Of a stretch of 40,000 nucleotides of DNA, positions 1 through 40,000 are shown piece by piece. Position numbers and translations under genes: made by a program. The stretch comes from Ruegeria atlantica (GTDB lineage Bacteria > Pseudomonadota > Alphaproteobacteria > Rhodobacterales > Rhodobacteraceae): the NCBI GenBank assembly GCA_013032095.1, contig WQBJ01000024.1, forward strand, positions 1 to 40,000. Reading direction: 5' to 3'. Positions within the stretch are counted from its first letter, which is position 1. Each line of letters begins with the position of its first letter. Below the pieces are notes generated by a model. The model made no database searches and was not told the DNA's origin. It saw nothing but the letters and a program-made list of their open reading frames with translations.

Positions 1-38
1 GCCCCAAGAGCCTGTCGCTGTTCCATGTTCTGATGATC

Positions 39-113
39 TGGCTGGGGTGGTAGGATTCGAACCTACGATACACGGTACCAAAAACCGCTGCCTTACCACT
101 TGGCTACACCCCA
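39..113 (-). tRNA. tRNA-Gln (anticodon UUG)
   Basis: The reverse complement folds as a 75-nt cloverleaf. Acceptor stem is UGGGGUG/CACCCCA. Anticodon stem is GCGGU/ACCGU with loop UUUUGGU, giving anticodon UUG. T arm is GTAGG-TTCGAAT-CCTAC. The 3' GCCA is encoded. Confidence 0.9.
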
Positions 114-464
114 ACGGTGAGGCGCTATCTACGATTGTTGGTTGGAGGGTTCAAGAGCTTTTCGGCTAAAAAATCGGCTTGGAGCAAATTTTATTTTCTA
201 CACTTGGGAAGTGCTCTGTGCTTCGATTGAAGTACGATTGTTCGGGGCGGCATTTGACTGAGATTGGCCCACCGGCTAACCCCGCGCGGACCCAACTCTG
301 ACGGACACCTGAGCGTTTTGTCGTGTCTTCGATAGGACGCGTGCGGGTGGAGGCATAGTTTGGCAGCTTATTATTGAGCGAGAACAAAGTTCGATGGCGC
401 CGTGAATGGCTTCTGAACTGATAGACAAGTATGGCGAAAGCCAGTGGACGGCGGGGTGACCGTG

Positions 465-986
465 CTACTCACGGATTTCCGATATATCGACGCCCCACAG
501 GTTCGACTTTCGAGCCCAGCCGCGATAGCCGCCAGCCGAGATGTGACACCAATCCACGTTGCAACTGCCCAATCGCGCTACGACTCCGGATTCGAATTGT
601 GCTGCGATTTGTGAATTGGAATCGGGGCTGGTGTAGACAGGTAGTAACTCGGATTCGATCAGCACGGTGCGAACGCCCGAAAGTAGAGCGTAGTGAACCC
701 ACCCTCCCGCACCGTCGCGGTCCTGAACTTTGCGCCAGTTGCCGTATTCGGCTGTGATTTGCAGCGGCATGCCGCGCCGTTTGAATACCCAGTCGATTCG
801 ATGCGTCAGCGACGGACCCCGGCGGACGTTGCCCTCGGCGGCCTTCATCGAGACATAGCGAGGCAAGGGCAGGTTGGTGACCGGGCCACGCTTTTCCTGT
901 GCGCTGGCGGCCAGACTGCCCAGCACCAATAGAAATACGGACGAAACCACCAGAAGGCGGCATTTAACCGTTAGAAAACCACTCAC
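465..986 (-). CDS. Secreted bacterial SH3-like domain protein (COG3807/DUF1058 type)
   Basis: Track ORF 465..1265 was trimmed to the in-frame GTG at 986. This gives a signal-peptide-like N-terminus, MSGFLTVKCRLLVVSSVFLLVLGSLAASA-QE. SH3b-like segments include NVRRGPSLTHRIDWVF and ARLGSCNVDWCHISAGGYRGWARKSNLWGV. The exact start is uncertain. Confidence 0.75.
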   Translation of the reverse strand: MSGFLTVKCRLLVVSSVFLLVLGSLAASAQEKRGPVTNLPLPRYVSMKAAEGNVRRGPSLTHRIDWVFKRRGMPLQITAEYGNWRKVQDRDGAGGWVHYALLSGVRTVLIESELLPVYTSPDSNSQIAAQFESGVVARLGSCNVDWCHISAGGYRGWARKSNLWGVDISEIRE

Positions 987-1124
987 TGACTGCCTGCTCT
1001 TATGCCCGTTGATCTGGTTCAGAAAAAAGGTCGTCTCAATGCGATTGGGGTTCTTGTGCCCCGCCTTATCCTGAGCCACGATGCCATGGCGCGCGAAGGT
1101 TTGCAAAGCGATGGGAGGACGAAG

Positions 1125-2111
1125 GTGCCAAGAGAACGTCTGAGTGTTGTCGTTACGCGACGGTTGCCCGAGGCAGTGGAAACCAGACTGTGCGAATTGT
1201 TCGATGTGCAGCTGCGAGACGATGACACCCCCATGACACGGGAAGAACTGGTTGCTGCCGTGCAAAGCGCGGATGTGCTTGTGCCGACGGTAACCGATAC
1301 GATTGACGGTGGATTGTTGGGGCAGGCCGGTGAAAAGCTGCGCCTGATCGCCAATTACGGGGCTGGTGTCGACAATATTGACGTTGCTACGGCGCGGCAG
1401 CGGGGCATTCTGGTGTCGAACACGCCCGGAGTTCTGACTGACGATACCGCCGATATGACGATGGCCTTAATTCTTGCGGTTACGCGACGCTTTCCCGAAG
1501 GTGTCGGCGTGATGCAAAGGGGCGACTGGACCGGCTGGGCGCCGACGGCGCTGCTGGGGGGGCGGATCGGTGGTCGACGACTTGGCATTTTGGGTATGGG
1601 GCGAATCGGCCAAGCTGTGGCCCGCCGTGCCCGCGCTTTTGGGATGCAGGTGCACTACCACAACCGTCGTCGACTACGCCCTGAAATTGAGGAAGATCTG
1701 GAGGCGACCTATTGGGAGAGTCTCGACCAGATGGTGGCCCGGATGGATGTTGTCTCTATTCATTGCCCATCCACCCCGTCGACCTTCCACCTGATGAATG
1801 CGCGGCGGCTGAAACTGCTCAAGCCGTCTGCGGTTGTGATCAATACATCCCGGGGTGAGGTGATCGACGAAAACGCTTTGACGCGCCTGATCCGGTCAGG
1901 TGATATCGCGGGAGCTGGTTTGGACGTTTATGAACACGGCACCCAAGTGAACCCGCGTTTACGGCAATTGCCGAACGTTGTTCTGTTGCCCCACATGGGC
2001 TCGGCTACGCTGGAAGGCAGGATCGAGATGGGCGAAAAAGTTATCATCAATATCAAGACCTTCGAGGACGGGCATCGCCCGCCGGATCAGGTTGTACCAT
2101 CCATGTTGTGA
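1125..2111 (+). CDS. D-isomer-specific 2-hydroxyacid dehydrogenase (glyoxylate/hydroxypyruvate reductase-like)
   Basis: NAD-binding motif GILGMGRIGQAVARRA. Family-typical NTSRGEVIDENAL and LDVYEHG...LPHMGSAT. Track ORF was trimmed to the GTG at 1125, which follows GGGAGG (1113..1118) and avoids overlapping the divergent SH3b gene. Confidence 0.85.
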   Translation: MPRERLSVVVTRRLPEAVETRLCELFDVQLRDDDTPMTREELVAAVQSADVLVPTVTDTIDGGLLGQAGEKLRLIANYGAGVDNIDVATARQRGILVSNTPGVLTDDTADMTMALILAVTRRFPEGVGVMQRGDWTGWAPTALLGGRIGGRRLGILGMGRIGQAVARRARAFGMQVHYHNRRRLRPEIEEDLEATYWESLDQMVARMDVVSIHCPSTPSTFHLMNARRLKLLKPSAVVINTSRGEVIDENALTRLIRSGDIAGAGLDVYEHGTQVNPRLRQLPNVVLLPHMGSATLEGRIEMGEKVIINIKTFEDGHRPPDQVVPSML

Positions 2112-2149
2112 CGCATCAGCGCCGCAAGAACAGTTTTCAGGAGGACGCG

Positions 2150-3943
2150 ATGAGACGAAATCTGATTTCGGGATTGTTTTTGGCGGCGCTGACCTTTGGA
2201 GGAGCGTCTGTTGCTCAGGAAACAGCTGATGCGGTGGCGCCTGAGGGTGCGTCGGACGGGCAGGTTCATGGCCTGACCGAAGAGGTGATTGCTTCGCTTG
2301 AGGCAAAATTGGCTGGTCAGCCAGTCACGTCTGAAAACTGGATGGTTGCTGCGGCGAACCCGCTGGCTGTTGAGGCCGGAGCCAAAGTGCTGCGGGCCGG
2401 AGGCTCAGCCGCGGATGCGATGGTCGCGGTGCAGGTTGTACTGGGGCTGGTCGAGCCGCAATCCTCGGGCCTTGGCGGTGGCGCGTTTTTGGTCTGGTAT
2501 GACGCTGCGACGGGTAAGCTGACAACGCTGGACGGGCGCGAGACCGCTCCGCTGGAGGCGAACCACCGTCATTTCCATGATGAAAATGGCGAACCGCTGA
2601 ATTTCTACGACGCCGTTGTTGGGGGGCTTTCCGTAGGCACACCTGGCACGCCGGCTCTGCTGGAAGAGGCCCACAGGCGTTGGGGCCGCCGCCCGTGGCC
2701 GAGCTTGTTTCAGGACGGAATCGTGTTGGCCGATGAAGGATTCCTCGTCTCACCGCGTCTGGCCACGCTTGTCGAAGCAGATGCCGAACGGCTGTCACGT
2801 TTTCCGGTAACGGCTGAGTATTTCCTGCCCGGTGGCGAGCCCTTGCAGCAGGGTCAGCGGCTTATGAACCCGGAATATGCTGAAACGCTACGAATTCTGG
2901 CCCGTGAAGGATCGGCCGGGTTCTATGGTGGAGAGATCGCCGCCGGTATTGTGAGTACCGTGCGTAGCGCGCCAGGCAATCCCGGCGTTTTGTCCGGTGT
3001 CGATCTGGCTCTGTATCAGGTGATCGAACGCAATCCGGTCTGTGCGACCTACCGGACCTTTGAGGTCTGCGGCATGGGGCCGCCATCTTCTGGCGCGCTG
3101 ACAGTCGGGCAGATTCTGGGCATGTTGGATGGATTTGATCTGGCAGCGATGGGACCAGAGGATGCAAATGCCTGGCGTCTGATTGGCGATGCCTCGCGTT
3201 TGGCCTTTGCGGATCGCGGCCGTTACATGGCCGATCACGATTTTGTCCCGATGCCCACGCAGGGTTTGGTCGATCCTGACTACCTGTCGGAGCGCGGCCA
3301 GTTGCTGGGTGGTGAGGGGGCACTGACCGAGGTCACGCCGGGCAACCCGGAATTCGACCATGCGTCGAATTGGGCGGATGATATCTCGCTAGAGCTGCCC
3401 TCGACCTCGCACATCTCGATTGTGGACCAATACGGCAACGTGCTGTCTATGACCACGACGATCGAAAACGGGTTCGGTTCGCGACTGATGACCAACGGGT
3501 TTTTACTGAATAACGAGCTGACGGATTTCTCGTTCAAAACTCACAGCGGCGGCGTTCCGATTGCCAACCGGTTGGAGCCGGGGAAGCGCCCGCGCTCATC
3601 CATGAGCCCGACGATTGTGATGAAGGACGGAGCGCCGGTGTTGGCGATTGGCTCGCCCGGTGGGAGCCGCATTATCGGTTATGTCGCCAAGTCGATCATC
3701 GCTTGGGCCGATTGGAATCTGGACGTGCAGCAGGCGCTGTCGCTGCCGCATCTGGTCAATCGGTTCGGTACTTACGATGTGGAGCAGGGCACGGCGGCGG
3801 AAGGGTTCTCGGACCCGCTGATCGAGCTGGGGTTCGAGGTCAACGCGCGCGACCTGACCTCGGGCCTGCATGCGATTGAGATAGGCGACGTTCTGATCGG
3901 AGGCGCCGATCCGCGCCGCGAAGGCATCGCGCTGGGCGAGTAA
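2150..3943 (+). CDS. ggt: Gamma-glutamyltransferase
   Basis: Signal peptide MRRNLISGLFLAALTFGGASVAQE. Autoprocessing and catalytic region LPSTSHISIVD. Conserved TTTIENGFGS and GSPGGSRII. ATG at 2150 follows AGGAGG. Confidence 0.9.
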   Translation: MRRNLISGLFLAALTFGGASVAQETADAVAPEGASDGQVHGLTEEVIASLEAKLAGQPVTSENWMVAAANPLAVEAGAKVLRAGGSAADAMVAVQVVLGLVEPQSSGLGGGAFLVWYDAATGKLTTLDGRETAPLEANHRHFHDENGEPLNFYDAVVGGLSVGTPGTPALLEEAHRRWGRRPWPSLFQDGIVLADEGFLVSPRLATLVEADAERLSRFPVTAEYFLPGGEPLQQGQRLMNPEYAETLRILAREGSAGFYGGEIAAGIVSTVRSAPGNPGVLSGVDLALYQVIERNPVCATYRTFEVCGMGPPSSGALTVGQILGMLDGFDLAAMGPEDANAWRLIGDASRLAFADRGRYMADHDFVPMPTQGLVDPDYLSERGQLLGGEGALTEVTPGNPEFDHASNWADDISLELPSTSHISIVDQYGNVLSMTTTIENGFGSRLMTNGFLLNNELTDFSFKTHSGGVPIANRLEPGKRPRSSMSPTIVMKDGAPVLAIGSPGGSRIIGYVAKSIIAWADWNLDVQQALSLPHLVNRFGTYDVEQGTAAEGFSDPLIELGFEVNARDLTSGLHAIEIGDVLIGGADPRREGIALGE

Positions 3944-3955
3944 GAGGTAAACCAG

Positions 3956-5368
3956 ATGGTGCAGGCAGTTGCGTTACCGAGAAACGAGGCCGGTATTGAG
4001 TCGGTTGTCGGTATCCTCAAGCAGAAATTCGGTGACCGTCTGCAAACCGGTCACGCGGTTAGGGAACAGCATGGACACACCACGACTTGGATCAACAATC
4101 AAGCTCCTGACGCGGTAGTTTTTCCCCATTCGACCGAGGAAGTTTCCGAGATTGTCCAAACCTGCGCGCAGCACAAGGTTCCCGTGATCGCGTTTGGCAC
4201 CGGCACCTCGCTGGAGGGGCACGTAAACGCCCCTGCGGGTGGGATTTCGGTAGATTTGACACAGATGAACAAGGTTCTGGCCGTGCATGCCGGTGATCTG
4301 GACTGTGTCGTACAACCCGGCGTGACGCGCGAAGACCTGAACACGCATCTGCGTGATCAAGGCCTGTTTTTCCCCATCGACCCGGGTGCCAACGCCTCAT
4401 TGGGCGGGATGGCTGCGACTCGGGCGTCTGGCACCAACGCGGTGCGCTATGGCACGATGAAGGACAATATCCTCAGTCTTGAGGCGGTGATGCCGGACGG
4501 TCAGATCATTCGCACCGGACATAGGGCGCGTAAGTCCTCGGCCGGGTATGACCTGACTCGCCTCATGATTGGGGCGGAAGGCACGTTGGGCATCATCACC
4601 GAACTCACGTTGCGTCTGCAGGGTATCCCCGAGGCGATCACCTCGGCTCGGTGTTCCTTTCCGACGGTTGATGCAGCCTGTCAGGCGGTAATGATGACGA
4701 TCCAATACGGGGTGCCCGTAGCCCGGATCGAACTGTTGGACGAGTTGTCAGTTAAGGCCGCTAACGCGTATTCCGGCCTCACCTTGCCGGAAACGCCACT
4801 GTTGTTGCTGGAATTTCACGGCTCGGAAACCGGTGCTGTCGAGCAGGCCGAGACCTTTGGCCAGATTGCAGAAGAGTTCGGAGGTTCAGATTTCGCAGCG
4901 ACTTCGACAACGGAAGAACGCAACAAGCTGTGGCAAGCCCGCCATGATATGTATTGGGCCAGCCTTCAACTGCGCCCCGGAGCCCGAGGGATTTCCACAG
5001 ATGTCTGCGTTCCGATCTCGCGCTTGGCGGAATGTGTTTCCGCAACGCAGGTTAAGGCGGAAGAGCTTGGACTGATGGCGCCTATCGTCGGGCATGTTGG
5101 GGACGGGAATTTCCACACATTGCTCCTCATCGACATGGAAAATGCAGATGAAGTGGCCCACGCGGACGGATTTGTCGGGTGGTTGAACGACCTGGCGATT
5201 TCGATGGAAGGAACATGTACGGGCGAGCATGGAATCGGGCAAGGCAAGCGGCCCTATCTGGTCAAGGAGCTTGGCCCCGCCGTGACCTATATGGATGCGA
5301 TCAAAAAAGCCTTGGACCCTGATAATATTATGAACCCCGGGAAAATTGTGCCGTCTGCGGAGTTCTAA
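3956..5368 (+). CDS. FAD-linked oxidase (D-lactate dehydrogenase / GlcD-like)
   Basis: FAD-binding PCMH-type region (VPVIAFGTGTSLEGH, GGISVDL..MNKVL, PGVTREDLN). C-terminal GTCTGEHGIGQGKRPYL and DPDNIMNPGK motifs typical of the family. AAGAGG lies upstream of the ATG. Confidence 0.85.
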   Translation: MVQAVALPRNEAGIESVVGILKQKFGDRLQTGHAVREQHGHTTTWINNQAPDAVVFPHSTEEVSEIVQTCAQHKVPVIAFGTGTSLEGHVNAPAGGISVDLTQMNKVLAVHAGDLDCVVQPGVTREDLNTHLRDQGLFFPIDPGANASLGGMAATRASGTNAVRYGTMKDNILSLEAVMPDGQIIRTGHRARKSSAGYDLTRLMIGAEGTLGIITELTLRLQGIPEAITSARCSFPTVDAACQAVMMTIQYGVPVARIELLDELSVKAANAYSGLTLPETPLLLLEFHGSETGAVEQAETFGQIAEEFGGSDFAATSTTEERNKLWQARHDMYWASLQLRPGARGISTDVCVPISRLAECVSATQVKAEELGLMAPIVGHVGDGNFHTLLLIDMENADEVAHADGFVGWLNDLAISMEGTCTGEHGIGQGKRPYLVKELGPAVTYMDAIKKALDPDNIMNPGKIVPSAEF

Positions 5369-5461
5369 AACTCTGTCAGTTGTCAGACGAAAGCCACAAG
5401 GCTGCCCAATTTGAACTCTATCTATTGCCGAAACGAGCGGTAATAGAAGTCGAGTTTTCGA

Positions 5462-6739
5462 ATGGGTGCACTACGAGTCATTGGATTGGCACTGGCCGTG
5501 GTATTGGCCATTGTTGGCCTTGACTATTACCAGCAGGACAAAAAGCACGAGGGCACGTTGTCCGCTGAAGCTTATGTGGACACGATCAAATATCGTTTTG
5601 CCCGCCAACAGGACGAGCGCGACGCCAAAGCAGCTGAGCGCGATCGCAAAAAACGCTGGAAAACCGGGGCGAAATCCTTCCTGCCTGCGACCGGAGAAGG
5701 ATGGTCGCGGTATGAATTGACGGCCACCGACAGTGAGGCCGTCAAAGCTGTGCTTTCAGGCTATGGTCCGGCCCCTTTGGTCAGCTCAATTGCGAATCCA
5801 GCAGAATTGGCGCGTCTTTCCGGCGGAGGTGAAGACGCTATGCTGCGCAAGCTTGGTGAAACGGGCATGGTTTATGCCAAGGGTGAGGATATAGCCTGGT
5901 TCGACATCAGCCTGAAACCAGAATCGGCGCGCAATACGCTGGCAGGAATCGCCCTCTCGCGGCAGCAGAATTTTATGACTCAGTTATCCTTCAAAGAGGG
6001 CTTTGCCGTGATCCACGGGGTTGCCTTCATGGAAATTACCCAAGACACATTGGACCCGACCGGCGACTTTCCCTATCGCAAAATCATTGGACGGATCGGA
6101 ATAGACGAAGAAGTGGTGATCCGAATGCATACCAACGCTGGGGATGCCACGATCCGCGAACTCTTGAATGCCGTGGACTATGCGGCGCTAAACGCCTTGC
6201 TAACATTTCCGTCGCCGGTCGTGGGCCAGGGGAATGCGATTGCGCTCGACCGACAGCCGTTGGTCGCCGAGAAAATGAACCACCTGTACTCAGAGATGGT
6301 GGCAGTTCAGGAAAAGAAGACCAGTGATAAACTCAGTAATTTGGATGTGACGGCGGTGATGGTGAACACAATGACATCTGCGGGGTTCAATAGCGAAGGC
6401 TTGATGGACATCACCGGGGGTGAAGTGTTCGAAAATCAGGATGTCTTGCAGATTGGCTACGGGCGGGCACTGCAATTGTTGCTGGATTCAGATCAACGGC
6501 AGGCGACTTTGGAGGGATCCGAGGGCGCAGAAGAAACAAGCAAAGCCAAGAGTTCAGGGTTTTTCTCTAGCTTAAAGGACAAACTGCCCGCTTTCGGTGC
6601 CATTGCAGCCATGGGCGCTGGTTCAAAAGACACAAACGACAGCAAGTCTTCGAAGCCGATACGCGTACACAAGGGTGGCCTAGGGGCTTCTTGCGCGAAG
6701 ATTGGCAGCAGCAAGCGGTGCGCCGTCTCTGGCCAATAA
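5462..6739 (+). CDS. Hypothetical membrane-anchored protein
   Basis: 425-aa ORF with a single N-terminal hydrophobic helix (LRVIGLALAVVLAIVGL) and a Ser/Lys-rich tail. No recognisable domain. The coding call rests on ORF length and the lack of a competing gene. Confidence 0.55.
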   Translation: MGALRVIGLALAVVLAIVGLDYYQQDKKHEGTLSAEAYVDTIKYRFARQQDERDAKAAERDRKKRWKTGAKSFLPATGEGWSRYELTATDSEAVKAVLSGYGPAPLVSSIANPAELARLSGGGEDAMLRKLGETGMVYAKGEDIAWFDISLKPESARNTLAGIALSRQQNFMTQLSFKEGFAVIHGVAFMEITQDTLDPTGDFPYRKIIGRIGIDEEVVIRMHTNAGDATIRELLNAVDYAALNALLTFPSPVVGQGNAIALDRQPLVAEKMNHLYSEMVAVQEKKTSDKLSNLDVTAVMVNTMTSAGFNSEGLMDITGGEVFENQDVLQIGYGRALQLLLDSDQRQATLEGSEGAEETSKAKSSGFFSSLKDKLPAFGAIAAMGAGSKDTNDSKSSKPIRVHKGGLGASCAKIGSSKRCAVSGQ

Positions 6740-6769
6740 GGTCAAATTCACTGATTCCACTGTCCATAT

Positions 6770-6789
6770 GCGACGGCGGGTCGTTTTTC
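6770..6789 (+). terminator. Weak intrinsic terminator candidate downstream of the 425-aa ORF
   Basis: Short hairpin (G)CGAC-GGCGG-GTCG(T) followed by TTTTT. The stem is only 4-5 bp. Confidence 0.3.
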
Positions 6790-6875
6790 TTATATCACTG
6801 GTCGGATGAATGTCGCGCCGGGCTCCTCAAATGCGCCATATGGTTGCAACTTAATTCAAGGGGAGACGCCCGGTT

Positions 6876-9383
6876 ATGAAAACCCAAGTCAAAGCACTGG
6901 TCGTTGGCGGCGGCGCCGTCGGGACCTCGATTGCCTATCACCTGGCCAAGGCGGGCTGGGACGATGTGATGTTGATCGAACGGGACGAGCTGACGTCCGG
7001 GTCCACCTGGCACGCAGCGGGTCTGTTGCCGCTGTTCAACATGTCCTATGCGACAACTCACATCCACAAGTACTCGGTCGACTTCTACAAGACGCTTGAG
7101 GAAGAGACCGGCCTGAACGCGGGTTTTGCCGTGGTCGGCAACCTGCGGATGGCGCAGACGCAAGAGCGTATGGATGAATACATGCTTTATGCGTCCACTG
7201 CCGAGACTTGTGACGTTGCGTATGAATGGCTGACGCCCGAGCAGATCAAGGAACGCTGGCCGCTGATCGAGACTTCGGACCTGAAGGGTGCGATCTATCA
7301 CACCGAAGACGGCTACATTAACCCGGCCGACGTGACACAGGCGATGGCCAAGGGCGCACGTCAGCGTGGTGTCGAGATCGTCCGCAAGATGCAGGCCGAC
7401 GCCTTCCACTGGAACGGCACCCATTGGGAAGTCACCTGCACCAAGATGGTCGAAAAGGGTGGTAACCTTGTTGAGAGCGACGAGCAGGTGGTGATCACTG
7501 CCGAGCATGTTGTGACCGCATCGGGCAACCACGCGCAGCGCACCGCCAAGATGCTGGGCATCAAGATGCCTGCTATCCCGGTCGAGCACACTTTCATCGT
7601 CATGGACAAAGACCCCGAGCTGGTCAAATGGCGTGAGGCCGGCAACCCTGAACACCCTGTTGTGCGTGACGCCGACAACGAATCCTATGCGCGTGAAGAA
7701 CGTGGCGGCTGGATTCTGGGTATCTACGAACATGGCGCACCCGCGCGGTTCGAACATGGTGTGCCGGACAGCTTCCGTGCCGATCTGTTCCCGTTGGATC
7801 TGGACCGGATTGCAGATCAGTACATGGCAATGGCTGAACGCGTACCGTCCTGCGCTGAATCCGGCCTGAAAGACGATTTCAACGGCCCAATCTGCTATAC
7901 CCCCGATGGCAACCCGCTGGTTGGCCCGGCTCCGGGTCTGCGCAATATGTGGTTGGCCGAAGGTTTCTCGTTTGGGATCACCGCCGCAGGCGGCACCGGC
8001 TACTATCTGGCGCAGATGATGGTCGATGGCGAAGCCGAGATCGACATGGCCTCGCTGGACCCCAAGCGTTACAGCAGCAACTGGATGACCACCGAGTTCG
8101 CGGCCCGCAAGAATGAAGAGTGCTATGAGCACGTCTACATCCTGCACCATCCCGACGAAGAGCGTGCAGCTTGCCGTCCGCTGCGGACTGTTCCGGCGTA
8201 CGATCGCCAGAAGGCGCGTGGCGCGCAGTTCGGCTGGGTCAACGGATGGGAACGTCCGAACTACTTCGGCCCGGTCGATGCGCCCGAAAACTTCGACGAG
8301 GAAAGCCGTTCCTTCCGTCGTGGTAATTGGTGGCAGTACGCAGTCGAAGAAGCAAAAGCGATCCGCGAAGGCGTTGGCCTAATCGACGCGTCGGCCTTCA
8401 CCAAGCATGTCGTCAAAGGCCCCGGTGCGACCCAGTTCCTGGATTGGTTCACTTGCAACAAGCTGCCCAAGGTCGGTCGTATCAACCTGACCTACGCGCT
8501 GACCTCGCACGGCACCACCCGCACCGAATACACCATCGTCCGCAATGGCGAGAACAACTACTACATCGTCTCCGCCGGCGCCTGGACCGAGTACGACGCC
8601 GACTATCTGCGAAAAGCGGCCGAGGACAAGATGGAGGAGTTCGGTTACATCGAGATCCAGGACGTGACCACCCAGTGGGGCGTCTTCGCCATCGCCGGAC
8701 CCAAGTCGCGTGACGTTCTGAAAGAGGTCATCAAAGACGCCGATCCGGAATCCGCGCTGTCCAACAAGCGCTTCCCATGGCTGTCGGCCCGTCAGATCGA
8801 ACTGGGTATGTGTCCGGTCAACGCGATCCGCGTGGCCTATACCGGCGAGCTGGGCTGGGAACTGCACCACCCGATCGAAATGCAGAACTACCTGTTCGAC
8901 CTGCTGGAAAAAGCGGGTGAGAAGCACGGTATGAAGCTGGTCGGTGCCCGCGCTCAGAACTGGCTGCGTCAGGAGAAATCCTATCGCGCCTTCGGCACCG
9001 AGTTGGGCCGCGACGCAACCCCGCTGGAAGCCGACCTGCCGCGCTTTGTCGACCTGTCGAAAGACTTCTACGGCAAGGCCAAGCTGGAAGAGACCGGTGT
9101 GCGCGTGAAATGCTGCACCCTGCTGATCGACGGACCGGACGATGCCGATCCGTGGGGCCGCGAGGCGCTGTACACGCCGGAAGGTGAGCGCGTCGGTCGT
9201 CTGACCTCGGGCGGCTACTCGGTGGCCTTCGAAAAATCCATCGGCATGGGTTACGTGAAGCCCGAGCTGGCGGTCGAAGGCACCAAGCTGCAAGTCAAAA
9301 TTCAGGACAAGCTGTGGGATGCGGTTGTCACCTGCGACAGCCCCTACGATCCGAAGAATGAAGTTATCCGCAAGGACGGCTAA
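6876..9383 (+). CDS. Dimethylglycine/sarcosine dehydrogenase-family enzyme (FAD oxidoreductase fused to GcvT-like aminomethyltransferase domain)
   Basis: N-terminal dinucleotide fold VVGGGAVGTSIAYHLAKAG. C-terminal folate-binding GcvT-like region (YTGELGWELHHP). The 835-aa length is typical of the DMGDH/SARDH family. GGGGAG RBS precedes the ATG. Confidence 0.85.
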   Translation: MKTQVKALVVGGGAVGTSIAYHLAKAGWDDVMLIERDELTSGSTWHAAGLLPLFNMSYATTHIHKYSVDFYKTLEEETGLNAGFAVVGNLRMAQTQERMDEYMLYASTAETCDVAYEWLTPEQIKERWPLIETSDLKGAIYHTEDGYINPADVTQAMAKGARQRGVEIVRKMQADAFHWNGTHWEVTCTKMVEKGGNLVESDEQVVITAEHVVTASGNHAQRTAKMLGIKMPAIPVEHTFIVMDKDPELVKWREAGNPEHPVVRDADNESYAREERGGWILGIYEHGAPARFEHGVPDSFRADLFPLDLDRIADQYMAMAERVPSCAESGLKDDFNGPICYTPDGNPLVGPAPGLRNMWLAEGFSFGITAAGGTGYYLAQMMVDGEAEIDMASLDPKRYSSNWMTTEFAARKNEECYEHVYILHHPDEERAACRPLRTVPAYDRQKARGAQFGWVNGWERPNYFGPVDAPENFDEESRSFRRGNWWQYAVEEAKAIREGVGLIDASAFTKHVVKGPGATQFLDWFTCNKLPKVGRINLTYALTSHGTTRTEYTIVRNGENNYYIVSAGAWTEYDADYLRKAAEDKMEEFGYIEIQDVTTQWGVFAIAGPKSRDVLKEVIKDADPESALSNKRFPWLSARQIELGMCPVNAIRVAYTGELGWELHHPIEMQNYLFDLLEKAGEKHGMKLVGARAQNWLRQEKSYRAFGTELGRDATPLEADLPRFVDLSKDFYGKAKLEETGVRVKCCTLLIDGPDDADPWGREALYTPEGERVGRLTSGGYSVAFEKSIGMGYVKPELAVEGTKLQVKIQDKLWDAVVTCDSPYDPKNEVIRKDG

Positions 9384-9393
9384 TTTGAAAAGG

Positions 9394-9411
9394 CCCCAGC
9401 GAAAGCCGGGG
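9394..9411. repeat. Left copy of target-site duplication (CCCCAGCGAAAGCCGGGG)
   Basis: The identical 18-mer occurs in direct orientation at 20543..20560, immediately outside the two TIRs. The C4/G4 ends are complementary to each other, so the true duplicated length is ambiguous at 14-18 bp. Confidence 0.85.
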
Positions 9412-9516
9412 GGTATAGAGATATCCGCCAGAAAATAACTACTCACCTCAAAGGAGCCCGCACAGAGATGTGTGGGCTTTCTTTCTTGATCCAACCGTTG
9501 ATCGTGATCGACTGCT
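9412..9516. repeat. Left terminal inverted repeat (105 bp)
   Basis: Base-by-base comparison shows 9412..9516 equals the reverse complement of 20438..20542 with no mismatches (GGTATAGAGATATCCGCCAG...GATCGTGATCGACTGCT). Confidence 0.95.
9455..9487 (+). terminator. Inward-facing intrinsic terminator-like hairpin inside the left TIR
   Basis: AGCCCGCACA-GAGA-TGTGTGGGCT forms a 10-bp stem with one G-U pair and a GNRA loop. It is followed by TTCTTTCTT. Confidence 0.6.
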
Positions 9517-9543
9517 ATGAGCCCATACTGAACTCATCAGAGC

Positions 9544-10182
9544 TCAAATATCTGCAAGGTGGTCAAACTTTCGAATGAACGCTTCCTGCACGCTCTTATC
9601 TTGCGTTAAGAGCAATCCATACGACTTCAGATAGGCATTGATCGCGGTTTGTAGTGCATCTCGCCGAACAATTTTTTTCTTTGCGTCAACGGCAATGTTA
9701 CCTGAAGCCCATATCCTCCAACCATTTTTCGTGCGTGCCTCATGCAACAAAGCACATCGAACACTTTGATAGAATTCTCGCGATTCTAATTTGTCTGAAA
9801 AACATTCGCTGAACGGCTCCTCCCGAACGAGAAACTCACAAAATAGGGCGTTGCTACTTGAGTACTCATACTGGCCGAGTTTCTCGCCCTTTTTCAGGAA
9901 TTTGTAGCTTTTTCCGGCCTTCAGAGCTGCAAGGAACTCGATTAGAGCGCATTGAACAGAGACAATCGTGAATCCTTCACCTTGGACATCGCCATGGTCT
10001 TGGAGCACCTTTATCGGAGTTAGATAACGGTGACTGAGTCGAGCCATCAAAAAATCTTCAAAAGTCTTAGCCCAAAGGATTTCTTTTTCATTTTCATTTG
10101 CGTTTAGCTCGATCTTTCGCGCCTGCCAGTCTTTCACCGTGCGATGCCCGGCAATCTGGTCGCTTGCGTCGTCATTTGCCAT
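9544..10182 (-). CDS. Hypothetical 212-aa casposon cargo protein (possible HEPN-like R-x4-H motif)
   Basis: ATG at 10182 lies 69 bp downstream of the cas1 stop on the same strand, with GGAAG upstream. Sequence looks helical. R142-CALL-H147 is encoded at 9742..9759. No confident family assignment. Confidence 0.6.
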   Translation of the reverse strand: MANDDASDQIAGHRTVKDWQARKIELNANENEKEILWAKTFEDFLMARLSHRYLTPIKVLQDHGDVQGEGFTIVSVQCALIEFLAALKAGKSYKFLKKGEKLGQYEYSSSNALFCEFLVREEPFSECFSDKLESREFYQSVRCALLHEARTKNGWRIWASGNIAVDAKKKIVRRDALQTAINAYLKSYGLLLTQDKSVQEAFIRKFDHLADI

Positions 10183-10251
10183 CGTTTTTTACTTCCGTTC
10201 CAGCGCATTAACTTTCCCAAGTTGCTCTTAATAGATAGTTCACTTCAAGCA

Positions 10252-11421
10252 TCAAATCGGCAGGCCAAGCATTGTCGGCTGTGTCCGCATTCCAACCATA
10301 TGCCCGGCATAGGGGCGAGCGGAGTTTCGCAATTCAAACTCCACCTCATACACTACCTTCCTCGCCAAGTTTGGGCTTAGGCGACAAACGCCATCATCCT
10401 GCAAAATGAAATCCGCCCCCGTGAATATTTCGTCCTGGACCAGTTTCAACACAGCCCGGTCTACGATGGGGCGTAGTGGCTCCATCATGTCGAAGACGAA
10501 GGAGTGACGCCTTGGGTCTACACGGTTATGCAGAATCCCTTGTGACACGTCGTAACCATCGGCAATCACGCCGATCCTGACATGGGCTTCAAGCATGCGA
10601 TACGCGTAATTCAGCATCGCATTGACTGGATGAGTGGCATTATAGTTTTTTGGCTTGCCGGAACTTAACGTGGATCTGGAGAAGAAGCGCTTCCATTCGT
10701 GTTGGATTGGGTATCGTCCTTCAGCTCTCCAGTGGATTTTCAATGCTCTCCAGGAAAAGAAGTAGCCAGCTGCGACGCGTCCTTCCTCGGAGAGCAGGCC
10801 CCCGATACTCGACAGCACACCCTTTTGCAGCAATTCGATAACCGATTGAGTTGTATTGATCGCTTTGGTTTTCGAAGGGGAATCTGGTAGCAATTCAAGC
10901 AAGTTATGCAAAGTCGCTTCCGCCTTTGCTGAAATTAGAGGAATAGCGAAATCTAACCTTTTGCTTTCCTCGCTTTGGGTTTCGAATTGCCACATCAGCT
11001 TTTCCGGCAATACCGAGGACTTGCCGTTGCCGAGAGCAATGATAGGTTTTCCATTCCAATTCAATCGGATCAATTCGACGTTCTGCGTTGAAAGCCAATC
11101 CAATGCGTCCAGGGTTATATTGCCTGACCCGTCGATCAGGAAAATGCGCTTTGGTAAACCCAGATCTCCTTTGAAAAAGCGGTATTTGCGTATTTCAGAA
11201 GGGTAATGCGTATTTCCATCCTTTACCGCCAATGTGCCCTTTTCGACCGCAATCGAAATGCCGTGCCCCGACAAGATAAGGGGCGTGGCTTGTCTTTCCC
11301 GCCGCTTCCGCTTCGGGGTGTGTTGACGGATGGATTGAAGCCAATACTCTGATCTTACGGCCCATTCATCGTGGGTTTCTTCTAAATTTTCCAAATCGTA
11401 CATTATTCCAATCCAATTCAA
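10252..11421 (-). CDS. cas1: Cas1-family integrase (casposase)
   Basis: Cas1 hallmarks are present. N-terminal beta region LILSGHGISIAVEKGTLAVKDG and IFLIDGSGNITLDALDWLSTQNVELIRLNWNGKPI. Catalytic E in LSEEGRVAAGYFF (10783..10788). HPVNAMLNYAYRMLE. Catalytic H in GILHNRV (10528..10530). D/E in FDMMEPLRPIVD (10480..10491). An alternative start is the ATG at 11403. Confidence 0.9.
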   Translation of the reverse strand: MNWIGIMYDLENLEETHDEWAVRSEYWLQSIRQHTPKRKRRERQATPLILSGHGISIAVEKGTLAVKDGNTHYPSEIRKYRFFKGDLGLPKRIFLIDGSGNITLDALDWLSTQNVELIRLNWNGKPIIALGNGKSSVLPEKLMWQFETQSEESKRLDFAIPLISAKAEATLHNLLELLPDSPSKTKAINTTQSVIELLQKGVLSSIGGLLSEEGRVAAGYFFSWRALKIHWRAEGRYPIQHEWKRFFSRSTLSSGKPKNYNATHPVNAMLNYAYRMLEAHVRIGVIADGYDVSQGILHNRVDPRRHSFVFDMMEPLRPIVDRAVLKLVQDEIFTGADFILQDDGVCRLSPNLARKVVYEVEFELRNSARPYAGHMVGMRTQPTMLGLPI

Positions 11422-11647
11422 TGTTTTTGTTATTAATCATATCATTAGATTGAAATGACGAGCCTGTTTTCTTCGCCAAATAGGCGATTTTTTCCCGAGT
11501 TCTCCAAGAAATCCCAGATGGTTGACGGCGGCTAGATGGGTGCCAAAGTATCCTAACCCCCTGACTGATTCTTTTTGAGTCAACCCATTGCGAGAGTTTT
11601 GCGGGGGCTTTTCAGGTTCGTGAACATTCTCTTTCCTAAAGGGCGAC

Positions 11648-11669
11648 AGACCGGCCATCGCGCCGGTCT
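11648..11669. promoter_or_regulatory. Perfect 8-6-8 palindrome upstream of the HTH gene (operator candidate)
   Basis: AGACCGGC-CATCGC-GCCGGTCT lies 23 nt upstream of the ATG at 11692, within the divergent cas1 / HTH-HNH-polB intergenic region. Confidence 0.3.
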
Positions 11670-11691
11670 CAAACGTTTTAGGAGAGGCGCG

Positions 11692-12264
11692 ATGGCGAAA
11701 AAGCGCGACTACAAGGCAGAATACCAAAGGCGGATCGCCAATGGCCTGAAACGAGGACTATCCCGTTCCCAGGCACGTGGGCATCCATCCAAGGCGGAAG
11801 CGAGCGCATCCGGCATACAGGTTCCAAAGCCCAATGGTCAGCTTGAAGCTGCATTGCGAGAATTGAGACGCGGTGCCTCCCAGAAGGCTGCCGCGCAATC
11901 AGCCGGTGTCAGCCAAGAGCGTTTTCGCCGTTTTATCTACGGCCACGGCCTAGCCAGGCGAGAGGGACGATCCTGGGTTCTGACCGATGACCGGATGCGC
12001 CGCGTCACCACGATCCACCGGGGCGAAACCAAGACGGTGTGCGTCAATCGCTACGCAGAGGCGCAAACGGCGGGAGAGTATTCAGATGCTGTCGGTGTGT
12101 TTCTTCGTACCAACGATCCGTCCGTTTTGATCCCGTTTGTTGGGGGTGGTCTGACAGACCACAAAGGCCGCTTCCTCGAATTCGAGACGGACCCAAACGC
12201 TCTCTATCGTCACGCGTCCCAGGACACGCCCGCCTTTCACGAAATCTATCAAATCGTCAGCTAA
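11692..12264 (+). CDS. Helix-turn-helix DNA-binding protein (casposon-encoded)
   Basis: Track ORF was trimmed to the ATG at 11692, preceded by TAGGAGAGG. HTH-like segment GASQKAAAQSAGVSQERFRRFI. Basic N-terminus MAKKRDYKAEYQRRIANGLKRGLSRSQARG. Confidence 0.7.
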   Translation: MAKKRDYKAEYQRRIANGLKRGLSRSQARGHPSKAEASASGIQVPKPNGQLEAALRELRRGASQKAAAQSAGVSQERFRRFIYGHGLARREGRSWVLTDDRMRRVTTIHRGETKTVCVNRYAEAQTAGEYSDAVGVFLRTNDPSVLIPFVGGGLTDHKGRFLEFETDPNALYRHASQDTPAFHEIYQIVS

Positions 12265-12276
12265 AGGAGACACCTC

Positions 12277-12654
12277 ATGACAAAGACATACCAAGACCAG
12301 GAAACCCGCCGAGAAAAGGACTACCGCCGACTTCGGACGCGAAATCCAATCTGCGTTGGATGCGGCTATTCTGATCATCCAACTGCGCTGGAACTGGCCC
12401 ACATCATTCCGCGCAAGTTTGATGATGATGCCGTGGTGCTTTGCAGCAACTGCCACCGCGAACAGAGCGACGCCGAAAAGGATTTTTCCTACAGCCCGAC
12501 GACGGACAATCCGCAGATGGAAACCATCGGGCGGTATCTGTTGTCCGTCGCGGATATCCTGAAACTCGTTGCATCCAAATTCGAAGAGTTCGGGCATTGG
12601 CTGCTGGAACAGGCCGAACACGTTCTTCCGTATTGCCCGGAGGAAACGGCATGA
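12277..12654 (+). CDS. HNH endonuclease
   Basis: The pattern CVGCGYSDHPTALELAHIIPRKFDDDAVVLCSNCH matches the HNH/zinc-finger layout C-x2-C...H...N/C-x2-H. AAGGAG RBS is present. The stop overlaps the polB start as ATGA. Confidence 0.8.
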   Translation: MTKTYQDQETRREKDYRRLRTRNPICVGCGYSDHPTALELAHIIPRKFDDDAVVLCSNCHREQSDAEKDFSYSPTTDNPQMETIGRYLLSVADILKLVASKFEEFGHWLLEQAEHVLPYCPEETA

Positions 12655-15401
12655 GCCTACCATCGCCGTCTGAAGTCGCCGTGCGGGCCTACACCGAAAA
12701 ACCAAATGCCCGCCCCCTCGCGGCAAAGTCCTTTGCGGCAGGCGAGGATCACCCGTCACCGTGGACGCTGATCTTTGATTGCGAAACCACCATTGATGCC
12801 GCGCAAACCCTGCGCGTTGGCGTCTACCAAATGCGCAAGTCGGGTTCGTTGAAAGAAGAGGGCCTATTCTTCGATCCCGAACACCTCGGCTGCGAGGATC
12901 GCTCCGCGATTGAGGACTACGCGCAGTCGCACAAATTGAAGGTTCTCTCAGCTGATGCGTTTCGTAGAGAGGTTTTTCTCAAGATCGCCTACCTGAGACG
13001 GGGGGTGGTTGTGGGGTTCAATCTTCCCTTCGACCTGTCACGGATCGCGATCAAACACGGGGCTGCGCGCGGCCCAATGCGGGGCGGGTTCACCTTTCAT
13101 CTCAGCCGCTACAAGAGCGATCCGCAGATCCGCGTCAAGCACCTGAGCGCTCGCGCCGCGCTAATCGACTTTGCACAGCCTGCGAAGCAAGAAACACCGC
13201 GCGGTATGCGTAAGAAAGGGATGAAAGTTCCGCATCATCGCGGGTATTTTGTCGACGTCAAAACTTTGGCGGCGTCTCTGACCAGCCGAAGCTTCTCATT
13301 GGGCGGCCTGTGCAAGTATCTCGGAACGCAATCGCAAAAACTTGCAACCGAAGAGCATGGCGGGCCAATCACAGCCGACTATCTCGACTACGCGCGCGCA
13401 GATGTTCAGGCCACCTGGGAATGTTTTGCCGAACTTGACCGGAGATACAGCGAGCATGGCCTCGATACACCGACCCATCGCATTCTGAGCGAAGCCAGCA
13501 TTGGCAAAGCCTATCTCAAGCAGATGGGGATCCGACCCTTCCTGGGAAATTTGCCAGATTTTCCCCGAGAGATATTTGGCCAGATCACCTGTGCCTACTA
13601 CGGCGGGCGTGCCGAAGTTCGCATTCGGCGAGAGGCAACCCAAGTTCTCTATTGTGATTTCAAGTCCATGTATCCTACCGTCAGCGCCTTGATGGGGCTG
13701 TGGTCGTTTGTGGTCGCGCAAGACCTGAGCATCCATGACACAACGCGGGAAACCCAAGTATTCCTCGACAAGGTATCCTTGCAGGACATGCAGTCGAAAG
13801 AGACCTGGAAGCGTCTGCGCACCCTAGTCCGCATACAAACGAACCATGATCTGTTGCCTGTGCGGGCCAGGTATGACGGCAAGGTCAACACCATCGGCCT
13901 GAACTACGTCTCAAATGAGCAACCGCTCTGGTACACATTGGCCGATTGCATCGCATCAAAACTGTTGTCTGGGAAAACGCCGATCATCGAAGAGGCGATG
14001 ACCTTCGAACCGGGCGAGGTTCAGGACGGTTTCGAACCGATGAACCTGTTTGGAAATCCCAACTATCGCGTCGACCCTTCCTGTGACGACGTGTTCACCC
14101 GCTTCATTGATCTGCGCGATGCGGCACGGGCAAGAAAAGACCCTGTGCAGCAGGCCATCAAGATCGTCGCCAACTCAACGAGCTATGGCATCTTCATCGA
14201 AGTTAACCGGGACAATGCGCCCAAGCCGGAACCTTTGAGTGTGTATGGCCCGAACGGGCATCTGTTGAAAACCGACGCAACCGCTGTCGAAGAACCGGGT
14301 CGCTACTATCACCCGCTCTTGGGAACGCTGATCACCGGAGCCGCCCGCTTGATGCTGGCCTTGTCGGAACGCGTGGCAGCGGATCAATGGTTAAACTGGG
14401 TGTTCTGCGATACCGACAGCCTCGCTATGGCAAAGCCCGCGCATATGGAACAAACCGAGTTCCTGGCAAAGGGGCAAAGCGTGATCGACTGGTTCAATAG
14501 TCTCAACCCTTATCGAAAGCCGGGCTCCATTCTGGAAATGGAAGATGCAAATCATGATCCAAACACAGGACAGTCGGAGCCGCTCTATTGCCTGGCCATC
14601 TCGGCAAAGCGCTATGCGCTCTACAATCTCTCAAACGACGCCAAACCCGTATTGCGCAAAGCATCCGCGCACGGTCTTGGGCATTGGATGGCTCCCTACA
14701 GCGAATATGACGCACCAGGATGTGTGCCAAACCCCGCATTGTTGCCATCTGAGATAGGCGTCGACCGTTGGCAGCATGATTTGTGGATCAAGATAATCGA
14801 AGCCGTTCTACGCGGCACGCCCGATCAGGTCAGCCTGGACTATCATCCCGCCTTGCAAAATCCCTGCGTCAGTCGCTACGGCGCAACCAGCCCTCAACTG
14901 TTGAAGTGGGTTGAGATCTGGAACCAGGATCAGCCGTACCAAGACCAAATCAAGCCGTTTGGGTTTCTGAGCGCGTTCACCGCAAAGTCCGGGTGTTTAA
15001 TCGAACCAAGGCAAGATGTGATCGTGGGGACGCCTGGTCGTGGCAGGCCTACCAAGTCCAAGACGCCAAAGCCAATTGCCCCGTTTGAACGGGATAGCCG
15101 ATTGGCGGTTTCCCAGGCCTTCGACCGGATTGCCGGAGATCAAGTGCACCCTTCAGAACTCAAGACCTATGCCGAGGCCCTGGCACAATTCCATCTCAGC
15201 ACCGAAGACAAATTCGAGAACGGCGATTTTATCCACGTCGGCGAAACTCGAAGACGCCATGTCCAGGTAGAGAATGTCGGGCTTATCGGCAAAGAAGCCA
15301 ACAAGGTTGGATCATGCGGTGAGGCTGATCCCATCGTGTCGGCCCAAGCGAGCTTCGGAGCGCTTCAAACCATCAATCACCAAACGGAGGTCAGCCAATG
15401 A
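12651..15401 (+). CDS. polB: Family-B DNA polymerase
   Basis: Exo I: LIFDCETT (12777..12785). Exo II: GFNLPFDLSRI. Exo III: YLDYARADVQATW. Pol motif A: LYCDFKSMYPTV (D codon at 13656). Motif B: KIVANSTSYGIF. Motif C: VFCDTDSLAM (DTDS at 14410..14421). Track ORF was trimmed to the ATG at 12651 after GGAGGAAAC. Confidence 0.9.
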   Translation: MSLPSPSEVAVRAYTEKPNARPLAAKSFAAGEDHPSPWTLIFDCETTIDAAQTLRVGVYQMRKSGSLKEEGLFFDPEHLGCEDRSAIEDYAQSHKLKVLSADAFRREVFLKIAYLRRGVVVGFNLPFDLSRIAIKHGAARGPMRGGFTFHLSRYKSDPQIRVKHLSARAALIDFAQPAKQETPRGMRKKGMKVPHHRGYFVDVKTLAASLTSRSFSLGGLCKYLGTQSQKLATEEHGGPITADYLDYARADVQATWECFAELDRRYSEHGLDTPTHRILSEASIGKAYLKQMGIRPFLGNLPDFPREIFGQITCAYYGGRAEVRIRREATQVLYCDFKSMYPTVSALMGLWSFVVAQDLSIHDTTRETQVFLDKVSLQDMQSKETWKRLRTLVRIQTNHDLLPVRARYDGKVNTIGLNYVSNEQPLWYTLADCIASKLLSGKTPIIEEAMTFEPGEVQDGFEPMNLFGNPNYRVDPSCDDVFTRFIDLRDAARARKDPVQQAIKIVANSTSYGIFIEVNRDNAPKPEPLSVYGPNGHLLKTDATAVEEPGRYYHPLLGTLITGAARLMLALSERVAADQWLNWVFCDTDSLAMAKPAHMEQTEFLAKGQSVIDWFNSLNPYRKPGSILEMEDANHDPNTGQSEPLYCLAISAKRYALYNLSNDAKPVLRKASAHGLGHWMAPYSEYDAPGCVPNPALLPSEIGVDRWQHDLWIKIIEAVLRGTPDQVSLDYHPALQNPCVSRYGATSPQLLKWVEIWNQDQPYQDQIKPFGFLSAFTAKSGCLIEPRQDVIVGTPGRGRPTKSKTPKPIAPFERDSRLAVSQAFDRIAGDQVHPSELKTYAEALAQFHLSTEDKFENGDFIHVGETRRRHVQVENVGLIGKEANKVGSCGEADPIVSAQASFGALQTINHQTEVSQ

Positions 15402-15739
15402 GCTGGGAGCACATCGAATACCCCGCATTTTGCCGAGATTGCGGGCACAAGGGCAGCCGCATCTATTCGGAAAACGACTGGTTCCGGACCAATGTCACTT
15501 GGATTGGATTTGAATTTGCCGAAGTTCGAACAAAGAAAGTCCACTCAGGGACAGTTTCCTGCCCCGAATGCGGCTCTAGCTCAATACATGTAGAAAAAGA
15601 GAAAGGAGCATACGTCAAGCGTGATCAATTTTGGGATGATAGGACAACCGGAGTAATGGGAGAGGACGAATTGTGTAAATTCACTACCAGCGAGCCCATC
15701 GGCAGCAATGCGCAGAAAGCGACCTTTGCAAAATTATAG
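15398..15739 (+). CDS. Zinc-ribbon protein (hypothetical)
   Basis: Two C-x2-C pairs (CRDCGHKG ... CPECGSSS). The ATG overlaps the polB stop as ATGA, suggesting translational coupling. Confidence 0.6.
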   Translation: MSWEHIEYPAFCRDCGHKGSRIYSENDWFRTNVTWIGFEFAEVRTKKVHSGTVSCPECGSSSIHVEKEKGAYVKRDQFWDDRTTGVMGEDELCKFTTSEPIGSNAQKATFAKL

Positions 15740-16112
15740 GGACGGCCCACAGCCGTCGTCAGCTGGTTCCGGGAACGCTTAATCGCAGTTTTCCCGGAGC
15801 GGACGTTGGTCAAATTTGCAGCATCCTTCGAGTCGAGACGGCAGCACCGCGCAAAAAAGTAACCAATTGGCGGGCTGATTAGCCCAAAGTGGTCGTTTTT
15901 TCACGTCGCAATCTAAGGGCAACTCATCGTGGCAAACAGTGGGTGTGCAGCGGAAGGGAAAATCGGCGAAAGAACCTTCGCTCTGTTGGAGGGGCTTCAA
16001 GGGAAGCTTATTAAACAAGATTCTCTTCGATATGTTTTTTCTGAAACGCGCCGAGGATGAAGCCCTAAAATTTTGATATTTATAGAATTAACGACTTTCA
16101 AACCTTGGCGGC

Positions 16113-16141
16113 TTGAAAAGTGTATTGCGTAACGCTACAGT
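16113..16141 (+). promoter_or_regulatory. Sigma-70-like promoter candidate for the large cargo gene
   Basis: TTGAAA, a 17-nt spacer, then TACAGT. It lies about 27 nt upstream of the ATG at 16168 in an AT-rich 430-bp intergenic region. Confidence 0.35.
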
Positions 16142-16167
16142 ATACGAAAGAATTTGTTGAGGTCTTC

Positions 16168-19100
16168 ATGTCGAATCGCACAATCAGCGCTAACCACCCC
16201 GGTTACTTCATAAAAAACAACGTTATTCCAGAAGGAGTGAGCGTCACCGCCGCTGCAAAAACACTCGGCGTAGGGAGGCCAGCGCTGTCCAATCTTCTAA
16301 ATGGAAAGTCATCCCTTTCCCCCGAGATGGCAGCTAAAATTGAAAAGGCGTTTGGTCACAGCGCAAAAGAGTTGCTCGATCTACAAAGCGCTTATGAAGC
16401 CGGCTCTAACGTCTGTAGTGCCGCCACAACAACCTCGTTTCCGTATGTACCTCCCTTCTTGGGGGCTACCGCAAATCAGATATTCGATTGGTCGCAGCGT
16501 ATATCTTCGCGTACCCGCTTTGCAGTCTTTCTAAGAACGCTTGTTCACAGTACTTGCGCTTCTACGTCTTTGGTAGACTTTCCCGGAAATGATGACGGCG
16601 AGCGACCAGGTTGGGATGGAGAGGTTGAATGCGAAACGGGTAACCCGTGGGTTCCAGTAGGGAAATCCGGCTGGGAATTCGGCACAAATGCAAACTACGC
16701 ATCCAAAGCAAACAAGGACTACAAGAAGAGTGTGAAGGCTCTAGAGGCTGAAAAGCGCAAGGGGATGACGTTCGTCTTCGTCACGCCTCATCGCTGGAAA
16801 AACAAGTCGAAATGGGAGGCGGAGAAACGTGCTGAGGGACATTGGAAGGATGTCCGTGTGTATGACGTTAGCGATCTAGAGCAATGGCTGGAGCAGTCTT
16901 TACCAGCTCAAACATGGTTCGCAAACGAAACCGGCGTCGAGTACGAAGGCACACTGTCTCTAGACCGCTGCTGGGTAAAGTGGAACGCTGACTGCAAGCC
17001 ATCCTTTACGGAGGAAATTTTCGAAGAGGCGATTTCGACAGTTGGAAAAAAGCTCTCGGACCGACTTCGCAATGACGGGGATCGAGTGGCTCGTTTGGCT
17101 GCGGACTCTGTCGAGGAAGGACTTGCTTTCTTGCATGCTCTCTTTCACCACAGTGAAGGAAAATTGGCACAACAACGCGACCGGGTCATTGTCTTCACTA
17201 AGCCCGGACCTCTCGCAAAGCTGGCTGCAAAGACCAGTCGCTTCATACCGATCATAACAAACAGAGAAGTTGAAAAGGAACTATCCGAATCAGGGCATAG
17301 ACTAGGTGGCATCGTAATCACGCCACGCACGACCGAGGGTGTCGAGAAGGATATTGTTTTGGAGCCCTTGAGTGGAGAGGCATTCCGTGTGGGTCTCGAA
17401 AAAATGGGACTTGGTCGTGATGACATATCCCGACTGGGCAACGAGTCAGGTCGTTCGCTCACGGTGCTTAGAAGACGGCTTTCAACTTCTGACGCGATAC
17501 AAAGGCCCGAGTGGAGTAACCGCAGTGATTTGGCAAAGTTCCTGTTTCCAATTCTGCTTGCTGGCGCTTGGAACTCTAGAAACAAAGCTGACTGCATTAT
17601 CCTGTGCGAGCTTGCAGGAATTGATAACTACCGTGATCTTGAAAACCAATTCGCAAAGCTGCTGAACCTCAATAGTCCGCCAGTCTGGGCTGTTGGAGGC
17701 TTCCGAGGGGTAGTCTCAAAGATTGATGCGGTCTATGCAATCCGTAGCTGGATAAGCGAAGATGAGCTCAAGCGTTTTTTCTCTGTCGCAGATTTGGTTT
17801 TGTCGGAGCGCGATCCATCCTTAGACCTTCCCGAAGAAGATCGTTGGGCAGCGCATATTTATGATAAGAAAAGAGATATTAGCGGCTCCCTTCGTGACGG
17901 GATCGCCGACAGCCTCGCATTGTTGTCCATGCATGGGAAAGAATTGTTCTTCTCACGAACAGGTTTAAACCCAGAACATCTATGTTCTAACCTTGTTAAA
18001 GGGTTGCTAGAACCGCTTACTGCGGAGCTTCTTGAATCGCAGGCTTCAGAACTACCAATCTATGCAGAGGCCGCGCCGGATACATTCCTCACTATTTTTG
18101 AGAAAGACCTTAAGACGGGCGAGCCCGTTGTGTTTTCTCTCATCCGCCCGGCAGGTACAGGTCTCTTTGAGCGAACCCCTCGTACTGGTTTGCTCTGGGC
18201 GCTCGAAAACCTTGCTTGGTCACCTATCCACTTACCGCGCGTTCTTGAAATTCTGGCGAGGCTCAGTCAGATCAAGTTGGACGACAACTGGGTAAATAAG
18301 CCAGCGGAAACGCTCCGCTCAATCTTCCGAAGTTGGTTTCCTCAGACTGGTGCGCCGCTAAAACAGCGGATAGCACTGTTGAAGAGGATGATTGCAGATC
18401 ATCCCGATGTAGCTTGGAAAATTTGCAAGGCAGAGCTTGATCCGTCTCCGGGTTTTGCTAGCCCCAATCATAAGCCGAGATGGAGAGACGATGCCTTTGG
18501 GCATGGTGAGGGGGTCACCAGAGGAGAACGTAGTGAATTTGTGGTTTTCTGCATCGAAAGCGCGCTCAACTGGCCAAGATACGACGTCGAGATTCTATGT
18601 GACCTGATCGGTTTTGAAGACTTTGTGACTGACGATCATAATAAACAGGTGTGGCGCGTTGTTAATGCATGGGCGCAAACAGCAAGTGATGTAGATAGAG
18701 CTACTCTTAGAGAGAAAATTCGAACAACAACACGCCGCACGATGCGCCGTAGGAAGCGCAAACTTAGAGATGCAGAGAGCGATACACGACGAACTAAATT
18801 AGCAAAGGATACTTACGATGCGCTCGAACCACGCGATTTAATCCAGAAGTTTTCATGGCTGTTCAAGAAGCACTGGGTGCCGGAAGCGTGGGACGAGATA
18901 GAAGATGATACCGACTATCGGAAAAGAGACGAGCGCATACAATCCCTGAGGGATGATGCGGCTCAACAGGTTTTCCAAGTGAAAGGTTTCCAAGGGTTCG
19001 TTGAACTTGCTTTTCTTGGGGAGGCCTCATGGATTGTGGGTAGGTGTGCCGGGCGTGTGTTAAACGACATTAGTGCACGAAGTGACTTTGTTCATTTTGT

Positions 19101-20244
19101 GATTTCGGAGCACTCCCTTGCCAGCACTTTCGCTGCCCGACAACTAGTTGGAGGCATGTTCGCTGAAATCGGAGCAGAGAAAGCGGTCAATACCTTGGCT
19201 ACGCTTCGCGGCAGTCTGGACCAAACAAAACTACTGGACCTGTACTGCCTTGCACCGTTCGTGATGGCGGTGTGGTTAGACTTGGGGCATTTCGACTTAG
19301 ATTTTCAGAATGACTATTGGAAGTCTGTTAGTCCGACTTGGATGCATCATTCCGAAGAGGATTTGAGGTTTGCTACTGGTAAGCTTATTGACCAGGGACG
19401 CCCAGCTGCAGCCTTTCAATTAATACATCTGGACTTAAAGTCGATTGCTTCAGTTCAGCTTTATCAGGTGCTTTTGGACATGACGACCTCAAATGAGGAG
19501 CGTGGTGCAATCCAATCGATGGAAGCATATTCCATTAAGGAAGCTATTTCGCTTTTGACAGAACGCGGGGCTCAAAGCCAAAGCGAACTGGCCCTTTTGG
19601 AGTTTCGTTACCTCGCGCTTTACCGCGATGACAAAGAAGAGGCTTTGAACTTAGAGAAAGAGATATCACAGAACCCAAGCATTTTTTGTGATGCCATTGA
19701 ATTGGCCTATAAGCGTGACGACGGCTCATCTGACAAGGACGATATCGAGGACCTAGAGACAGTCGCGACGAACGCATATCGAATGCTTGACGTGCTGAAA
19801 CGGATACCTGGCAGTCGCGACGATGGTATCGTTGACGCCGACCATCTTGAAGAATGGATAGGTGAGGCTCGTAGATTGTGTGAAAAGAAAGGGCGCAGCG
19901 ATATTGCTGACTACAGAATTGGTGAGCTCCTAAGTAATGCTAAAGTAGGCGCAGACGAAGTGTGGCCATGTGAAGGCGTCAGGGCAGTTATGGACCGTTT
20001 GATGACAGACAGCATCTCACAAGGCTTTTACATCGGCACAAAGAACTCTCGCGGTGTCCATTTCCGAGGTGAAGGAGGAGCTGAAGAGAGGAGCCTCGCC
20101 AAGAAGTATTCAGATTGGGCATCGTCCATGGAGTATGAATATCCGAACACTGCTACAGCACTCCGCACCATCTCAGACAGCTACGTGAGCGAAGCTGAGT
20201 ACGAAGATAACGAAGCAGCGATCCGCAAGCGTATGCGTTATTGA
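16168..20244 (+). CDS. Large (1358 aa) cargo protein: N-terminal HigA/VapI-type HTH fused to uncharacterised domains
   Basis: Track ORF was trimmed to the ATG at 16168 (GAGG upstream). N-terminus HPGYFIKNNVIPEGVSVTAAAKTLGVGRPALSNLLNGKSSLSPEMAAKIEKAFGHSAKELLDLQ is a typical HigA-family Xre HTH. The remaining roughly 1260 aa are mostly helical with no canonical Walker A. Confidence 0.85.
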   Translation: MSNRTISANHPGYFIKNNVIPEGVSVTAAAKTLGVGRPALSNLLNGKSSLSPEMAAKIEKAFGHSAKELLDLQSAYEAGSNVCSAATTTSFPYVPPFLGATANQIFDWSQRISSRTRFAVFLRTLVHSTCASTSLVDFPGNDDGERPGWDGEVECETGNPWVPVGKSGWEFGTNANYASKANKDYKKSVKALEAEKRKGMTFVFVTPHRWKNKSKWEAEKRAEGHWKDVRVYDVSDLEQWLEQSLPAQTWFANETGVEYEGTLSLDRCWVKWNADCKPSFTEEIFEEAISTVGKKLSDRLRNDGDRVARLAADSVEEGLAFLHALFHHSEGKLAQQRDRVIVFTKPGPLAKLAAKTSRFIPIITNREVEKELSESGHRLGGIVITPRTTEGVEKDIVLEPLSGEAFRVGLEKMGLGRDDISRLGNESGRSLTVLRRRLSTSDAIQRPEWSNRSDLAKFLFPILLAGAWNSRNKADCIILCELAGIDNYRDLENQFAKLLNLNSPPVWAVGGFRGVVSKIDAVYAIRSWISEDELKRFFSVADLVLSERDPSLDLPEEDRWAAHIYDKKRDISGSLRDGIADSLALLSMHGKELFFSRTGLNPEHLCSNLVKGLLEPLTAELLESQASELPIYAEAAPDTFLTIFEKDLKTGEPVVFSLIRPAGTGLFERTPRTGLLWALENLAWSPIHLPRVLEILARLSQIKLDDNWVNKPAETLRSIFRSWFPQTGAPLKQRIALLKRMIADHPDVAWKICKAELDPSPGFASPNHKPRWRDDAFGHGEGVTRGERSEFVVFCIESALNWPRYDVEILCDLIGFEDFVTDDHNKQVWRVVNAWAQTASDVDRATLREKIRTTTRRTMRRRKRKLRDAESDTRRTKLAKDTYDALEPRDLIQKFSWLFKKHWVPEAWDEIEDDTDYRKRDERIQSLRDDAAQQVFQVKGFQGFVELAFLGEASWIVGRCAGRVLNDISARSDFVHFVISEHSLASTFAARQLVGGMFAEIGAEKAVNTLATLRGSLDQTKLLDLYCLAPFVMAVWLDLGHFDLDFQNDYWKSVSPTWMHHSEEDLRFATGKLIDQGRPAAAFQLIHLDLKSIASVQLYQVLLDMTTSNEERGAIQSMEAYSIKEAISLLTERGAQSQSELALLEFRYLALYRDDKEEALNLEKEISQNPSIFCDAIELAYKRDDGSSDKDDIEDLETVATNAYRMLDVLKRIPGSRDDGIVDADHLEEWIGEARRLCEKKGRSDIADYRIGELLSNAKVGADEVWPCEGVRAVMDRLMTDSISQGFYIGTKNSRGVHFRGEGGAEERSLAKKYSDWASSMEYEYPNTATALRTISDSYVSEAEYEDNEAAIRKRMRY

Positions 20245-20437
20245 TGGTTGCTGGACTGAAGTAGTCTTAGCGGAACTGGAACCTAGGCAATGCTCAACGG
20301 ATCGTGAGCGTGTTCCACCTTCGACAAGGTGACCAAACTCCACGTCTGCTTTGGGTTGGGATCAGATAGGGTCGACCAATCTACACAGTGTCGCAAGGTA
20401 CAAATCAAAAAAAGCTAAAATCAAAAAAGTGGCTTCG

Positions 20438-20542
20438 AGCAGTCGATCACGATCAACGGTTGGATCAAGAAAGAAAGCCCACACATCTCTGTGCGGGCTC
20501 CTTTGAGGTGAGTAGTTATTTTCTGGCGGATATCTCTATACC
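20438..20542. repeat. Right terminal inverted repeat (105 bp)
   Basis: Exact reverse complement of 9412..9516. Confidence 0.95.
20467..20499 (-). terminator. Inward-facing intrinsic terminator-like hairpin inside the right TIR
   Basis: Mirror image of 9455..9487, so the same hairpin plus U-rich tract reads on the minus strand. Confidence 0.6.
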
Positions 20543-20560
20543 CCCCAGCGAAAGCCGGGG
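20543..20560. repeat. Right copy of target-site duplication (CCCCAGCGAAAGCCGGGG)
   Basis: Identical to and in the same orientation as 9394..9411. It is followed by CCTTTTTCTTTCC, so this copy still reads as a plus-strand terminator. Confidence 0.85.
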
Positions 20561-20615
20561 CCTTTTTCTTTCCTTCATCAGAAAAATTGCGCCAGACATG
20601 GCTTGTAGAAGTACC

Positions 20616-21152
20616 CTAGTTGTACAGCTTCAGACGGTCGAGCAAGTCTTCCGTGGCATTTACCAACGGGCGACAACTTAGCGAAACCACTTGAGTGAAA
20701 TGCCCGCTGACATAGGTCTGGACATAGTGGCCAGACCACCCGGTGCTGCAGGACCTTTTGATGTTCAACTGGTCGTTACCTTTGTAATTCACCGAATACT
20801 TGCCAAGGGAGAATTCGCTGAATGTTGAGCGGTATTCAGCCTTATGGGTAATCTTGGATATCCCCTTAAAGCTACTTTCGGGAAATGGCTCCTCGATCAG
20901 AACATTCGCTCGGTTCGGTTCCCCTAGGTAGATCGTCAGGCCGCTTGTTGGGTCAAGCGTGTAGTCAACAATCAGGGTAGTTCCAGGCGTATAACCCTTT
21001 GGGACTTCGACCTTTGGCTTCGTCACTTTGTTATCCGTGGGGACAAATCGGTTGGCCAGAACGTCGCAATGAAATCGGCCCCTGATCGGATCTTCTTGGG
21101 CCATCGACTGTTCGGGTAACAAGGTTAACAGTATAGCTAATATGGCTTTCAT
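20616..21152 (-). CDS. Hypothetical secreted protein
   Basis: 178-aa ORF with a signal-peptide-like N-terminus MKAILAILLTLLPEQSMAQE. No recognised domain. It is visibly AT-richer than the neighbouring core genes. Confidence 0.6.
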   Translation of the reverse strand: MKAILAILLTLLPEQSMAQEDPIRGRFHCDVLANRFVPTDNKVTKPKVEVPKGYTPGTTLIVDYTLDPTSGLTIYLGEPNRANVLIEEPFPESSFKGISKITHKAEYRSTFSEFSLGKYSVNYKGNDQLNIKRSCSTGWSGHYVQTYVSGHFTQVVSLSCRPLVNATEDLLDRLKLYN

Positions 21153-21356
21153 CGCGGCTACACCCCTTTGGATAGCCTAGCAAAAACGCGCGAAAAAGTC
21201 ACGATTGAACACTAGATTGGCGCGCGCGATGCTTACAGCCGCGCGGCTCTGACTGTAGCAAGCAATTGAAATTAGAGGTCTAATCTGAATGCAGAAAAGG
21301 GCCGAGAAGATTAAAATCTAACCCGACCCACAAAAGCTCAGTTCGTTTGGGGGACG

Positions 21357-21692
21357 TCAGGTTTGCAATTCGTCATAACACTCCAACGCTTTTGCAGCAT
21401 ACATCATCGACGGGCCGCCCCCCATCTGAACGGCCATTGCCAACACATCGGAAAACTCCTCTCGCGTTGCGCCCGCTTTGACCAAGGCTTCGGTGTGAAG
21501 CGTGATGCAGGGTTCACACCGGATCGCAATGGACATGCCCAGCGCAATGAACTCCTTGGTCTTGTAGTCCAACGTTCCCCCTTGTTTGACCGCAGCGCTA
21601 AGTGCACCGAATGCGCGGGTGGCGTCGGGTATCGCACCGTTGAGGTTGCGCAGACCATTGCGCGTTTCTTTAATTTTGTTGTGCCAGTTCAT
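21357..21692 (-). CDS. Carboxymuconolactone decarboxylase (AhpD-like) family protein
   Basis: The 111-aa size and the CMD-family motif region EFIALGMSIAIRCEPCITLH (C-x2-C) support the call. Confidence 0.75.
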   Translation of the reverse strand: MNWHNKIKETRNGLRNLNGAIPDATRAFGALSAAVKQGGTLDYKTKEFIALGMSIAIRCEPCITLHTEALVKAGATREEFSDVLAMAVQMGGGPSMMYAAKALECYDELQT

Positions 21693-21761
21693 GTCATCAT
21701 TCCACTTAACATTAGATAAATGGAATATGTCGTGGAGCGTTAAGCAGGGCCTTGATCTTGA

Positions 21762-22415
21762 TCAGGTGCCGGATTTTTCCGCGACAAAGGCCAGATTGTT
21801 TGCTGGCATCTCGGCGATTTTGAGGACGCTCAGACTCTGAGCTGCCATCCAGTTCGAGATGTCTCTGTCATCCTTATAGCCGATCTCGGGGTCTTGCTGA
21901 ACAAGCGCGTCATGAAACCTCTGATCGCCGTCGCTTGTGAGCTGACCCAGTCGTTTGAATGGCCCGTAGAGGATAAACCGCCCTTGAGGGGCCAACGCCC
22001 GTGCGGCTTCGGATATCAGCACCTGCGCCTCTGGCCAGCTAATCAGATGTACCAAGTTGATCAGCACGATTAGGTTCTGACCTGCGAACCCCTCGTGCCA
22101 TCCCCGTGCCGTGGCATCCAGCGTGACCGCGTTCGCGACGTTGGGTAGATCAGTTGTATAGGCGTCAATGCTGGCCCGCCGTGCCGCCTCTATCTCAGTC
22201 GGTTGCCAGTTCAGATCGGGCAGGGATCGGGCGAACGCGCTAACATGCTGGCCGGTGCCGCTGGCGATCTCCAGCGCACTGCCCGTATTGGGTGCCCAGT
22301 GTTTCAGCAAGTCACATAGCGCGTCGGCATTACGTGTCGCCGCAGGCGCGACAAGTCGTCCGTCCTGACCTTGGCTGACCACACTGGCGTTGGAGGGAAG
22401 CGTTCGTTTGCTCAT
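21762..22415 (-). CDS. SAM-dependent methyltransferase-like protein (DUF938 type)
   Basis: Track ORF was trimmed to the ATG at 22415 (MSKRTLPS...), which overlaps the upstream gene's stop as ATGA. Contains ALEIASGTGQH (SAM-binding motif I-like) and NLIVLINLVHLISW. Confidence 0.7.
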   Translation of the reverse strand: MSKRTLPSNASVVSQGQDGRLVAPAATRNADALCDLLKHWAPNTGSALEIASGTGQHVSAFARSLPDLNWQPTEIEAARRASIDAYTTDLPNVANAVTLDATARGWHEGFAGQNLIVLINLVHLISWPEAQVLISEAARALAPQGRFILYGPFKRLGQLTSDGDQRFHDALVQQDPEIGYKDDRDISNWMAAQSLSVLKIAEMPANNLAFVAEKSGT

Positions 22416-23485
22416 CAGCGCAACCTTTCCGGGCTGAGGGCAGCAATGGTATCGGCATCCAGTTCGGAGGCCGTGCCGATTGTCAAATCCGTAACCAGTT
22501 GCGATGCCGCGGGAGAAGTCTGGAACCCGTATCCGCCCTGACCCGCTGACCAGACAAAAGAAGGATCGGTCGGATCGGGTCCAAGAACCAGCGTTCCGTC
22601 GGAGACAAAGCTGCGCAGCCCGGCCCAGTTTGTTTCGACCCGGGTGACGGGTTCGGTGACCATCTCTTCGTATCGGGCCAAACCTTCGGCCAACACCATG
22701 TCGTCGGCATAGGCGTCCTGCGGCGGGACCGGATCGGCCTCGGACGGCGATACCAGAAGCTTGCCCGCGTCCGGCTTGGCATACCACGCCTCGCCCACGC
22801 CAAACAGCATCGGCCAGCCGCTGACATCATGCCCGCCCGGCGCAGGCAGGCGCGCCATCGACCTGCGTTTCGGTGTGATCCCGATCGGGGCGATCCCGGC
22901 CAGTGAGGCGATCTCATCCACCCAGGCTCCAGCAGCATTGATCAGAGTGCGGGCTTCAAAAAACTGTCCGGCGTCGACGGTCCAGTACTTGTCCTTGCGG
23001 ATGGCGGTGACCTTGGATTTGGTCACGATCTTGCCGCCATTTTTGCGAATAACCCGGGCAAAATCCTGTAGCAACCTGTCCGTGTCGATGTCGAACGCAG
23101 AGTTGCTCAGGGCTGCATGGTCAACTTTTTCCGGGTTCAAGATCGGCACCCGGGCCAGTGCCTCATCCCTAGAAATGACCTGCATGTTTAACTCGGCGGC
23201 GTCCTTTTCAAAGGCAGCGCGTTGGTCCTTGTGACCGACCAGCAATATACCACGTGGTGTTAAATACCCACCATTCGCGCTACGCAGATACGTTGCGCTC
23301 GCCCTGTTCAGTGCCACCACAGAGGGCGGGCCATAGTTTTCCTCGAACAGTGCAGCCGATCGGCCCGACGTGTGATAGCCAAGGGCATCTTCCGCCTCAA
23401 GTAAGGTCACGTGCCCGTGGTGTGACAGGCGTGCTCCGGCGCTTAGGCCTGCGATGCCTCCGCCTATGATAAGAAAATCAATCAT
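22415..23485 (-). CDS. FAD-dependent oxidoreductase (DAO family)
   Basis: N-terminal dinucleotide-binding motif MIDFLIIGGGIAGLSAGARL. The 356-aa length is typical of glycine/D-amino-acid oxidase-like enzymes. Confidence 0.8.
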   Translation of the reverse strand: MIDFLIIGGGIAGLSAGARLSHHGHVTLLEAEDALGYHTSGRSAALFEENYGPPSVVALNRASATYLRSANGGYLTPRGILLVGHKDQRAAFEKDAAELNMQVISRDEALARVPILNPEKVDHAALSNSAFDIDTDRLLQDFARVIRKNGGKIVTKSKVTAIRKDKYWTVDAGQFFEARTLINAAGAWVDEIASLAGIAPIGITPKRRSMARLPAPGGHDVSGWPMLFGVGEAWYAKPDAGKLLVSPSEADPVPPQDAYADDMVLAEGLARYEEMVTEPVTRVETNWAGLRSFVSDGTLVLGPDPTDPSFVWSAGQGGYGFQTSPAASQLVTDLTIGTASELDADTIAALSPERLR

Positions 23486-23624
23486 GTAGCCTCATTCGAT
23501 CGGGCGGCCCGGGCCGCGAATGCCAGCCAGGCGAAAGTGCCGGAACTCTGTCGGCAACTTTAAGCAGGCTTGAATTTACGCATCAACCCATCCAAAGAGG
23601 AACAAGCATAAACAGGAGGGCAGG

Positions 23625-24029
23625 GTGAGCACCGCAGATTTACACCCGATGGCCACAGGGCATATTCCGTCCTACGTGACCCAAGCGGACGGCAGTGATT
23701 TTCTTTTGACGTTCATGTTTGTTTTTACAGTTGTGGTGATCATTCTGATAGGGGTCGGATATTTCACCCTGCATTCGATCCCCGAGAAAATCGCACATGA
23801 ATCCAATCACCCTCAGTTCCAGCTGGTCGGCATTCTGGCCCTTCTGGCGCTGTTTACCCACAATGGGTTGTTCTGGGTTGCCGCCATTCTGGTGGCTGGG
23901 TTCCAGTTCCCCGACGTGGCCGCGCCGCTGAGGGCTATTGCTGACGCGATCCGATCCTTGGGCAACCCCCGGCAGGATGAGCCCACTTCAACGCCACTCA
24001 CCGAACCTACCGCGCAGCAGGAGCAGTAA
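23625..24029 (+). CDS. Small inner-membrane protein (DUF3302/YiaW-like)
   Basis: Two or three hydrophobic helices. It sits 3 nt upstream of an HlyD-family gene, as in yiaW-yiaV-type pairs. The GTG start at 23625 is uncertain; an internal ATG at codon 9 is possible. Confidence 0.55.
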   Translation: MSTADLHPMATGHIPSYVTQADGSDFLLTFMFVFTVVVIILIGVGYFTLHSIPEKIAHESNHPQFQLVGILALLALFTHNGLFWVAAILVAGFQFPDVAAPLRAIADAIRSLGNPRQDEPTSTPLTEPTAQQEQ

Positions 24030-24032
24030 GAC

Positions 24033-25265
24033 ATGCTTGAGACATTGATGTGCGCGCTGGTGACAGTGCTGCCTGACTATCTGTTCCGCCGTTATGTGCA
24101 GGGTAAGCGGATCGGGCATGAAATCACGCTGTTCACCATGTGGTACGAACTGCGCTGGGGCCTGACCACCTGTGCCATTCTGGCGCTGACCGTGATCACC
24201 ACGCTGTTCTACTTCCATCCGGCCAGCAAGACGGCAGCCTCGTATTTTCGCACCGTGACCATCCTGCCTCAACTGGGCGGGCGCGTGTCCGAGGTCTATG
24301 TCACCAACAACCAGCAAGTCGTTGCCGGGCAGCCGATCTTCCGGATCGAAGATTTTACCCAGACTGCCATGGTCGAAGCCGCACATGCCCAGATTGCACA
24401 GGTTAAGGCCTCGCTGAAAGTAGCCGAGACAGATCTGGCTGAGGCCGAGGCGGGTATCGCCGGTGCGCGAGCCGCGCTGGATCAGTCTCTGGAAGACCTG
24501 GAGCGCAACACCACACTGCGCGACGAAGGGTCCAGCGCTGTGCGGCTGGCTGAGATCGACCGGTTGGAAAATCTGGTCGCTGAACGCGAGGCTCAATTGC
24601 GGGCCGCTGAGTCCCAACGTGCGGCCGTCATACAACAGATCGAGGAACTGATCCCCGCCCAACTGGCCAGCGCCAATGCGCAACTGGACGCCGCTCTGAC
24701 CGAGTTGGACAAGACAGTGATCAACGCCGGTGTCACCGGTCGGATTGAACAGTTTGGCCTCCAAGTTGGCGACTATGTCAGCCCTCTGCTGCGCCCGGCG
24801 GGTATTCTGGTGCCCTCATCTTCGGGCCACAATCGGTTCCAGGCCGCGTTCAACCAGATGTCGGCGCAGGTCATCAAGCCCGGCATGATCGGAGAGTTGG
24901 GCTGCATGACCAAGCCCTTCACAGTGATCCCGATGGTTGTGGTCGAGGTGCAGGACGTGATCCCATCTGGCCAAATTCGCCCCTCGGACGAGTTACGGGA
25001 TGTGCAGGCCAATAATGTGCCGGGTTCGATCTTGGTCTATATGGAGCCTCTGTACAAAAACATGGCGGATGACATTCCGCCGGGCAGCAACTGTCTGGCC
25101 AATGTTTACACCGACAATCACGAGCGACTGGAGCATGAGGATCTGGGATTTTGGCAGTCTGCGGCCCTGCATGTGATCGACACGATTGGTGTTGTCCACG
25201 CGGCTGGCTTGCGCCTGCGCCTGATCCTGATGCCGGTGAATACACTGGTTCTGACCGGCCACTAG
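24033..25265 (+). CDS. HlyD-family membrane fusion/secretion protein
   Basis: N-terminal TM helices. Lipoyl-like hairpin GRVSEVYVTNNQQVVAGQPIFRIED. Long coiled coil (AQIAQVKASLKVAETDLAEAEAGIAGARAALDQSLEDLERN...). Second hairpin GVTGRIEQFGLQVGDYV. Confidence 0.8.
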   Translation: MLETLMCALVTVLPDYLFRRYVQGKRIGHEITLFTMWYELRWGLTTCAILALTVITTLFYFHPASKTAASYFRTVTILPQLGGRVSEVYVTNNQQVVAGQPIFRIEDFTQTAMVEAAHAQIAQVKASLKVAETDLAEAEAGIAGARAALDQSLEDLERNTTLRDEGSSAVRLAEIDRLENLVAEREAQLRAAESQRAAVIQQIEELIPAQLASANAQLDAALTELDKTVINAGVTGRIEQFGLQVGDYVSPLLRPAGILVPSSSGHNRFQAAFNQMSAQVIKPGMIGELGCMTKPFTVIPMVVVEVQDVIPSGQIRPSDELRDVQANNVPGSILVYMEPLYKNMADDIPPGSNCLANVYTDNHERLEHEDLGFWQSAALHVIDTIGVVHAAGLRLRLILMPVNTLVLTGH

Positions 25266-25284
25266 ACCGGGTGCGGGTCGTGCC

Positions 25285-26652
25285 TCAGCCAGAGGCGCGG
25301 CCGCGTGATTTAGCCTCAGTTAGCGAGGCGAAAGAATAAGCCAGAACGCAGGCAGCGAAACCCGCGACGAAGAAGAAGACCAGAGGGTAAGAGTTGGTTA
25401 TCGCAAAGATTGAACTTCCAAGCGCCATGCCGACCGTGCCGCCCAACAGCTGAAACGTCATGGATATCCCGCTTGCCTGACCGTGCAGGTTTTGTGACAC
25501 GGCGGACATAATGGCGCGCCGGGGCGGGACGAACAGAAACGGCACGCAGCATCCCCACAGGATATAACCCGCAAAAACCAGCGCCGTGATGTCCTGATAC
25601 ATTCCCAGCGCAACCAACAGGATGGCGACTGTCCCCAGTGCTGTGCCCGTCAGCGATGGACCACGTGTTCCGAACTTATCGGCGACCTTGCCCGCCATCG
25701 GCGCTACGAAGATTTGCGGGAATGCGATAGGCAATAGTGCGGCTCCGGCGGCCAGCGGGGAAAAGCCAAGCTTGGTTTGAAAGTAGGACGCTCCGAATAC
25801 AAACAGAGCGATCTTGCCGAACTGCGCAGTAAACAGGATCATGTTTGCCGCCGCAAAACCGGGGTTGGTAAACAGAGTCACCGCGATCATGGGTGTTGGG
25901 ATGCGTCGCTCAATCCAGACAAATAGCGTGAGCGCCGCAAGGCCTGCGATTAACGCCGCAAGCACTTCGGGTTGGACCCAACCTCGGTCCGGACCTTCCA
26001 TGATCGCAAAAACCAGCGCGGCCAAACCGGGCACCAGCAGCACAAGCCCCTTCCAGTCGAACCCACGCTCCGAAAGGTGTGGCGGGTCACGCCAAAAGGT
26101 CCAGGTGATCGCAGCAACAGCCAGCACGATTGGCGGGTTGACCCAGAAAATCCAGCGCCAGGACAGAAATTCGGTCAGCACTCCTCCGACCAGCGGTCCC
26201 AATGACAAAAAAACCGTGCCGATCCCGCCATAGAGACCTAAGGCAAGGCCGCGTTCCTGCTCGTCAAAGGATTGGATCAGTATCACCATCGACAAGGGAA
26301 AGATCAGGGCAGCGCCGATGCCTTGAACCGCGCGGGCGGTCAGCAGTTCGAAACCGTTCTCTGCAAATCCTCCAAGCACCGAGGACAGACCAAAGATCAG
26401 CAGGCCTGCGCTCAGCAAGACCTGAACGCCCAGAATGTCGCCCAGACGCCCTGCCGCCCCGGCGAAACAAGCCAGCACAAGCAGGTAGATATTCACCACC
26501 CAATGCGCATCCAGCCGCGAGAGATGCAGTTCATCCCGGATGGTAGGCAACGCAACGCTGACCACCGTTTCATCCAGCAGAATGACTCCAAGGATCGCCC
26601 CCATCGCGCCAAGGATCCACCAGCGGCTGCGGTCTTGTACCTCGGTCTGCAT
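25285..26652 (-). CDS. MFS transporter (drug:H+ antiporter-like)
   Basis: 455 aa, highly hydrophobic with many predicted helices. MFS motif-A-like GRLGDILG. Confidence 0.8.
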   Translation of the reverse strand: MQTEVQDRSRWWILGAMGAILGVILLDETVVSVALPTIRDELHLSRLDAHWVVNIYLLVLACFAGAAGRLGDILGVQVLLSAGLLIFGLSSVLGGFAENGFELLTARAVQGIGAALIFPLSMVILIQSFDEQERGLALGLYGGIGTVFLSLGPLVGGVLTEFLSWRWIFWVNPPIVLAVAAITWTFWRDPPHLSERGFDWKGLVLLVPGLAALVFAIMEGPDRGWVQPEVLAALIAGLAALTLFVWIERRIPTPMIAVTLFTNPGFAAANMILFTAQFGKIALFVFGASYFQTKLGFSPLAAGAALLPIAFPQIFVAPMAGKVADKFGTRGPSLTGTALGTVAILLVALGMYQDITALVFAGYILWGCCVPFLFVPPRRAIMSAVSQNLHGQASGISMTFQLLGGTVGMALGSSIFAITNSYPLVFFFVAGFAACVLAYSFASLTEAKSRGRASG

Positions 26653-26738
26653 TTTTCGTTCCGATCAGTGGACAACTGATCCTATCAGGGCCCGCCTGGC
26701 TTTGTTCGTCAAGGCTGAGGATGTGCCCCCGCGCAACT

Positions 26739-26765
26739 AAAAAGGGCCAGCCAAACGGCCAGCCC
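26739..26765 (-). terminator. Intrinsic terminator downstream of the xdh/ABC-transporter operon
   Basis: On the minus strand, GGGCTGGCC-GTTT-GGCTGGCCC forms a 9-bp stem with two G-U pairs, followed by TTTTT. It lies about 25 nt after the BMP gene stop. Confidence 0.6.
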
Positions 26766-26787
26766 TTCAGTGCCTATGCAGCTAGGT

Positions 26788-27861
26788 TTATTGCGGAATT
26801 TCGCCTTCCAGCCCTTCGACATAGAAGTTCATGCCCGCCAGCGTGCCGTCGTCGGCGGTTTCACCCTCGGCCAGCCAGTCGCTGCCGTCTTGCTTTTTCA
26901 GCGGACCGGTGAAGGGGTGGTACTCACCCGCGGCCATAGCGGCCTTAAGCGCCAGTGCTTCTTCTTTCACATCGGCCGGAACGGAGTCAGAAATTTCACC
27001 GATCTCAACCATGCCTTCGGCGATACCGTCCCAGGTGTTCACGGTTGCCCACGAGCCGTCGATGACGGCCTGAGTGCGCGCGATGTAGTAGGGCGCCCAG
27101 TTGTCGATGATCGACGATACGCGCGGGTGCGGTGCGTACTCGCTCATGTCAGACGCCTGACCAAAGGTGATCACGTTGCCCGCCTCTTGTGCGGCCGCTT
27201 GCGGCGCGGTCGAGTCGGTATGCTGCAGGATCACGTCCGCACCCTGTTCGATCAGAACGGTGGCAGCGTCAGCCTCTTTTGCTGGATCGAACCAAGTGTA
27301 GGCCCAGACGATCTTGAACTCGACATCCGGGTTCACTTTTTTGGCGTGGACGTAAGCCGAGTTGATGCCGCGGATCACTTCGGGGATCGGGTACGAACCG
27401 ATATAGCCGATGATGTCAGACTCGGTCATCTTGCCCGCGATGTGGCCCTGAACGGCACGACCTTCGTAAAAACGGGCCGAATAGACCGAGACGTTGTCAG
27501 CGGTCTTGTAGCCGGTCGCGTGCTCGAACTTCACGTTCGGGAATTTCTTGGCCACGTTGATGGTCGGGTCCATGTAACCGAACGAAGTGGTGAAGATCAG
27601 GTCAGCGCCTTCCAGCGCCATCTGGGTCATCACTCGTTCGGCGTCTGGGCCTTCGGGAACGGACTCAACGAAGACGGTTTCGACCTTGTCGCCAAAATGC
27701 TCTTCAACCGCCAGACGGCCCTTGTTGTGCTCATAGGTCCAGCCGCCGTCGCCCACAGGGCCGACATAGACGAAACCGACTTTGGTCTTGTCTTCGGCCA
27801 TGGCCCCCGAGGCCAGACCCAGTGCCATGGCGGCACTTGTCAAAAGTGTAGTGAATTTCAT
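26788..27861 (-). CDS. BMP-family (PnrA/Med-like) ABC transporter substrate-binding protein, probable nucleoside/purine binding
   Basis: Signal peptide MKFTTLLTSAAMALGLASGAMA. BMP-family blocks KVGFVYVGPVGDGGW, FTTSFGY, IGYIGSYPIPEV. GGGGAG RBS is present. Confidence 0.85.
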   Translation of the reverse strand: MKFTTLLTSAAMALGLASGAMAEDKTKVGFVYVGPVGDGGWTYEHNKGRLAVEEHFGDKVETVFVESVPEGPDAERVMTQMALEGADLIFTTSFGYMDPTINVAKKFPNVKFEHATGYKTADNVSVYSARFYEGRAVQGHIAGKMTESDIIGYIGSYPIPEVIRGINSAYVHAKKVNPDVEFKIVWAYTWFDPAKEADAATVLIEQGADVILQHTDSTAPQAAAQEAGNVITFGQASDMSEYAPHPRVSSIIDNWAPYYIARTQAVIDGSWATVNTWDGIAEGMVEIGEISDSVPADVKEEALALKAAMAAGEYHPFTGPLKKQDGSDWLAEGETADDGTLAGMNFYVEGLEGEIPQ

Positions 27862-27895
27862 GTGTTACTCCCCAAGTTGGTTCAGTTGGCCCCGT

Positions 27896-28816
27896 CTAGT
27901 GCGAGGCATGGAAGGTCCGGCCCAGTGAGGCAGGTGCGCTGCTCTTGTCGGCCGATAGGATCACAAGCACAAGGATCGTGATGATATAGGGCGACATTGC
28001 CAGATACTCGACGGGAATGGCAACGCCCGCCGCCTGCAAATTAAGCTGCAACACGGTGATACCGCCGAACAAATAGGCGCCCAGCAAGGCACGCCATGGT
28101 TTCCAGCTGGCGAACACTACCAAAGCCAGAGCGATCCAGCCGACACCGGCGGTCATGCCCTCGGTCCACTGCGGCACGCGGATCAGGCTGATATAAGCTC
28201 CACCAAGGCCCGCGCACGCACCGCCAAACAGGATTGCCATGATGCGGATCTTGATGACTTTATAGCCAAGGGCGTGCGCCGCATCGTGGTTCTCACCTAC
28301 CGCACGCAGGATCAGACCAACACGGGTGTATTTCAGCGTGGCCCAAACCGCTGCCGTCAATGCGATGCCGACATAGAGGATCGGATCATGCTGGAACAGG
28401 ATCGGACCGATGACCGGGATATCGCTGATTACTGGGATATGGATGTCTCCCATGCTGGGTGGTTTGATCCCCACATAGCTTTGGCCCAGAAGGGCGCTGA
28501 AGCCCAAGCCAAACAGGGTCAGGGCAAGGCCACTTGCGACTTGGTTGGCCAACGCAAACTGTGTTAGCAGCACAAACAGCAGGGACAGAACTGCACCACC
28601 AATGGCCGCTGCGACAAAGCCCAGCCAGGGTGAGCCTGTTTCGACCGAGATCGCGAATCCGCTGATCGCGCCGACGATCATCATGCCTTCAACACCAAGG
28701 TTCAAGACGCCTGCCTTTTCGACGACCAGTTCACCGATCGCGGCCAGAAGCAGGGGAGTTGCAGCCACCATAAGCGAGGCGAGCAACAATACGGGGTTAA
28801 TTTCACCTAGGTCCAT
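27896..28816 (-). CDS. ABC transporter permease (BMP/nucleoside system)
   Basis: 306-aa polytopic membrane protein adjacent to a second permease and the BMP binding protein. Confidence 0.8.
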   Translation of the reverse strand: MDLGEINPVLLLASLMVAATPLLLAAIGELVVEKAGVLNLGVEGMMIVGAISGFAISVETGSPWLGFVAAAIGGAVLSLLFVLLTQFALANQVASGLALTLFGLGFSALLGQSYVGIKPPSMGDIHIPVISDIPVIGPILFQHDPILYVGIALTAAVWATLKYTRVGLILRAVGENHDAAHALGYKVIKIRIMAILFGGACAGLGGAYISLIRVPQWTEGMTAGVGWIALALVVFASWKPWRALLGAYLFGGITVLQLNLQAAGVAIPVEYLAMSPYIITILVLVILSADKSSAPASLGRTFHASH

Positions 28817-28819
28817 GGG

Positions 28820-29902
28820 TCACGCCACCTCGCTACGGGCCGCTCGGATGCGGTAGTTTGTCAGAAGATCGAAAGCCAGCAGGAAGAACAGCAGCATTCC
28901 TTGAAAAACTTGAATGGCAGCGGCAGGCAGGCCGAGTTGAGACTGAGCGATTTCACCGCCGATATAGGTCAGCGCCATCAAACCACCCGCCAGCAGGATA
29001 CCCACTGGATGCAGGCGCCCCAAAAAGGCCACGATTATCGCGGTAAAGCCGTAACCCACGTTAAAGTCGATGCTGACCACGCCCGAGGGGCCGGAGACTT
29101 CGAACATCCCGGCCAGACCGGCCAATGCACCGGACAGGCCCAGACAGAACAGGATCAGCCGCGCCGGGTTCACACCAGCGAACTTGGCGGCTCGTGGGGC
29201 TTCACCAGTCAAGCGGATGTGGAAGCCCAGCATGTGCCGGTTCAGCAGGATATAGGCAAAGATCACGGCGACTAGGGCGGTAACAACACCCCAGTGCATG
29301 CCCGATCCAGCAATCAGTTCGGCGTTATGCGCGCTTTCATAGGACTGCAGGTTGCGCGAGCCGGGAAAGCCGAACCCTTCGGGGTTCTTCAACAGGCCCA
29401 GCGAAACCGAGGCCAGCATTTGCTCGGCCACGTAGACCAGCATCAGCGACACAAGGATTTCGTTGGTGCCAAATCGTACCTTCAGAAAGGCAGGGATCAT
29501 GGCCCAGAGCCAACCGCCGAACGCACCGGCAATTACCATTATCGGAAAGACATACCACGCATCCAGCGGGTAGAATGCCAGACCGGCCCCTGCGCCGAAG
29601 ATGGCGCCCATGATGTATTGCCCTTCGGCACCGATGTTCCAGATGCCAGCGCGAAAACCCAGGGACAGACCGATTGCGATCAGCACCAACGGCGCGCCCT
29701 TCACCAGCAGTTGCGGGCGGTAATAGAAGGCGAACTCACCGAACAAAGGCTCCCAGAAGATGGTGCCGATAGCTTCAACAGGGTTTTTGCCCAAAATGGC
29801 GAACAAGATGCCGCCAAATACCATCGTAGCCACAACTGCGACCAGAGGGGTCGCATAAGACCACGCCTTGGACGGCTGCGGCCGTTTCTCCAACACAATC
29901 AT
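28820..29902 (-). CDS. ABC transporter permease (BMP/nucleoside system)
   Basis: 360-aa polytopic membrane protein, separated by 3 nt from the next permease gene. Confidence 0.8.
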   Translation of the reverse strand: MIVLEKRPQPSKAWSYATPLVAVVATMVFGGILFAILGKNPVEAIGTIFWEPLFGEFAFYYRPQLLVKGAPLVLIAIGLSLGFRAGIWNIGAEGQYIMGAIFGAGAGLAFYPLDAWYVFPIMVIAGAFGGWLWAMIPAFLKVRFGTNEILVSLMLVYVAEQMLASVSLGLLKNPEGFGFPGSRNLQSYESAHNAELIAGSGMHWGVVTALVAVIFAYILLNRHMLGFHIRLTGEAPRAAKFAGVNPARLILFCLGLSGALAGLAGMFEVSGPSGVVSIDFNVGYGFTAIIVAFLGRLHPVGILLAGGLMALTYIGGEIAQSQLGLPAAAIQVFQGMLLFFLLAFDLLTNYRIRAARSEVA

Positions 29903-29965
29903 CTGCTCATCCCCCCAAGGTCTTCATCTTTTTGTAAATATTTTCGCCGAAGGCGACGCGACGGA

Positions 29966-31483
29966 TCACACATGCGCCACCTCCATGCCATGGGCGCCGC
30001 CCATCATCAGACCGATCTCATCAACCGTCAGGCCAATGGTTGGGCGCGGCGCACTTAACCGCCCTTCGTTCAGGGCCGCAAAACTGTCCGAGATTTCCAT
30101 CAACTCGTCCAAGTCCTGACTGATGCAGACGACCGCAGTTCCCTTGGTCGCCAGATCCAGAATAGCCTGCCGGATCGAGGCCGCCGCAGCCGCATCCACG
30201 CCCCATGTTGGCTGGTTGACCACCAGAACATCCGGATTCTGCAACACCTCGCGTCCAATCACGAATTTCTGCAGGTTGCCACCCGATAGCGACCGTGCAG
30301 CATTCTCAGGCCCCGGTGTGCGGACGTCGAAGGCGCTGATGATCTTCTCGGCAAAGTTTTTGGTTTCCGACCATTTTAGAAAGCCGTTGTTTTCCAACCC
30401 TTCGCGCACAGAACCGGTCAGCAGTGCGTTTTCGGTCAGGCTCATATCCGGCGCGGCTGCGTGGCCCAGCCGTTCTTCGGGTGCGGTCAACACGCCCAGC
30501 TTTCGGCGGGCTGTCGGGCCAAGTTTTCCGATCCTCTGCCCATTAAATTTGATTGCGTCGGCTGAAGTCGGGATTTCTCCCGACAAAACGCCAAGCAGCT
30601 CATCCTGCCCGTTGCCCGCGACGCCACCTATGCCCAGAACCTCGCCTTTGCGGACTGTCATGTGAACATTTCGCAGCGCGGTGCCAAATTCCGAAGGCGA
30701 AGGTACCGACAATCCGCTGACGTCCAGCGCAACCTCACCAAACTCTCGCCCTGACCGTTCCGGCGTTTGCAGGGTCGACCCCACCATCATCTCGGCCATG
30801 TCCCGCGCCGAGGTCTCAGATGGCACGCATTCGCCTACATTCTTGCCCAGACGCAGGATCGTGGCGTGGTCACACAGCGTGCGAATTTCTTCCAACTTGT
30901 GCGAAATATACAGGATCGAGGTGCCCTCGGACCGTAATTTGTTCAGCGTTTCGAACAGGATATCGACCTCTTGCGGGGTCAGAACGGAGGTCGGTTCGTC
31001 CATGATCAGCAGCTTGGGGTCCTGTAACAGGCAGCGAATGATCTCGACCCGCTGACGCTCACCGGCGGACAGGTCGCCGACGGTGCGGTACGGGTCCAGC
31101 GGCAAGCCGTAGGTTTCCGAAACTTCTCGAATACGAGAGGCCAGATCACCCATCGGTGGCGGGTTCTCCATCCCCAATGCGATGTTCTCGGCCACGTTCA
31201 GTGCGTCAAACAGCGAAAAATGCTGAAACACCATCGCGATCCCGTCGGCCCGCGCCGCGCGCGGTTCGGGTGGCGCAAAGGGTTGGCCGCGCAACAACAT
31301 CGTGCCGCTGTCGGGTTTCACCAGCCCGTAGATCATTTTCACCAGCGTGGATTTTCCCGCGCCGTTCTCTCCCAGCAGGGCGTGAACCTCGCCCTCACCG
31401 ATGTCGAAAGACACCTGATCATTGGCCACGACGCCGGGATAGGCTTTGGTCAGCCCCTGCAAGCTTAAGAGTGGAGTGGTCAC
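29966..31483 (-). CDS. ABC transporter ATP-binding protein (tandem ABC domains)
   Basis: Track ORF was trimmed to the GTG at 31483 (VTTPLLSLQGLTKAYPG...), which overlaps the xdhC stop as GTGA. Walker A GENGAGKST, signature LSAGERQRVEI and Walker B LLIMDEPT in the first domain. The second domain has GVAGNGQ, LSGGNLQK and VLVVNQPT. Confidence 0.85.
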   Translation of the reverse strand: MTTPLLSLQGLTKAYPGVVANDQVSFDIGEGEVHALLGENGAGKSTLVKMIYGLVKPDSGTMLLRGQPFAPPEPRAARADGIAMVFQHFSLFDALNVAENIALGMENPPPMGDLASRIREVSETYGLPLDPYRTVGDLSAGERQRVEIIRCLLQDPKLLIMDEPTSVLTPQEVDILFETLNKLRSEGTSILYISHKLEEIRTLCDHATILRLGKNVGECVPSETSARDMAEMMVGSTLQTPERSGREFGEVALDVSGLSVPSPSEFGTALRNVHMTVRKGEVLGIGGVAGNGQDELLGVLSGEIPTSADAIKFNGQRIGKLGPTARRKLGVLTAPEERLGHAAAPDMSLTENALLTGSVREGLENNGFLKWSETKNFAEKIISAFDVRTPGPENAARSLSGGNLQKFVIGREVLQNPDVLVVNQPTWGVDAAAAASIRQAILDLATKGTAVVCISQDLDELMEISDSFAALNEGRLSAPRPTIGLTVDEIGLMMGGAHGMEVAHV

Positions 31484-32415
31484 GCGCTCAGGTCCTTCTT
31501 CAACTCGTTCTGCCGGGCCGGGCGCAAGAGCTGCGCTGCGACGCCGACGGCGATCATCTGCGGGTGTTTGCCCAAACCGGGATCGCCGATTGGGCAGGTG
31601 ATCCGACTGATCCGTTCGGGCGAATGCCCAAGGGCTGCCAGCCGCGACCGGAATCGCGCCCATTTCGTAGCCGAGCCGATCAGCCCCGCAAAGCGGAAAT
31701 CGTGCGAAAGCAGCCGGTTGCACAGTTCTAAGTCCAGATTGTGTGAATAAGTGAGCACAAGATGCTCGGCATCGGCCGGTGCATGACGTATCAGCTCGGC
31801 TGGCTTGGCGGCCGGAACCGGTGTCACGCTGACTGGAATCGTATTCGGAAACCGTGCAGGACCAGTATCGACCCAGGTGATTGCAAAATCGGGCAGCGGA
31901 GAGAGAACATCCACCAATGCGCGACCAACATGGCCCGCGCCCCAGATCCACAAGTTGCGGGTAGGTTTATGCACCGGCTCTACCATCCAGCCGTCGACCA
32001 GTTGCGGTTCGGGCGCGATGCCCTGACCACGCGCGGCTGCCAGCAGGCGTTTGACTGACAGGGGCATATCTTCGCCGGCAGTCGGACGTGCGATGAGGGT
32101 ATCGTCCAGCGCGTCGATGGCTTTTTGGTCATAGACCTCGCTATATAGCGAGACCGCGCCGCCGCAGCACTGCCCCATGTCAGGTCCAAGAGCGTGATGT
32201 GTCAGGCGGGATGGCATGGTCTGAGATCGCGCGGCCTCAGCCGCCTGATATTCCAGCGTGCCGCCTCCAATTGTGCCGCTTTGCCCGTCCTTCCAAACCA
32301 TCATCGCCGCGCCGACCTCGCGCGGGGACGACCCCTTGATCGCAGCGATGACCACCCGGGTGACTTTACCGTGGGTTTTGACCGCCTCCCTCAAAGCCTC
32401 TCGATCAAATCCCAT
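31480..32415 (-). CDS. xdhC: Xanthine dehydrogenase accessory protein XdhC
   Basis: The position directly after xdhB supports the call. XdhC/CoxI-family blocks MPSRLTHHALGPDMGQCCGGAVSLYSEV and LWIWGAGHVGRALV are present. Confidence 0.8.
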   Translation of the reverse strand: MGFDREALREAVKTHGKVTRVVIAAIKGSSPREVGAAMMVWKDGQSGTIGGGTLEYQAAEAARSQTMPSRLTHHALGPDMGQCCGGAVSLYSEVYDQKAIDALDDTLIARPTAGEDMPLSVKRLLAAARGQGIAPEPQLVDGWMVEPVHKPTRNLWIWGAGHVGRALVDVLSPLPDFAITWVDTGPARFPNTIPVSVTPVPAAKPAELIRHAPADAEHLVLTYSHNLDLELCNRLLSHDFRFAGLIGSATKWARFRSRLAALGHSPERISRITCPIGDPGLGKHPQMIAVGVAAQLLRPARQNELKKDLSA

Positions 32416-34817
32416 CAGGTTCCTCCCTTTACCCTTTGGATGCCGTTCCAGATTTCCTCGGCTGTGGCGGGTGCATCCAGCGCCGGATAGCTGTCGCCAC
32501 AGGCCGCCACGGCATTAGACAGGGCCAGCCATGCCGAGATGCCCAGCATGAAGGGCGGCTCGCCCACCGCTTTCGAGCGATAGATCGTGTCCTCGCGATT
32601 TTCCCCGTCCCAAAGCGCGACGTTGAAGATGTCGGGTCGGTCAGAACAGGCCGGGATTTTGTAGGTCGAGGGCGCGTGCGTGCGCAGGTTCCCCTTGCCG
32701 TCCCAGACCAGTTGCTCTGTCGTAAGCCAACCAGCGCCTTGCACGTAGCCGCCTTCGACCTGCCCGATATCCAGCGCCGGGTTCAGCGACGCGCCCGCAT
32801 CATGCAGGATATCAGTGCGCAGGATGCGGTTTTCTCCGGTCAGAGTATCTACGGCGACTTCGGTGATCGATGCGCCATAGGCGAAATAGAAGAACGGACG
32901 GCCTCGACCGGCAATCCGATCCCATTCGATCTTGGGAGTCTTATAAAACCCCGTCGCTGACAGGCTGATGCGCCCCTGATAGGCCAGCGCGGCAGCTTCG
33001 GCGAAGGTATAGCGTTCTTCGCCGACTGACACGTGGCCGTCCGTGAAGGTGACTGTTGACGGGTCGGCCTGGTGCCGTTCGGCCAAATAGTCGGCCATCC
33101 GGTCGCGGATCGTGTCACAAGCGGCTTTCACCGCCATGCCGTTCAGATCACTGCCCGAGGACGCCGCTGTGGCCGAAGTATTCGGCACTTTGGCCGTATC
33201 GGTCGCGGTGATCTTCACCATCTCCTGCGGGATACTAAAGCGTGAGGCCGCAACCTGCGCAACCTTCTGGAACAGACCCTGACCCATCTCAGTGCCGCCG
33301 TGATTCAGATGGACCGAGCCGTCCTGATATACATGTACCAGCGCACCCGCCTGATTCAGGTGGGTCAGCGTGAAGGAAATGCCGAACTTGACCGGAGAGA
33401 AGGCGATGCCCTTCTTGACCACTTTGTTCTCGGCATTCCATTTCTCGATAGCAGCCTTGCGCGCGGCATAGTCGCTCGATTTCAGGAGTGCTTCGGTCAT
33501 GCCGTGCAGTTCGAAATCGCTGACCTCCATGCCGTAAGGGGTGGTATTGCCACCTGCGGGCAAGGGGCGCACAGGGGCGTTGCCGGTCTCAACCGCGCCC
33601 CGGCTGGTCAGGTCTTCATGCGGGTCGGGGTGGCCCAGCGGCTTCTCTGCCGGTTCAGCCTCGGCAACTTTATGCGCGGGTTCATAGTAATTGCGGCGGC
33701 GCAGCTCGACTGGGTCCAATCCCAGTTCGTAGGCTGCATGGTCCATCACACGTTCGATACCGACCATACCCTGCGGGCCGCCAAAACCGCGATAGGCAGT
33801 GGCGGATTGGGTATTGGTCTTAAGCCGGTGGCTTTCTATCCGTGCGTTTGGCAGCAGATAGGCATTGTCCGAATGCAGCATTGCGCGGTCCGCCACAGGC
33901 AGGGACAGGTCCTGCGCCCAACCGCAGATCGCGTACTGGTGGAACGAGACGCCCTGAATGTGGCCGTTTTCGTCGAATCCGGCCTTGTATGAAATGCGGA
34001 ATGCATGGCGCTTGCCGGTGATGATCATGTCATCGTCGCGGTCATAGCGCATTTTGCAGGCTTTGCCGGTGGCGCGGGCAGCGATGGCGCAGGCCACGGC
34101 CAGAGCGTTGCCCTGGCTTTCCTTGCCGCCAAAGCCGCCGCCCATCCGGCGGGTTTCGACCCGGACGGCGTGCATGGGAACGCCCAAAGCATCCGCCACC
34201 TTATGCTGAATTTCTGTTGGGTGCTGAGTCGAGCTGTGCACCAGCATGTCCGCGCCTTCGTTCGGCACAGCCAGTGCGGCCTGACCTTCCAGATAGAAAT
34301 GCTCCTGCCCGCCAAGCTCGAACGTACCTTCGATAACATGGGCCGAACTCTTGATCGCAGCGTCCGCGTCGCCCTTGGCATAGATGCGGGGGCCGTCCTC
34401 GAACCGGCTGTCAGCGGCGAGCGCCTCTTCGACCGTCAGGATCGGAGTCTCTTCGGCATAGTCGATCTTGCCCAGACGCACTGCCTTGCGTGCGGCCAGA
34501 TGACTGGTGGCGACGACCAGAAATACAGGCTGGCCGATATAGTGAACCGTGCCGTCCGACAGCAACGGCTCATCGTGGATCGAGGGCGAGACATCGTTGG
34601 CAAAGGGCAGATCGTCCGCAGTCATTACCATGACAACGCCATCGGCGGCCTTTACAGCCGACAAATCCATCTCGTTGATCTTACCTTTGGCAATCGGGCT
34701 CAGGCCGAAGGCCAGATGTAATGTGCCCTTTGGCGTTGGAATGTCGTCCACATAACGTGCGTTGCCAGACACATGCAGCGGTGCCGCGTCGTGGGGCAGG
34801 GGTTTGGTCACGCTCAT
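32415..34817 (-). CDS. xdhB: Xanthine dehydrogenase, molybdopterin-binding large subunit
   Basis: 800 aa with aldehyde oxidase/xanthine dehydrogenase blocks [27 protein letters not shown] and VGEPPF. Confidence 0.9.
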
Positions 34818-36172
34818 GCCGAAACCTCCAGCACGTTGGTGACCTCGCCCTGATCCTCAAAGAAGTAGCGTTCCAGCATCGCTTTGGCCGTCTCCAACCG
34901 GTACGTGGCCGAGGCGCGCATGTCCGTCATTGGGGTGAAGTCGCCTGCGAAAGCTGGCAGTGCTGCATCAACGGTCTCGCGTGTCCATGGTTTGCCGTTC
35001 AGAGCGGCCTCAACATGCGAAGCCCGTTTCGGGATACCAGCCATGCCGCCAAAGGCGATGCGTGCCTGAGAAACGGTGCCATTCGAGATCGTGATGTTGA
35101 AACATCCGCAGACGGCCGAGATATCCTGATCGAAGCGTTTGCTGAGCTTGTACGCCTTCAATCGGTCGGCCTGACGCGGGAGACTGACGGCCTCGACGAA
35201 TTCGCCGGGTGCGCGGTCTTGCTTGCCGTAGTCGATGAAGAAATCTTCAAGCGGGATGGACCGCCGCGCGTCGCCTTTGCGCAAGTGCAAGGTCGCGTCC
35301 AACGCGATTAGCGCGGGCGGGTTGTCTCCAATGGGGGAGCCGTTGGCGATGTTGCCGCCGACCGTGGCCGCATGGCGCACCTGAACGCTGGCATAGCGGC
35401 GGATCATTTCTGCGTATGAAGGATGGAGGTCGGTTAGCGCCTCTTCCATGCGGTTCATGTCTACCATGGCACCGAAACGGAGTTCGTCATCGGTGATCGT
35501 GATCTCTTTCAGGTCGTCGCAACGGTTTAGGAAAATCACCGGGTCGAGGTCGCGCAACTGCTTGGTGACCCATAGGCCTACATCGGTTGCTCCTGCGATT
35601 AGAGTCGCATCGGGGTATTTTGCGTACAATTTGGCCAGTTCGTCGGACGAGCCGGGCAACATGGGCGAGGCCGGTGCGGCGATCGGCTTGTCTTTCACCC
35701 AAGCAGGCACAGGCTGTTCTTCGGCGGCTTCTGCCGCACGGATAATCGGTGCGTAGCCGGTACAACGACACAGGTTGCCCGCAAGCTGGGTGTCATGGTC
35801 CCGAGCACCATTGGCATGACTGGCCACCATCGACATCACAAAACCGGGGGTACAGAAACCGCATTGCGAACCGTGCAGATCAACCATGGCTCGCTGCACA
35901 GGATGCGCTTCGCCATTCGGGCCACTCGCCCCTTCTACGGTGCGGACGGCCTTGCCATGAAGTTGTGGCAGAAACAGAATGCAGGAGTTCAGGGCTTTGG
36001 CCCCGCCATCATCGGTCACCATAACGGTACAGGCCCCGCAATCGCCCTCGTTACAGCCTTCTTTGGTGCCGGTCAGTCCACGATCTTCGCGCAGCCAGTC
36101 CAGTAGGGTCGCTGTCGGATCTACCCCCTCCAGCTCTACTGTCTCTCCGTTCAGAAGAAACGTGACGTTCAT
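34814..36172 (-). CDS. xdhA: Xanthine dehydrogenase small subunit (2Fe-2S + FAD-binding)
   Basis: Ferredoxin-type cluster [12 protein letters not shown]. Second cluster [11 protein letters not shown]...[11 protein letters not shown]-binding domain [13 protein letters not shown]. There is a 4-nt overlap with xdhB. Confidence 0.9.
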
Positions 36173-36515
36173 TCGAGAAACCCGTCGCCTTACCTAGTTG
36201 CGCCCGTGTGGCCCTCCTTCGATGCGACGTAGAAAGAGTGGCGGGCGAATAGCTTGCCTTCAGATGTTAGAAACTGGGCGGGTTCTCTGGCAAGAAAAAC
36301 TGCCTACACGATGTATCATTACATCCGAATGGCGCGAAAACACCGGTTCATGATAGCGTTCAGACAATTGAAGTTAAACAGTTTTCTTCTGACACTTGGC
36401 CGTCGACCCCGAAGCACCTTCTGGAAAATCCGAATAATCAAAGCTGATTTTTTAAGCATCCAAAAGCGTCGGTTCCCGCTTTTGCCGCGCTGCTGGCTGA
36501 GATAGCGTAAGCGAT

Positions 36516-39500
36516 ATGAGCAGTACTCCTCGATTCATTCACCTCCGCGTTCACACCGAATATTCCCTGCTGGAAGGCGCCGTGCGGCTGAAAAAGCTGC
36601 CCGCTTTGTGCAAGAAGGCAGAGATGCCCGCGGTTGCAGTGACGGACACCAATTCGATGTTCTCGGCATTGGAGTTTTCCGTGACCGCCAGTGGTGCTGG
36701 TATCCAGCCCATCATGGGGTGTCAGGTTGACCTAACCTATTTGCAGCCGCAACCGGGTGAAAAACCCAAAGTACCCGCGCCTTTAGTTCTGCTGGCGCAG
36801 TCTGAGGTTGGGTATGAGAACCTGATGAAGCTCAGTTCCTGCCTTTACGTCGACAAAGGTGGGCAGCTACCGCAGGTCACACTGGAAGAACTTGCGGACC
36901 GGTCGGACGGCCTAATTTGCCTGACAGGCGGGCCGGATGGACCGGTTGGGATGCTTTTGCAGCAGGGGCAACGCCCGGCGGCGGAGGCTTTGGTTGATCG
37001 GTTGGCAGGGATGTTCCCAAACCGCCTCTATGTCGAATTGCAACGCCATCCGGGTGAGGGCGGTCAGCCCGAAGCGGAACGCCTGACCGAACGCGGCCAT
37101 GTCGAGATGGCCTATGCCAAGAACCTGCCGCTGGTTGCCACCAATGACGTCTATTTCCCGACCTCTGACATGTATGAGGCCCACGACGCGCTGATCTGTA
37201 TCGCCGAGGGTGCTTATGTTGACCAGCAAGATGGTCGCCGCCGCCTGACCGCACAGCACTATTTCAAGTCGCAGCAAGAGATGGTGACGCTGTTTGCCGA
37301 CCTGCCCGAGGCCATCGAGAACACGGTGGAGATCGCCAAGCGCTGCGCATTCATGGCTTATCGCCGAGATCCGATCCTGCCGAAATTCGCTGATGATGAG
37401 GTCGCCGAACTGCGCCGGATCGCCAATGAGGGTTTGCAGAAACGTTTGGCCGTGATCCCGCATGCCGTGACGCCGGAGGAATATCAGGAACGGTTGGATT
37501 TCGAGCTGGGCATCATCGAAGGTATGGGCTTCCCGGGCTATTTCCTGATCGTTGCCGACTTTATCCAATGGGCTAAGGACCACGACATTCCAGTGGGGCC
37601 GGGGCGGGGTTCGGGTGCGGGCTCGCTGGTGGCCTATGCGTTGACAATCACCGACCTTGATCCGCTACGCTATTCGCTGCTGTTCGAACGGTTCCTGAAT
37701 CCGGAACGGGTCTCGATGCCCGACTTCGATATCGACTTCTGCATGGATCGCCGTGAAGAGGTGATCCGTTACGTGCAGCAGAAATACGGGCGCGACAAGG
37801 TGGGGCAGATCATCACCTTCGGTGCCTTGCTGTCGAAGGCCGCGGTGCGCGATATTGGGCGCGTTCTGCAGATGCCATACGGGCAGGTGGACCGTCTGTC
37901 CAAGATGATCCCGGTGGAGGGGGTGAAACCCGTCTCCATCGAAAAGGCGCTGAAAGATGAGCCACGTCTGCGCGAAGAGGCCCGTAACGAAGAGGTTGTC
38001 GACCGGCTGCTCACCTACGGCCAGCAGGTCGAGGGGTTGCTGCGGAACGCGTCAACCCATGCAGCGGGGGTTGTGATCGGGGATCGGCCGTTGGACGCGC
38101 TGGTTCCGCTGTATCAGGACCCTCGTTCCGATATGCCTGCAACCCAGTTCAATATGAAGTGGGTGGAGCAGGCTGGGCTGGTCAAGTTCGACTTTCTCGG
38201 CCTAAAGACCCTGACCGTTATCCAGAACGCGATGGACCTGATTTTCAAATCCGGCAGGTCGCTTCATATCGCGGCGGATGGCACCGAGCTTTATGAACCT
38301 GCTGACGGGGCCGAAAACCAGATCAACGCCATCCCGCTGGATGATGAGGCGACGTATAAACTCTACTCGGCGGCCAAGACCGTGGCCGTGTTCCAGGTGG
38401 AATCGTCGGGCATGATGGATGCGCTCAAGCGCATGAAACCCACGTGTATCGAGGATATCGTTGCCCTCGTGGCGCTGTATCGCCCGGGCCCGATGGAAAA
38501 CATCCCGACCTATTGCGAGGTCAAGAACGGGTTACGCAAAATCACCTCGGTCCACCCTCTGATCGACCATATCCTTGAGGAAACGCAGGGCATCATCGTC
38601 TATCAGGAACAGGTGATGCAGATTGCGCAGGTGATGGCCGGGTACAGCCTTGGTGGCGCTGACCTGCTGCGCCGCGCTATGGGTAAGAAGATCAAAGAGG
38701 CGATGGACGCCGAGCGCCCCAAATTCGAAAAGGGTGCGGGCGAGAATGGCGTAGATGCCAAGAAGGCCAGCGAAGTCTTCGACTTGCTCGAAAAATTCGC
38801 CAACTACGGCTTCAACAAATCTCACGCGGCGGCCTATGCGGTAGTCAGCTATCAGACCGGTTGGCTGAAAGCGAACCACGCGGTCGAGTTCATGGCGGGC
38901 GTCATGAACTGCGATATCCACCTGACCGACAAGCTGGCTGTGTATTTCGAAGAGGTGCGCAAGGGACTTGAATTGCCCTATGTGCCGCCTTGTGTGAACC
39001 GTTCACTGGCAACCTTCGACGTAGTGAACGGCGAGTTGGTCTATGCGCTGGGCGCGCTGAAAAACGTGGGCGCCGAGGCGATGAACCTTGTGGTTGAGGG
39101 GCGCGGGGATAAGCCGTTCGTAAACCTCTTTGATTTTGCCCGTCGTGTCGACCTGAAGAAGGTAGGCAAACGCCCGCTGGAGATGCTGGCCCGCGCAGGC
39201 GCGTTTGATCAACTCGACAAGAACCGCCGCCGGGTCTTCGAAAGCCTCGATCCGTTGGTGCAATATTCCGCGGCGATCCATGATCAGAAGAACTCGAACC
39301 AGGTGTCGCTGTTTGGTGAGGCAGGGGATGATCTGCCCGAACCCCGTTTGTCGCCCACGCCCGACTGGCTACCCGCCGAACGCCTGAGCGAAGAATTCAA
39401 AGCCATAGGCTTCTATCTTTCTGGCCACCCACTGGATGACTACATGCCTGCGTTGAAGCGCAAGAAAGTCATGACGCTGGATGAGGTGACGGAAAAGGCG

Positions 39501-40000
39501 CGCTCGGGTCCGTTCATCGCCAAGATGGCCGGTGTTGTCTCGGGGCGGCAGGAACGGAAATCGGCCAAGGGCAACCGTTTTGCCTTTGCGCAATTGTCCG
39601 ACCCGTCCGGAGCGTATGAAGTCACGCTGTTTTCGGAAACGCTGGAGAAATCGCGTGAATTTTTGGAAACCGGCGCGCAGGTGGTTCTGTCTGCCGAGGC
39701 AACGATGGAGTCGGACCAGTTGAAACTGCTGGCCCGCTCGGTGGGACCTGTGGATTCAGTCGTGGCCGAGGCGGGCGCGACAGGCTTGCGCATCTTCGTG
39801 GATGTGCCCGAAGTGCTGCCGACGGTCGCCAAGGTGCTTGAGGATGCTGCCGGAGCGGCCAAACGGGCCTCGAAAGGCCCGATCTACGTTTGTCTGCTGG
39901 ATCCCGGCCTGCCGGGCGATGTCGAGATGGATTTGGGGCAAGACTTCCCGATCAACCCGCAGATCAAGGGCGCGATAAAGTCCCTGGATGGCGTGACTCT
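36516..40000 (+). CDS. dnaE: DNA polymerase III alpha subunit (3'-truncated by window end)
   Basis: The frame is open from the ATG at 36516 to the window end, and is absent from the track because it has no stop. N-terminal PHP domain MSSTPRFIHLRVHTEYSLLEGA. Later blocks: GPGRGSGAGSLVAY, MPDFDIDF, STHAAGVVI and YRPGPM. Confidence 0.9.
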   Translation, partial: MSSTPRFIHLRVHTEYSLLEGAVRLKKLPALCKKAEMPAVAVTDTNSMFSALEFSVTASGAGIQPIMGCQVDLTYLQPQPGEKPKVPAPLVLLAQSEVGYENLMKLSSCLYVDKGGQLPQVTLEELADRSDGLICLTGGPDGPVGMLLQQGQRPAAEALVDRLAGMFPNRLYVELQRHPGEGGQPEAERLTERGHVEMAYAKNLPLVATNDVYFPTSDMYEAHDALICIAEGAYVDQQDGRRRLTAQHYFKSQQEMVTLFADLPEAIENTVEIAKRCAFMAYRRDPILPKFADDEVAELRRIANEGLQKRLAVIPHAVTPEEYQERLDFELGIIEGMGFPGYFLIVADFIQWAKDHDIPVGPGRGSGAGSLVAYALTITDLDPLRYSLLFERFLNPERVSMPDFDIDFCMDRREEVIRYVQQKYGRDKVGQIITFGALLSKAAVRDIGRVLQMPYGQVDRLSKMIPVEGVKPVSIEKALKDEPRLREEARNEEVVDRLLTYGQQVEGLLRNASTHAAGVVIGDRPLDALVPLYQDPRSDMPATQFNMKWVEQAGLVKFDFLGLKTLTVIQNAMDLIFKSGRSLHIAADGTELYEPADGAENQINAIPLDDEATYKLYSAAKTVAVFQVESSGMMDALKRMKPTCIEDIVALVALYRPGPMENIPTYCEVKNGLRKITSVHPLIDHILEETQGIIVYQEQVMQIAQVMAGYSLGGADLLRRAMGKKIKEAMDAERPKFEKGAGENGVDAKKASEVFDLLEKFANYGFNKSHAAAYAVVSYQTGWLKANHAVEFMAGVMNCDIHLTDKLAVYFEEVRKGLELPYVPPCVNRSLATFDVVNGELVYALGALKNVGAEAMNLVVEGRGDKPFVNLFDFARRVDLKKVGKRPLEMLARAGAFDQLDKNRRRVFESLDPLVQYSAAIHDQKNSNQVSLFGEAGDDLPEPRLSPTPDWLPAERLSEEFKAIGFYLSGHPLDDYMPALKRKKVMTLDEVTEKARSGPFIAKMAGVVSGRQERKSAKGNRFAFAQLSDPSGAYEVTLFSETLEKSREFLETGAQVVLSAEATMESDQLKLLARSVGPVDSVVAEAGATGLRIFVDVPEVLPTVAKVLEDAAGAAKRASKGPIYVCLLDPGLPGDVEMDLGQDFPINPQIKGAIKSLDGVT

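Follow-up and report, generated by a model that had tools for sequence, protein, structure and literature searches.

The 11.1-kb element in the window (the whole 40-kb stretch of DNA that was analysed) is best explained as a recent insertion of a family 3 casposon into the centre of a terminator hairpin common to two convergent genes, reflecting a preference of the whole clade for GC-rich hairpin-forming inverted repeats (probability roughly 0.75). The element, a self-replicating transposon, lies between two exact direct copies of CCCCAGCGAAAGCCGGGG (Table 1). About three quarters of 40 related elements also lie in hairpins; thus, the group appears to choose DNA hairpins as landing sites.

The element is a casposon, as the preliminary description had it, with a casposase, a family B DNA polymerase (PolB) and an HNH endonuclease, bounded by terminal inverted repeats (TIRs) and a target site duplication (TSD). 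The casposase matches Cas1 families (PF01867, 2.4e-33; TIGR00287, 2e-30), and no CRISPR-subtype model passed in the profile search. Its best match among solved structures is the Methanosarcina mazei casposase (6OPM, 9.6e-29), with the best CRISPR Cas1 at 2.6e-12. Profile searches found no Cas2 family among the element ORFs, and the 40-kb window holds no tandem repeats or CRISPR array. With neither Cas2 nor an array, and with Cas1 inside a TIR-bounded transposon, the locus is not a CRISPR-Cas adaptation module. The alignment with 6OPM covers residues 21-315 of 431 and ends at 315, and the window casposase lacks the C-terminal HTH of family 2. HNH and a casposase without a C-terminal HTH are the literature criteria for family 3, to which the element is assigned on these features. 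The Hyphomonas sp. CY54-11-8 enzyme (L011), from the host of HypCY54-C1, is 52% identical to the window casposase. The named casposase homologues are all alphaproteobacterial, the closest match in the GTDB representative set is 63% identical, and an exact-protein look-up of the window 178-aa protein and casposase matched no contig. The family 3 casposases here are small, without an accessory domain. The window casposase probably starts at 11403 (the database protein, P0001, has 383 aa). The likely start of PolB is near 12651, immediately behind HNH, where relatives with proteins of 903-916 aa also have it.

Table 1. Features of the casposon, its insertion site and the flanking host genes. Positions are those of the window.
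Feature	Position	Strand	Basis or remark
Left flank host gene, 835 aa, dimethylglycine/sarcosine-dehydrogenase type	6876..9383	+	DAO + FAO_M + GCV_T + GCV_T_C; PF01266 8e-62, PF01571 6e-69
Left part of split hairpin	9388..9411	.	AAAA tract, 5' arm GGCCCCAGC, GAAA loop, start of 3' arm
Duplication, left copy	9394-9411 at most (18 bp), probably 9396-9409	.	exact direct repeat
Left TIR, start GGGGTATAGAGATATCC	9410..9516	+	107/107 identity; terminus GGGGTATAG conserved across family
Terminator-like hairpin in left TIR, inward-reading	9453..9490	+	GGAGCCCGCACAGAGATGTGTGGGCTTT + CTTTCTTGAT
212-aa ORF, function unassigned, downstream of casposase	9544..10182	-	no family match
Casposase (stand-alone Cas1)	10252..11421	-	PF01867, TIGR00287, 6OPM
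Conserved casposon ORF	11575..12264	+	counterpart of 190-192-aa HNH-adjacent genes in L087, L091, L101, L105
HNH endonuclease, 125 aa	12277..12654	+	phrog_2255 1.8e-9 + 11 further HNH families
Family B DNA polymerase	12441..15401	+	PF03175 27.0 bits (cut-off 25.8); phrog_1907 5.5e-12
Zinc-ribbon protein, 113 aa	15398..15739	+	weak zinc-ribbon matches below cut-offs; 113-aa gene in same place in L087
1374-aa cargo protein, N-terminal HigA-like HTH, then large uncharacterised domain	16120..20244	+	HTH_3; TIGR02607 3.8e-15; phrog_18693 2.2e-147
Right TIR, end ...CTCTATACCCC	20438..20544	-	mirror inward-reading terminator-like hairpin at 20501-20474
Duplication, right copy	20543-20560 at most, probably 20545-20558	.	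exact direct repeat
Right part of split hairpin	20543..20572	.	right duplication copy, then outer stem bases CC, T-tract TTTTTCTTTC
Right flank host gene, 178 aa, without known family, convergent with 835-aa gene	20616..21152	-	orthologues P0123, P0124 beside DMGDH-type gene

The two TIRs are identical over their full 107 bp. A G-run (9408-9413) and a C-run (20541-20546) are common to repeat and TIR, so that a duplication of 18, 16, 14, 12 or 10 bp is possible, an ambiguity that prevents exact mapping of the cut sites. Relatives with unambiguous boundaries have the terminus GGGGTATAG and a TSD of 14-15 bp, and the 18-bp direct repeat is compatible with a 14-bp TSD once GGGG is counted as TIR. 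As the TIR begins with a G-run, the TSD is probably the canonical 14-mer CCAGCGAAAGCCGG and not 18 bp long. All 38 TSD-bearing elements fit 13-15 bp once the TIR is given 3-5 G's, which matches the TSDs of characterised casposases. The duplicated target stands as an exact direct repeat, palindromic and centred on the loop, with a length more likely of 14 bp than of 18 bp. At either length the cuts are symmetric about the hairpin axis.

Removal of the element with one repeat copy gives the empty site AAAAGGCCCCAGCGAAAGCCGGGGCCTTTTT, and the reconstructed site, TTTGAAAAGGCCCCAGCGAAAGCCGGGGCCTTTTTCTTT, is the same whichever boundary is drawn. The hairpin described earlier is recovered in full: a 9-bp stem (GGCCCCAGC/GCCGGGGCC) whose single A-C mismatch turns into a G-U pair on the opposite strand, a GAAA loop, AAAA upstream and TTTTT downstream. 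It folds with -22.3 kcal/mol on the plus strand and -24.3 kcal/mol on the minus strand (z -4.2 and -4.1), and none of 200 shuffled sequences folds as well. Its position between the convergent DMGDH-type (+) and 178-aa (-) genes is likewise as first reported, beginning 5 nt after the TAA stop codon (9381-9383) of the 835-aa gene and lying 55 nt from the stop of the 178-aa gene. Having a GC-rich stem-loop with a T-tract on both strands, it is a putative bidirectional intrinsic (Rho-independent) terminator. Targeting of a tRNA gene was rejected: the window has just one, for tRNA-Gln (39-113), and it is 9 kb away from the element.

The hairpin is also present where the element is not. In two related Rhodobacteraceae (L085 and L086) the same two convergent genes are adjacent, without the element, and a hairpin is found at the same position, so that the empty sites in relatives agree with the reconstruction. 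In L086 the outer AAAAGGC/GCCTTTTTCTTT and the GAAA loop are as in the window and the inner stem differs by compensatory changes, and L085 has a hairpin with a T-tract. Four metagenome contigs with the empty-site 22-mer GGCCCCAGCGAAAGCCGGGGCC were considered as further empty sites; none has the flank genes or a casposase, and they were set aside as unrelated hairpins. For the window element, L085 and L086 refute the reading that the palindrome is part of the element's TIR and not of the target, as HenMar-C1 was drawn in 2014. That reading follows Fig. S2 of Krupovic 2014, where TIRs that begin with CCCCCTCTCCCGGATCGGGAGGGGATAAGGG are given together with a direct repeat of 1 nt. A palindromic TSD is also bound to make the inverted repeat look longer; here the apparent inverted repeat (I1) spans 136 nt. 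However, the repeats are direct, including their asymmetric loops (GAAA in both window copies, not TTTC), the hairpin is present at the empty orthologous sites, and dozens of different palindromes border on one conserved TIR terminus, which leaves this reading a next to negligible probability. For HenMar-C1 as drawn in print, an inverted alignment of the two terminal palindromes (1 mismatch) is better than a direct one, and HenMar-C1 may differ from the elements studied here.

Each TIR carries an inward-reading terminator-like hairpin of its own, which the preliminary description overlooked. The left-hand one is placed as if to stop read-through from the left flank gene, and the TIR hairpins would presumably terminate transcription. 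Such hairpins are found at 11 of 80 element ends, compared with 9 of 800 interior controls. In the subclade that has them they could replace the terminator split by the element, insertion thereby swapping a host terminator for a putative TIR-carried one. The terminus GGGGTAT is common to the window element and NitAL212-C1. Half-functional outward terminators at the junctions, as once suggested, are present in form, with a 7-bp stem and then an outward T-run at each junction, but fold weakly (z -0.4 to -1.7).

The 40 related elements were bounded by the conserved TIR terminus GGGGTATAG alone, with no use of the TSD. The survey covered 80 loci, many from metagenome-assembled genomes, and 39 were without usable ends. 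Detection anchored on the TIR terminus replaced a first blastn inverted-repeat TIR finder, which was biased in that its inverted repeats came out too long wherever the TSD was palindromic; the outcome was unchanged. L102 and L103, IS-riddled remnants without usable ends, were rejected as survey loci. A centred hairpin of at least 8 Watson-Crick (WC) pairs is found at 29 of the 40 sites, and one of at least 7 bp at 31. In the background, 0.55% of 16,000 positions from these loci have a centred hairpin of at least 8 bp, as do 1.4% of the positions outside ORFs (binomial p ~8e-45). The hairpin centre is at most 1 nt from the TSD centre in 28 of the 31 hairpin sites. Hairpins are poor at 9/40 sites (L004, L009, L035, L039, L058, L071, L074, L077 and one weak case). 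The held-out loci L104 and L105 again have centred hairpins, and the single visible junction of L101 is consistent with this. Tandem casposons separated by exactly one TSD copy occur at five loci (L009, L015, L016, L058 and L104). A candidate case of one casposase at several sites was dropped, as the contigs of P0002 and P0077 are the same locus in different samples, and viral contigs scanned with the TIR terminus and by casposase alignment yielded nothing.

Related elements at unrelated non-palindromic sites, a refuting condition of the preliminary description, are thus not the pattern seen. Among the closest relatives, the window element, L087 and L001, with casposases 63-71% identical and nearly the same TIR, lie in three different A-tract/T-tract, terminator-like hairpins. 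Targets across the survey include terminators, REP-like palindromes and other GC hairpins. The class-B targets, CCCTCTCCC..GGGAGAGGG, have a REP-like look and recur in some host flanks. The preference is for GC-rich hairpins in general, not for bidirectional terminators alone. Random insertion with persistence only in harmless intergenic hairpins would suit the reports of family 3 casposons, all of them intergenic, and the terminators of convergent genes as safe landing places. This explanation is already disfavoured, and very improbable, as centred hairpins of at least 8 bp occupy 1.4% of the non-ORF background against 29/40 sites, and selection leaves unexplained both the 1-nt centring and the re-use of the same TSD in tandem arrays.

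Base pairing and base composition both contribute to the signal at the 40 sites. At distances of 3-6 nt from the centre, 60-75% of sites show WC pairing, compared with 33-41% with shuffled partners (p <= 0.0005 each). Beyond the TSD, at positions 10-14, complementarity is again higher than expected. Of the 40 sites, 25-32 have C in the 5' half and G in the 3' half 7-9 nt from the centre, and CCC is found at the boundary of 6/12 perfect-hairpin targets compared with 9/88 background GC-rich hairpins. Sequence, rather than structure, therefore accounts for some of the signal. Given the C..G boundary motif, inner complementarity is seen in 16 of 26 targets (62%) but in only 7% of 13,833 background sites (Fisher 1e-12). 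Complementarity persists where bases vary and after control for the C-run/G-run preference. Target choice appears, as a correlation across genomes, to track base-pairing potential rather than base identity. A fixed stagger of 14/15 bp is compatible with 30 of the 31 hairpin sites across loop lengths of 3-7 nt, loop+10 fits 24/31, and TSD length is not significantly correlated with loop length at these sites (Spearman 0.22). A fixed stagger of 14-15 bp thus fits at least as well as a ruler measuring from the loop, and a stagger that is fixed whatever the loop length is the expectation of a duplex ruler, not of a structure-measuring one.

The stagger, together with the strong enrichment of C and G 7-9 nt from the centre and of CCC in targets among hairpins, would also be expected if symmetric casposase halves recognised a degenerate duplex sequence, preferring a C-run/G-run at the cut sites in B-form DNA. 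Hairpins would then be targeted because terminators and REPs hold such paired runs 14-15 bp apart, and characterised casposases of families 1 and 2 are indeed sequence-specific. However, inner complementarity is rare among the background sites with the boundary motif, complementarity is in excess outside the TSD, and elements whose TIRs are nearly identical have widely differing stems. Duplex recognition is an unlikely reading here. The structure- or palindrome-directed choice of the preliminary description is upheld by the centred hairpins and by complementarity beyond composition. It is qualified by the C-run/G-run preference and the REP-like targets, and structure sensing enters it by inference.

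Indirect targeting would require no structural specificity of the casposase itself, insertion being guided by a host process or factor at hairpins, such as a terminator- or REP-bound protein, RNA polymerase pausing at termination, or single-stranded hairpins at replication forks. Terminators and REP-like repeats are both bound or processed by host factors, flanking genes are convergent at 15 of 33 sites and divergent at only 5 (from crude ORF calls), and CRISPR Cas1-Cas2 is reported to have required supercoiled DNA to integrate off-target close to a cruciform-forming repeat. However, 1-nt centring of the TSD on the dyad across taxonomically diverse hosts is more easily explained by direct docking, and the elements have no conserved accessory targeting protein, uncharacterised ORFs apart. 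Indirect targeting is held to be improbable, and we infer that hairpin or cruciform recognition lies with the casposase, and that neither a host factor nor a degenerate duplex motif is the guide. Under hairpin targeting by the casposase, this Cas1 homologue without the family 2 HTH domain would dock on the inverted-repeat dyad, and the two casposon 3' ends (...CCCC-3') would be joined to the two strands within the C-run of each 5' arm, ~7 nt from the dyad on both sides. Gap filling would then duplicate the loop and the inner ~5 bp of each arm, giving the 14-15 bp TSD. Because the TIR ends in a C/G run, each junction would keep a shortened hairpin, open to renewed targeting, and tandem arrays would be explained in this way.

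The CRISPR adaptation machinery is presumed to descend from casposons. To our knowledge, characterised casposases come only from the archaeal families 1 and 2, both with asymmetric, sequence-specific sites; a large bacterial clade that lands on hairpin dyads and duplicates their core would, if confirmed, show a Cas1-family enzyme choosing its targets in a different way. On the structure-directed reading, these enzymes would recognise GC-rich hairpins that can be extruded, and duplicate their core. 'Palindromic TIRs' had prompted the idea of CRISPR repeats descending from casposon ends. It is tentatively possible, with the odds somewhat against it, that family 3 casposases are true structure-directed integrases, that 'palindromic TIRs' are in part duplicated target hairpins, and that re-insertion is a route to palindromic repeat arrays. 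A casposon-type Cas1 re-inserting into its own duplicated hairpin would in that case turn a terminator or REP hairpin into such an array. Hairpin targeting would offer a natural origin for palindromic repeats and ties in with the older observation of CRISPR Cas1-Cas2 drawn to cruciform-forming repeats. The results also suggest that some published casposon boundaries may need revision, such as the 1-nt TSD and palindromic TIR of HenMar-C1, and GC hairpins split by GGGGTATAG...CTATACCCC can serve as an annotation signature for such elements.

The family 3 casposons HenMar-C1/C2, HypCY54-C1, CitBat-C1 and NitAL212-C1 resemble the window element in their stand-alone Cas1, PolB, HNH, TIRs and TSD, alphaproteobacterial host and intergenic site. 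As published, HenMar-C1 has its terminal palindrome assigned to the TIR and a 1-nt TSD, whereas in the window the palindrome is duplicated target DNA. In the accessible text of Krupovic 2014 and 2016, family 3 sites are described only as 'in intergenic regions'; beyond this description, a hairpin preference is documented here across the clade. Family 2 casposons of Aciduliprofundum boonei and M. mazei share with the window element a homologous casposase, a 14-15 bp TSD, conservation of the terminal few TIR bases and tandem insertions sharing a TSD (Hickman & Dyda 2015; Beguin 2016, 2019; Hickman 2020, PDB 6OPM). However, family 2 casposases have the C-terminal HTH, which the window casposase lacks, and their target is a specific asymmetric leader-like motif plus TSD at a tRNA 3' end, where the targets here are symmetric and variable; for the A. 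boonei casposase, a stable palindrome alone is not a target.

CRISPR Cas1-Cas2 is similar to the window casposon in that a Cas1-family enzyme makes staggered attacks that flank a segment, often a palindromic one, and lead to its duplication. Several targets here seem to resemble the GC-rich cores of CRISPR repeats, such as the type I-E repeat. The E. coli enzyme is reported to integrate off-target beside a cruciform-forming inverted repeat in pUC19. In contrast to CRISPR adaptation, there is here no Cas2, array or leader, the duplicated segment is 14-15 bp and not a repeat of 28-37 bp, and what is inserted is a transposon of 11 kb. Bacterial group IIC introns are likewise mobile and hairpin-targeting, with intrinsic-terminator stem-loops or other inverted repeats as the landing signal (PMC1702495). 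However, they are retroelements that reverse splice just downstream of the hairpin, neither splitting nor duplicating it, with chemistry unrelated to that of casposons. IS1397, ISKpn1 and some IS110-family elements insert within or beside extragenic palindromic repeats (REP/BIME), using DDE or DEDD transposases; their TSDs are short or absent, and they have no known link to terminators or Cas1. Their palindromic-repeat targets are like the REP-like class-B targets of the casposons described here.

The window carries an 11.1-kb element between two copies of the direct repeat CCCCAGCGAAAGCCGGGG, and both the element and its exact 18-nt repeat are as given in the preliminary description; its 3' end reads ...CTATACCCC-3'. 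Among solved structures its Cas1 comes closest to the casposase of Methanosarcina mazei (6OPM, E 1e-28), with any CRISPR Cas1 far behind, and the alignment ends ahead of the C-terminal HTH of 6OPM. No CRISPR array was found in the window, and no Cas2 among the genes of the element. The casposase shares 52% identity with its counterpart in Hyphomonas sp. CY54-11-8, a strain with a casposon that the literature assigns to family 3; judged by sequence, the element probably extends that family by a new member. In its largest protein, which is cargo, the ~1250-aa region aligns over its full length with PHROG 18693, a family of unknown function (E 2e-147). The insertion may be recent, as suggested by the perfect terminal inverted repeats (TIRs) and the exact repeat. 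Family-2 casposons insert at tRNA 3' ends; here the tRNA-Gln gene, 9 kb away from the element, is not the target.

With the element and one repeat copy deleted, the site reads TTTGAAAAGGCCCCAGCGAAAGCCGGGGCCTTTTTCTTT whichever boundary is chosen, and contains the hairpin AAAAGGCCCCAGCGAAAGCCGGGGCCTTTTT. It starts 5 nt past the TAA of the 835-aa DAO/GCV_T dehydrogenase gene (+), and 55 nt separate it from the end of the convergent 178-aa gene (-). The hairpin claimed for the empty site is borne out by folding of the reconstruction as RNA (-22.3 kcal/mol on the + strand, -24.3 on the - strand; z-scores -4.2 and -4.1), which is equalled by none of 200 shuffles. The repeat and the TIR have in common a run of six G's at 9408-9413 and one of six C's at 20541-20546, so the duplication could be 18, 16, 14, 12 or 10 bp. 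The edge of the target-site duplication (TSD) is unambiguous where the TSD neither starts with C nor ends with G, as in the related locus L058, where a 15-bp TSD abuts the family-wide conserved TIR terminus, GGGGTATAG. In the published NitAL212-C1 (Krupovic 2014), GGGGTATG comes after a repeat of 14 bp, and all 38 elements with a TSD fit 13-15 bp when the TIR is assigned 3-5 G's. Inference from sequence can overshoot, since the TSD of a family-1 casposon was inferred as 22 bp and measured in vitro as 13 bp. In the window the TSD is likely the 14-bp CCAGCGAAAGCCGG, not 18 bp as first proposed, although the centring of the exact repeat on the hairpin stands: CCAGCGAAAGCCGG spans the GAAA loop with five stem bases on either side, and its midpoint is the exact hairpin centre.

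Relatives carry the hairpin at their empty sites, as expected from the preliminary description. Orthologues of the 178-aa gene (76% and 69% identity) were found in two Rhodobacteraceae assemblies (L085 and L086), and in both the gene adjoins the 835-aa gene convergently with no element in between. The L086 site, ggcTAAacagAAAAGGCTCCGGAGAAATCCGGAGCCTTTTTCTTT, shares with the reconstruction the outer stem AAAAGGC/GCCTTTTTCTTT and the GAAA loop, and its inner stem changes are compensatory; L085 has AGGCCTCGGAGAAGTCCGGGGCCTTTTC at the corresponding position. Thus, from these element-free orthologous sites, the hairpin is host DNA and its structure is conserved. The exact 22-nt hairpin GGCCCCAGCGAAAGCCGGGGCC also occurs on four metagenome contigs (L081-L084) that lack both the flank genes and a casposase; TTTTC follows it in two of the four. 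These appear to be independent hairpins of identical sequence.

To see whether hairpin targeting extends to the clade, a casposase alignment search was used; it gave 80 genomic loci (among 217 genomic matches), mainly from marine and soil Alphaproteobacteria, and casposase homologues number at least 636. A first search for ends by TIR and TSD found ~30 elements, with repeats that are nearly all GC-rich palindromes. As a palindromic TSD lengthens the apparent inverted repeat, end detection was redone from two features alone, the conserved TIR terminus and how similar the 30 nt on its inner side are, and the survey set comprises 40 elements with exact repeats, two further loci included. Of the 40 reconstructed sites, 31 have a centred hairpin with 7 or more Watson-Crick pairs and 29 have one with 8 or more. 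In the background, 8 or more pairs are reached at 0.55% of 16,000 positions from these loci and at 1.4% of positions outside ORFs (binomial p for the enrichment ~8e-45). The TSD centre lies within 1 nt of the hairpin centre in 28 of the 31 hairpin sites (exactly in 16). Casposases of the window, L087 and L001 are 63-71% identical and the TIRs almost identical, yet the three elements occupy different A-tract/T-tract hairpins, that of L087 lying between convergent NnrS-family and rplT genes. Among held-out loci, L105 is inserted in aaaatCCCCGCAGCACGCGCTGCGGGGattttt and L104 in CCCCGGATGATTTCCGGGG, and the sole visible junction of L101 is half a hairpin followed by TTTTT. Hairpin-centred insertion is real and well beyond chance, and the enrichment anticipated for related elements is found.

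GC-rich hairpins as a class are preferred, rather than bidirectional terminators in particular. Terminator-like targets with A and T tracts make up about a quarter (window, L001, L003, L005, L006, L011, L013, L014, L051 and L087). CCCTCTCCC..GGGAGAGGG palindromes account for roughly one target in three, with CCCTCTCCC-N3-5-GGGAGAGGG sites in L016, L017, L018, L026, L028, L032, L036, L041, L042, L078 and L091. The flanks of L042 and L091 each contain several more hairpins like these, with none nearby in other hosts, which suggests that some hosts may have such palindromes as a family of REP-like repeats. At the remaining hairpin sites the GC hairpin has no T tract, and 9/40 sites have a poor hairpin or none. 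By crude ORF calls, the flank genes converge at 15 sites, run in one direction at 13 and diverge at 5. The right ends of L055 and L057, from two different metagenome-assembled genomes (labelled Chthoniobacteraceae and Sphingomonadales), have the identical hairpin CCCCGTGTCAAGCACGGGG against the casposon end GGTATAGTGAT...; this may be a single element at a single site, on contigs that are related or wrongly binned.

Structure and sequence both contribute to target choice. At 7-9 nt from the centre, C prevails on the 5' side and G on the 3' side (25-32/40 sites), and among perfect hairpins CCC is at the cut position in 6/12 targets versus 9/88 GC-rich background hairpins. Complementarity reaches 60-75% at 3-6 nt from the centre, versus 33-41% with partners shuffled, and 45-72% versus 27-34% at 10-14 nt. 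Where the boundary motif is present, inner complementarity is seen in 16/26 targets versus 7% of 13,833 background sites (Fisher 1e-12). Palindrome- or structure-directed choice, as originally suggested, is supported by the GC-rich hairpin preference across the 40 elements, and a C/G-run sequence preference contributes too. Of the 31 hairpin sites, 30 can be fitted by a fixed 14/15-bp stagger and 24 by a "loop + 10" rule; because of the former, the chemistry looks like the usual casposase ruler set on the dyad. In B-form DNA, a protein has no means of reading whether variable bases are complementary. The simplest reading is that formation of a hairpin or cruciform, or the deformability of such repeats, would be sensed at some step, by the casposase or by a host process, a mechanism inferred from the genomic pattern.

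At each junction a 7-bp hairpin is left, followed by a T-run reading out of the element; the proposed outward half-terminators are present in this form but fold weakly. Inward terminator-like hairpins within the TIRs, absent from the preliminary description, lie 42-69 nt from the element end. Their placement would suit the blocking of transcription that runs on from either flank gene, and these putative terminators could replace the host terminator split by the insertion. Such inward hairpins occur at 11/80 element ends versus 9/800 interior windows, mostly in the subclade of the window (L087, L003, L005 and L006). Since the TIR ends in a C/G run, a C-run...G-run hairpin is still present at the junction. 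In line with this, five loci have two casposons with exactly one TSD copy between them, with the right end CTATACC..., the TSD and the next left end ...GGTATAG, and the duplicated target has thus been used again; the second element of L104 has its own Cas1 and PolB. Tandem casposon arrays were already known for family 2. Insertion sequences lie inside several related casposons, and L102 and L103 look like decaying copies.

Coordinates and features of the window element and of the comparison loci
Feature	Locus	Position	Strand or orientation	Detail
Direct repeat	window	9394-9411; 20543-20560		
TIRs	window	9410-9516; 20438-20544	inverted	identical over 107 bp
Stand-alone Cas1	window element			PF01867 2.4e-33; TIGR00287
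HNH endonuclease	window element			
Family-B polymerase	window element			
Putative zinc-ribbon protein	window element			
1374-aa gene, largest of element	window element	16120-20244	+	HigA-antitoxin-like HTH fused to ~1250-aa region
TIR-internal terminator-like hairpin	window element	9453-9480 (also given as 9453-9490)	+	inward; GGAGCCCGCACAGAGATGTGTGGGCTTT + CTTTCTTGAT
TIR-internal terminator-like hairpin	window element	20501-20474 (also given as 20501-20464)	-	inward; GGAGCCCGCACAGAGATGTGTGGGCTTT + CTTTCTTGAT
tRNA-Gln	window	39-113	-	
22-nt hairpin	L081	4763-4784		
22-nt hairpin	L082	10976-10997		
22-nt hairpin	L083	3779-3800		
22-nt hairpin	L084	380-401		
Tandem junction	L009	3295-3345		
Tandem junction	L015	14088-14140		
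Tandem junction	L016	3827-3875		
Tandem junction	L058	14663-14710		
Tandem junction	L104	12668-12720		
DDE_3 transposase	L087	11125-12492		directly after Cas1
Several transposases	L102	2055-9800		recognisable ends lost
Several transposases	L103	6763-14887		recognisable ends lost

Family-3 casposons are described in open-access papers as "inserted within intergenic regions", and tRNA or aEF-2 3' ends are the specific targets of other casposon families. Hairpin or terminator targeting is not suggested in the titles and abstracts of 53 papers from 2022 on that mention casposons; in these and in the open-access casposon papers, no earlier description of hairpin-centred targeting was found, and it is a variant on casposon targeting. 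The published drawing of HenMar-C1 (Krupovic 2014, Fig. S2) shows a repeat of 1 nt and puts the palindrome CCCCCTCTCCCGGATCGGGAG at the start of the TIRs, just ahead of GGGGATAAGGG, which is the arrangement of target hairpin and then TIR terminus in the 40 elements here (compare L016-L019, L026-L028 and L041). The published boundaries look as if the target hairpin may have been assigned to the TIR; against this, the two published palindromes match more closely in inverted than in direct orientation. For the A. boonei casposon, a palindrome by itself was shown to be insufficient as a target, and with E. coli Cas1-Cas2, off-target integration occurs beside a cruciform-forming repeat. The clearest precedent for a mobile element using terminator stem-loops is the group IIC introns; however, these insert after the hairpin, whereas the casposon in the window splits it.

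What the first reader, a model, noticed from the sequence alone, without database searches (positions are those of the whole stretch)
9394..20560. Complete, apparently recent casposon: Cas1 plus PolB between perfect 105-bp TIRs and a direct target-site duplication
Seen directly: 9412..9516 is the exact reverse complement of 20438..20542. An identical 18-mer flanks both ends in direct orientation. Between the repeats lie a Cas1 homolog with intact catalytic residues, a family-B polymerase with all Exo I-III and Pol A/B/C motifs, an HNH nuclease, an HTH protein and a zinc-ribbon protein. There is no classical transposase, tyrosine or serine recombinase, cas2 or CRISPR array. From established knowledge: this gene set with TIRs and a TSD defines casposons (Krupovic et al. 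2014), whose Cas1 acts as the integrase and makes roughly 14-15 bp duplications (Hickman and Dyda 2015). Bacterial casposons are rare compared with archaeal ones. Zero mismatches in the TIRs and TSD suggest a recent insertion that may still be mobile.
Basis: partly seen in the sequence, partly recalled or inferred. Interest (0 to 1): 0.9.

Follow-up and report, generated by a model that had tools for sequence, protein, structure and literature searches.

The report
Bacterial casposon inserted in a terminator hairpin
This is a complete, intact-looking Cas1-plus-polymerase transposon (a family 3 casposon) in a marine Roseobacter-group bacterium; it and dozens of relatives sit exactly in GC-rich terminator hairpins, a targeting rule I did not find in the casposon papers I could search.

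Summary
Window 9412-9516 is the exact reverse complement of 20438-20542 (105 bp). An identical 18-mer flanks both ends in direct orientation. Between the repeats lie Cas1, an HNH nuclease, a family B polymerase with all motifs, and a conserved ~190-aa winged-helix protein, plus lineage-specific cargo.

It is a family 3 (bacterial) casposon. Its Cas1 matches the M. mazei casposase structure far better than any CRISPR Cas1. The four-gene core is shared with the published HypCY54-C1. A syntenic Roseobacter genome lacks the element.

Two corrections apply. Relatives show a conserved terminus GGGGTATAG, so the true duplication is most likely 14 bp (CCAGCGAAAGCCGG); the 18-mer is 14 bp plus 2 bp of tip/target overlap on each side. 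Such elements are also not rare in metagenomes.

The added finding concerns the target. The duplicated sequence is the core of a GC-rich hairpin between convergent genes. In 13 of 14 complete relatives (window included) the duplication is centred within 1 nt of a hairpin dyad. Among 47 independent junctions, 64% abut a stem of at least 5 bp, against 6% of controls (p = 6e-21).

Verdict: new member of a known kind, with a possibly undescribed hairpin-targeting rule.

The parts
9394..9411 (.). Left copy of the flanking direct repeat (maximal 18-mer CCCCAGCGAAAGCCGGGG). The inferred 14-bp target-site duplication is 9396-9409 (CCAGCGAAAGCCGG).
   Evidence: Exact identity with 20543-20560. The 14-bp parse comes from the conserved GGGG tip in relatives.
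9410..9516 (+). Left terminal inverted repeat. It holds the conserved tip GGGGTATAGAGATATCC (9410-9426). The exact 105-nt repeat is 9412-9516.
   Evidence: 0 mismatches. The tip is conserved in about 40 related ends.
9453..9480 (+). Terminator-like hairpin inside the left TIR, facing inward (12-pair stem, tail CTTTCTTGAT).
   Evidence: A hairpin at the same place is conserved in the WIN/L001/L009/L021-L024/L029 subgroup. Function is inferred.
9544..10182 (-). 212-aa ORF downstream of cas1. Lineage-specific cargo of unknown function.
   Evidence: No Pfam, NCBIfam, PADLOC, PHROG or PDB match. Absent from all related loci.
10252..11421 (-). Casposase (Cas1 homologue). The ORF runs from TTG 11421. 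The database protein P0001 (383 aa) starts at ATG 11403.
   Evidence: PF01867 E 2.4e-33. Best PDB hit 6OPM E 9.6e-29, against 2.6e-12 for the best CRISPR Cas1. E213, H298, D311 and E314 are invariant in 37 relatives.
11692..12264 (+). Conserved ~190-aa core protein: an N-terminal RDYKAEY..GLSRSQARGH motif, a winged helix-turn-helix, and a C-terminal alpha/beta domain.
   Evidence: Present in 68 related loci. 877 homologues, all unnamed and without Pfam domains. AF2 model pLDDT 85. Only sub-threshold winged-helix matches of about 60 residues.
12277..12654 (+). HNH endonuclease (125 aa).
   Evidence: PF01844. PHROG HNH families, best E 1.8e-9. Conserved in 56 related loci.
12651..15401 (+). Family B DNA polymerase (916 aa from ATG 12651, overlapping the HNH stop codon).
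   Evidence: PF03175 27 bits. PHROG DNA polymerase E 4.6e-12. Invariant Exo I D43xE45, Exo II N124..F127-D128, Exo III Y247..D251, motif A D336FKSMYP, motif B K504..N508..Y512-G513, motif C D587-T-D589-S, and K653-R-Y655.
15398..15739 (+). 113-aa zinc-ribbon protein, overlapping the PolB stop codon.
   Evidence: Weak zinc-ribbon matches, all below their cut-offs. Conserved only in the closest relative, L001.
16120..20244 (+). 1374-aa cargo protein: a HigA-like HTH at the N-terminus fused to a large domain of unknown function.
   Evidence: TIGR02607 E 3.8e-15. HigA structures E about 3e-5. phrog_18693 E 2.2e-147 over residues 117-1371. Absent from related casposons.
20474..20501 (-). Mirror copy of the terminator-like hairpin, in the right TIR, facing inward.
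20438..20544 (-). Right terminal inverted repeat. The exact 105 nt are 20438-20542. The tip CCCC is 20541-20544.
20543..20560 (.). Right copy of the direct repeat. The inferred 14-bp duplication is 20545-20558. It is followed by GGCCTTTTTCTTT.
6876..9383 (+). Host gene for a dimethylglycine-dehydrogenase-like protein. Its stop codon lies 10 nt before the target hairpin.
   Evidence: Pfam DAO, FAO_M, GCV_T and GCV_T_C. 94-97% identical to Shimia, Phaeobacter and Ruegeria proteins.
20616..21152 (-). Convergent 178-aa host-side ORF. It ends 55 nt after the right repeat copy.
   Evidence: No family match. Absent from the syntenic locus L103.

Best explanation
Identity. The element is an 11,135-bp family 3 casposon (9410-20544) inserted in the chromosome of a Roseobacter-group alphaproteobacterium.

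Core and cargo. Four core genes are shared with all relatives: casposase (Cas1), a ~190-aa winged-helix protein, HNH nuclease and PolB. The remaining genes are cargo.

Proposed mechanism, by analogy with studied casposases (inferred, not shown here). The casposase binds the conserved termini (5'-GGGGTATAGAGATATCC). It joins the two 3' ends to the two target strands 14 bp apart. Gap repair then gives the 14-bp duplication. PolB copies the element.

Target (shown by comparison). The target is a class of sites, not one site: GC-rich hairpins of the form CCCC..loop..GGGG. Many are intrinsic terminators just past the 3' ends of genes. The two joints are placed symmetrically about the hairpin dyad. 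The hairpin core is therefore duplicated, and a hairpin is rebuilt on each side of the insert.

This locus. The reconstructed empty site is aaaaGGCCCCAGCGAAAGCCGGGGCCtttttcttt. It looks like a two-way terminator between the convergent dimethylglycine-dehydrogenase-like gene and a 178-aa ORF.

TIR hairpins (inferred function). Each TIR carries an inward-facing terminator-like hairpin about 45 nt from the tip. It would stop host transcripts that read through the now T-less hairpin copy.
For: Identity:
- Searches cover the repeats, Cas1, HNH and PolB with invariant motifs, and the best solved relative, casposase 6OPM.
- Family 3: Cas1 P0058 of the Hyphomonas element matches at E 5.6e-111, 52% identity. 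That element carries two ParB genes and a serine resolvase, as published for HypCY54-C1 (PMC4779613). It has the same core order Cas1 / ~190 aa / 125-aa HNH / ~900-aa PolB.
- The published NitAL212-C1 TIR also starts GGGGTAT and has a 14-nt direct repeat.

Insertion:
- L103 is syntenic with the window (77-89% nt identity). There the dimethylglycine-dehydrogenase gene is followed directly by the DUF938 and DAO genes, with no element between.
- G+C is 0.49-0.56 inside the element and 0.58-0.62 outside.

Tip and duplication:
- L014 and L098 have A/T-containing targets and show the tip as exactly GGGG with 14-bp duplications.
- With that tip, 14 complete elements (window included) give 14,14,14,14,14,15,15,15,15,15,16,16,17,17 bp.

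Hairpin target:
- The duplication is centred within 1 nt of a hairpin dyad in 13 of 14 elements, and exactly on it in 9.
- 30 of 47 independent junctions have a perfect stem of at least 5 bp ending at the tip. The figure is 37 of 580 for host 30-mers ending in GGGG (Fisher p = 6e-21).
- Median folding energy is -14.7 against -5.4 and -7.1 kcal/mol in the two controls.
- HypCY54-C1 sits in CCCCGGCCCCGGAAAGGCCGGGG followed by TTTTTT.
- 16 of 22 junctions have the 3' end of the nearest ORF facing the site.
- In the window, CCCC-N6-14-GGGG occurs only at the two repeat copies and once inside cas1.

The hairpin belongs to the host:
- L022, L023 and L024 have TIRs 95-99% identical from the GGGG tip inward, but unrelated flanks and different hairpins.

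TIR hairpins.
Against: - No nucleotide-level empty site was found for this insertion. The intergenic DNA of the closest syntenic genome is not alignable.
- No experiment bears on activity.
- G/C runs at the junctions make the exact joint positions ambiguous by 1-2 nt, so 14-17 bp may be real variation or a parsing effect.
- The simple terminator scan did not call the target hairpin, because of its internal A/C mismatch.
- Some targets are not good hairpins: L014, L009, and the weak CTAAC..GTTGG stems of L079, L094 and L098.
- Many CCCTCCCC-type target hairpins lack T-runs, so 'terminator' does not describe all targets.
- L079, one L049 element and the published HenMar-C1 have hairpin flanks in inverted rather than direct orientation. 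The simple model does not predict this.
- PolB evidence from profile libraries is marginal, and no significant solved relative was found.
Confidence: 0.85

Rival explanations
1. The hairpins are part of the element: a palindromic outer TIR, as HenMar-C1 was drawn in 2014, with a duplication of 0-1 nt. In this reading they are not host target sequence.
For: The published HenMar-C1 ends CCCCCTCTCCCG(G/C)ATCGGGAGGGG are inverted, not direct, with DR = 'T'. L079 and one L049 element also have inverted flanks. Because the flanks are near-palindromes, the inverted repeat in the window extends to 136 nt at 93%.
Against: - In the window the 18-mer is identical in direct orientation, but the 20 nt next to the TATAG core differ at 6 of 20 positions when compared in inverted orientation.
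- 12 of 14 complete elements tested (the window and relatives) have direct duplications.
- Near-identical TIRs in L022, L023 and L024 abut unrelated hairpins.
- The hairpins carry A- and T-runs and lie at the 3' ends of host genes.
Confidence: 0.05
2. The joints are set by sequence, not by structure. The casposase prefers G-runs resembling its own GGGG tips at both half-sites. GC-rich hairpins are hit simply because CCCC..GGGG pairs at the right spacing are mostly found in such hairpins.
For: Tip/target overlap of 1-2 nt at nearly every junction. L014 inserted without a good hairpin. The L079/L094/L098 subgroup uses a different stem sequence, CTAAC..GTTGG.
Against: Complementarity continues inside the outer CCCC/GGGG, with stems of 6-10 bp. 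The duplication is centred on the dyad whatever the loop length, and its length varies with the hairpin. Sequence data alone cannot separate the two models.
Confidence: 0.3
3. The stagger at this locus really is 18 bp, with element tips GG/CC.
For: The exact direct repeat is 18 nt. The duplication length appears to vary between relatives (14-17).
Against: Relatives with unambiguous junctions show a GGGG tip and 14 bp (L014 and L098). The published NitAL212-C1 has a GGGGTAT tip and a 14-nt repeat. Five elements parse to exactly 14.
Confidence: 0.12
4. The element is a casposon by descent but no longer moves. It would be a fixed island whose TIR identity is maintained by gene conversion rather than by recency.
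For: Only one copy in 40 kb. No excised or empty form could be examined. Inverted flanks elsewhere hint at recombination or conversion between TIRs.
Against: All four core ORFs are full length with catalytic residues intact. The TIRs are 105/105 identical, against 86-96% in relatives. A syntenic relative lacks the element. Near-identical TIRs at different sites in metagenomes show that the family moves.
Confidence: 0.2

Closest known systems
Family 3 (bacterial) casposons: HypCY54-C1, HenMar-C1/C2, CitBat-C1, NitAL212-C1, StrAlb-C1 (Krupovic et al. 2014, PMC4046053; 2016, PMC4779613)
   Same: - Cas1 without fused domains.
- Core of Cas1, HNH, an HTH protein and PolB in the same order as HypCY54-C1, with Cas1 52% identical.
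- A GGGGTAT-type tip and 14-nt duplication as in NitAL212-C1.
- Bacterial host, intergenic insertion, variable cargo.
   Different: - New host lineage. The host is a Roseobacter-group bacterium (Rhodobacterales), an order not among the family 3 hosts listed in the 2014 and 2016 papers.
- Unique cargo: a 1374-aa HigA-HTH fusion and a 212-aa ORF.
- Perfect 105-bp TIRs.
- The papers say only that family 3 elements are 'intergenic'. They drew the HenMar-C1 hairpin as part of the TIR. Here the hairpin is shown to be the host target.
Family 2 archaeal casposons (Aciduliprofundum boonei, Methanosarcina mazei) and their studied casposases (PDB 6OPM; Beguin et al. 2016, PMC5137440)
   Same: Cas1 integrase, the closest solved structure. 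Duplication of about 14-15 bp. HNH and HTH genes. Tandem insertions sharing one duplication (PMC4779613), as seen here in L106 and L049. [quoted passage not shown]
   Different: Family 2 uses the 3' ends of tRNA genes plus an upstream 'leader', and its Cas1 carries a C-terminal HTH. No tRNA gene was found anywhere in the 12 related loci scanned, each spanning the element and its flanks; the window's only tRNA (39-113) lies 9 kb from the insertion. The Cas1 here has no extra domain. In A. boonei another, more stable palindrome was not a target. Here the hairpin itself is what gets duplicated.
Spacer integration by CRISPR Cas1-Cas2 at (often palindromic) repeats
   Same: Homologous integrase. 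Two staggered joints at the borders of a unit that becomes duplicated. Here that unit is a GC-rich palindrome, which gives hairpin-insert-hairpin and, in L106 and L049, hairpin-insert-hairpin-insert.
   Different: No cas2, no array and no leader. The insert is an 8-14 kb element with its own TIRs. The duplicated unit is 14-17 bp, not 25-35 bp.
Other mobile elements recalled as targeting palindromes or terminators (from my own knowledge, not tested here): IS1397/ISKpn1 and IS110-family elements in REP sequences; class C bacterial group II introns after intrinsic terminators
   Same: They use abundant, structurally conserved, gene-free hairpins as safe landing sites.
   Different: Unrelated enzymes (DDE or DEDD transposases, reverse transcriptase/ribozyme) and different joint geometry.

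Membership tests
Casposon (superfamily) | Encodes a Cas1-family integrase with the conserved catalytic residues | tested here: met
   PF01867 E 2.4e-33 and TIGR00287 E 2e-30. E213, H298, D311 and E314 invariant in 37 relatives and aligned to 6OPM.
Casposon (superfamily) | Encodes a family B DNA polymerase | tested here: met
   PF03175 27.0 bits against a cut-off of 25.8. PHROG DNA polymerase E 4.6e-12. Exo I-III, motifs A/B/C and KxY invariant in 12 relatives. Caveat: no significant solved relative.
Casposon (superfamily) | Terminal inverted repeats | tested here: met
   105/105 nt.
Casposon (superfamily) | Flanking target-site duplication (median about 15 bp) | tested here: met
   Exact 18-nt direct repeat. 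Parsed as 14 bp with the conserved GGGG tip.
Casposon (superfamily) | No other transposase or tyrosine/serine recombinase that could move it | tested here: met
   None found in the seven main ORFs against Pfam and NCBIfam. Small ORFs were not scanned.
Casposon (superfamily) | Integrase activity or mobility demonstrated | not testable with these tools
   Indirect only: absent from syntenic L103, and near-identical TIRs at different sites in metagenomes.
Casposon family 3 | Cas1 groups with bacterial casposases | tested here: met
   Match to the Cas1 of the Hyphomonas element (HypCY54-C1 by gene content) at E 5.6e-111, 52% identity. The family 2 casposase 6OPM scores 9.6e-29 and CRISPR Cas1 2.6e-12. 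No formal tree with families 1, 2 and 4 was built.
Casposon family 3 | [quoted passage not shown] | tested here: inconclusive
   HNH and the ~190-aa winged-helix protein are present and conserved. PolB type is unresolved: the Pfam hit is to the 'organellar and viral' model, and the only PDB hint is E. coli Pol II at E 0.065. Homology of the 190-aa protein to the published 'conserved HTH protein' was not checked directly.
CRISPR-Cas adaptation module | cas1 next to cas2 and a CRISPR array | tested here: not met
   No array. No Cas2 domain in neighbouring ORFs.
Intrinsic (rho-independent) terminator, as the target | GC-rich stem-loop followed by a T-run just downstream of a gene's stop codon | tested here: inconclusive
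   The reconstructed site aaaaGGCCCCAGCGAAAGCCGGGGCCtttttcttt lies 10 nt after one stop codon and 55 nt after the convergent one. It has 7 T in the next 12 nt. The simple scan does not call it, because of the A/C mismatch. Termination was not measured. Many relatives' targets lack T-runs.

The most novel reading that the evidence does not exclude
The whole clade of bacterial (family 3-like) casposons with GGGGTATAG tips is targeted to GC-rich palindromic hairpins, often intrinsic terminators. Integration is symmetric about the dyad, so the hairpin core is duplicated. This gives hairpin-element-hairpin and, on re-use, tandem hairpin-element arrays.

If so, three things follow. The 'palindromic TIR' of HenMar-C1 would be re-read as captured or flipped target sequence. 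Family 3 casposases would gain a concrete, testable target. And a natural route would exist from a duplicated casposon target to palindromic CRISPR repeats.

The held literature states only that family 3 elements are 'intergenic'. A full-text search for 'casposon' plus 'terminator' found nothing relevant, and I saw no description of such targeting in the other papers read. I could not read the 2017 review.
Probability: 0.55. Interest if true: 0.75.

Novelty: new member of a known kind. Interest (0 to 1): 0.6.

Why it matters
- Only casposases of archaeal families 1 and 2 have been studied biochemically. This element is an apparently intact bacterial family 3 casposon in a Roseobacter-group bacterium, a group with many cultivable members. 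It has perfect ends and a sharply defined predicted target, so integration assays can be designed directly.
- The hairpin-targeting rule explains how a large transposon can spread across many genomes without breaking genes.
- Whether the ancestral CRISPR repeat came from a casposon TIR or from its duplicated target is left open in the literature. Here the duplicated target is itself a GC-rich palindrome, and tandem re-use of it already occurs.

Tried and rejected
- Exact-sequence look-ups of the window's Cas1 and both flanking proteins found no contig.
- The genome-collection scan returned mostly distant soil MAG loci (about 40% identity) in which TIRs were rarely detectable within 10 kb.
- The closest syntenic genome (L103) lacks the element, but its intergenic DNA is not alignable. 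The empty site is therefore shown at gene level only.
- PDB sequence searches led nowhere for PolB (single sequence and profile), the 190-aa protein, the 212-aa ORF and the C-terminal 1,250 residues of the 1374-aa protein.
- PADLOC gave only one weak partial hit.
- No Cas1 relative was found on PLSDB plasmids.
- tRNA or other RNA genes as targets: rejected, none at any junction.
- 'Hairpin is part of the TIR': rejected.
- The 2017 casposon review and the 2016 supplement could not be read, so prior description of hairpin targeting cannot be fully excluded.
- The 96-aa ORF 11437-11727 is not conserved and was treated as spurious.

Full report
**Observation.** Window 9412-9516 is the exact reverse complement of 20438-20542 (105/105), and identity ends abruptly at the next base. 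The 18-mer CCCCAGCGAAAGCCGGGG sits directly outside both repeats in the same orientation. It occurs nowhere else in the window and cannot be extended. G+C is 0.49-0.56 between the repeats and 0.58-0.62 outside.

**Genes.** The element holds seven sizeable ORFs.
- Cas1, 10252-11421 on the minus strand: PF01867 E 2.4e-33 and TIGR00287 E 2e-30.
  - Its best solved relative is 6OPM at E 9.6e-29. I recognise this entry as the M. mazei casposase; the database labels it Cas1. The best CRISPR Cas1 (4N06) scores 2.6e-12.
  - E213, H298, D311 and E314 are invariant in 37 relatives and align with the casposase.
- HNH, 12277-12654: PF01844 and a dozen PHROG HNH families.
- PolB, most likely from ATG 12651 to 15401 (916 aa, the same length as in the closest relative).
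  - Profile support is modest: PF03175 scores 27.0 bits against a cut-off of 25.8, and a PHROG DNA polymerase scores E 4.6e-12.
  - An alignment of 12 relatives shows every family B motif invariant. These are Exo I FDCETT, Exo II NLPFD, Exo III YARAD, motif A DFKSMYP, motif B KxxxNSTSYG, motif C CDTDS, and KRY.
  - No solved structure matched significantly.
- A 190-aa ORF, 11692-12264, is conserved in 68 related loci. It has 877 database homologues, all unnamed and without Pfam domains. An AlphaFold model (pLDDT 85) shows three helices and a beta wing at residues about 49-97, followed by an alpha/beta domain. Only sub-threshold winged-helix matches were found.
- A 113-aa zinc ribbon, a 212-aa ORF and a 1374-aa protein are not shared with relatives, except the zinc ribbon with L001. 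The 1374-aa protein is a HigA-like HTH fused to phrog_18693, of unknown function. These three ORFs are cargo.
- No transposase, recombinase, Cas2, CRISPR array or RNA gene is present.

**Host and insertion.** The flanks are ordinary metabolic genes. The upstream dimethylglycine-dehydrogenase-like protein is 94-97% identical to proteins of Shimia, Phaeobacter and Ruegeria, so the host belongs to the Roseobacter group. Locus L103 (GCA_013033945.1) is syntenic on both sides at 77-89% nt identity. There the same gene is followed directly by the DUF938 and DAO genes. In the window those genes lie beyond the element. The 11 kb is therefore an insertion. The intergenic DNA has diverged, so the empty site is not seen at nucleotide level.

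**Family.** Cas1 homologues are numerous.
- The search gave 636 hits, the 120 best all at E <= 1.2e-96. Several are named from Hyphomonas, Oceanicaulis, Marinicauda, Hirschia and Sneathiella.
- The metagenome scan gave 549 confirmed stretches.
- At 50% clustering, 161 clusters reach E <= 1e-30.
- P0058 (52% identity, E 5.6e-111) lies in a Hyphomonas element carrying two ParB genes and a serine resolvase. That is the cargo published for the family 3 casposon HypCY54-C1 (PMC4779613). The element has the same core order: Cas1 / ~190 aa / 125-aa HNH / ~900-aa PolB.
- The same four genes recur in every sufficiently long relative.

This is a family 3 casposon. The kind is known, including in Alphaproteobacteria.

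**Ends and duplication length.** Related elements end in a conserved tip, GGGGTATAG(A/T)GAT(A/G)TCC.
- Where the target is not G/C-rich at the joints (L014, L098), the tip is exactly GGGG and the duplication is 14 bp.
- The published NitAL212-C1 TIR likewise begins GGGGTAT and has a 14-nt repeat.
- Applying this tip to the window gives tips at 9410-9413 and 20541-20544. The duplication is then CCAGCGAAAGCCGG (14 bp), and the element is 11,135 bp.
- The 18-mer arises because the host site continues ..GG|GGCC and CC|CC.., which matches 2 nt of each tip.
- Across 14 complete elements (window included) the duplication is 14-17 bp. G/C runs leave 1-2 nt of ambiguity.

**The target is a hairpin.** The duplicated sequence is the core of a GC-rich stem-loop. 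The reconstructed empty site is aaaaGGCCCCAGCGAAAGCCGGGGCCtttttcttt. It begins 10 nt after the stop codon of the upstream gene and ends 55 nt before the stop of a convergent ORF. This pattern is general.
- The closest relative (L001, Cas1 71% identical) has almost the same TIR. It sits in a different hairpin, aaaaaaCCCCGCGATAAATCACGGGGtttt, between convergent NnrS and rplT genes.
- HypCY54-C1 sits in CCCCGGCCCCGGAAAGGCCGGGG followed by TTTTTT.
- In 13 of 14 complete elements the duplication is centred within 1 nt of a hairpin dyad.
- Of 47 independent junctions, 30 have a perfect stem of at least 5 bp ending at the tip. The figure is 37 of 580 for host 30-mers that also end in GGGG (odds ratio 26, p = 6e-21). 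One search gives a similar result.
- The nearest ORF points its 3' end at the site in 16 of 22 junctions.
- No tRNA gene was found in any of the 12 related loci scanned.
- In the 40-kb window, CCCC-N6-14-GGGG occurs only at the two repeat copies and once inside cas1.

**Is the hairpin host or element?** The 2014 paper drew the HenMar-C1 hairpin as part of a palindromic TIR, with a 1-nt duplication. Here the evidence is against that reading.
- The window's flanks are identical as direct repeats. The 20 nt next to the TATAG core differ at 6 of 20 positions when compared as inverted repeats.
- 12 of 14 elements tested (the window and relatives) have direct duplications.
- L022, L023 and L024 have TIRs 95-99% identical from the GGGG tip inward, yet different hairpins and unrelated flanks.
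- Three cases do have inverted flanks: L079, one L049 element, and HenMar-C1. L049 is a tandem pair, so recombination between the facing TIRs could flip the shared hairpin. Gene conversion running through the quasi-palindrome is another possibility. Neither was tested.

**Mechanism.** Shown: the anatomy, the conserved tips, the duplication geometry, and the target class. Inferred, from the studied family 1 and 2 casposases (Hickman and Dyda 2015; PMC5137440; PMC8464041):
- Cas1 joins the two 3' ends 14 bp apart and repair duplicates the interval. PolB copies the element. HNH and the winged-helix protein assist in excision, target choice or regulation.
- A two-fold symmetric target would suit a symmetric integrase. 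Sequence data cannot tell whether the enzyme reads the G-runs or the structure.
- Each TIR carries an inward-facing terminator-like hairpin with a T-rich tail, at 9453-9480 and 20474-20501. It is conserved in the nearest subgroup. It would end host transcripts that pass the duplicated, now T-less hairpin. This is a proposal.

**Comparison and novelty.**
- Against family 2: same duplication length and tandem re-use of the target. There is no tRNA target and no HTH fused to Cas1.
- Against CRISPR adaptation: a homologous integrase that duplicates a palindromic unit. There is no cas2, array or leader.
- The element itself is a new member of a known kind, in a host order absent from the two survey papers read.
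- The hairpin-targeting rule was not found in the literature I could search. The 2017 review was not available.

**Recency.** The window's TIR pair is the only perfect long one among the elements compared; the others are 86-96% identical. All core ORFs are intact. This fits a recent insertion or active homogenisation. Present-day mobility is untested.

Noticed in passing
L100:706-15553 (Hyphomonas, HypCY54-C1); cargo at L100:11731-15349: The published casposon carries three genes with LmuB_C, MC3 and CTD7 domains between cas1 and its right end. This is defence-like cargo inside a casposon. Other relatives carry an AAA_15/AAA_21 ATPase and ScoMcrA_N-HNH (L106), or HNH_5 and DUF559 (L107).
   Followed up: partly
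window 16120-20244: A 1374-aa protein fuses a HigA-type antitoxin HTH to a ~1250-residue domain. That domain matches phrog_18693 end to end (E 2e-147) and has no known function. One weak partial PADLOC hit (PD-Lambda-4_A). A 23%-identical stretch occurs in an unannotated gut phage contig.
   Followed up: partly
L106:14118-14143 and L049:1547-1567: Tandem arrangement: the right end of one element, one shared hairpin, then the left end of another. In L106 the second unit contains an IS3-type transposase.
   Followed up: partly
L079 ends (101 and 13508); L049 element B; published HenMar-C1: The hairpin flanks are in inverted rather than direct orientation. In L079 the inverted identity runs 9 nt beyond the hairpin. 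Unexplained.
   Followed up: partly
L079, L094:150-238, L098:1290-1310 and 14925-14950: A subgroup uses CTAAC-N4-5-GTTGG stems instead of CCCC..GGGG. L094 and L098 share the next 13 nt, so this may be one conserved site. No tRNA or Rfam family lies there.
   Followed up: partly
L001:11125-12492: An IS630-type (DDE_3) transposase gene lies just downstream of cas1, between it and the nearby TIR, in the closest relative.
   Followed up: no
window 20561-21760: The host-side DNA right of the element has low G+C (0.50-0.52). It carries a 178-aa ORF with no family match and is absent from the syntenic locus L103. It may be another small acquired segment.
   Followed up: no
window 11404-11691: The 288-bp divergent region between cas1 and the 190-aa gene has no sigma-70-like promoter by the simple scan. 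A 96-aa ORF across it is not conserved.
   Followed up: no
window 39-113: tRNA-Gln (anticodon TTG) on the minus strand, 9 kb from the element and unrelated to the insertion.
   Followed up: yes

Follow-up and report, generated by a model that had tools for sequence, protein, structure and literature searches.

A family-3 casposon of Ruegeria atlantica with a predicted accessory subunit of its casposase and a hairpin-centred target site

Introduction

[quoted passage not shown] (2014) as a feature of family-2 casposases only; the Cas1 proteins of HenMar-C1 and StrAlb-C1 had no additional domains, and family-1 Cas1s were also without an HTH (PMC4046053). In the M. mazei casposase, the HTH domain begins at residue 342 (342–405) and is essential, and E162, H232 and E247 were named as the catalytic residues (PMC6977970). 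A family-1 casposase integrates site-specifically in vitro without an HTH (PMC8464041).

An HNH gene and a conserved HTH gene are common to three of the four family-3 elements and to family 2, and it was proposed that the two proteins might act with Cas1 in target recognition (PMC4046053). Since 2014, ideas on the role of the conserved HTH protein have been guesses. All published family-3 elements lie between genes (PMC4779613), and HenMar-C1 is given in print with a duplication of 1 bp and a palindromic terminal inverted repeat (TIR) of 37 bp. No bench study of any family-3 casposase was found in the literature searched.

The window analysed here is a stretch of 40,000 nucleotides from Ruegeria atlantica (GenBank assembly GCA_013032095.1, contig WQBJ01000024.1, positions 1 to 40,000 of the forward strand), and all positions refer to it unless another locus is named. 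A preliminary description of the window had pointed to a Cas1 open reading frame (ORF) and a divergently encoded HTH protein.

Results

The element and its surroundings

The cas1 gene was located inside a complete casposon of ~11 kb (9410-20544) with perfect 107-bp TIRs and a 14-bp target-site duplication. The features are listed in the order of their positions.

6876..9383, +, host FAD-dependent oxidoreductase/GcvT-family gene (dimethylglycine dehydrogenase-like)
9396..9409, +, target-site duplication, left 14-bp copy; loop and inner stem of a host terminator-like hairpin
9410..9516, +, left TIR (107 bp), same sequence as the right TIR
9453..9480 (mirror in the right TIR), +, terminator-like hairpin within the TIR, 12-bp stem and T-rich tail
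9544..10182, -, cargo ORF of 212 aa, no family
10252..11403, -, casposase (Cas1 family by Pfam), 383 aa, likely start; catalytic E207/H292/E308, no C-terminal HTH
11281..11403, -, N-terminal extension of Cas1, residues 1–41; based on homologue conservation and an AF2 helix
11692..12264, +, 190-aa partner with N-terminal basic motif, winged HTH and C-terminal domain
12277..12654, +, HNH endonuclease, 125 aa (PF01844, E 2e-4, over the cut-off)
12651..15401, +, family-B DNA polymerase (PolB), 916 aa with Exo and Pol motifs (PF03175, E 2e-6)
15398..15739, +, zinc-ribbon protein, 113 aa, variable cargo (weak Pfam zinc-ribbon matches)
16168..20244, +, cargo protein, 1358 aa, N-terminal HigA-type HTH, remainder without assignment
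20438..20544, -, right TIR, 107 bp
20545..20558, +, target-site duplication, right 14-bp copy

The 212-aa ORF and cas1 are on the minus strand, and the genes for the partner, HNH, PolB, the zinc-ribbon protein and the 1358-aa protein run divergently from them. A family-3 casposon would be expected to have an RNA-primed PolB that nests within family 2; the only Pfam match of the PolB in the window was the partial one to PF03175. The match of the 1358-aa protein in PADLOC was weak (PD-Lambda-4_A, E 2e-4). The cargo of related elements included Lamassu-like, SIR2-HerA and HNH genes, so elements of this family may carry defence genes.

The TIR boundary given by a repeat finder (9388/20566) was rejected, as the outer 22 bases belong to the palindromic target. 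The TIR was taken to start with its four G's because the non-palindromic targets of two relatives (L010 and L117) fix this point; at hairpins flanked by C/G, the boundary may slide by 1–2 bases on both sides. The hairpin within the TIR was also present in three related TIRs (G227, L017 and L067). It may shield the casposon from its surroundings and stand in for the host terminator split by the insertion.

The casposon is intergenic and was inserted 12 bases past the stop codon at 9383, in a hairpin behind the GcvT-family gene. A tRNA-Gln(TTG) gene of the window (39-113, minus strand) is not the integration target. The GC content was 51% in the casposon and 58% in the flanks. The casposon cas1 was absent from 69 other genomes of the genus and present in two of 400 genomes sampled from the host's family. 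This rarity fits a recent arrival, and the sequence is consistent with an intact, recently arrived casposon. Searches of viral contigs, plasmids and phages for homologues gave no match, and no RNA record or run containing the casposon was listed.

No cas2 gene or CRISPR array was found in the window or on contig C157. Two ordinary CRISPR-cas2 loci are present on other contigs of the host genome, with arrays at C215:12053-14209 and C239:2793-5719 (~21 and 38 repeats). An orphan or CRISPR-associated cas1 was excluded by the TIR-bounded element and the lack of an adjoining cas2 or array. Hence, the "solo Cas1" of the preliminary description is accurate as to cas2 and CRISPR in the window, but the term is misleading for a gene within a TIR-bounded element that also encodes PolB and HNH.

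Several relatives are no longer whole. In soil Alphaproteobacteria (L004, L006, L007 and L010-L014), several 3'-end fragments of cas1 and solo TIR tips represent decayed casposon remnants. In the casposon of L051, the partner and PolB genes were broken by several insertion sequences and cas1 was whole.

The casposase

The cas1 ORF (10252..11421, minus strand) is open throughout and encodes 389 aa if read from the TTG at 11421. The likely start is the ATG at 11403, which gives 383 aa; this form (P0001) is the version called in the protein collection. Pfam assigned the ORF to Cas1 (E 2e-33), and the motifs EEG, GILHNRV, FDMMEP and KRKRRER were all found.

The best solved relative, both by sequence and by fold, was the M. 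mazei casposase (6OPM; 27–28% identity). In the alignment, E207, H292 and E308 (P0001 numbering) corresponded to the M. mazei residues E162, H232 and E247 (construct offset 17). All three were invariant across 119 homologues; the homologue searches, for Cas1 as well as for the partner, covered proteins of near-length. The active site is thus intact, as the preliminary description had read it, and its count of about 75 residues between the catalytic acidic residues and the end of the ORF agrees with the 75 residues after E308.

The basic N-terminal extension was also confirmed. It comprises 41 residues from the ATG at 11403 and includes KRKRRER. AlphaFold built a helix at 13–28, which carries W14 (98%) and the invariant R17 and W21, and the basic PKRKRRER stretch then follows. 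The number of residues before the first strand is 41 in the window Cas1 and has a median of 44 in the homologues. As at least 39 residues precede the first strand in 119 of 119 homologues and the motifs are conserved, the extension is not the product of a mis-called start. R32, R34 and R35 were conserved at 91–99% among the 119 homologues.

The AF2 model of Cas1 ends with a helix (344–361) and a tail (365–383) at pLDDT<50. Its residues 39–381 aligned to residues 1–320 only of 6OPM (Z 28.6, rmsd 3.2, 312 aligned), and the HTH of the M. mazei protein lies beyond these. A Pfam HTH match was found in none of the 119 homologues, and none had a tail of at least 60 residues after R341 (median 19, maximum 48). 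A cryptic C-terminal HTH was therefore ruled out by the model, the 6OPM alignment, the Pfam scan of the homologues and the tail lengths, and the view that this Cas1 has no such domain was upheld.

What the preliminary description made of this was only partly borne out. The need of the archaeal casposase for its HTH applies to family 2 (M. mazei, PMC6977970) and not to family 1 (PMC8464041). A different integration architecture, in the sense of something new, was not found: HenMar-C1, a published family-3 member, has the same one. The missing HTH is an already known trait of family-3 casposons, and since it is ordinary for the window casposase, the HTH-less architecture by itself is not new.

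Family assignment

The features by which a casposon is recognized were all present: a Cas1 with intact catalytic residues that is not linked to cas2 or an array, a family-B polymerase gene in the element (12651-15401) and TIRs with a flanking target-site duplication. Pfam scans of the seven large ORFs of the element, two of which have no assignment, gave no other transposase or recombinase. A CRISPR adaptation module would have cas2 and a repeat array adjoining cas1, and neither was there.

The ORF is almost certainly a family-3 casposase of the HenMar-C1/HypCY54 kind. HNH and conserved HTH genes lie beside PolB, the host is bacterial, the site is intergenic and the nearest relatives are in Alphaproteobacteria. 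The Cas1 was 44% identical to that of HenMar-C1, which has the same extension, compared with 27–28% to 6OPM. In a tree without an archaeal outgroup, the window Cas1 and that of L053 fell into one supported clade (95/88). The core order, with cas1 divergent from HTH-HNH-PolB, was common to the relatives and HenMar-C1. Family 2 is defined by an HTH fused to the C-terminus of Cas1, which the window Cas1 does not have. Family 1, with its protein-primed PolB, thaumarchaeal host and aEF-2 target, does not agree with the bacterial host and the hairpin target.

Target sites

When the casposon was removed from the sequence, a terminator-like hairpin re-formed directly downstream of the host GcvT-family gene, and the 14-bp duplication lay on its axis. 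An exact empty allele was not seen, though in several congeners this gene is followed by a similar hairpin.

The pattern was general among the relatives. In 15 of 21 complete relatives (71%), 9 or more of the 12 pairs about the centre of the duplication were symmetric. In the null, which was drawn from the host genome alone and compared with elements that are kin, random sites reached this value in 0.3% of cases, sites behind stop codons in 1.1% and non-coding motif-matched sites in 3–4%; survivor bias towards harmless intergenic sites is controlled only partly in this comparison. With the motif pairs left out, 8 of 11 passed, compared with 0.8% in the null. The target hairpins were terminators and REP-like repeats unrelated in sequence. 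Sister casposases at different loci used different hairpins (L053/L154/L072; G227/L067; L148/L151), so the cases are largely separate insertions.

The sites could also be explained by a preference for a short symmetric sequence (C-runs at the two cuts, resembling the CCCC-3' end of the TIR) together with purifying selection for intergenic insertions. Most hairpin-type duplications do have C as their first and G as their last base and lie in arms rich in C/G, and the intergenic position of all published family-3 elements (PMC4779613) would follow as well. But among motif-matched sites, hairpins made up only 3–4% of the non-coding ones and ~1% of all, against 71% of casposon targets. Moreover, the inner stem pairs differed between elements yet stayed paired, and duplications of 13 to 17 bp were still centred or nearly so. 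We therefore consider this explanation unlikely and prefer one in which the symmetry or structure of the hairpin would be read.

HenMar-C1 fits hairpin-centred targeting. Its DNA (AQXT01000002.1, L150:337-350 and 16569-16582) shows a direct repeat of 14 bp, whose centre coincides with that of a REP-like palindrome, and a shorter TIR. The published 1-bp duplication is a mis-parse in which the duplicated target was counted into the TIR. HenMar-C1 targets a hairpin though its partner lacks the N-terminal motif, which counts against the accessory-subunit model discussed below. Hairpin-centred targeting was not found in the literature searched, which says only "intergenic" for family 3.

One supported clade (L103, L113, L130, L117, L111 and L115) had recurring targets that were weakly palindromic or non-palindromic. 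The basic motifs of Cas1 and the N-termini of the partner are degenerate in this clade, which makes it a natural comparison group for targeting. In L103 (98 and 13512), the 15 bases outside the TIRs were inverted rather than direct repeats, which may reflect an inversion or an assembly artefact.

Two further loci had more than one TIR at a site. In L136 (2135-2201, minus strand), a second TIR starts on the axis of the hairpin that lies within another TIR, meaning that an element was inserted into a casposon end; the contig has one end only. In L016 (14099-14143; G175), the order was TIR-duplication-TIR, with the second TIR directly after the right target copy and a cas1 fragment behind it, which represents a tandem reuse of the palindromic site.

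The partner protein

The 190-aa partner has a basic N-terminal motif (3–34), a winged HTH (44–102) and a C-terminal domain (103–178) without a named match. It belongs to a large, unnamed family (877 matches; 820 representatives at 50% identity, E<=1e-10) and is homologous to the 163-aa neighbour of HenMar-C1 (probability 99.5, E 6e-23). In 45 of the 47 loci with enough flank, its gene was located upstream of cas1 at a distance of at most 4 kb. A role as a terminal protein like Streptomyces Tpg had no support in Pfam, PDB, viral and atlas searches, and the C-terminal domain was folded within the whole protein only.

The complex of Cas1 and the partner was predicted with two Cas1 copies, one partner and our own alignments. 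It passed, with a score of 0.61 compared with 0.01 for the best of three controls (0.00–0.01). Of 80 solved complexes, 58 attained the mark, as did 2 of 110 mismatched pairs; these numbers apply only roughly here because of our own alignments and the two Cas1 copies. In the tool's own test, 7 of 44 blind-picked neighbours passed. The contacts agreed between runs by at least 78%, and the pLDDT of the partner was at least 74. As no PDB match to the partner was found at E<=0.001, the prediction is unlikely to be the recall of a solved complex.

The predicted interface on Cas1 comprised residues 12–18 (in the extension helix), 47–48, 64–71, 91–94 and 330–344. It lies on the N-terminal domain and the extension, away from E207/H292/E308. 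On the partner, residues 135–143 and 168–177 were involved, and the winged HTH was outside the interface. The E. faecalis Cas2 pairs with strand 1 of Cas1 (PMC6977970); the likeness of this contact site to the predicted interface is a lead only.

The C-terminal domain of the partner, which is the predicted docking domain, was kept in 20 of 20 complete elements retaining the core genes. The N-terminal motif is missing from HenMar-C1, and in one clade it is either degenerate or missing. Interface residues were slightly more conserved than the rest, which was not significant (P 0.08 and 0.24). Covariation between the two proteins (55 pairs) was weak, with a mean Z of 0.46 at predicted contacts and the top pairs elsewhere. 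Neither comparison strengthened the case for the complex. Based on the prediction, the partner probably binds Cas1. That it is needed for efficient or targeted integration is slightly less likely than not.

A different explanation is that the HTH-less casposase works alone, its basic extension contacts DNA in cis and the partner is a regulator of divergent promoters or a replication factor, with the predicted complex being false. The family-1 casposase is sufficient in vitro without an HTH (PMC8464041), which counts against an accessory subunit. The extension is found in all 119 homologues with its three arginines highly conserved, and a divergent winged-HTH gene is a classic regulator layout. 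Nevertheless, the complex passed with reproducible contacts and controls near zero, and the predicted docking domain is the most persistent part of the partner. We regard a casposase that works alone as fairly unlikely.

The partner could also bind and restrain or switch the casposase, as an inhibitor, an excision/directionality factor or a link to HNH/PolB in replication, with no DNA recognition for integration. The distance of the predicted interface from the catalytic residues would allow this, and the partner has also been reported from family 2, whose Cas1 needs no other protein to integrate in vitro. On the other side, the free winged HTH suits the delivery of DNA and there was no sign of inhibition, which makes such a restraint or switch quite improbable.

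The preliminary description had suggested that the separate HTH protein supplies DNA recognition in trans. The winged HTH, the position beside cas1 in 45 of 47 loci and the predicted binding speak for this idea, which dates to PMC4046053. A replacement in trans is not established because family 2, in which Cas1 carries an HTH itself, likewise has a separate HTH protein; the job of this protein may therefore be unrelated to the missing tail, which counts against the accessory-subunit model too. Still, "accessory subunit" fits the partner better than "replacement in trans". A predicted accessory subunit of a casposase was not found in the casposon literature searched.

Discussion

An intact, recent family-3 casposon with the partner as accessory subunit and insertion at the hairpin axis is, as a whole, the explanation that we favour with reasonable, not high, confidence. 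By analogy with family-1 and family-2 casposases, a Cas1 tetramer would join the 3' ends of the TIRs to two sites that are staggered by ~14 bp, and filling of the gaps would then yield the target duplication. In the predicted complex, the C-terminal domain of the partner (135–143 and 168–177) would grip the N-terminal beta-domain of Cas1 and the lineage-specific extension helix. The free winged HTH could add DNA binding, to the TIR or the target flank, to an integrase without its own HTH. The target pattern suggests that insertion occurs at the axis of GC-rich hairpins, where symmetry or structure and the C-run/G-run arms may be read rather than one fixed sequence.

Extended to the family-3 casposons of Alphaproteobacteria, the model is tentative. 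These would have a two-protein integrase in which the N-terminal helix of an HTH-less Cas1 recruits a winged-HTH subunit, and the complex would insert at, and duplicate, the axis of any GC-rich hairpin. If true, this would be a present-day counterpart of the proposed step in which a single casposase became Cas1 with a partner, and it would lead directly to palindromic repeats of the CRISPR-like kind.

The predicted accessory subunit and the observed hairpin-centred targeting go beyond what is known, and both are directly testable. The window casposon is an intact mesophilic candidate with a model that can be tested at residue level, as interface residues are named on both proteins. Should the partner prove to be a true subunit, integration by a casposase would not always be the work of a single protein, with consequences for ideas on how Cas1 acquired Cas2. 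If hairpin-centred insertion is real, it supports an origin of CRISPR repeats from casposase target sites, the published "palindromic TIR" of HenMar-C1 is the duplicated target, and the integrase is one that places 10–15 kb of cargo in terminators, not genes.

Comparison with known systems

CRISPR Cas1-Cas2 resembles the window locus in the Cas1 fold, in a small partner on the N-terminal domain of Cas1 and in a duplicated target that is often palindromic. In contrast, the window locus has no cas2, leader or array, its partner has no Cas2 match and its cargo is a whole transposon.

The family-1 casposase of Ca. Nitrosopumilus koreensis AR1 (PMC8464041) is likewise without an HTH domain and makes a 13-bp duplication. 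It differs in being archaeal, with a protein-primed PolB and a fixed target in the aEF-2 gene, and in being active alone in vitro. The family-2 casposases of M. mazei (6OPM, PMC6977970) and Aciduliprofundum boonei (PMC5137440) share the catalytic triad and a duplication of ~14 bp, and 6OPM is the best structural match (Z 28.6). Unlike the window Cas1, they have an essential C-terminal HTH (342–405), ~3 residues before strand 1 and fixed sequence targets, e.g. tRNA gene ends.

The element at L053 is probably HypCY54-C1 (Hyphomonas sp. CY54-11-8; Krupovic et al. 2016, PMC4779613), judging from the Hyphomonas record AWFD01, ParB/RepB and a serine resolvase. Its duplication is 17 bp, its TIR is 25 bp and its cargo comprises Lamassu-like genes, ParB and the resolvase. 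Its Cas1 is 52% identical to that of the window, and it has the same core genes, a near-identical TIR tip and a hairpin-centred duplication.

[quoted passage not shown] It has a Cas1 of 44% identity with the same N-terminal extension and no C-terminal domain, the same order of cas1 and HTH-HNH-PolB, a homologous partner, a G-run at the TIR tip and a 14-bp duplication centred on a palindrome.

Follow-up and report, generated by a model that had tools for sequence, protein, structure and literature searches.

A casposon cargo gene of Ruegeria atlantica encodes an Avs-like protein with a DNA-binding head and without a P-loop

Casposon features

The window, i.e. the whole stretch of DNA analysed (40,000 nt of Ruegeria atlantica; assembly GCA_013032095.1, contig WQBJ01000024.1), contains an intact casposon with the following features:

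9394..9411, unstranded: target-site duplication (TSD), left copy, 18 bp, CCCCAGCGAAAGCCGGGG (longest direct repeat between the two ends)
9412..20542, unstranded: casposon, between the target-site duplications (terminal inverted repeats (TIRs), TSD, core genes)
10252..11421, minus strand: casposase Cas1 (PF01867, 2.4e-33)
12277..12654, plus strand: HNH endonuclease, 125 aa (PF01844, 21.9 bits; cut-off 21.4)
12651..15401, plus strand: family-B DNA polymerase PolB (PF03175)
15398..15739, plus strand: zinc-ribbon protein, 113 aa, downstream of PolB (weak zinc-ribbon Pfam/NCBIfam matches)
16168..20244 (stop codon included), plus strand: gene for a 1358-aa protein with helix-turn-helix (HTH), nuclease-like domain, P-loop-less NOD and solenoid (ORF list)
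20543..20560, unstranded: TSD, right copy, 18 bp

The element combines Cas1, a family-B polymerase and an HNH endonuclease with TIRs and a TSD, as is characteristic of casposons. The TIRs (9388-9523 and 20431-20566) are 136 nt long and 93% complementary, and joining the flanks across the TSD restores a terminator hairpin (AAAAGGCCCC...GGGGCCTTTTT). The true start of PolB is likely at about 12651, giving 916 aa; PolB in homologous casposons comprises 907-916 aa. Related casposons contain a gene of 124-125 aa at the place equivalent to that of the HNH gene, and in L087 a 113-aa gene likewise follows PolB. For the casposase, 632 homologs were found, the named ones in the alphaproteobacteria Hyphomonas, Hirschia, Oceanicaulis, Marinicauda, Robiginitomaculum and Sneathiella; several of these genera presumably belong to the Hyphomonadaceae/Maricaulaceae. 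The carrier was typed as a family-3 casposon by its bacterial host, its HNH gene and the taxa of its casposase relatives in comparison with PMC4046053. It shares Cas1, HNH, PolB, TIRs and TSD with the HenMar-C1 type, as well as casposase relatives in Hyphomonas, Hirschia, Oceanicaulis and Marinicauda, and differs from it by its Avs-like cargo gene.

The 1358-aa gene occupies the variable cargo slot that follows PolB, with the TIR directly 3' of it, and makes up 4077 of the ~11,131 bp of the casposon (37%); both the cargo status and the share of more than one third had been predicted correctly from the sequence. It is absent from the three closest related casposons examined, in which other genes fill the slot, and other nuclease or ATPase cargo occupies the equivalent slot of related casposons. 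Casposons are known to take up cargo sporadically, for instance a gene for a Ser/Thr kinase, one for a KAP ATPase, and restriction-modification (RM) genes (PMC4046053). In 48 casposons surveyed in 2024, the density of defence genes was several times lower than in pipolins (PMC11551731); no report of an Avs-like gene as casposon cargo was found in the literature.

Gene start, promoter and putative operator

The region upstream of the gene and the 5' end of its coding sequence contain the following features:

16113..16141, plus strand: promoter-like site, -35 TTGAAA (16113-16118), 17-nt spacer, -10 TACAGT (16136-16141) (consensus scan)
16121..16146, unstranded: putative operator TGTATTGCGTAACGCTACAGTATACG, overlapping the promoter spacer and the -10
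16189..16422, plus strand: HigA/VapI-type Xre HTH, residues 8-85 (TIGR02607, PF01381, PDB HigA, AF2 helices 11-84)

The mechanically called ORF begins upstream, at GTG 16120. Since this GTG falls within the conserved operator/promoter, and a Shine-Dalgarno sequence (GAGG) precedes ATG 16168 at 5 nt, the latter is the correct start; the original prediction was right on the ORF, its length and its ATG, and wrong on its GC content, which had been given as about 45% and was measured as 0.499 (casposon, 0.514; host flanks, 0.58). The protein is 100% identical to P0001 of a public collection and has numerous full-length homologs of ~1350 aa; its family comprises 6459 clusters at 50% identity, from 508 species in at least six phyla.

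The gene has its own promoter, as predicted, whose position is kept in homologs of unrelated contexts (TTGACA at the equivalent place). The putative operator in the window is a slightly degenerate copy of the family palindrome TGTATTGTGTAGCGCTACACAATACA, from whose 26-bp consensus it departs at five positions; its 14-nt core in the window, taken alone, is not above chance. Across the family, the 26-bp palindrome consists of four quarter-sites, is conserved across phyla, overlaps the promoter and precedes the start codon by a median of 51 nt. Of 83 non-redundant homologs, 73 have its core GTGTA-N4-TACAC upstream, with two or fewer mismatches allowed, compared to 3/75 in a control region (-700..-488), 0/83 inside the gene and 6.3/83 in shuffles. 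This conserved operator in the gene's own promoter had been overlooked before.

The predicted HigA-type HTH was recovered by TIGR02607 (residues 8-77; E 3.7e-15, 55.5 bits, cut-off 47.7) and by HigA chains in the PDB, with sequence matches and Foldseek TMt values of 0.7-0.8; by both fold and sequence family, the N-terminal 85 residues belong with the HigA antitoxins of P. vulgaris, E. coli and P. aeruginosa and with GraA. HigA dimers repress their own promoters through inverted repeats (PMC12266136), and because the palindrome overlaps the promoter upstream of 73/83 homologs, the comparative data suggest that the HTH represses its own promoter, by an autorepression logic shared with HigA. Unlike HigA antitoxins, the protein has no toxin partner and continues beyond the HTH into a body of 1270 aa, and its putative operator, a 26-bp palindrome with four quarter-sites, is conserved across phyla.

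The protein is named a HigA antitoxin by NCBI, JGI and UniRef, and its score above the curated cut-off of TIGR02607 and its structural similarity to HigA would agree with an antitoxin of a type II toxin-antitoxin module that has a long C-terminal extension. However, no HigB/RelE-like gene or conserved small ORF adjoins the gene in 82 loci and the annotated contexts, no HigB/RelE-family toxin gene lies next to it in the window, and about 93% of the protein is not HigA; also, the promoter and operator lie directly upstream of the gene, which leaves no toxin gene ahead of it in the operon. The HigA annotation is an equivalog model matching one domain, and an antitoxin role is very improbable. Furthermore, in a 28%-identical subfamily the family body is combined with another Xre HTH and has another palindrome upstream, which identifies the HTH as a swappable regulatory add-on; members without an HTH also retain the family body.

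Distribution and genomic context

A survey of homologous loci, as had been proposed, showed a single gene without a conserved neighbour on either side (82 loci) in mobile-element and defence contexts: islands, transposon-rich regions and plasmids, in many cases next to RM, Abi or AAA_15/RloB genes. The neighbours include integrases, transposases, a relaxase accessory gene, type IIG RM, AAA_15 or AAA_21 with RloB, DruA, and AbiEi/Eii. Family members were found on 48 plasmids, 25 of them conjugative, and were nearly absent from phages (one partial match in 50,697 records; nine in 2.9 million IMG/VR contigs).

The gene is not confined to casposons: Cas1 and PolB were absent from all 86 homologous loci, as was every other ORF of the window's casposon within 10 kb. 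The occurrence outside casposons was a further point missed in the original prediction.

A conserved protein of family-2 casposons, in which an HTH is combined with HEAT repeats at the C-terminus, was proposed to aid target-site choice or integration (PMC4046053), and the present protein, an HTH with a solenoid located inside the TIRs, could be viewed as its counterpart, i.e. as a core component of the casposon. This reading is effectively refuted by the absence of Cas1, PolB and other casposon ORFs at the 86 loci, by the absence of the gene from the three related casposons, and by an independent promoter and operator that are conserved outside casposons; we give it almost no weight.

Domain architecture

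Downstream of the HTH, the following domains and segments were delimited:

16465..16932, plus strand: PD-(D/E)xK-like (Mrr-like) nuclease fold, residues 100-255 (AF2 secondary structure, invariant columns, Foldseek)
17065..17742, plus strand: NOD-like module, residues 300-525 (AF2 models, Foldseek)
17755..20241, plus strand: all-alpha solenoid, presumed sensor, residues 530-1358 (AF2 pLDDT 88.6; Foldseek)
18025..18402, plus strand: PD-Lambda-4_A (Avs8A)-like segment, residues about 620-745 (profile positions 556-683 of 1283)

The AF2 models (pLDDT 87.7 and 88.6) show, in this order, the HigA-type HTH, a PD-(D/E)xK-like domain, an AAA+/STAND-like nucleotide-binding domain (NBD) with lid, a winged helix and an alpha-solenoid of ~830 aa, and hence the tripartite layout of Avs proteins (N-terminal effector, central NOD, C-terminal repeat sensor). 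The top PDB fold match of residues 1-500 in Foldseek was Avs4 (8dgf_A; E 8.8e-4, probability 0.97, 448 columns), followed by Avs3, AVAST5 and AAA+ clamp loaders (RFC). The structure predictions, together with the Foldseek search that had been suggested as a check, bear out the original prediction of an Avs-like effector, degenerate switch and repeat sensor, as well as that of a nuclease-like block (residues ~130-270), a STAND-like core without Walker A (~300-460) and C-terminal helical repeats. Its statement that the protein fits no family holds for the curated libraries: Pfam and NCBIfam recognised the HTH alone in the 1358-aa protein, with no match to the body, and the AVAST models of PADLOC v2.0.0 matched neither the query nor 36 diverse members.

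The nuclease-like domain, which is covered by the 448-column alignment to Avs4, has the alpha-beta-beta-beta-alpha-beta core of the Mrr-like PD-(D/E)xK fold in the AF2 model (H114-129, E133-137, E151-155, E165-171, H177-191, E200-205). D150 (start of beta-2), E170 (beta-3), and K180 and D184 (next helix) are invariant in a set of 31-40% identity. The canonical lysine position is taken by G172, and the family has G or S there, not K; judged from the conserved columns, K180/D184 might substitute for the missing lysine in a putative nuclease.

Regulators of the STAND type whose effector domains bind DNA are known. A transcription factor that responds to a signal in the manner of MalT, AfsR or GutR, with a solenoid that senses a ligand or protein, an HTH that regulates and a nuclease-like domain as non-catalytic scaffold, would account for the genuine HTH with its strongly conserved operator and for the missing (D/E)xK lysine, and several members are named 'helix-turn-helix transcriptional regulator' by NCBI. 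The invariance of D150, E170, K180 and D184 is hard to reconcile with a scaffold, however, and the sole conserved operator found is that of the gene's own promoter, with no conserved neighbour as a target; the mobile and defence gene contexts, and the members that retain the body without an HTH or with a different one, also argue against such a regulator, which we regard as unlikely.

In the NOD-like module, residues 305-400 form an alpha/beta NBD, 403-445 a helical lid and about 450-525 a winged helix; the module has Foldseek matches to Avs4, Avs3, AVAST5, RFC and ClpC. The motifs expected of a functional NTPase with a P-loop (Walker A, GxxxxGK[ST]; Walker B, hhhhD[DE]) are lacking: ADSxxE(G/A) takes the P-loop position at the beta1-alpha1 junction, the strand of Walker B is VIVFT, ending in T, and none of 255 family members has a Walker A (G/AxxxxGK[ST]) at the structural P-loop position.

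The C-terminal ~830 aa are predicted to be a generic alpha-solenoid, with Foldseek matches to HEAT/ARM solenoids (FANCI, SF3B1, CAND1, karyopherins; E ~1e-4). Near its start, the PD-Lambda-4_A profile matched the query (E 2e-4) and 23 of 36 diverse members (best E 3.6e-10), with constant and collinear positions; the match is confined to profile positions ~556-683 of 1283, and the resemblance to Avs8 is limited to about 110-120 of the ~830 sensor residues. This reproducible local match to PD-Lambda-4_A (= Avs8) had also escaped the earlier reading.

Comparison with Avs systems

Both Avs3 and Avs4 bind ATP and are STAND NTPases whose Walker motifs are intact. The present protein shares with them (PDB 8dgc and 8dgf) the single-gene layout of effector, NOD and repeat sensor, and Avs4 is its best structural match for residues 1-500; it differs by the loss of the P-loop, by its HTH, which Avs3/Avs4 do not have, by its sensor, and by the lack of a sequence-level match.

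Avs8A combines an Mrr nuclease, a STAND NTPase and a TPR-like sensor, and senses the HK97-fold major capsid protein. Avs8/PD-lambda-4 and the present protein have the same order of nuclease, NOD and helical sensor, similar lengths (~1265 aa here without the HTH; 1283 profile positions) and a recognisably homologous, collinear segment of ~120 aa at the sensor start; some Avs8 reportedly also have degenerate Walker A/B motifs, e.g. that of Klebsiella (KpAvs8). In contrast to Avs8, the P-loop loss here is family-wide and not sporadic, Gly replaces the canonical Lys of the nuclease motif, an N-terminal HigA-type HTH with a cognate putative operator is added, and a second, Avs8B-like gene is absent (82 loci; the gene in the window abuts the TIR). 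The similarity is restricted to one segment, with no full-length HMM match.

Proposed function

The protein looks like an Avs-type receptor minus the ATP-binding loop and plus an added DNA-binding head, and a function in defence is suggested by its fold, the local HMM match and the genomic context. We propose, with a probability of roughly 0.55 for the explanation as a whole, that it is a single-polypeptide innate-immune receptor of the Avs type without a nucleotide-binding loop, encoded by a cassette of promoter, operator and ORF that is self-contained and travels between mobile elements. The C-terminal alpha-solenoid of ~830 aa would bind a protein of foreign origin, most probably a conserved one of phages. 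Binding would free the NOD-like module (NBD, lid, winged helix), whose architecture is seen in the models, to oligomerise; ATP would be unnecessary for this step, because both Walker A and Walker B are lost family-wide. By analogy to Avs3, Avs4 and Avs8, the oligomers would gather the PD-(D/E)xK-like domains, so that DNA is cut and the infection aborted. The HigA-type HTH would bind, as judged from HigA biology, the comparatively defined 26-bp palindrome over its own -35/-10 and keep a potentially toxic nuclease at a low level.

With the architecture unchanged, the target might also be other mobile elements, and the protein a weapon for competition or exclusion between such elements or a stabilisation device for its carrier; we assign this possibility a minor, appreciable share of the probability. 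The near absence of the family from phage genomes is compatible with both a phage target and a mobile-element target. In favour of a mobile-element target are the carriers (a casposon; 48 plasmids, of which 25 are conjugative; integrative islands; regions rich in transposons) and the nuclease or ATPase cargo in the equivalent slot of related casposons. Among the relatives that have been characterised, however, the closest, Avs3/4 and Avs8, recognise phage proteins.

Gene and protein architecture

The open reading frame at 16120-20244 (+) is read from the ATG at 16168, as in the original prediction, to give a protein of 1358 aa, because a GAGG Shine-Dalgarno sequence lies 5 nt upstream of this codon and the GTG at 16120 falls within the conserved promoter/operator. 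The GC content of the gene was computed as 0.499 (element, 0.514; flanks, 0.58), and the earlier figure of about 45% was slightly off; the remainder of that observation stands.

Residues 8-77 match the HigA equivalog TIGR02607 (3.7e-15, over the curated cut-off), and this helix-turn-helix (HTH) also resembles crystallised HigA proteins in both sequence and fold, which confirms the HigA-type HTH first proposed. For the other 1270 residues, no Pfam or NCBIfam match was obtained with the query and 36 diverse relatives, and a whole-family profile searched against PDB sequences returned only HigA-type HTH proteins and marginal TPR matches at the extreme C-terminus. The public names of family members, 'HigA family addiction module antitoxin' or 'helix-turn-helix transcriptional regulator', describe only the first 85 residues, and it is highly improbable that the protein is a true HigA antitoxin, as the first of these names would have it.

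Two AlphaFold2 models were calculated from a 99-sequence alignment (residues 1-500, pLDDT 87.7; residues 441-1358, pLDDT 88.6). The following domain architecture is predicted, and is taken as established at the level of these models:

Residues 11-84: helices of the HTH
Residues 102-255: alpha-beta-beta-beta-alpha-beta unit, PD-(D/E)xK-like
Residues 305-400: alpha/beta domain of the NOD-like module
Residues 403-445: helical lid
Residues about 450-525: winged helix (hairpin 506-515)
Through to the C-terminus: alpha-solenoid without interruption

In the nuclease-like unit, an invariant D150 opens the second strand and an invariant E170 lies within the third, followed by a helix with the likewise invariant K180 and D184; the lysine position of the canonical (D/E)xK motif is occupied by Gly or Ser. 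The last feature speaks for a transcription factor of STAND type whose nuclease-like domain is inactive, a reading that we consider improbable; the conservation of the acidic and lysine residues is itself firmly established.

The top match of the N-terminal model in Foldseek searches of the PDB was Avs4 bound to phage portal (8dgf_A; E 8.8e-4, probability 0.97, 448 columns), followed by Avs3, the AVAST5 filament, RFC clamp-loader subunits and ClpC; the C-terminal model matched generic HEAT/ARM solenoids only. The structural P-loop position reads ADSxxE(G/A)LAF family-wide, with VVFT(E/K) as the Walker-B strand, and none of 255 members has a Walker A motif at this position: the P-loop has been lost. 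The best-conserved stretch of the lid is ESGRSLTVLRRRL (427-438). The predicted layout, the Foldseek matches and the absent Walker A therefore uphold the order of effector, degenerate switch and repeat sensor that had been read from the sequence.

A Walker-A-like string, A(A/S)xIYGK[ST], occurs near residue 560 in many members (residues about 556-568; window about 17833-17871, where the protein has AAHIYDKK); it is not a P-loop, being located in a solenoid helix and not after a beta-strand. W560, A562, K567 and R569 around it are nearly invariant.

Relationship to Avs8

The proposed PADLOC check had a divided outcome: no AVAST model matched the query, and the PD-Lambda-4_A profile gave a weak local match (E 2e-4). 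Of 36 diverse members, 23 show this match as well, with E values down to 3.6e-10, and it always pairs residues about 620-745 with profile positions about 556-683 of 1283. Further PADLOC matches were followed up (PDC-M69A, HTH_VI, mad1, RmrA and capH); that to PDC-M69A covers the HTH only and is trivial.

[quoted passage not shown] The Klebsiella Avs8 is reported to have degenerate Walker A/B motifs, suggesting no ATPase activity (10.64898/2026.01.04.697583). Because the match is collinear and the protein minus its HTH is about as long as the Avs8A profile, the family is regarded as distantly related to Avs8, or as having a sensor module in common with it. It is not filed as an Avs8 member because only about 120 residues are demonstrably homologous; in addition, it has no Avs8B-like partner gene.

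Family distribution and genomic context

The family comprises at least 3245 matches in a 90%-clustered collection, nearly all of 1340-1380 aa, and 6459 clusters at 50% identity (E <= 1e-3), 2656 of them at E <= 1e-30; a minority of members of about 1260 aa has no HTH. In a scan of one genome per species (alignment A1), relatives were found in 508 species, which span Alpha-, Beta-, Gamma- and Deltaproteobacteria, Paenibacillus, Clostridiaceae, Bacteroidota, Planctomycetota and Acidobacteriota.

An all-against-all comparison of the ORFs within 4 kb on either side, at 82 loci, gave no family present at more than five loci; the recurrent neighbours were an Xre HTH protein, serine recombinases, IS transposases, integrases and a relaxase-like protein. 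Annotated neighbourhoods contained:

Transposase and prophage
Island with NikA and integrase
Integrase, Eco57I-type RM and AAA_15 ATPase
DruA, AAA_23 and several IS elements
SLFN_AlbA_2 and DUF2971
AAA_21 with RloB, MmeI/Eco57I methyltransferase, integrase and PIN
AbiEi/AbiEii, on a conjugative Rhizobium plasmid

In PLSDB the family is present on 48 plasmids (25 conjugative, 10 mobilizable), while phage records yielded one partial match among 50,697, and IMG/VR nine matches in 2.9 million contigs. The survey of homolog neighbourhoods suggested at the outset has thus led to mobile elements, RM/Abi-type genes and plasmids. Such a context, with the near-absence from phages, marks a stand-alone gene of defence type that moves with non-viral mobile elements, and the single-gene, mobile, non-phage distribution is regarded as firm.

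The kind of system is already known from the Avs/STAND pattern-recognition nucleases. New are a very large, phylum-spanning family with a NOD scaffold without P-loop, missed by curated libraries, the fusion in cis of a predicted repressor domain combined with a nearly invariant putative operator overlapping the promoter, and the carriage of such a gene by a casposon. The surprise is tempered by precedents, i.e. the degenerate Walker motifs of KpAvs8, the many defence genes with HTH regulators, and the sporadic cargo gained by casposons. In the portion of a 2026 STAND census that was searched, no entry for the family was found, and it may still be listed there; the papers retrieved on Avs proteins that are fused to an HTH or lack Walker motifs were mostly irrelevant.

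Conserved promoter-operator

Alignment of the upstream region of the window gene with those of homologs in unrelated surroundings (protein identity 49-83%) showed a conserved block between a TTGACA -35 element and the Shine-Dalgarno sequence. At 73 of 83 non-redundant loci, the 200 nt that precede the start codon contain its core, GTGTA-N4-TACAC (26 perfect, 30 with one and 17 with two mismatches), against 3/75 in the region 500 nt further upstream, 0/83 inside the gene, and 6.3/83 in shuffled sequences. The extended consensus, TGTATTGTGTAGCGCTACACAATACA, is a perfect 26-bp palindrome of four TGTA/TACA quarter-sites at a median of 51 nt upstream of the ATG, and its outer quarter-sites coincide with -35-like (TTGTAT or TTGACA) and -10-like (TACAnT) hexamers, 17 nt apart. 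The corresponding features in the window are:

16113-16141: predicted promoter TTGAAA-17-TACAGT, from the consensus scan
16121-16146: putative operator copy TGTATTGCGTAACGCTACAGTATACG, overlapping this promoter

Across the whole window the operator core gave 6 matches versus 6.3 expected; the 14-nt core is thus not above chance, and this search gave no evidence that the casposon, TIRs included, has further binding sites. The evidence for a putative operator is comparative, across homologs, and on this evidence the conservation of the promoter-operator is well established. HigA proteins, which are obligate dimers, repress the promoters of their own genes via inverted repeats (PMC12266136); the P. 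vulgaris HigA paper has no printed operator sequence for comparison. By analogy, the HTH would most simply be read as an autorepressor of the gene.

A subfamily of 28% identity on Rhizobium plasmids has an unrelated HTH of the Cro/C1 type and another upstream palindrome, GTCATAT-N5-ATATGAC, and keeps the same nuclease motifs, P-loop-less NBD motifs and solenoid body. One member is:

L103:3728-7792: gene on Rhizobium gallicum plasmid pRgalIE4872c

This gene adjoins the AbiEi/AbiEii pair and an 'ATP-binding protein' gene spanning about 6.2 kb (record 34947-41102). Since some members have no HTH and this subfamily has another HTH and palindrome, the HTH is taken to be a modular regulatory add-on and not part of the effector mechanism.

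Proposed function

In the reading that we favour, with a probability of roughly 0.55, the solenoid would recognise a foreign, probably phage, protein; recognition would free the NOD-like module for nucleotide-independent oligomerisation, upon which the PD-(D/E)xK-like domains would cut DNA, as in Avs3, Avs4 and Avs8, and the HTH would hold basal expression low. That the same architecture is directed against mobile genetic elements rather than phages is rather unlikely.

If this favoured reading is correct, thousands of entries of about 1350 aa, now named as HigA antitoxins or HTH regulators, would become immune receptors. A STAND/NOD-scaffold family without the nucleotide-binding loop would allow ATP-less switching and oligomerisation to be tested, and would extend the single KpAvs8 observation; a fused repressor with a near-invariant operator would show in compact, portable form how a defence gene with a toxic product can be kept silent, and operator and HTH would serve as experimental handles.

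A tentative extension is that these are ATP-independent Avs-type receptors with built-in, feed-forward transcriptional control, and that casposons are vehicles of innate immunity; as a joint claim we hold this doubtful. At rest, HTH dimers or tetramers would occupy the palindrome of four quarter-sites, which is itself the promoter. Oligomerisation set off by the trigger would detach the HTH from the operator, and sensing would at once activate the nuclease and de-repress receptor synthesis in one polypeptide. If true, the class would be widespread (thousands of clusters, at least six phyla), and casposons, as relatives of the CRISPR adaptation machinery, would be vehicles for innate-immunity genes.

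Casposon and cargo slot

The element that carries the gene (9412-20542, family-3 type) has the following features:

9388-9523 and 20431-20566: TIRs, 136 nt, 93% complementary
9394-9411 and 20543-20560: 18-bp direct repeat (TSD), CCCCAGCGAAAGCCGGGG
10252-11421 (-): Cas1 (Pfam, 2.4e-33; 632 homologs)
12277-12654: HNH endonuclease, 125 aa, conserved in related casposons, overlapping the PolB ORF
12441-15401: mechanical ORF of the family-B polymerase PolB (PF03175), start near 12651

The mechanical PolB ORF has 986 aa and overlaps the HNH gene with its 5' part; comparison with orthologs of 907-916 aa in related casposons indicates that the true start is probably at about 12651 (916 aa). A zinc-ribbon ORF comes after PolB. 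When the outer flanks are joined (window 9371-9440 and 20511-20590), a terminator hairpin is restored directly downstream of the stop codon (9381-9383) of a dimethylglycine-dehydrogenase-like DAO and GCV_T gene (6876-9383). The TSD forms part of this hairpin at the insertion site, so the 'TIR' of the repeat finder extends about 24 nt past the true element ends. Cas1, PolB, HNH, TIRs, direct repeat and restored hairpin therefore define an intact casposon of about 11.1 kb, which bears out the proposed casposon cargo; the gene takes up 37% of it, in line with the 'more than a third' first noted.

The casposons most closely related to this one, with casposases 58-71% identical to its own, have the same core of Cas1, a 190-aa gene, the 125-aa HNH gene and PolB, and differ from the window in the genes after PolB: a 113-aa gene and an ankyrin-repeat protein in the casposon at locus L087 (cargo at 4131-5310), and an AAA_15/AAA_21 ATPase with a 366-aa protein, a defence-like pair, in that at L090 (cargo at 2642-5349 and 11171-13269), where McrA-like and HNH nucleases lie beyond Cas1. 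Relatives of Cas1, PolB or other ORFs of the window casposon were found at 0 of 86 homologous loci (10-kb flanks). It follows that the gene occupies a variable cargo slot and is not a component of the element. This disposes of the extremely improbable alternative that it encodes a casposon core protein, the counterpart of the conserved HTH and HEAT protein of family-2 casposons (PMC4046053). These comparisons suggest a cargo bay of variable, in part defence-like, content in casposons of this clade. The window element is a concrete case of a casposon that carries a defence-type gene; related elements have nuclease or ATPase cargo in the neighbouring slot.

Two further casposon ORFs, 11575-12264 (+; 229 aa) and 9544-10182 (-; 212 aa), have no match in Pfam, NCBIfam or PADLOC; genes of 190-203 aa lie at similar positions beside Cas1 in related casposons, and by this positional likeness the two may be conserved HTH-type accessory proteins of the casposon family. 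Just beyond the right TIR, an ORF at 20616-21152 (-; 178 aa) with a hydrophobic N-terminus (MKAILAILLTLLP...) has no family match and is possibly a secreted or lipoprotein host gene. A tRNA-Gln gene (anticodon TTG; 39-113, -) at the left window edge is unrelated to the casposon insertion site.
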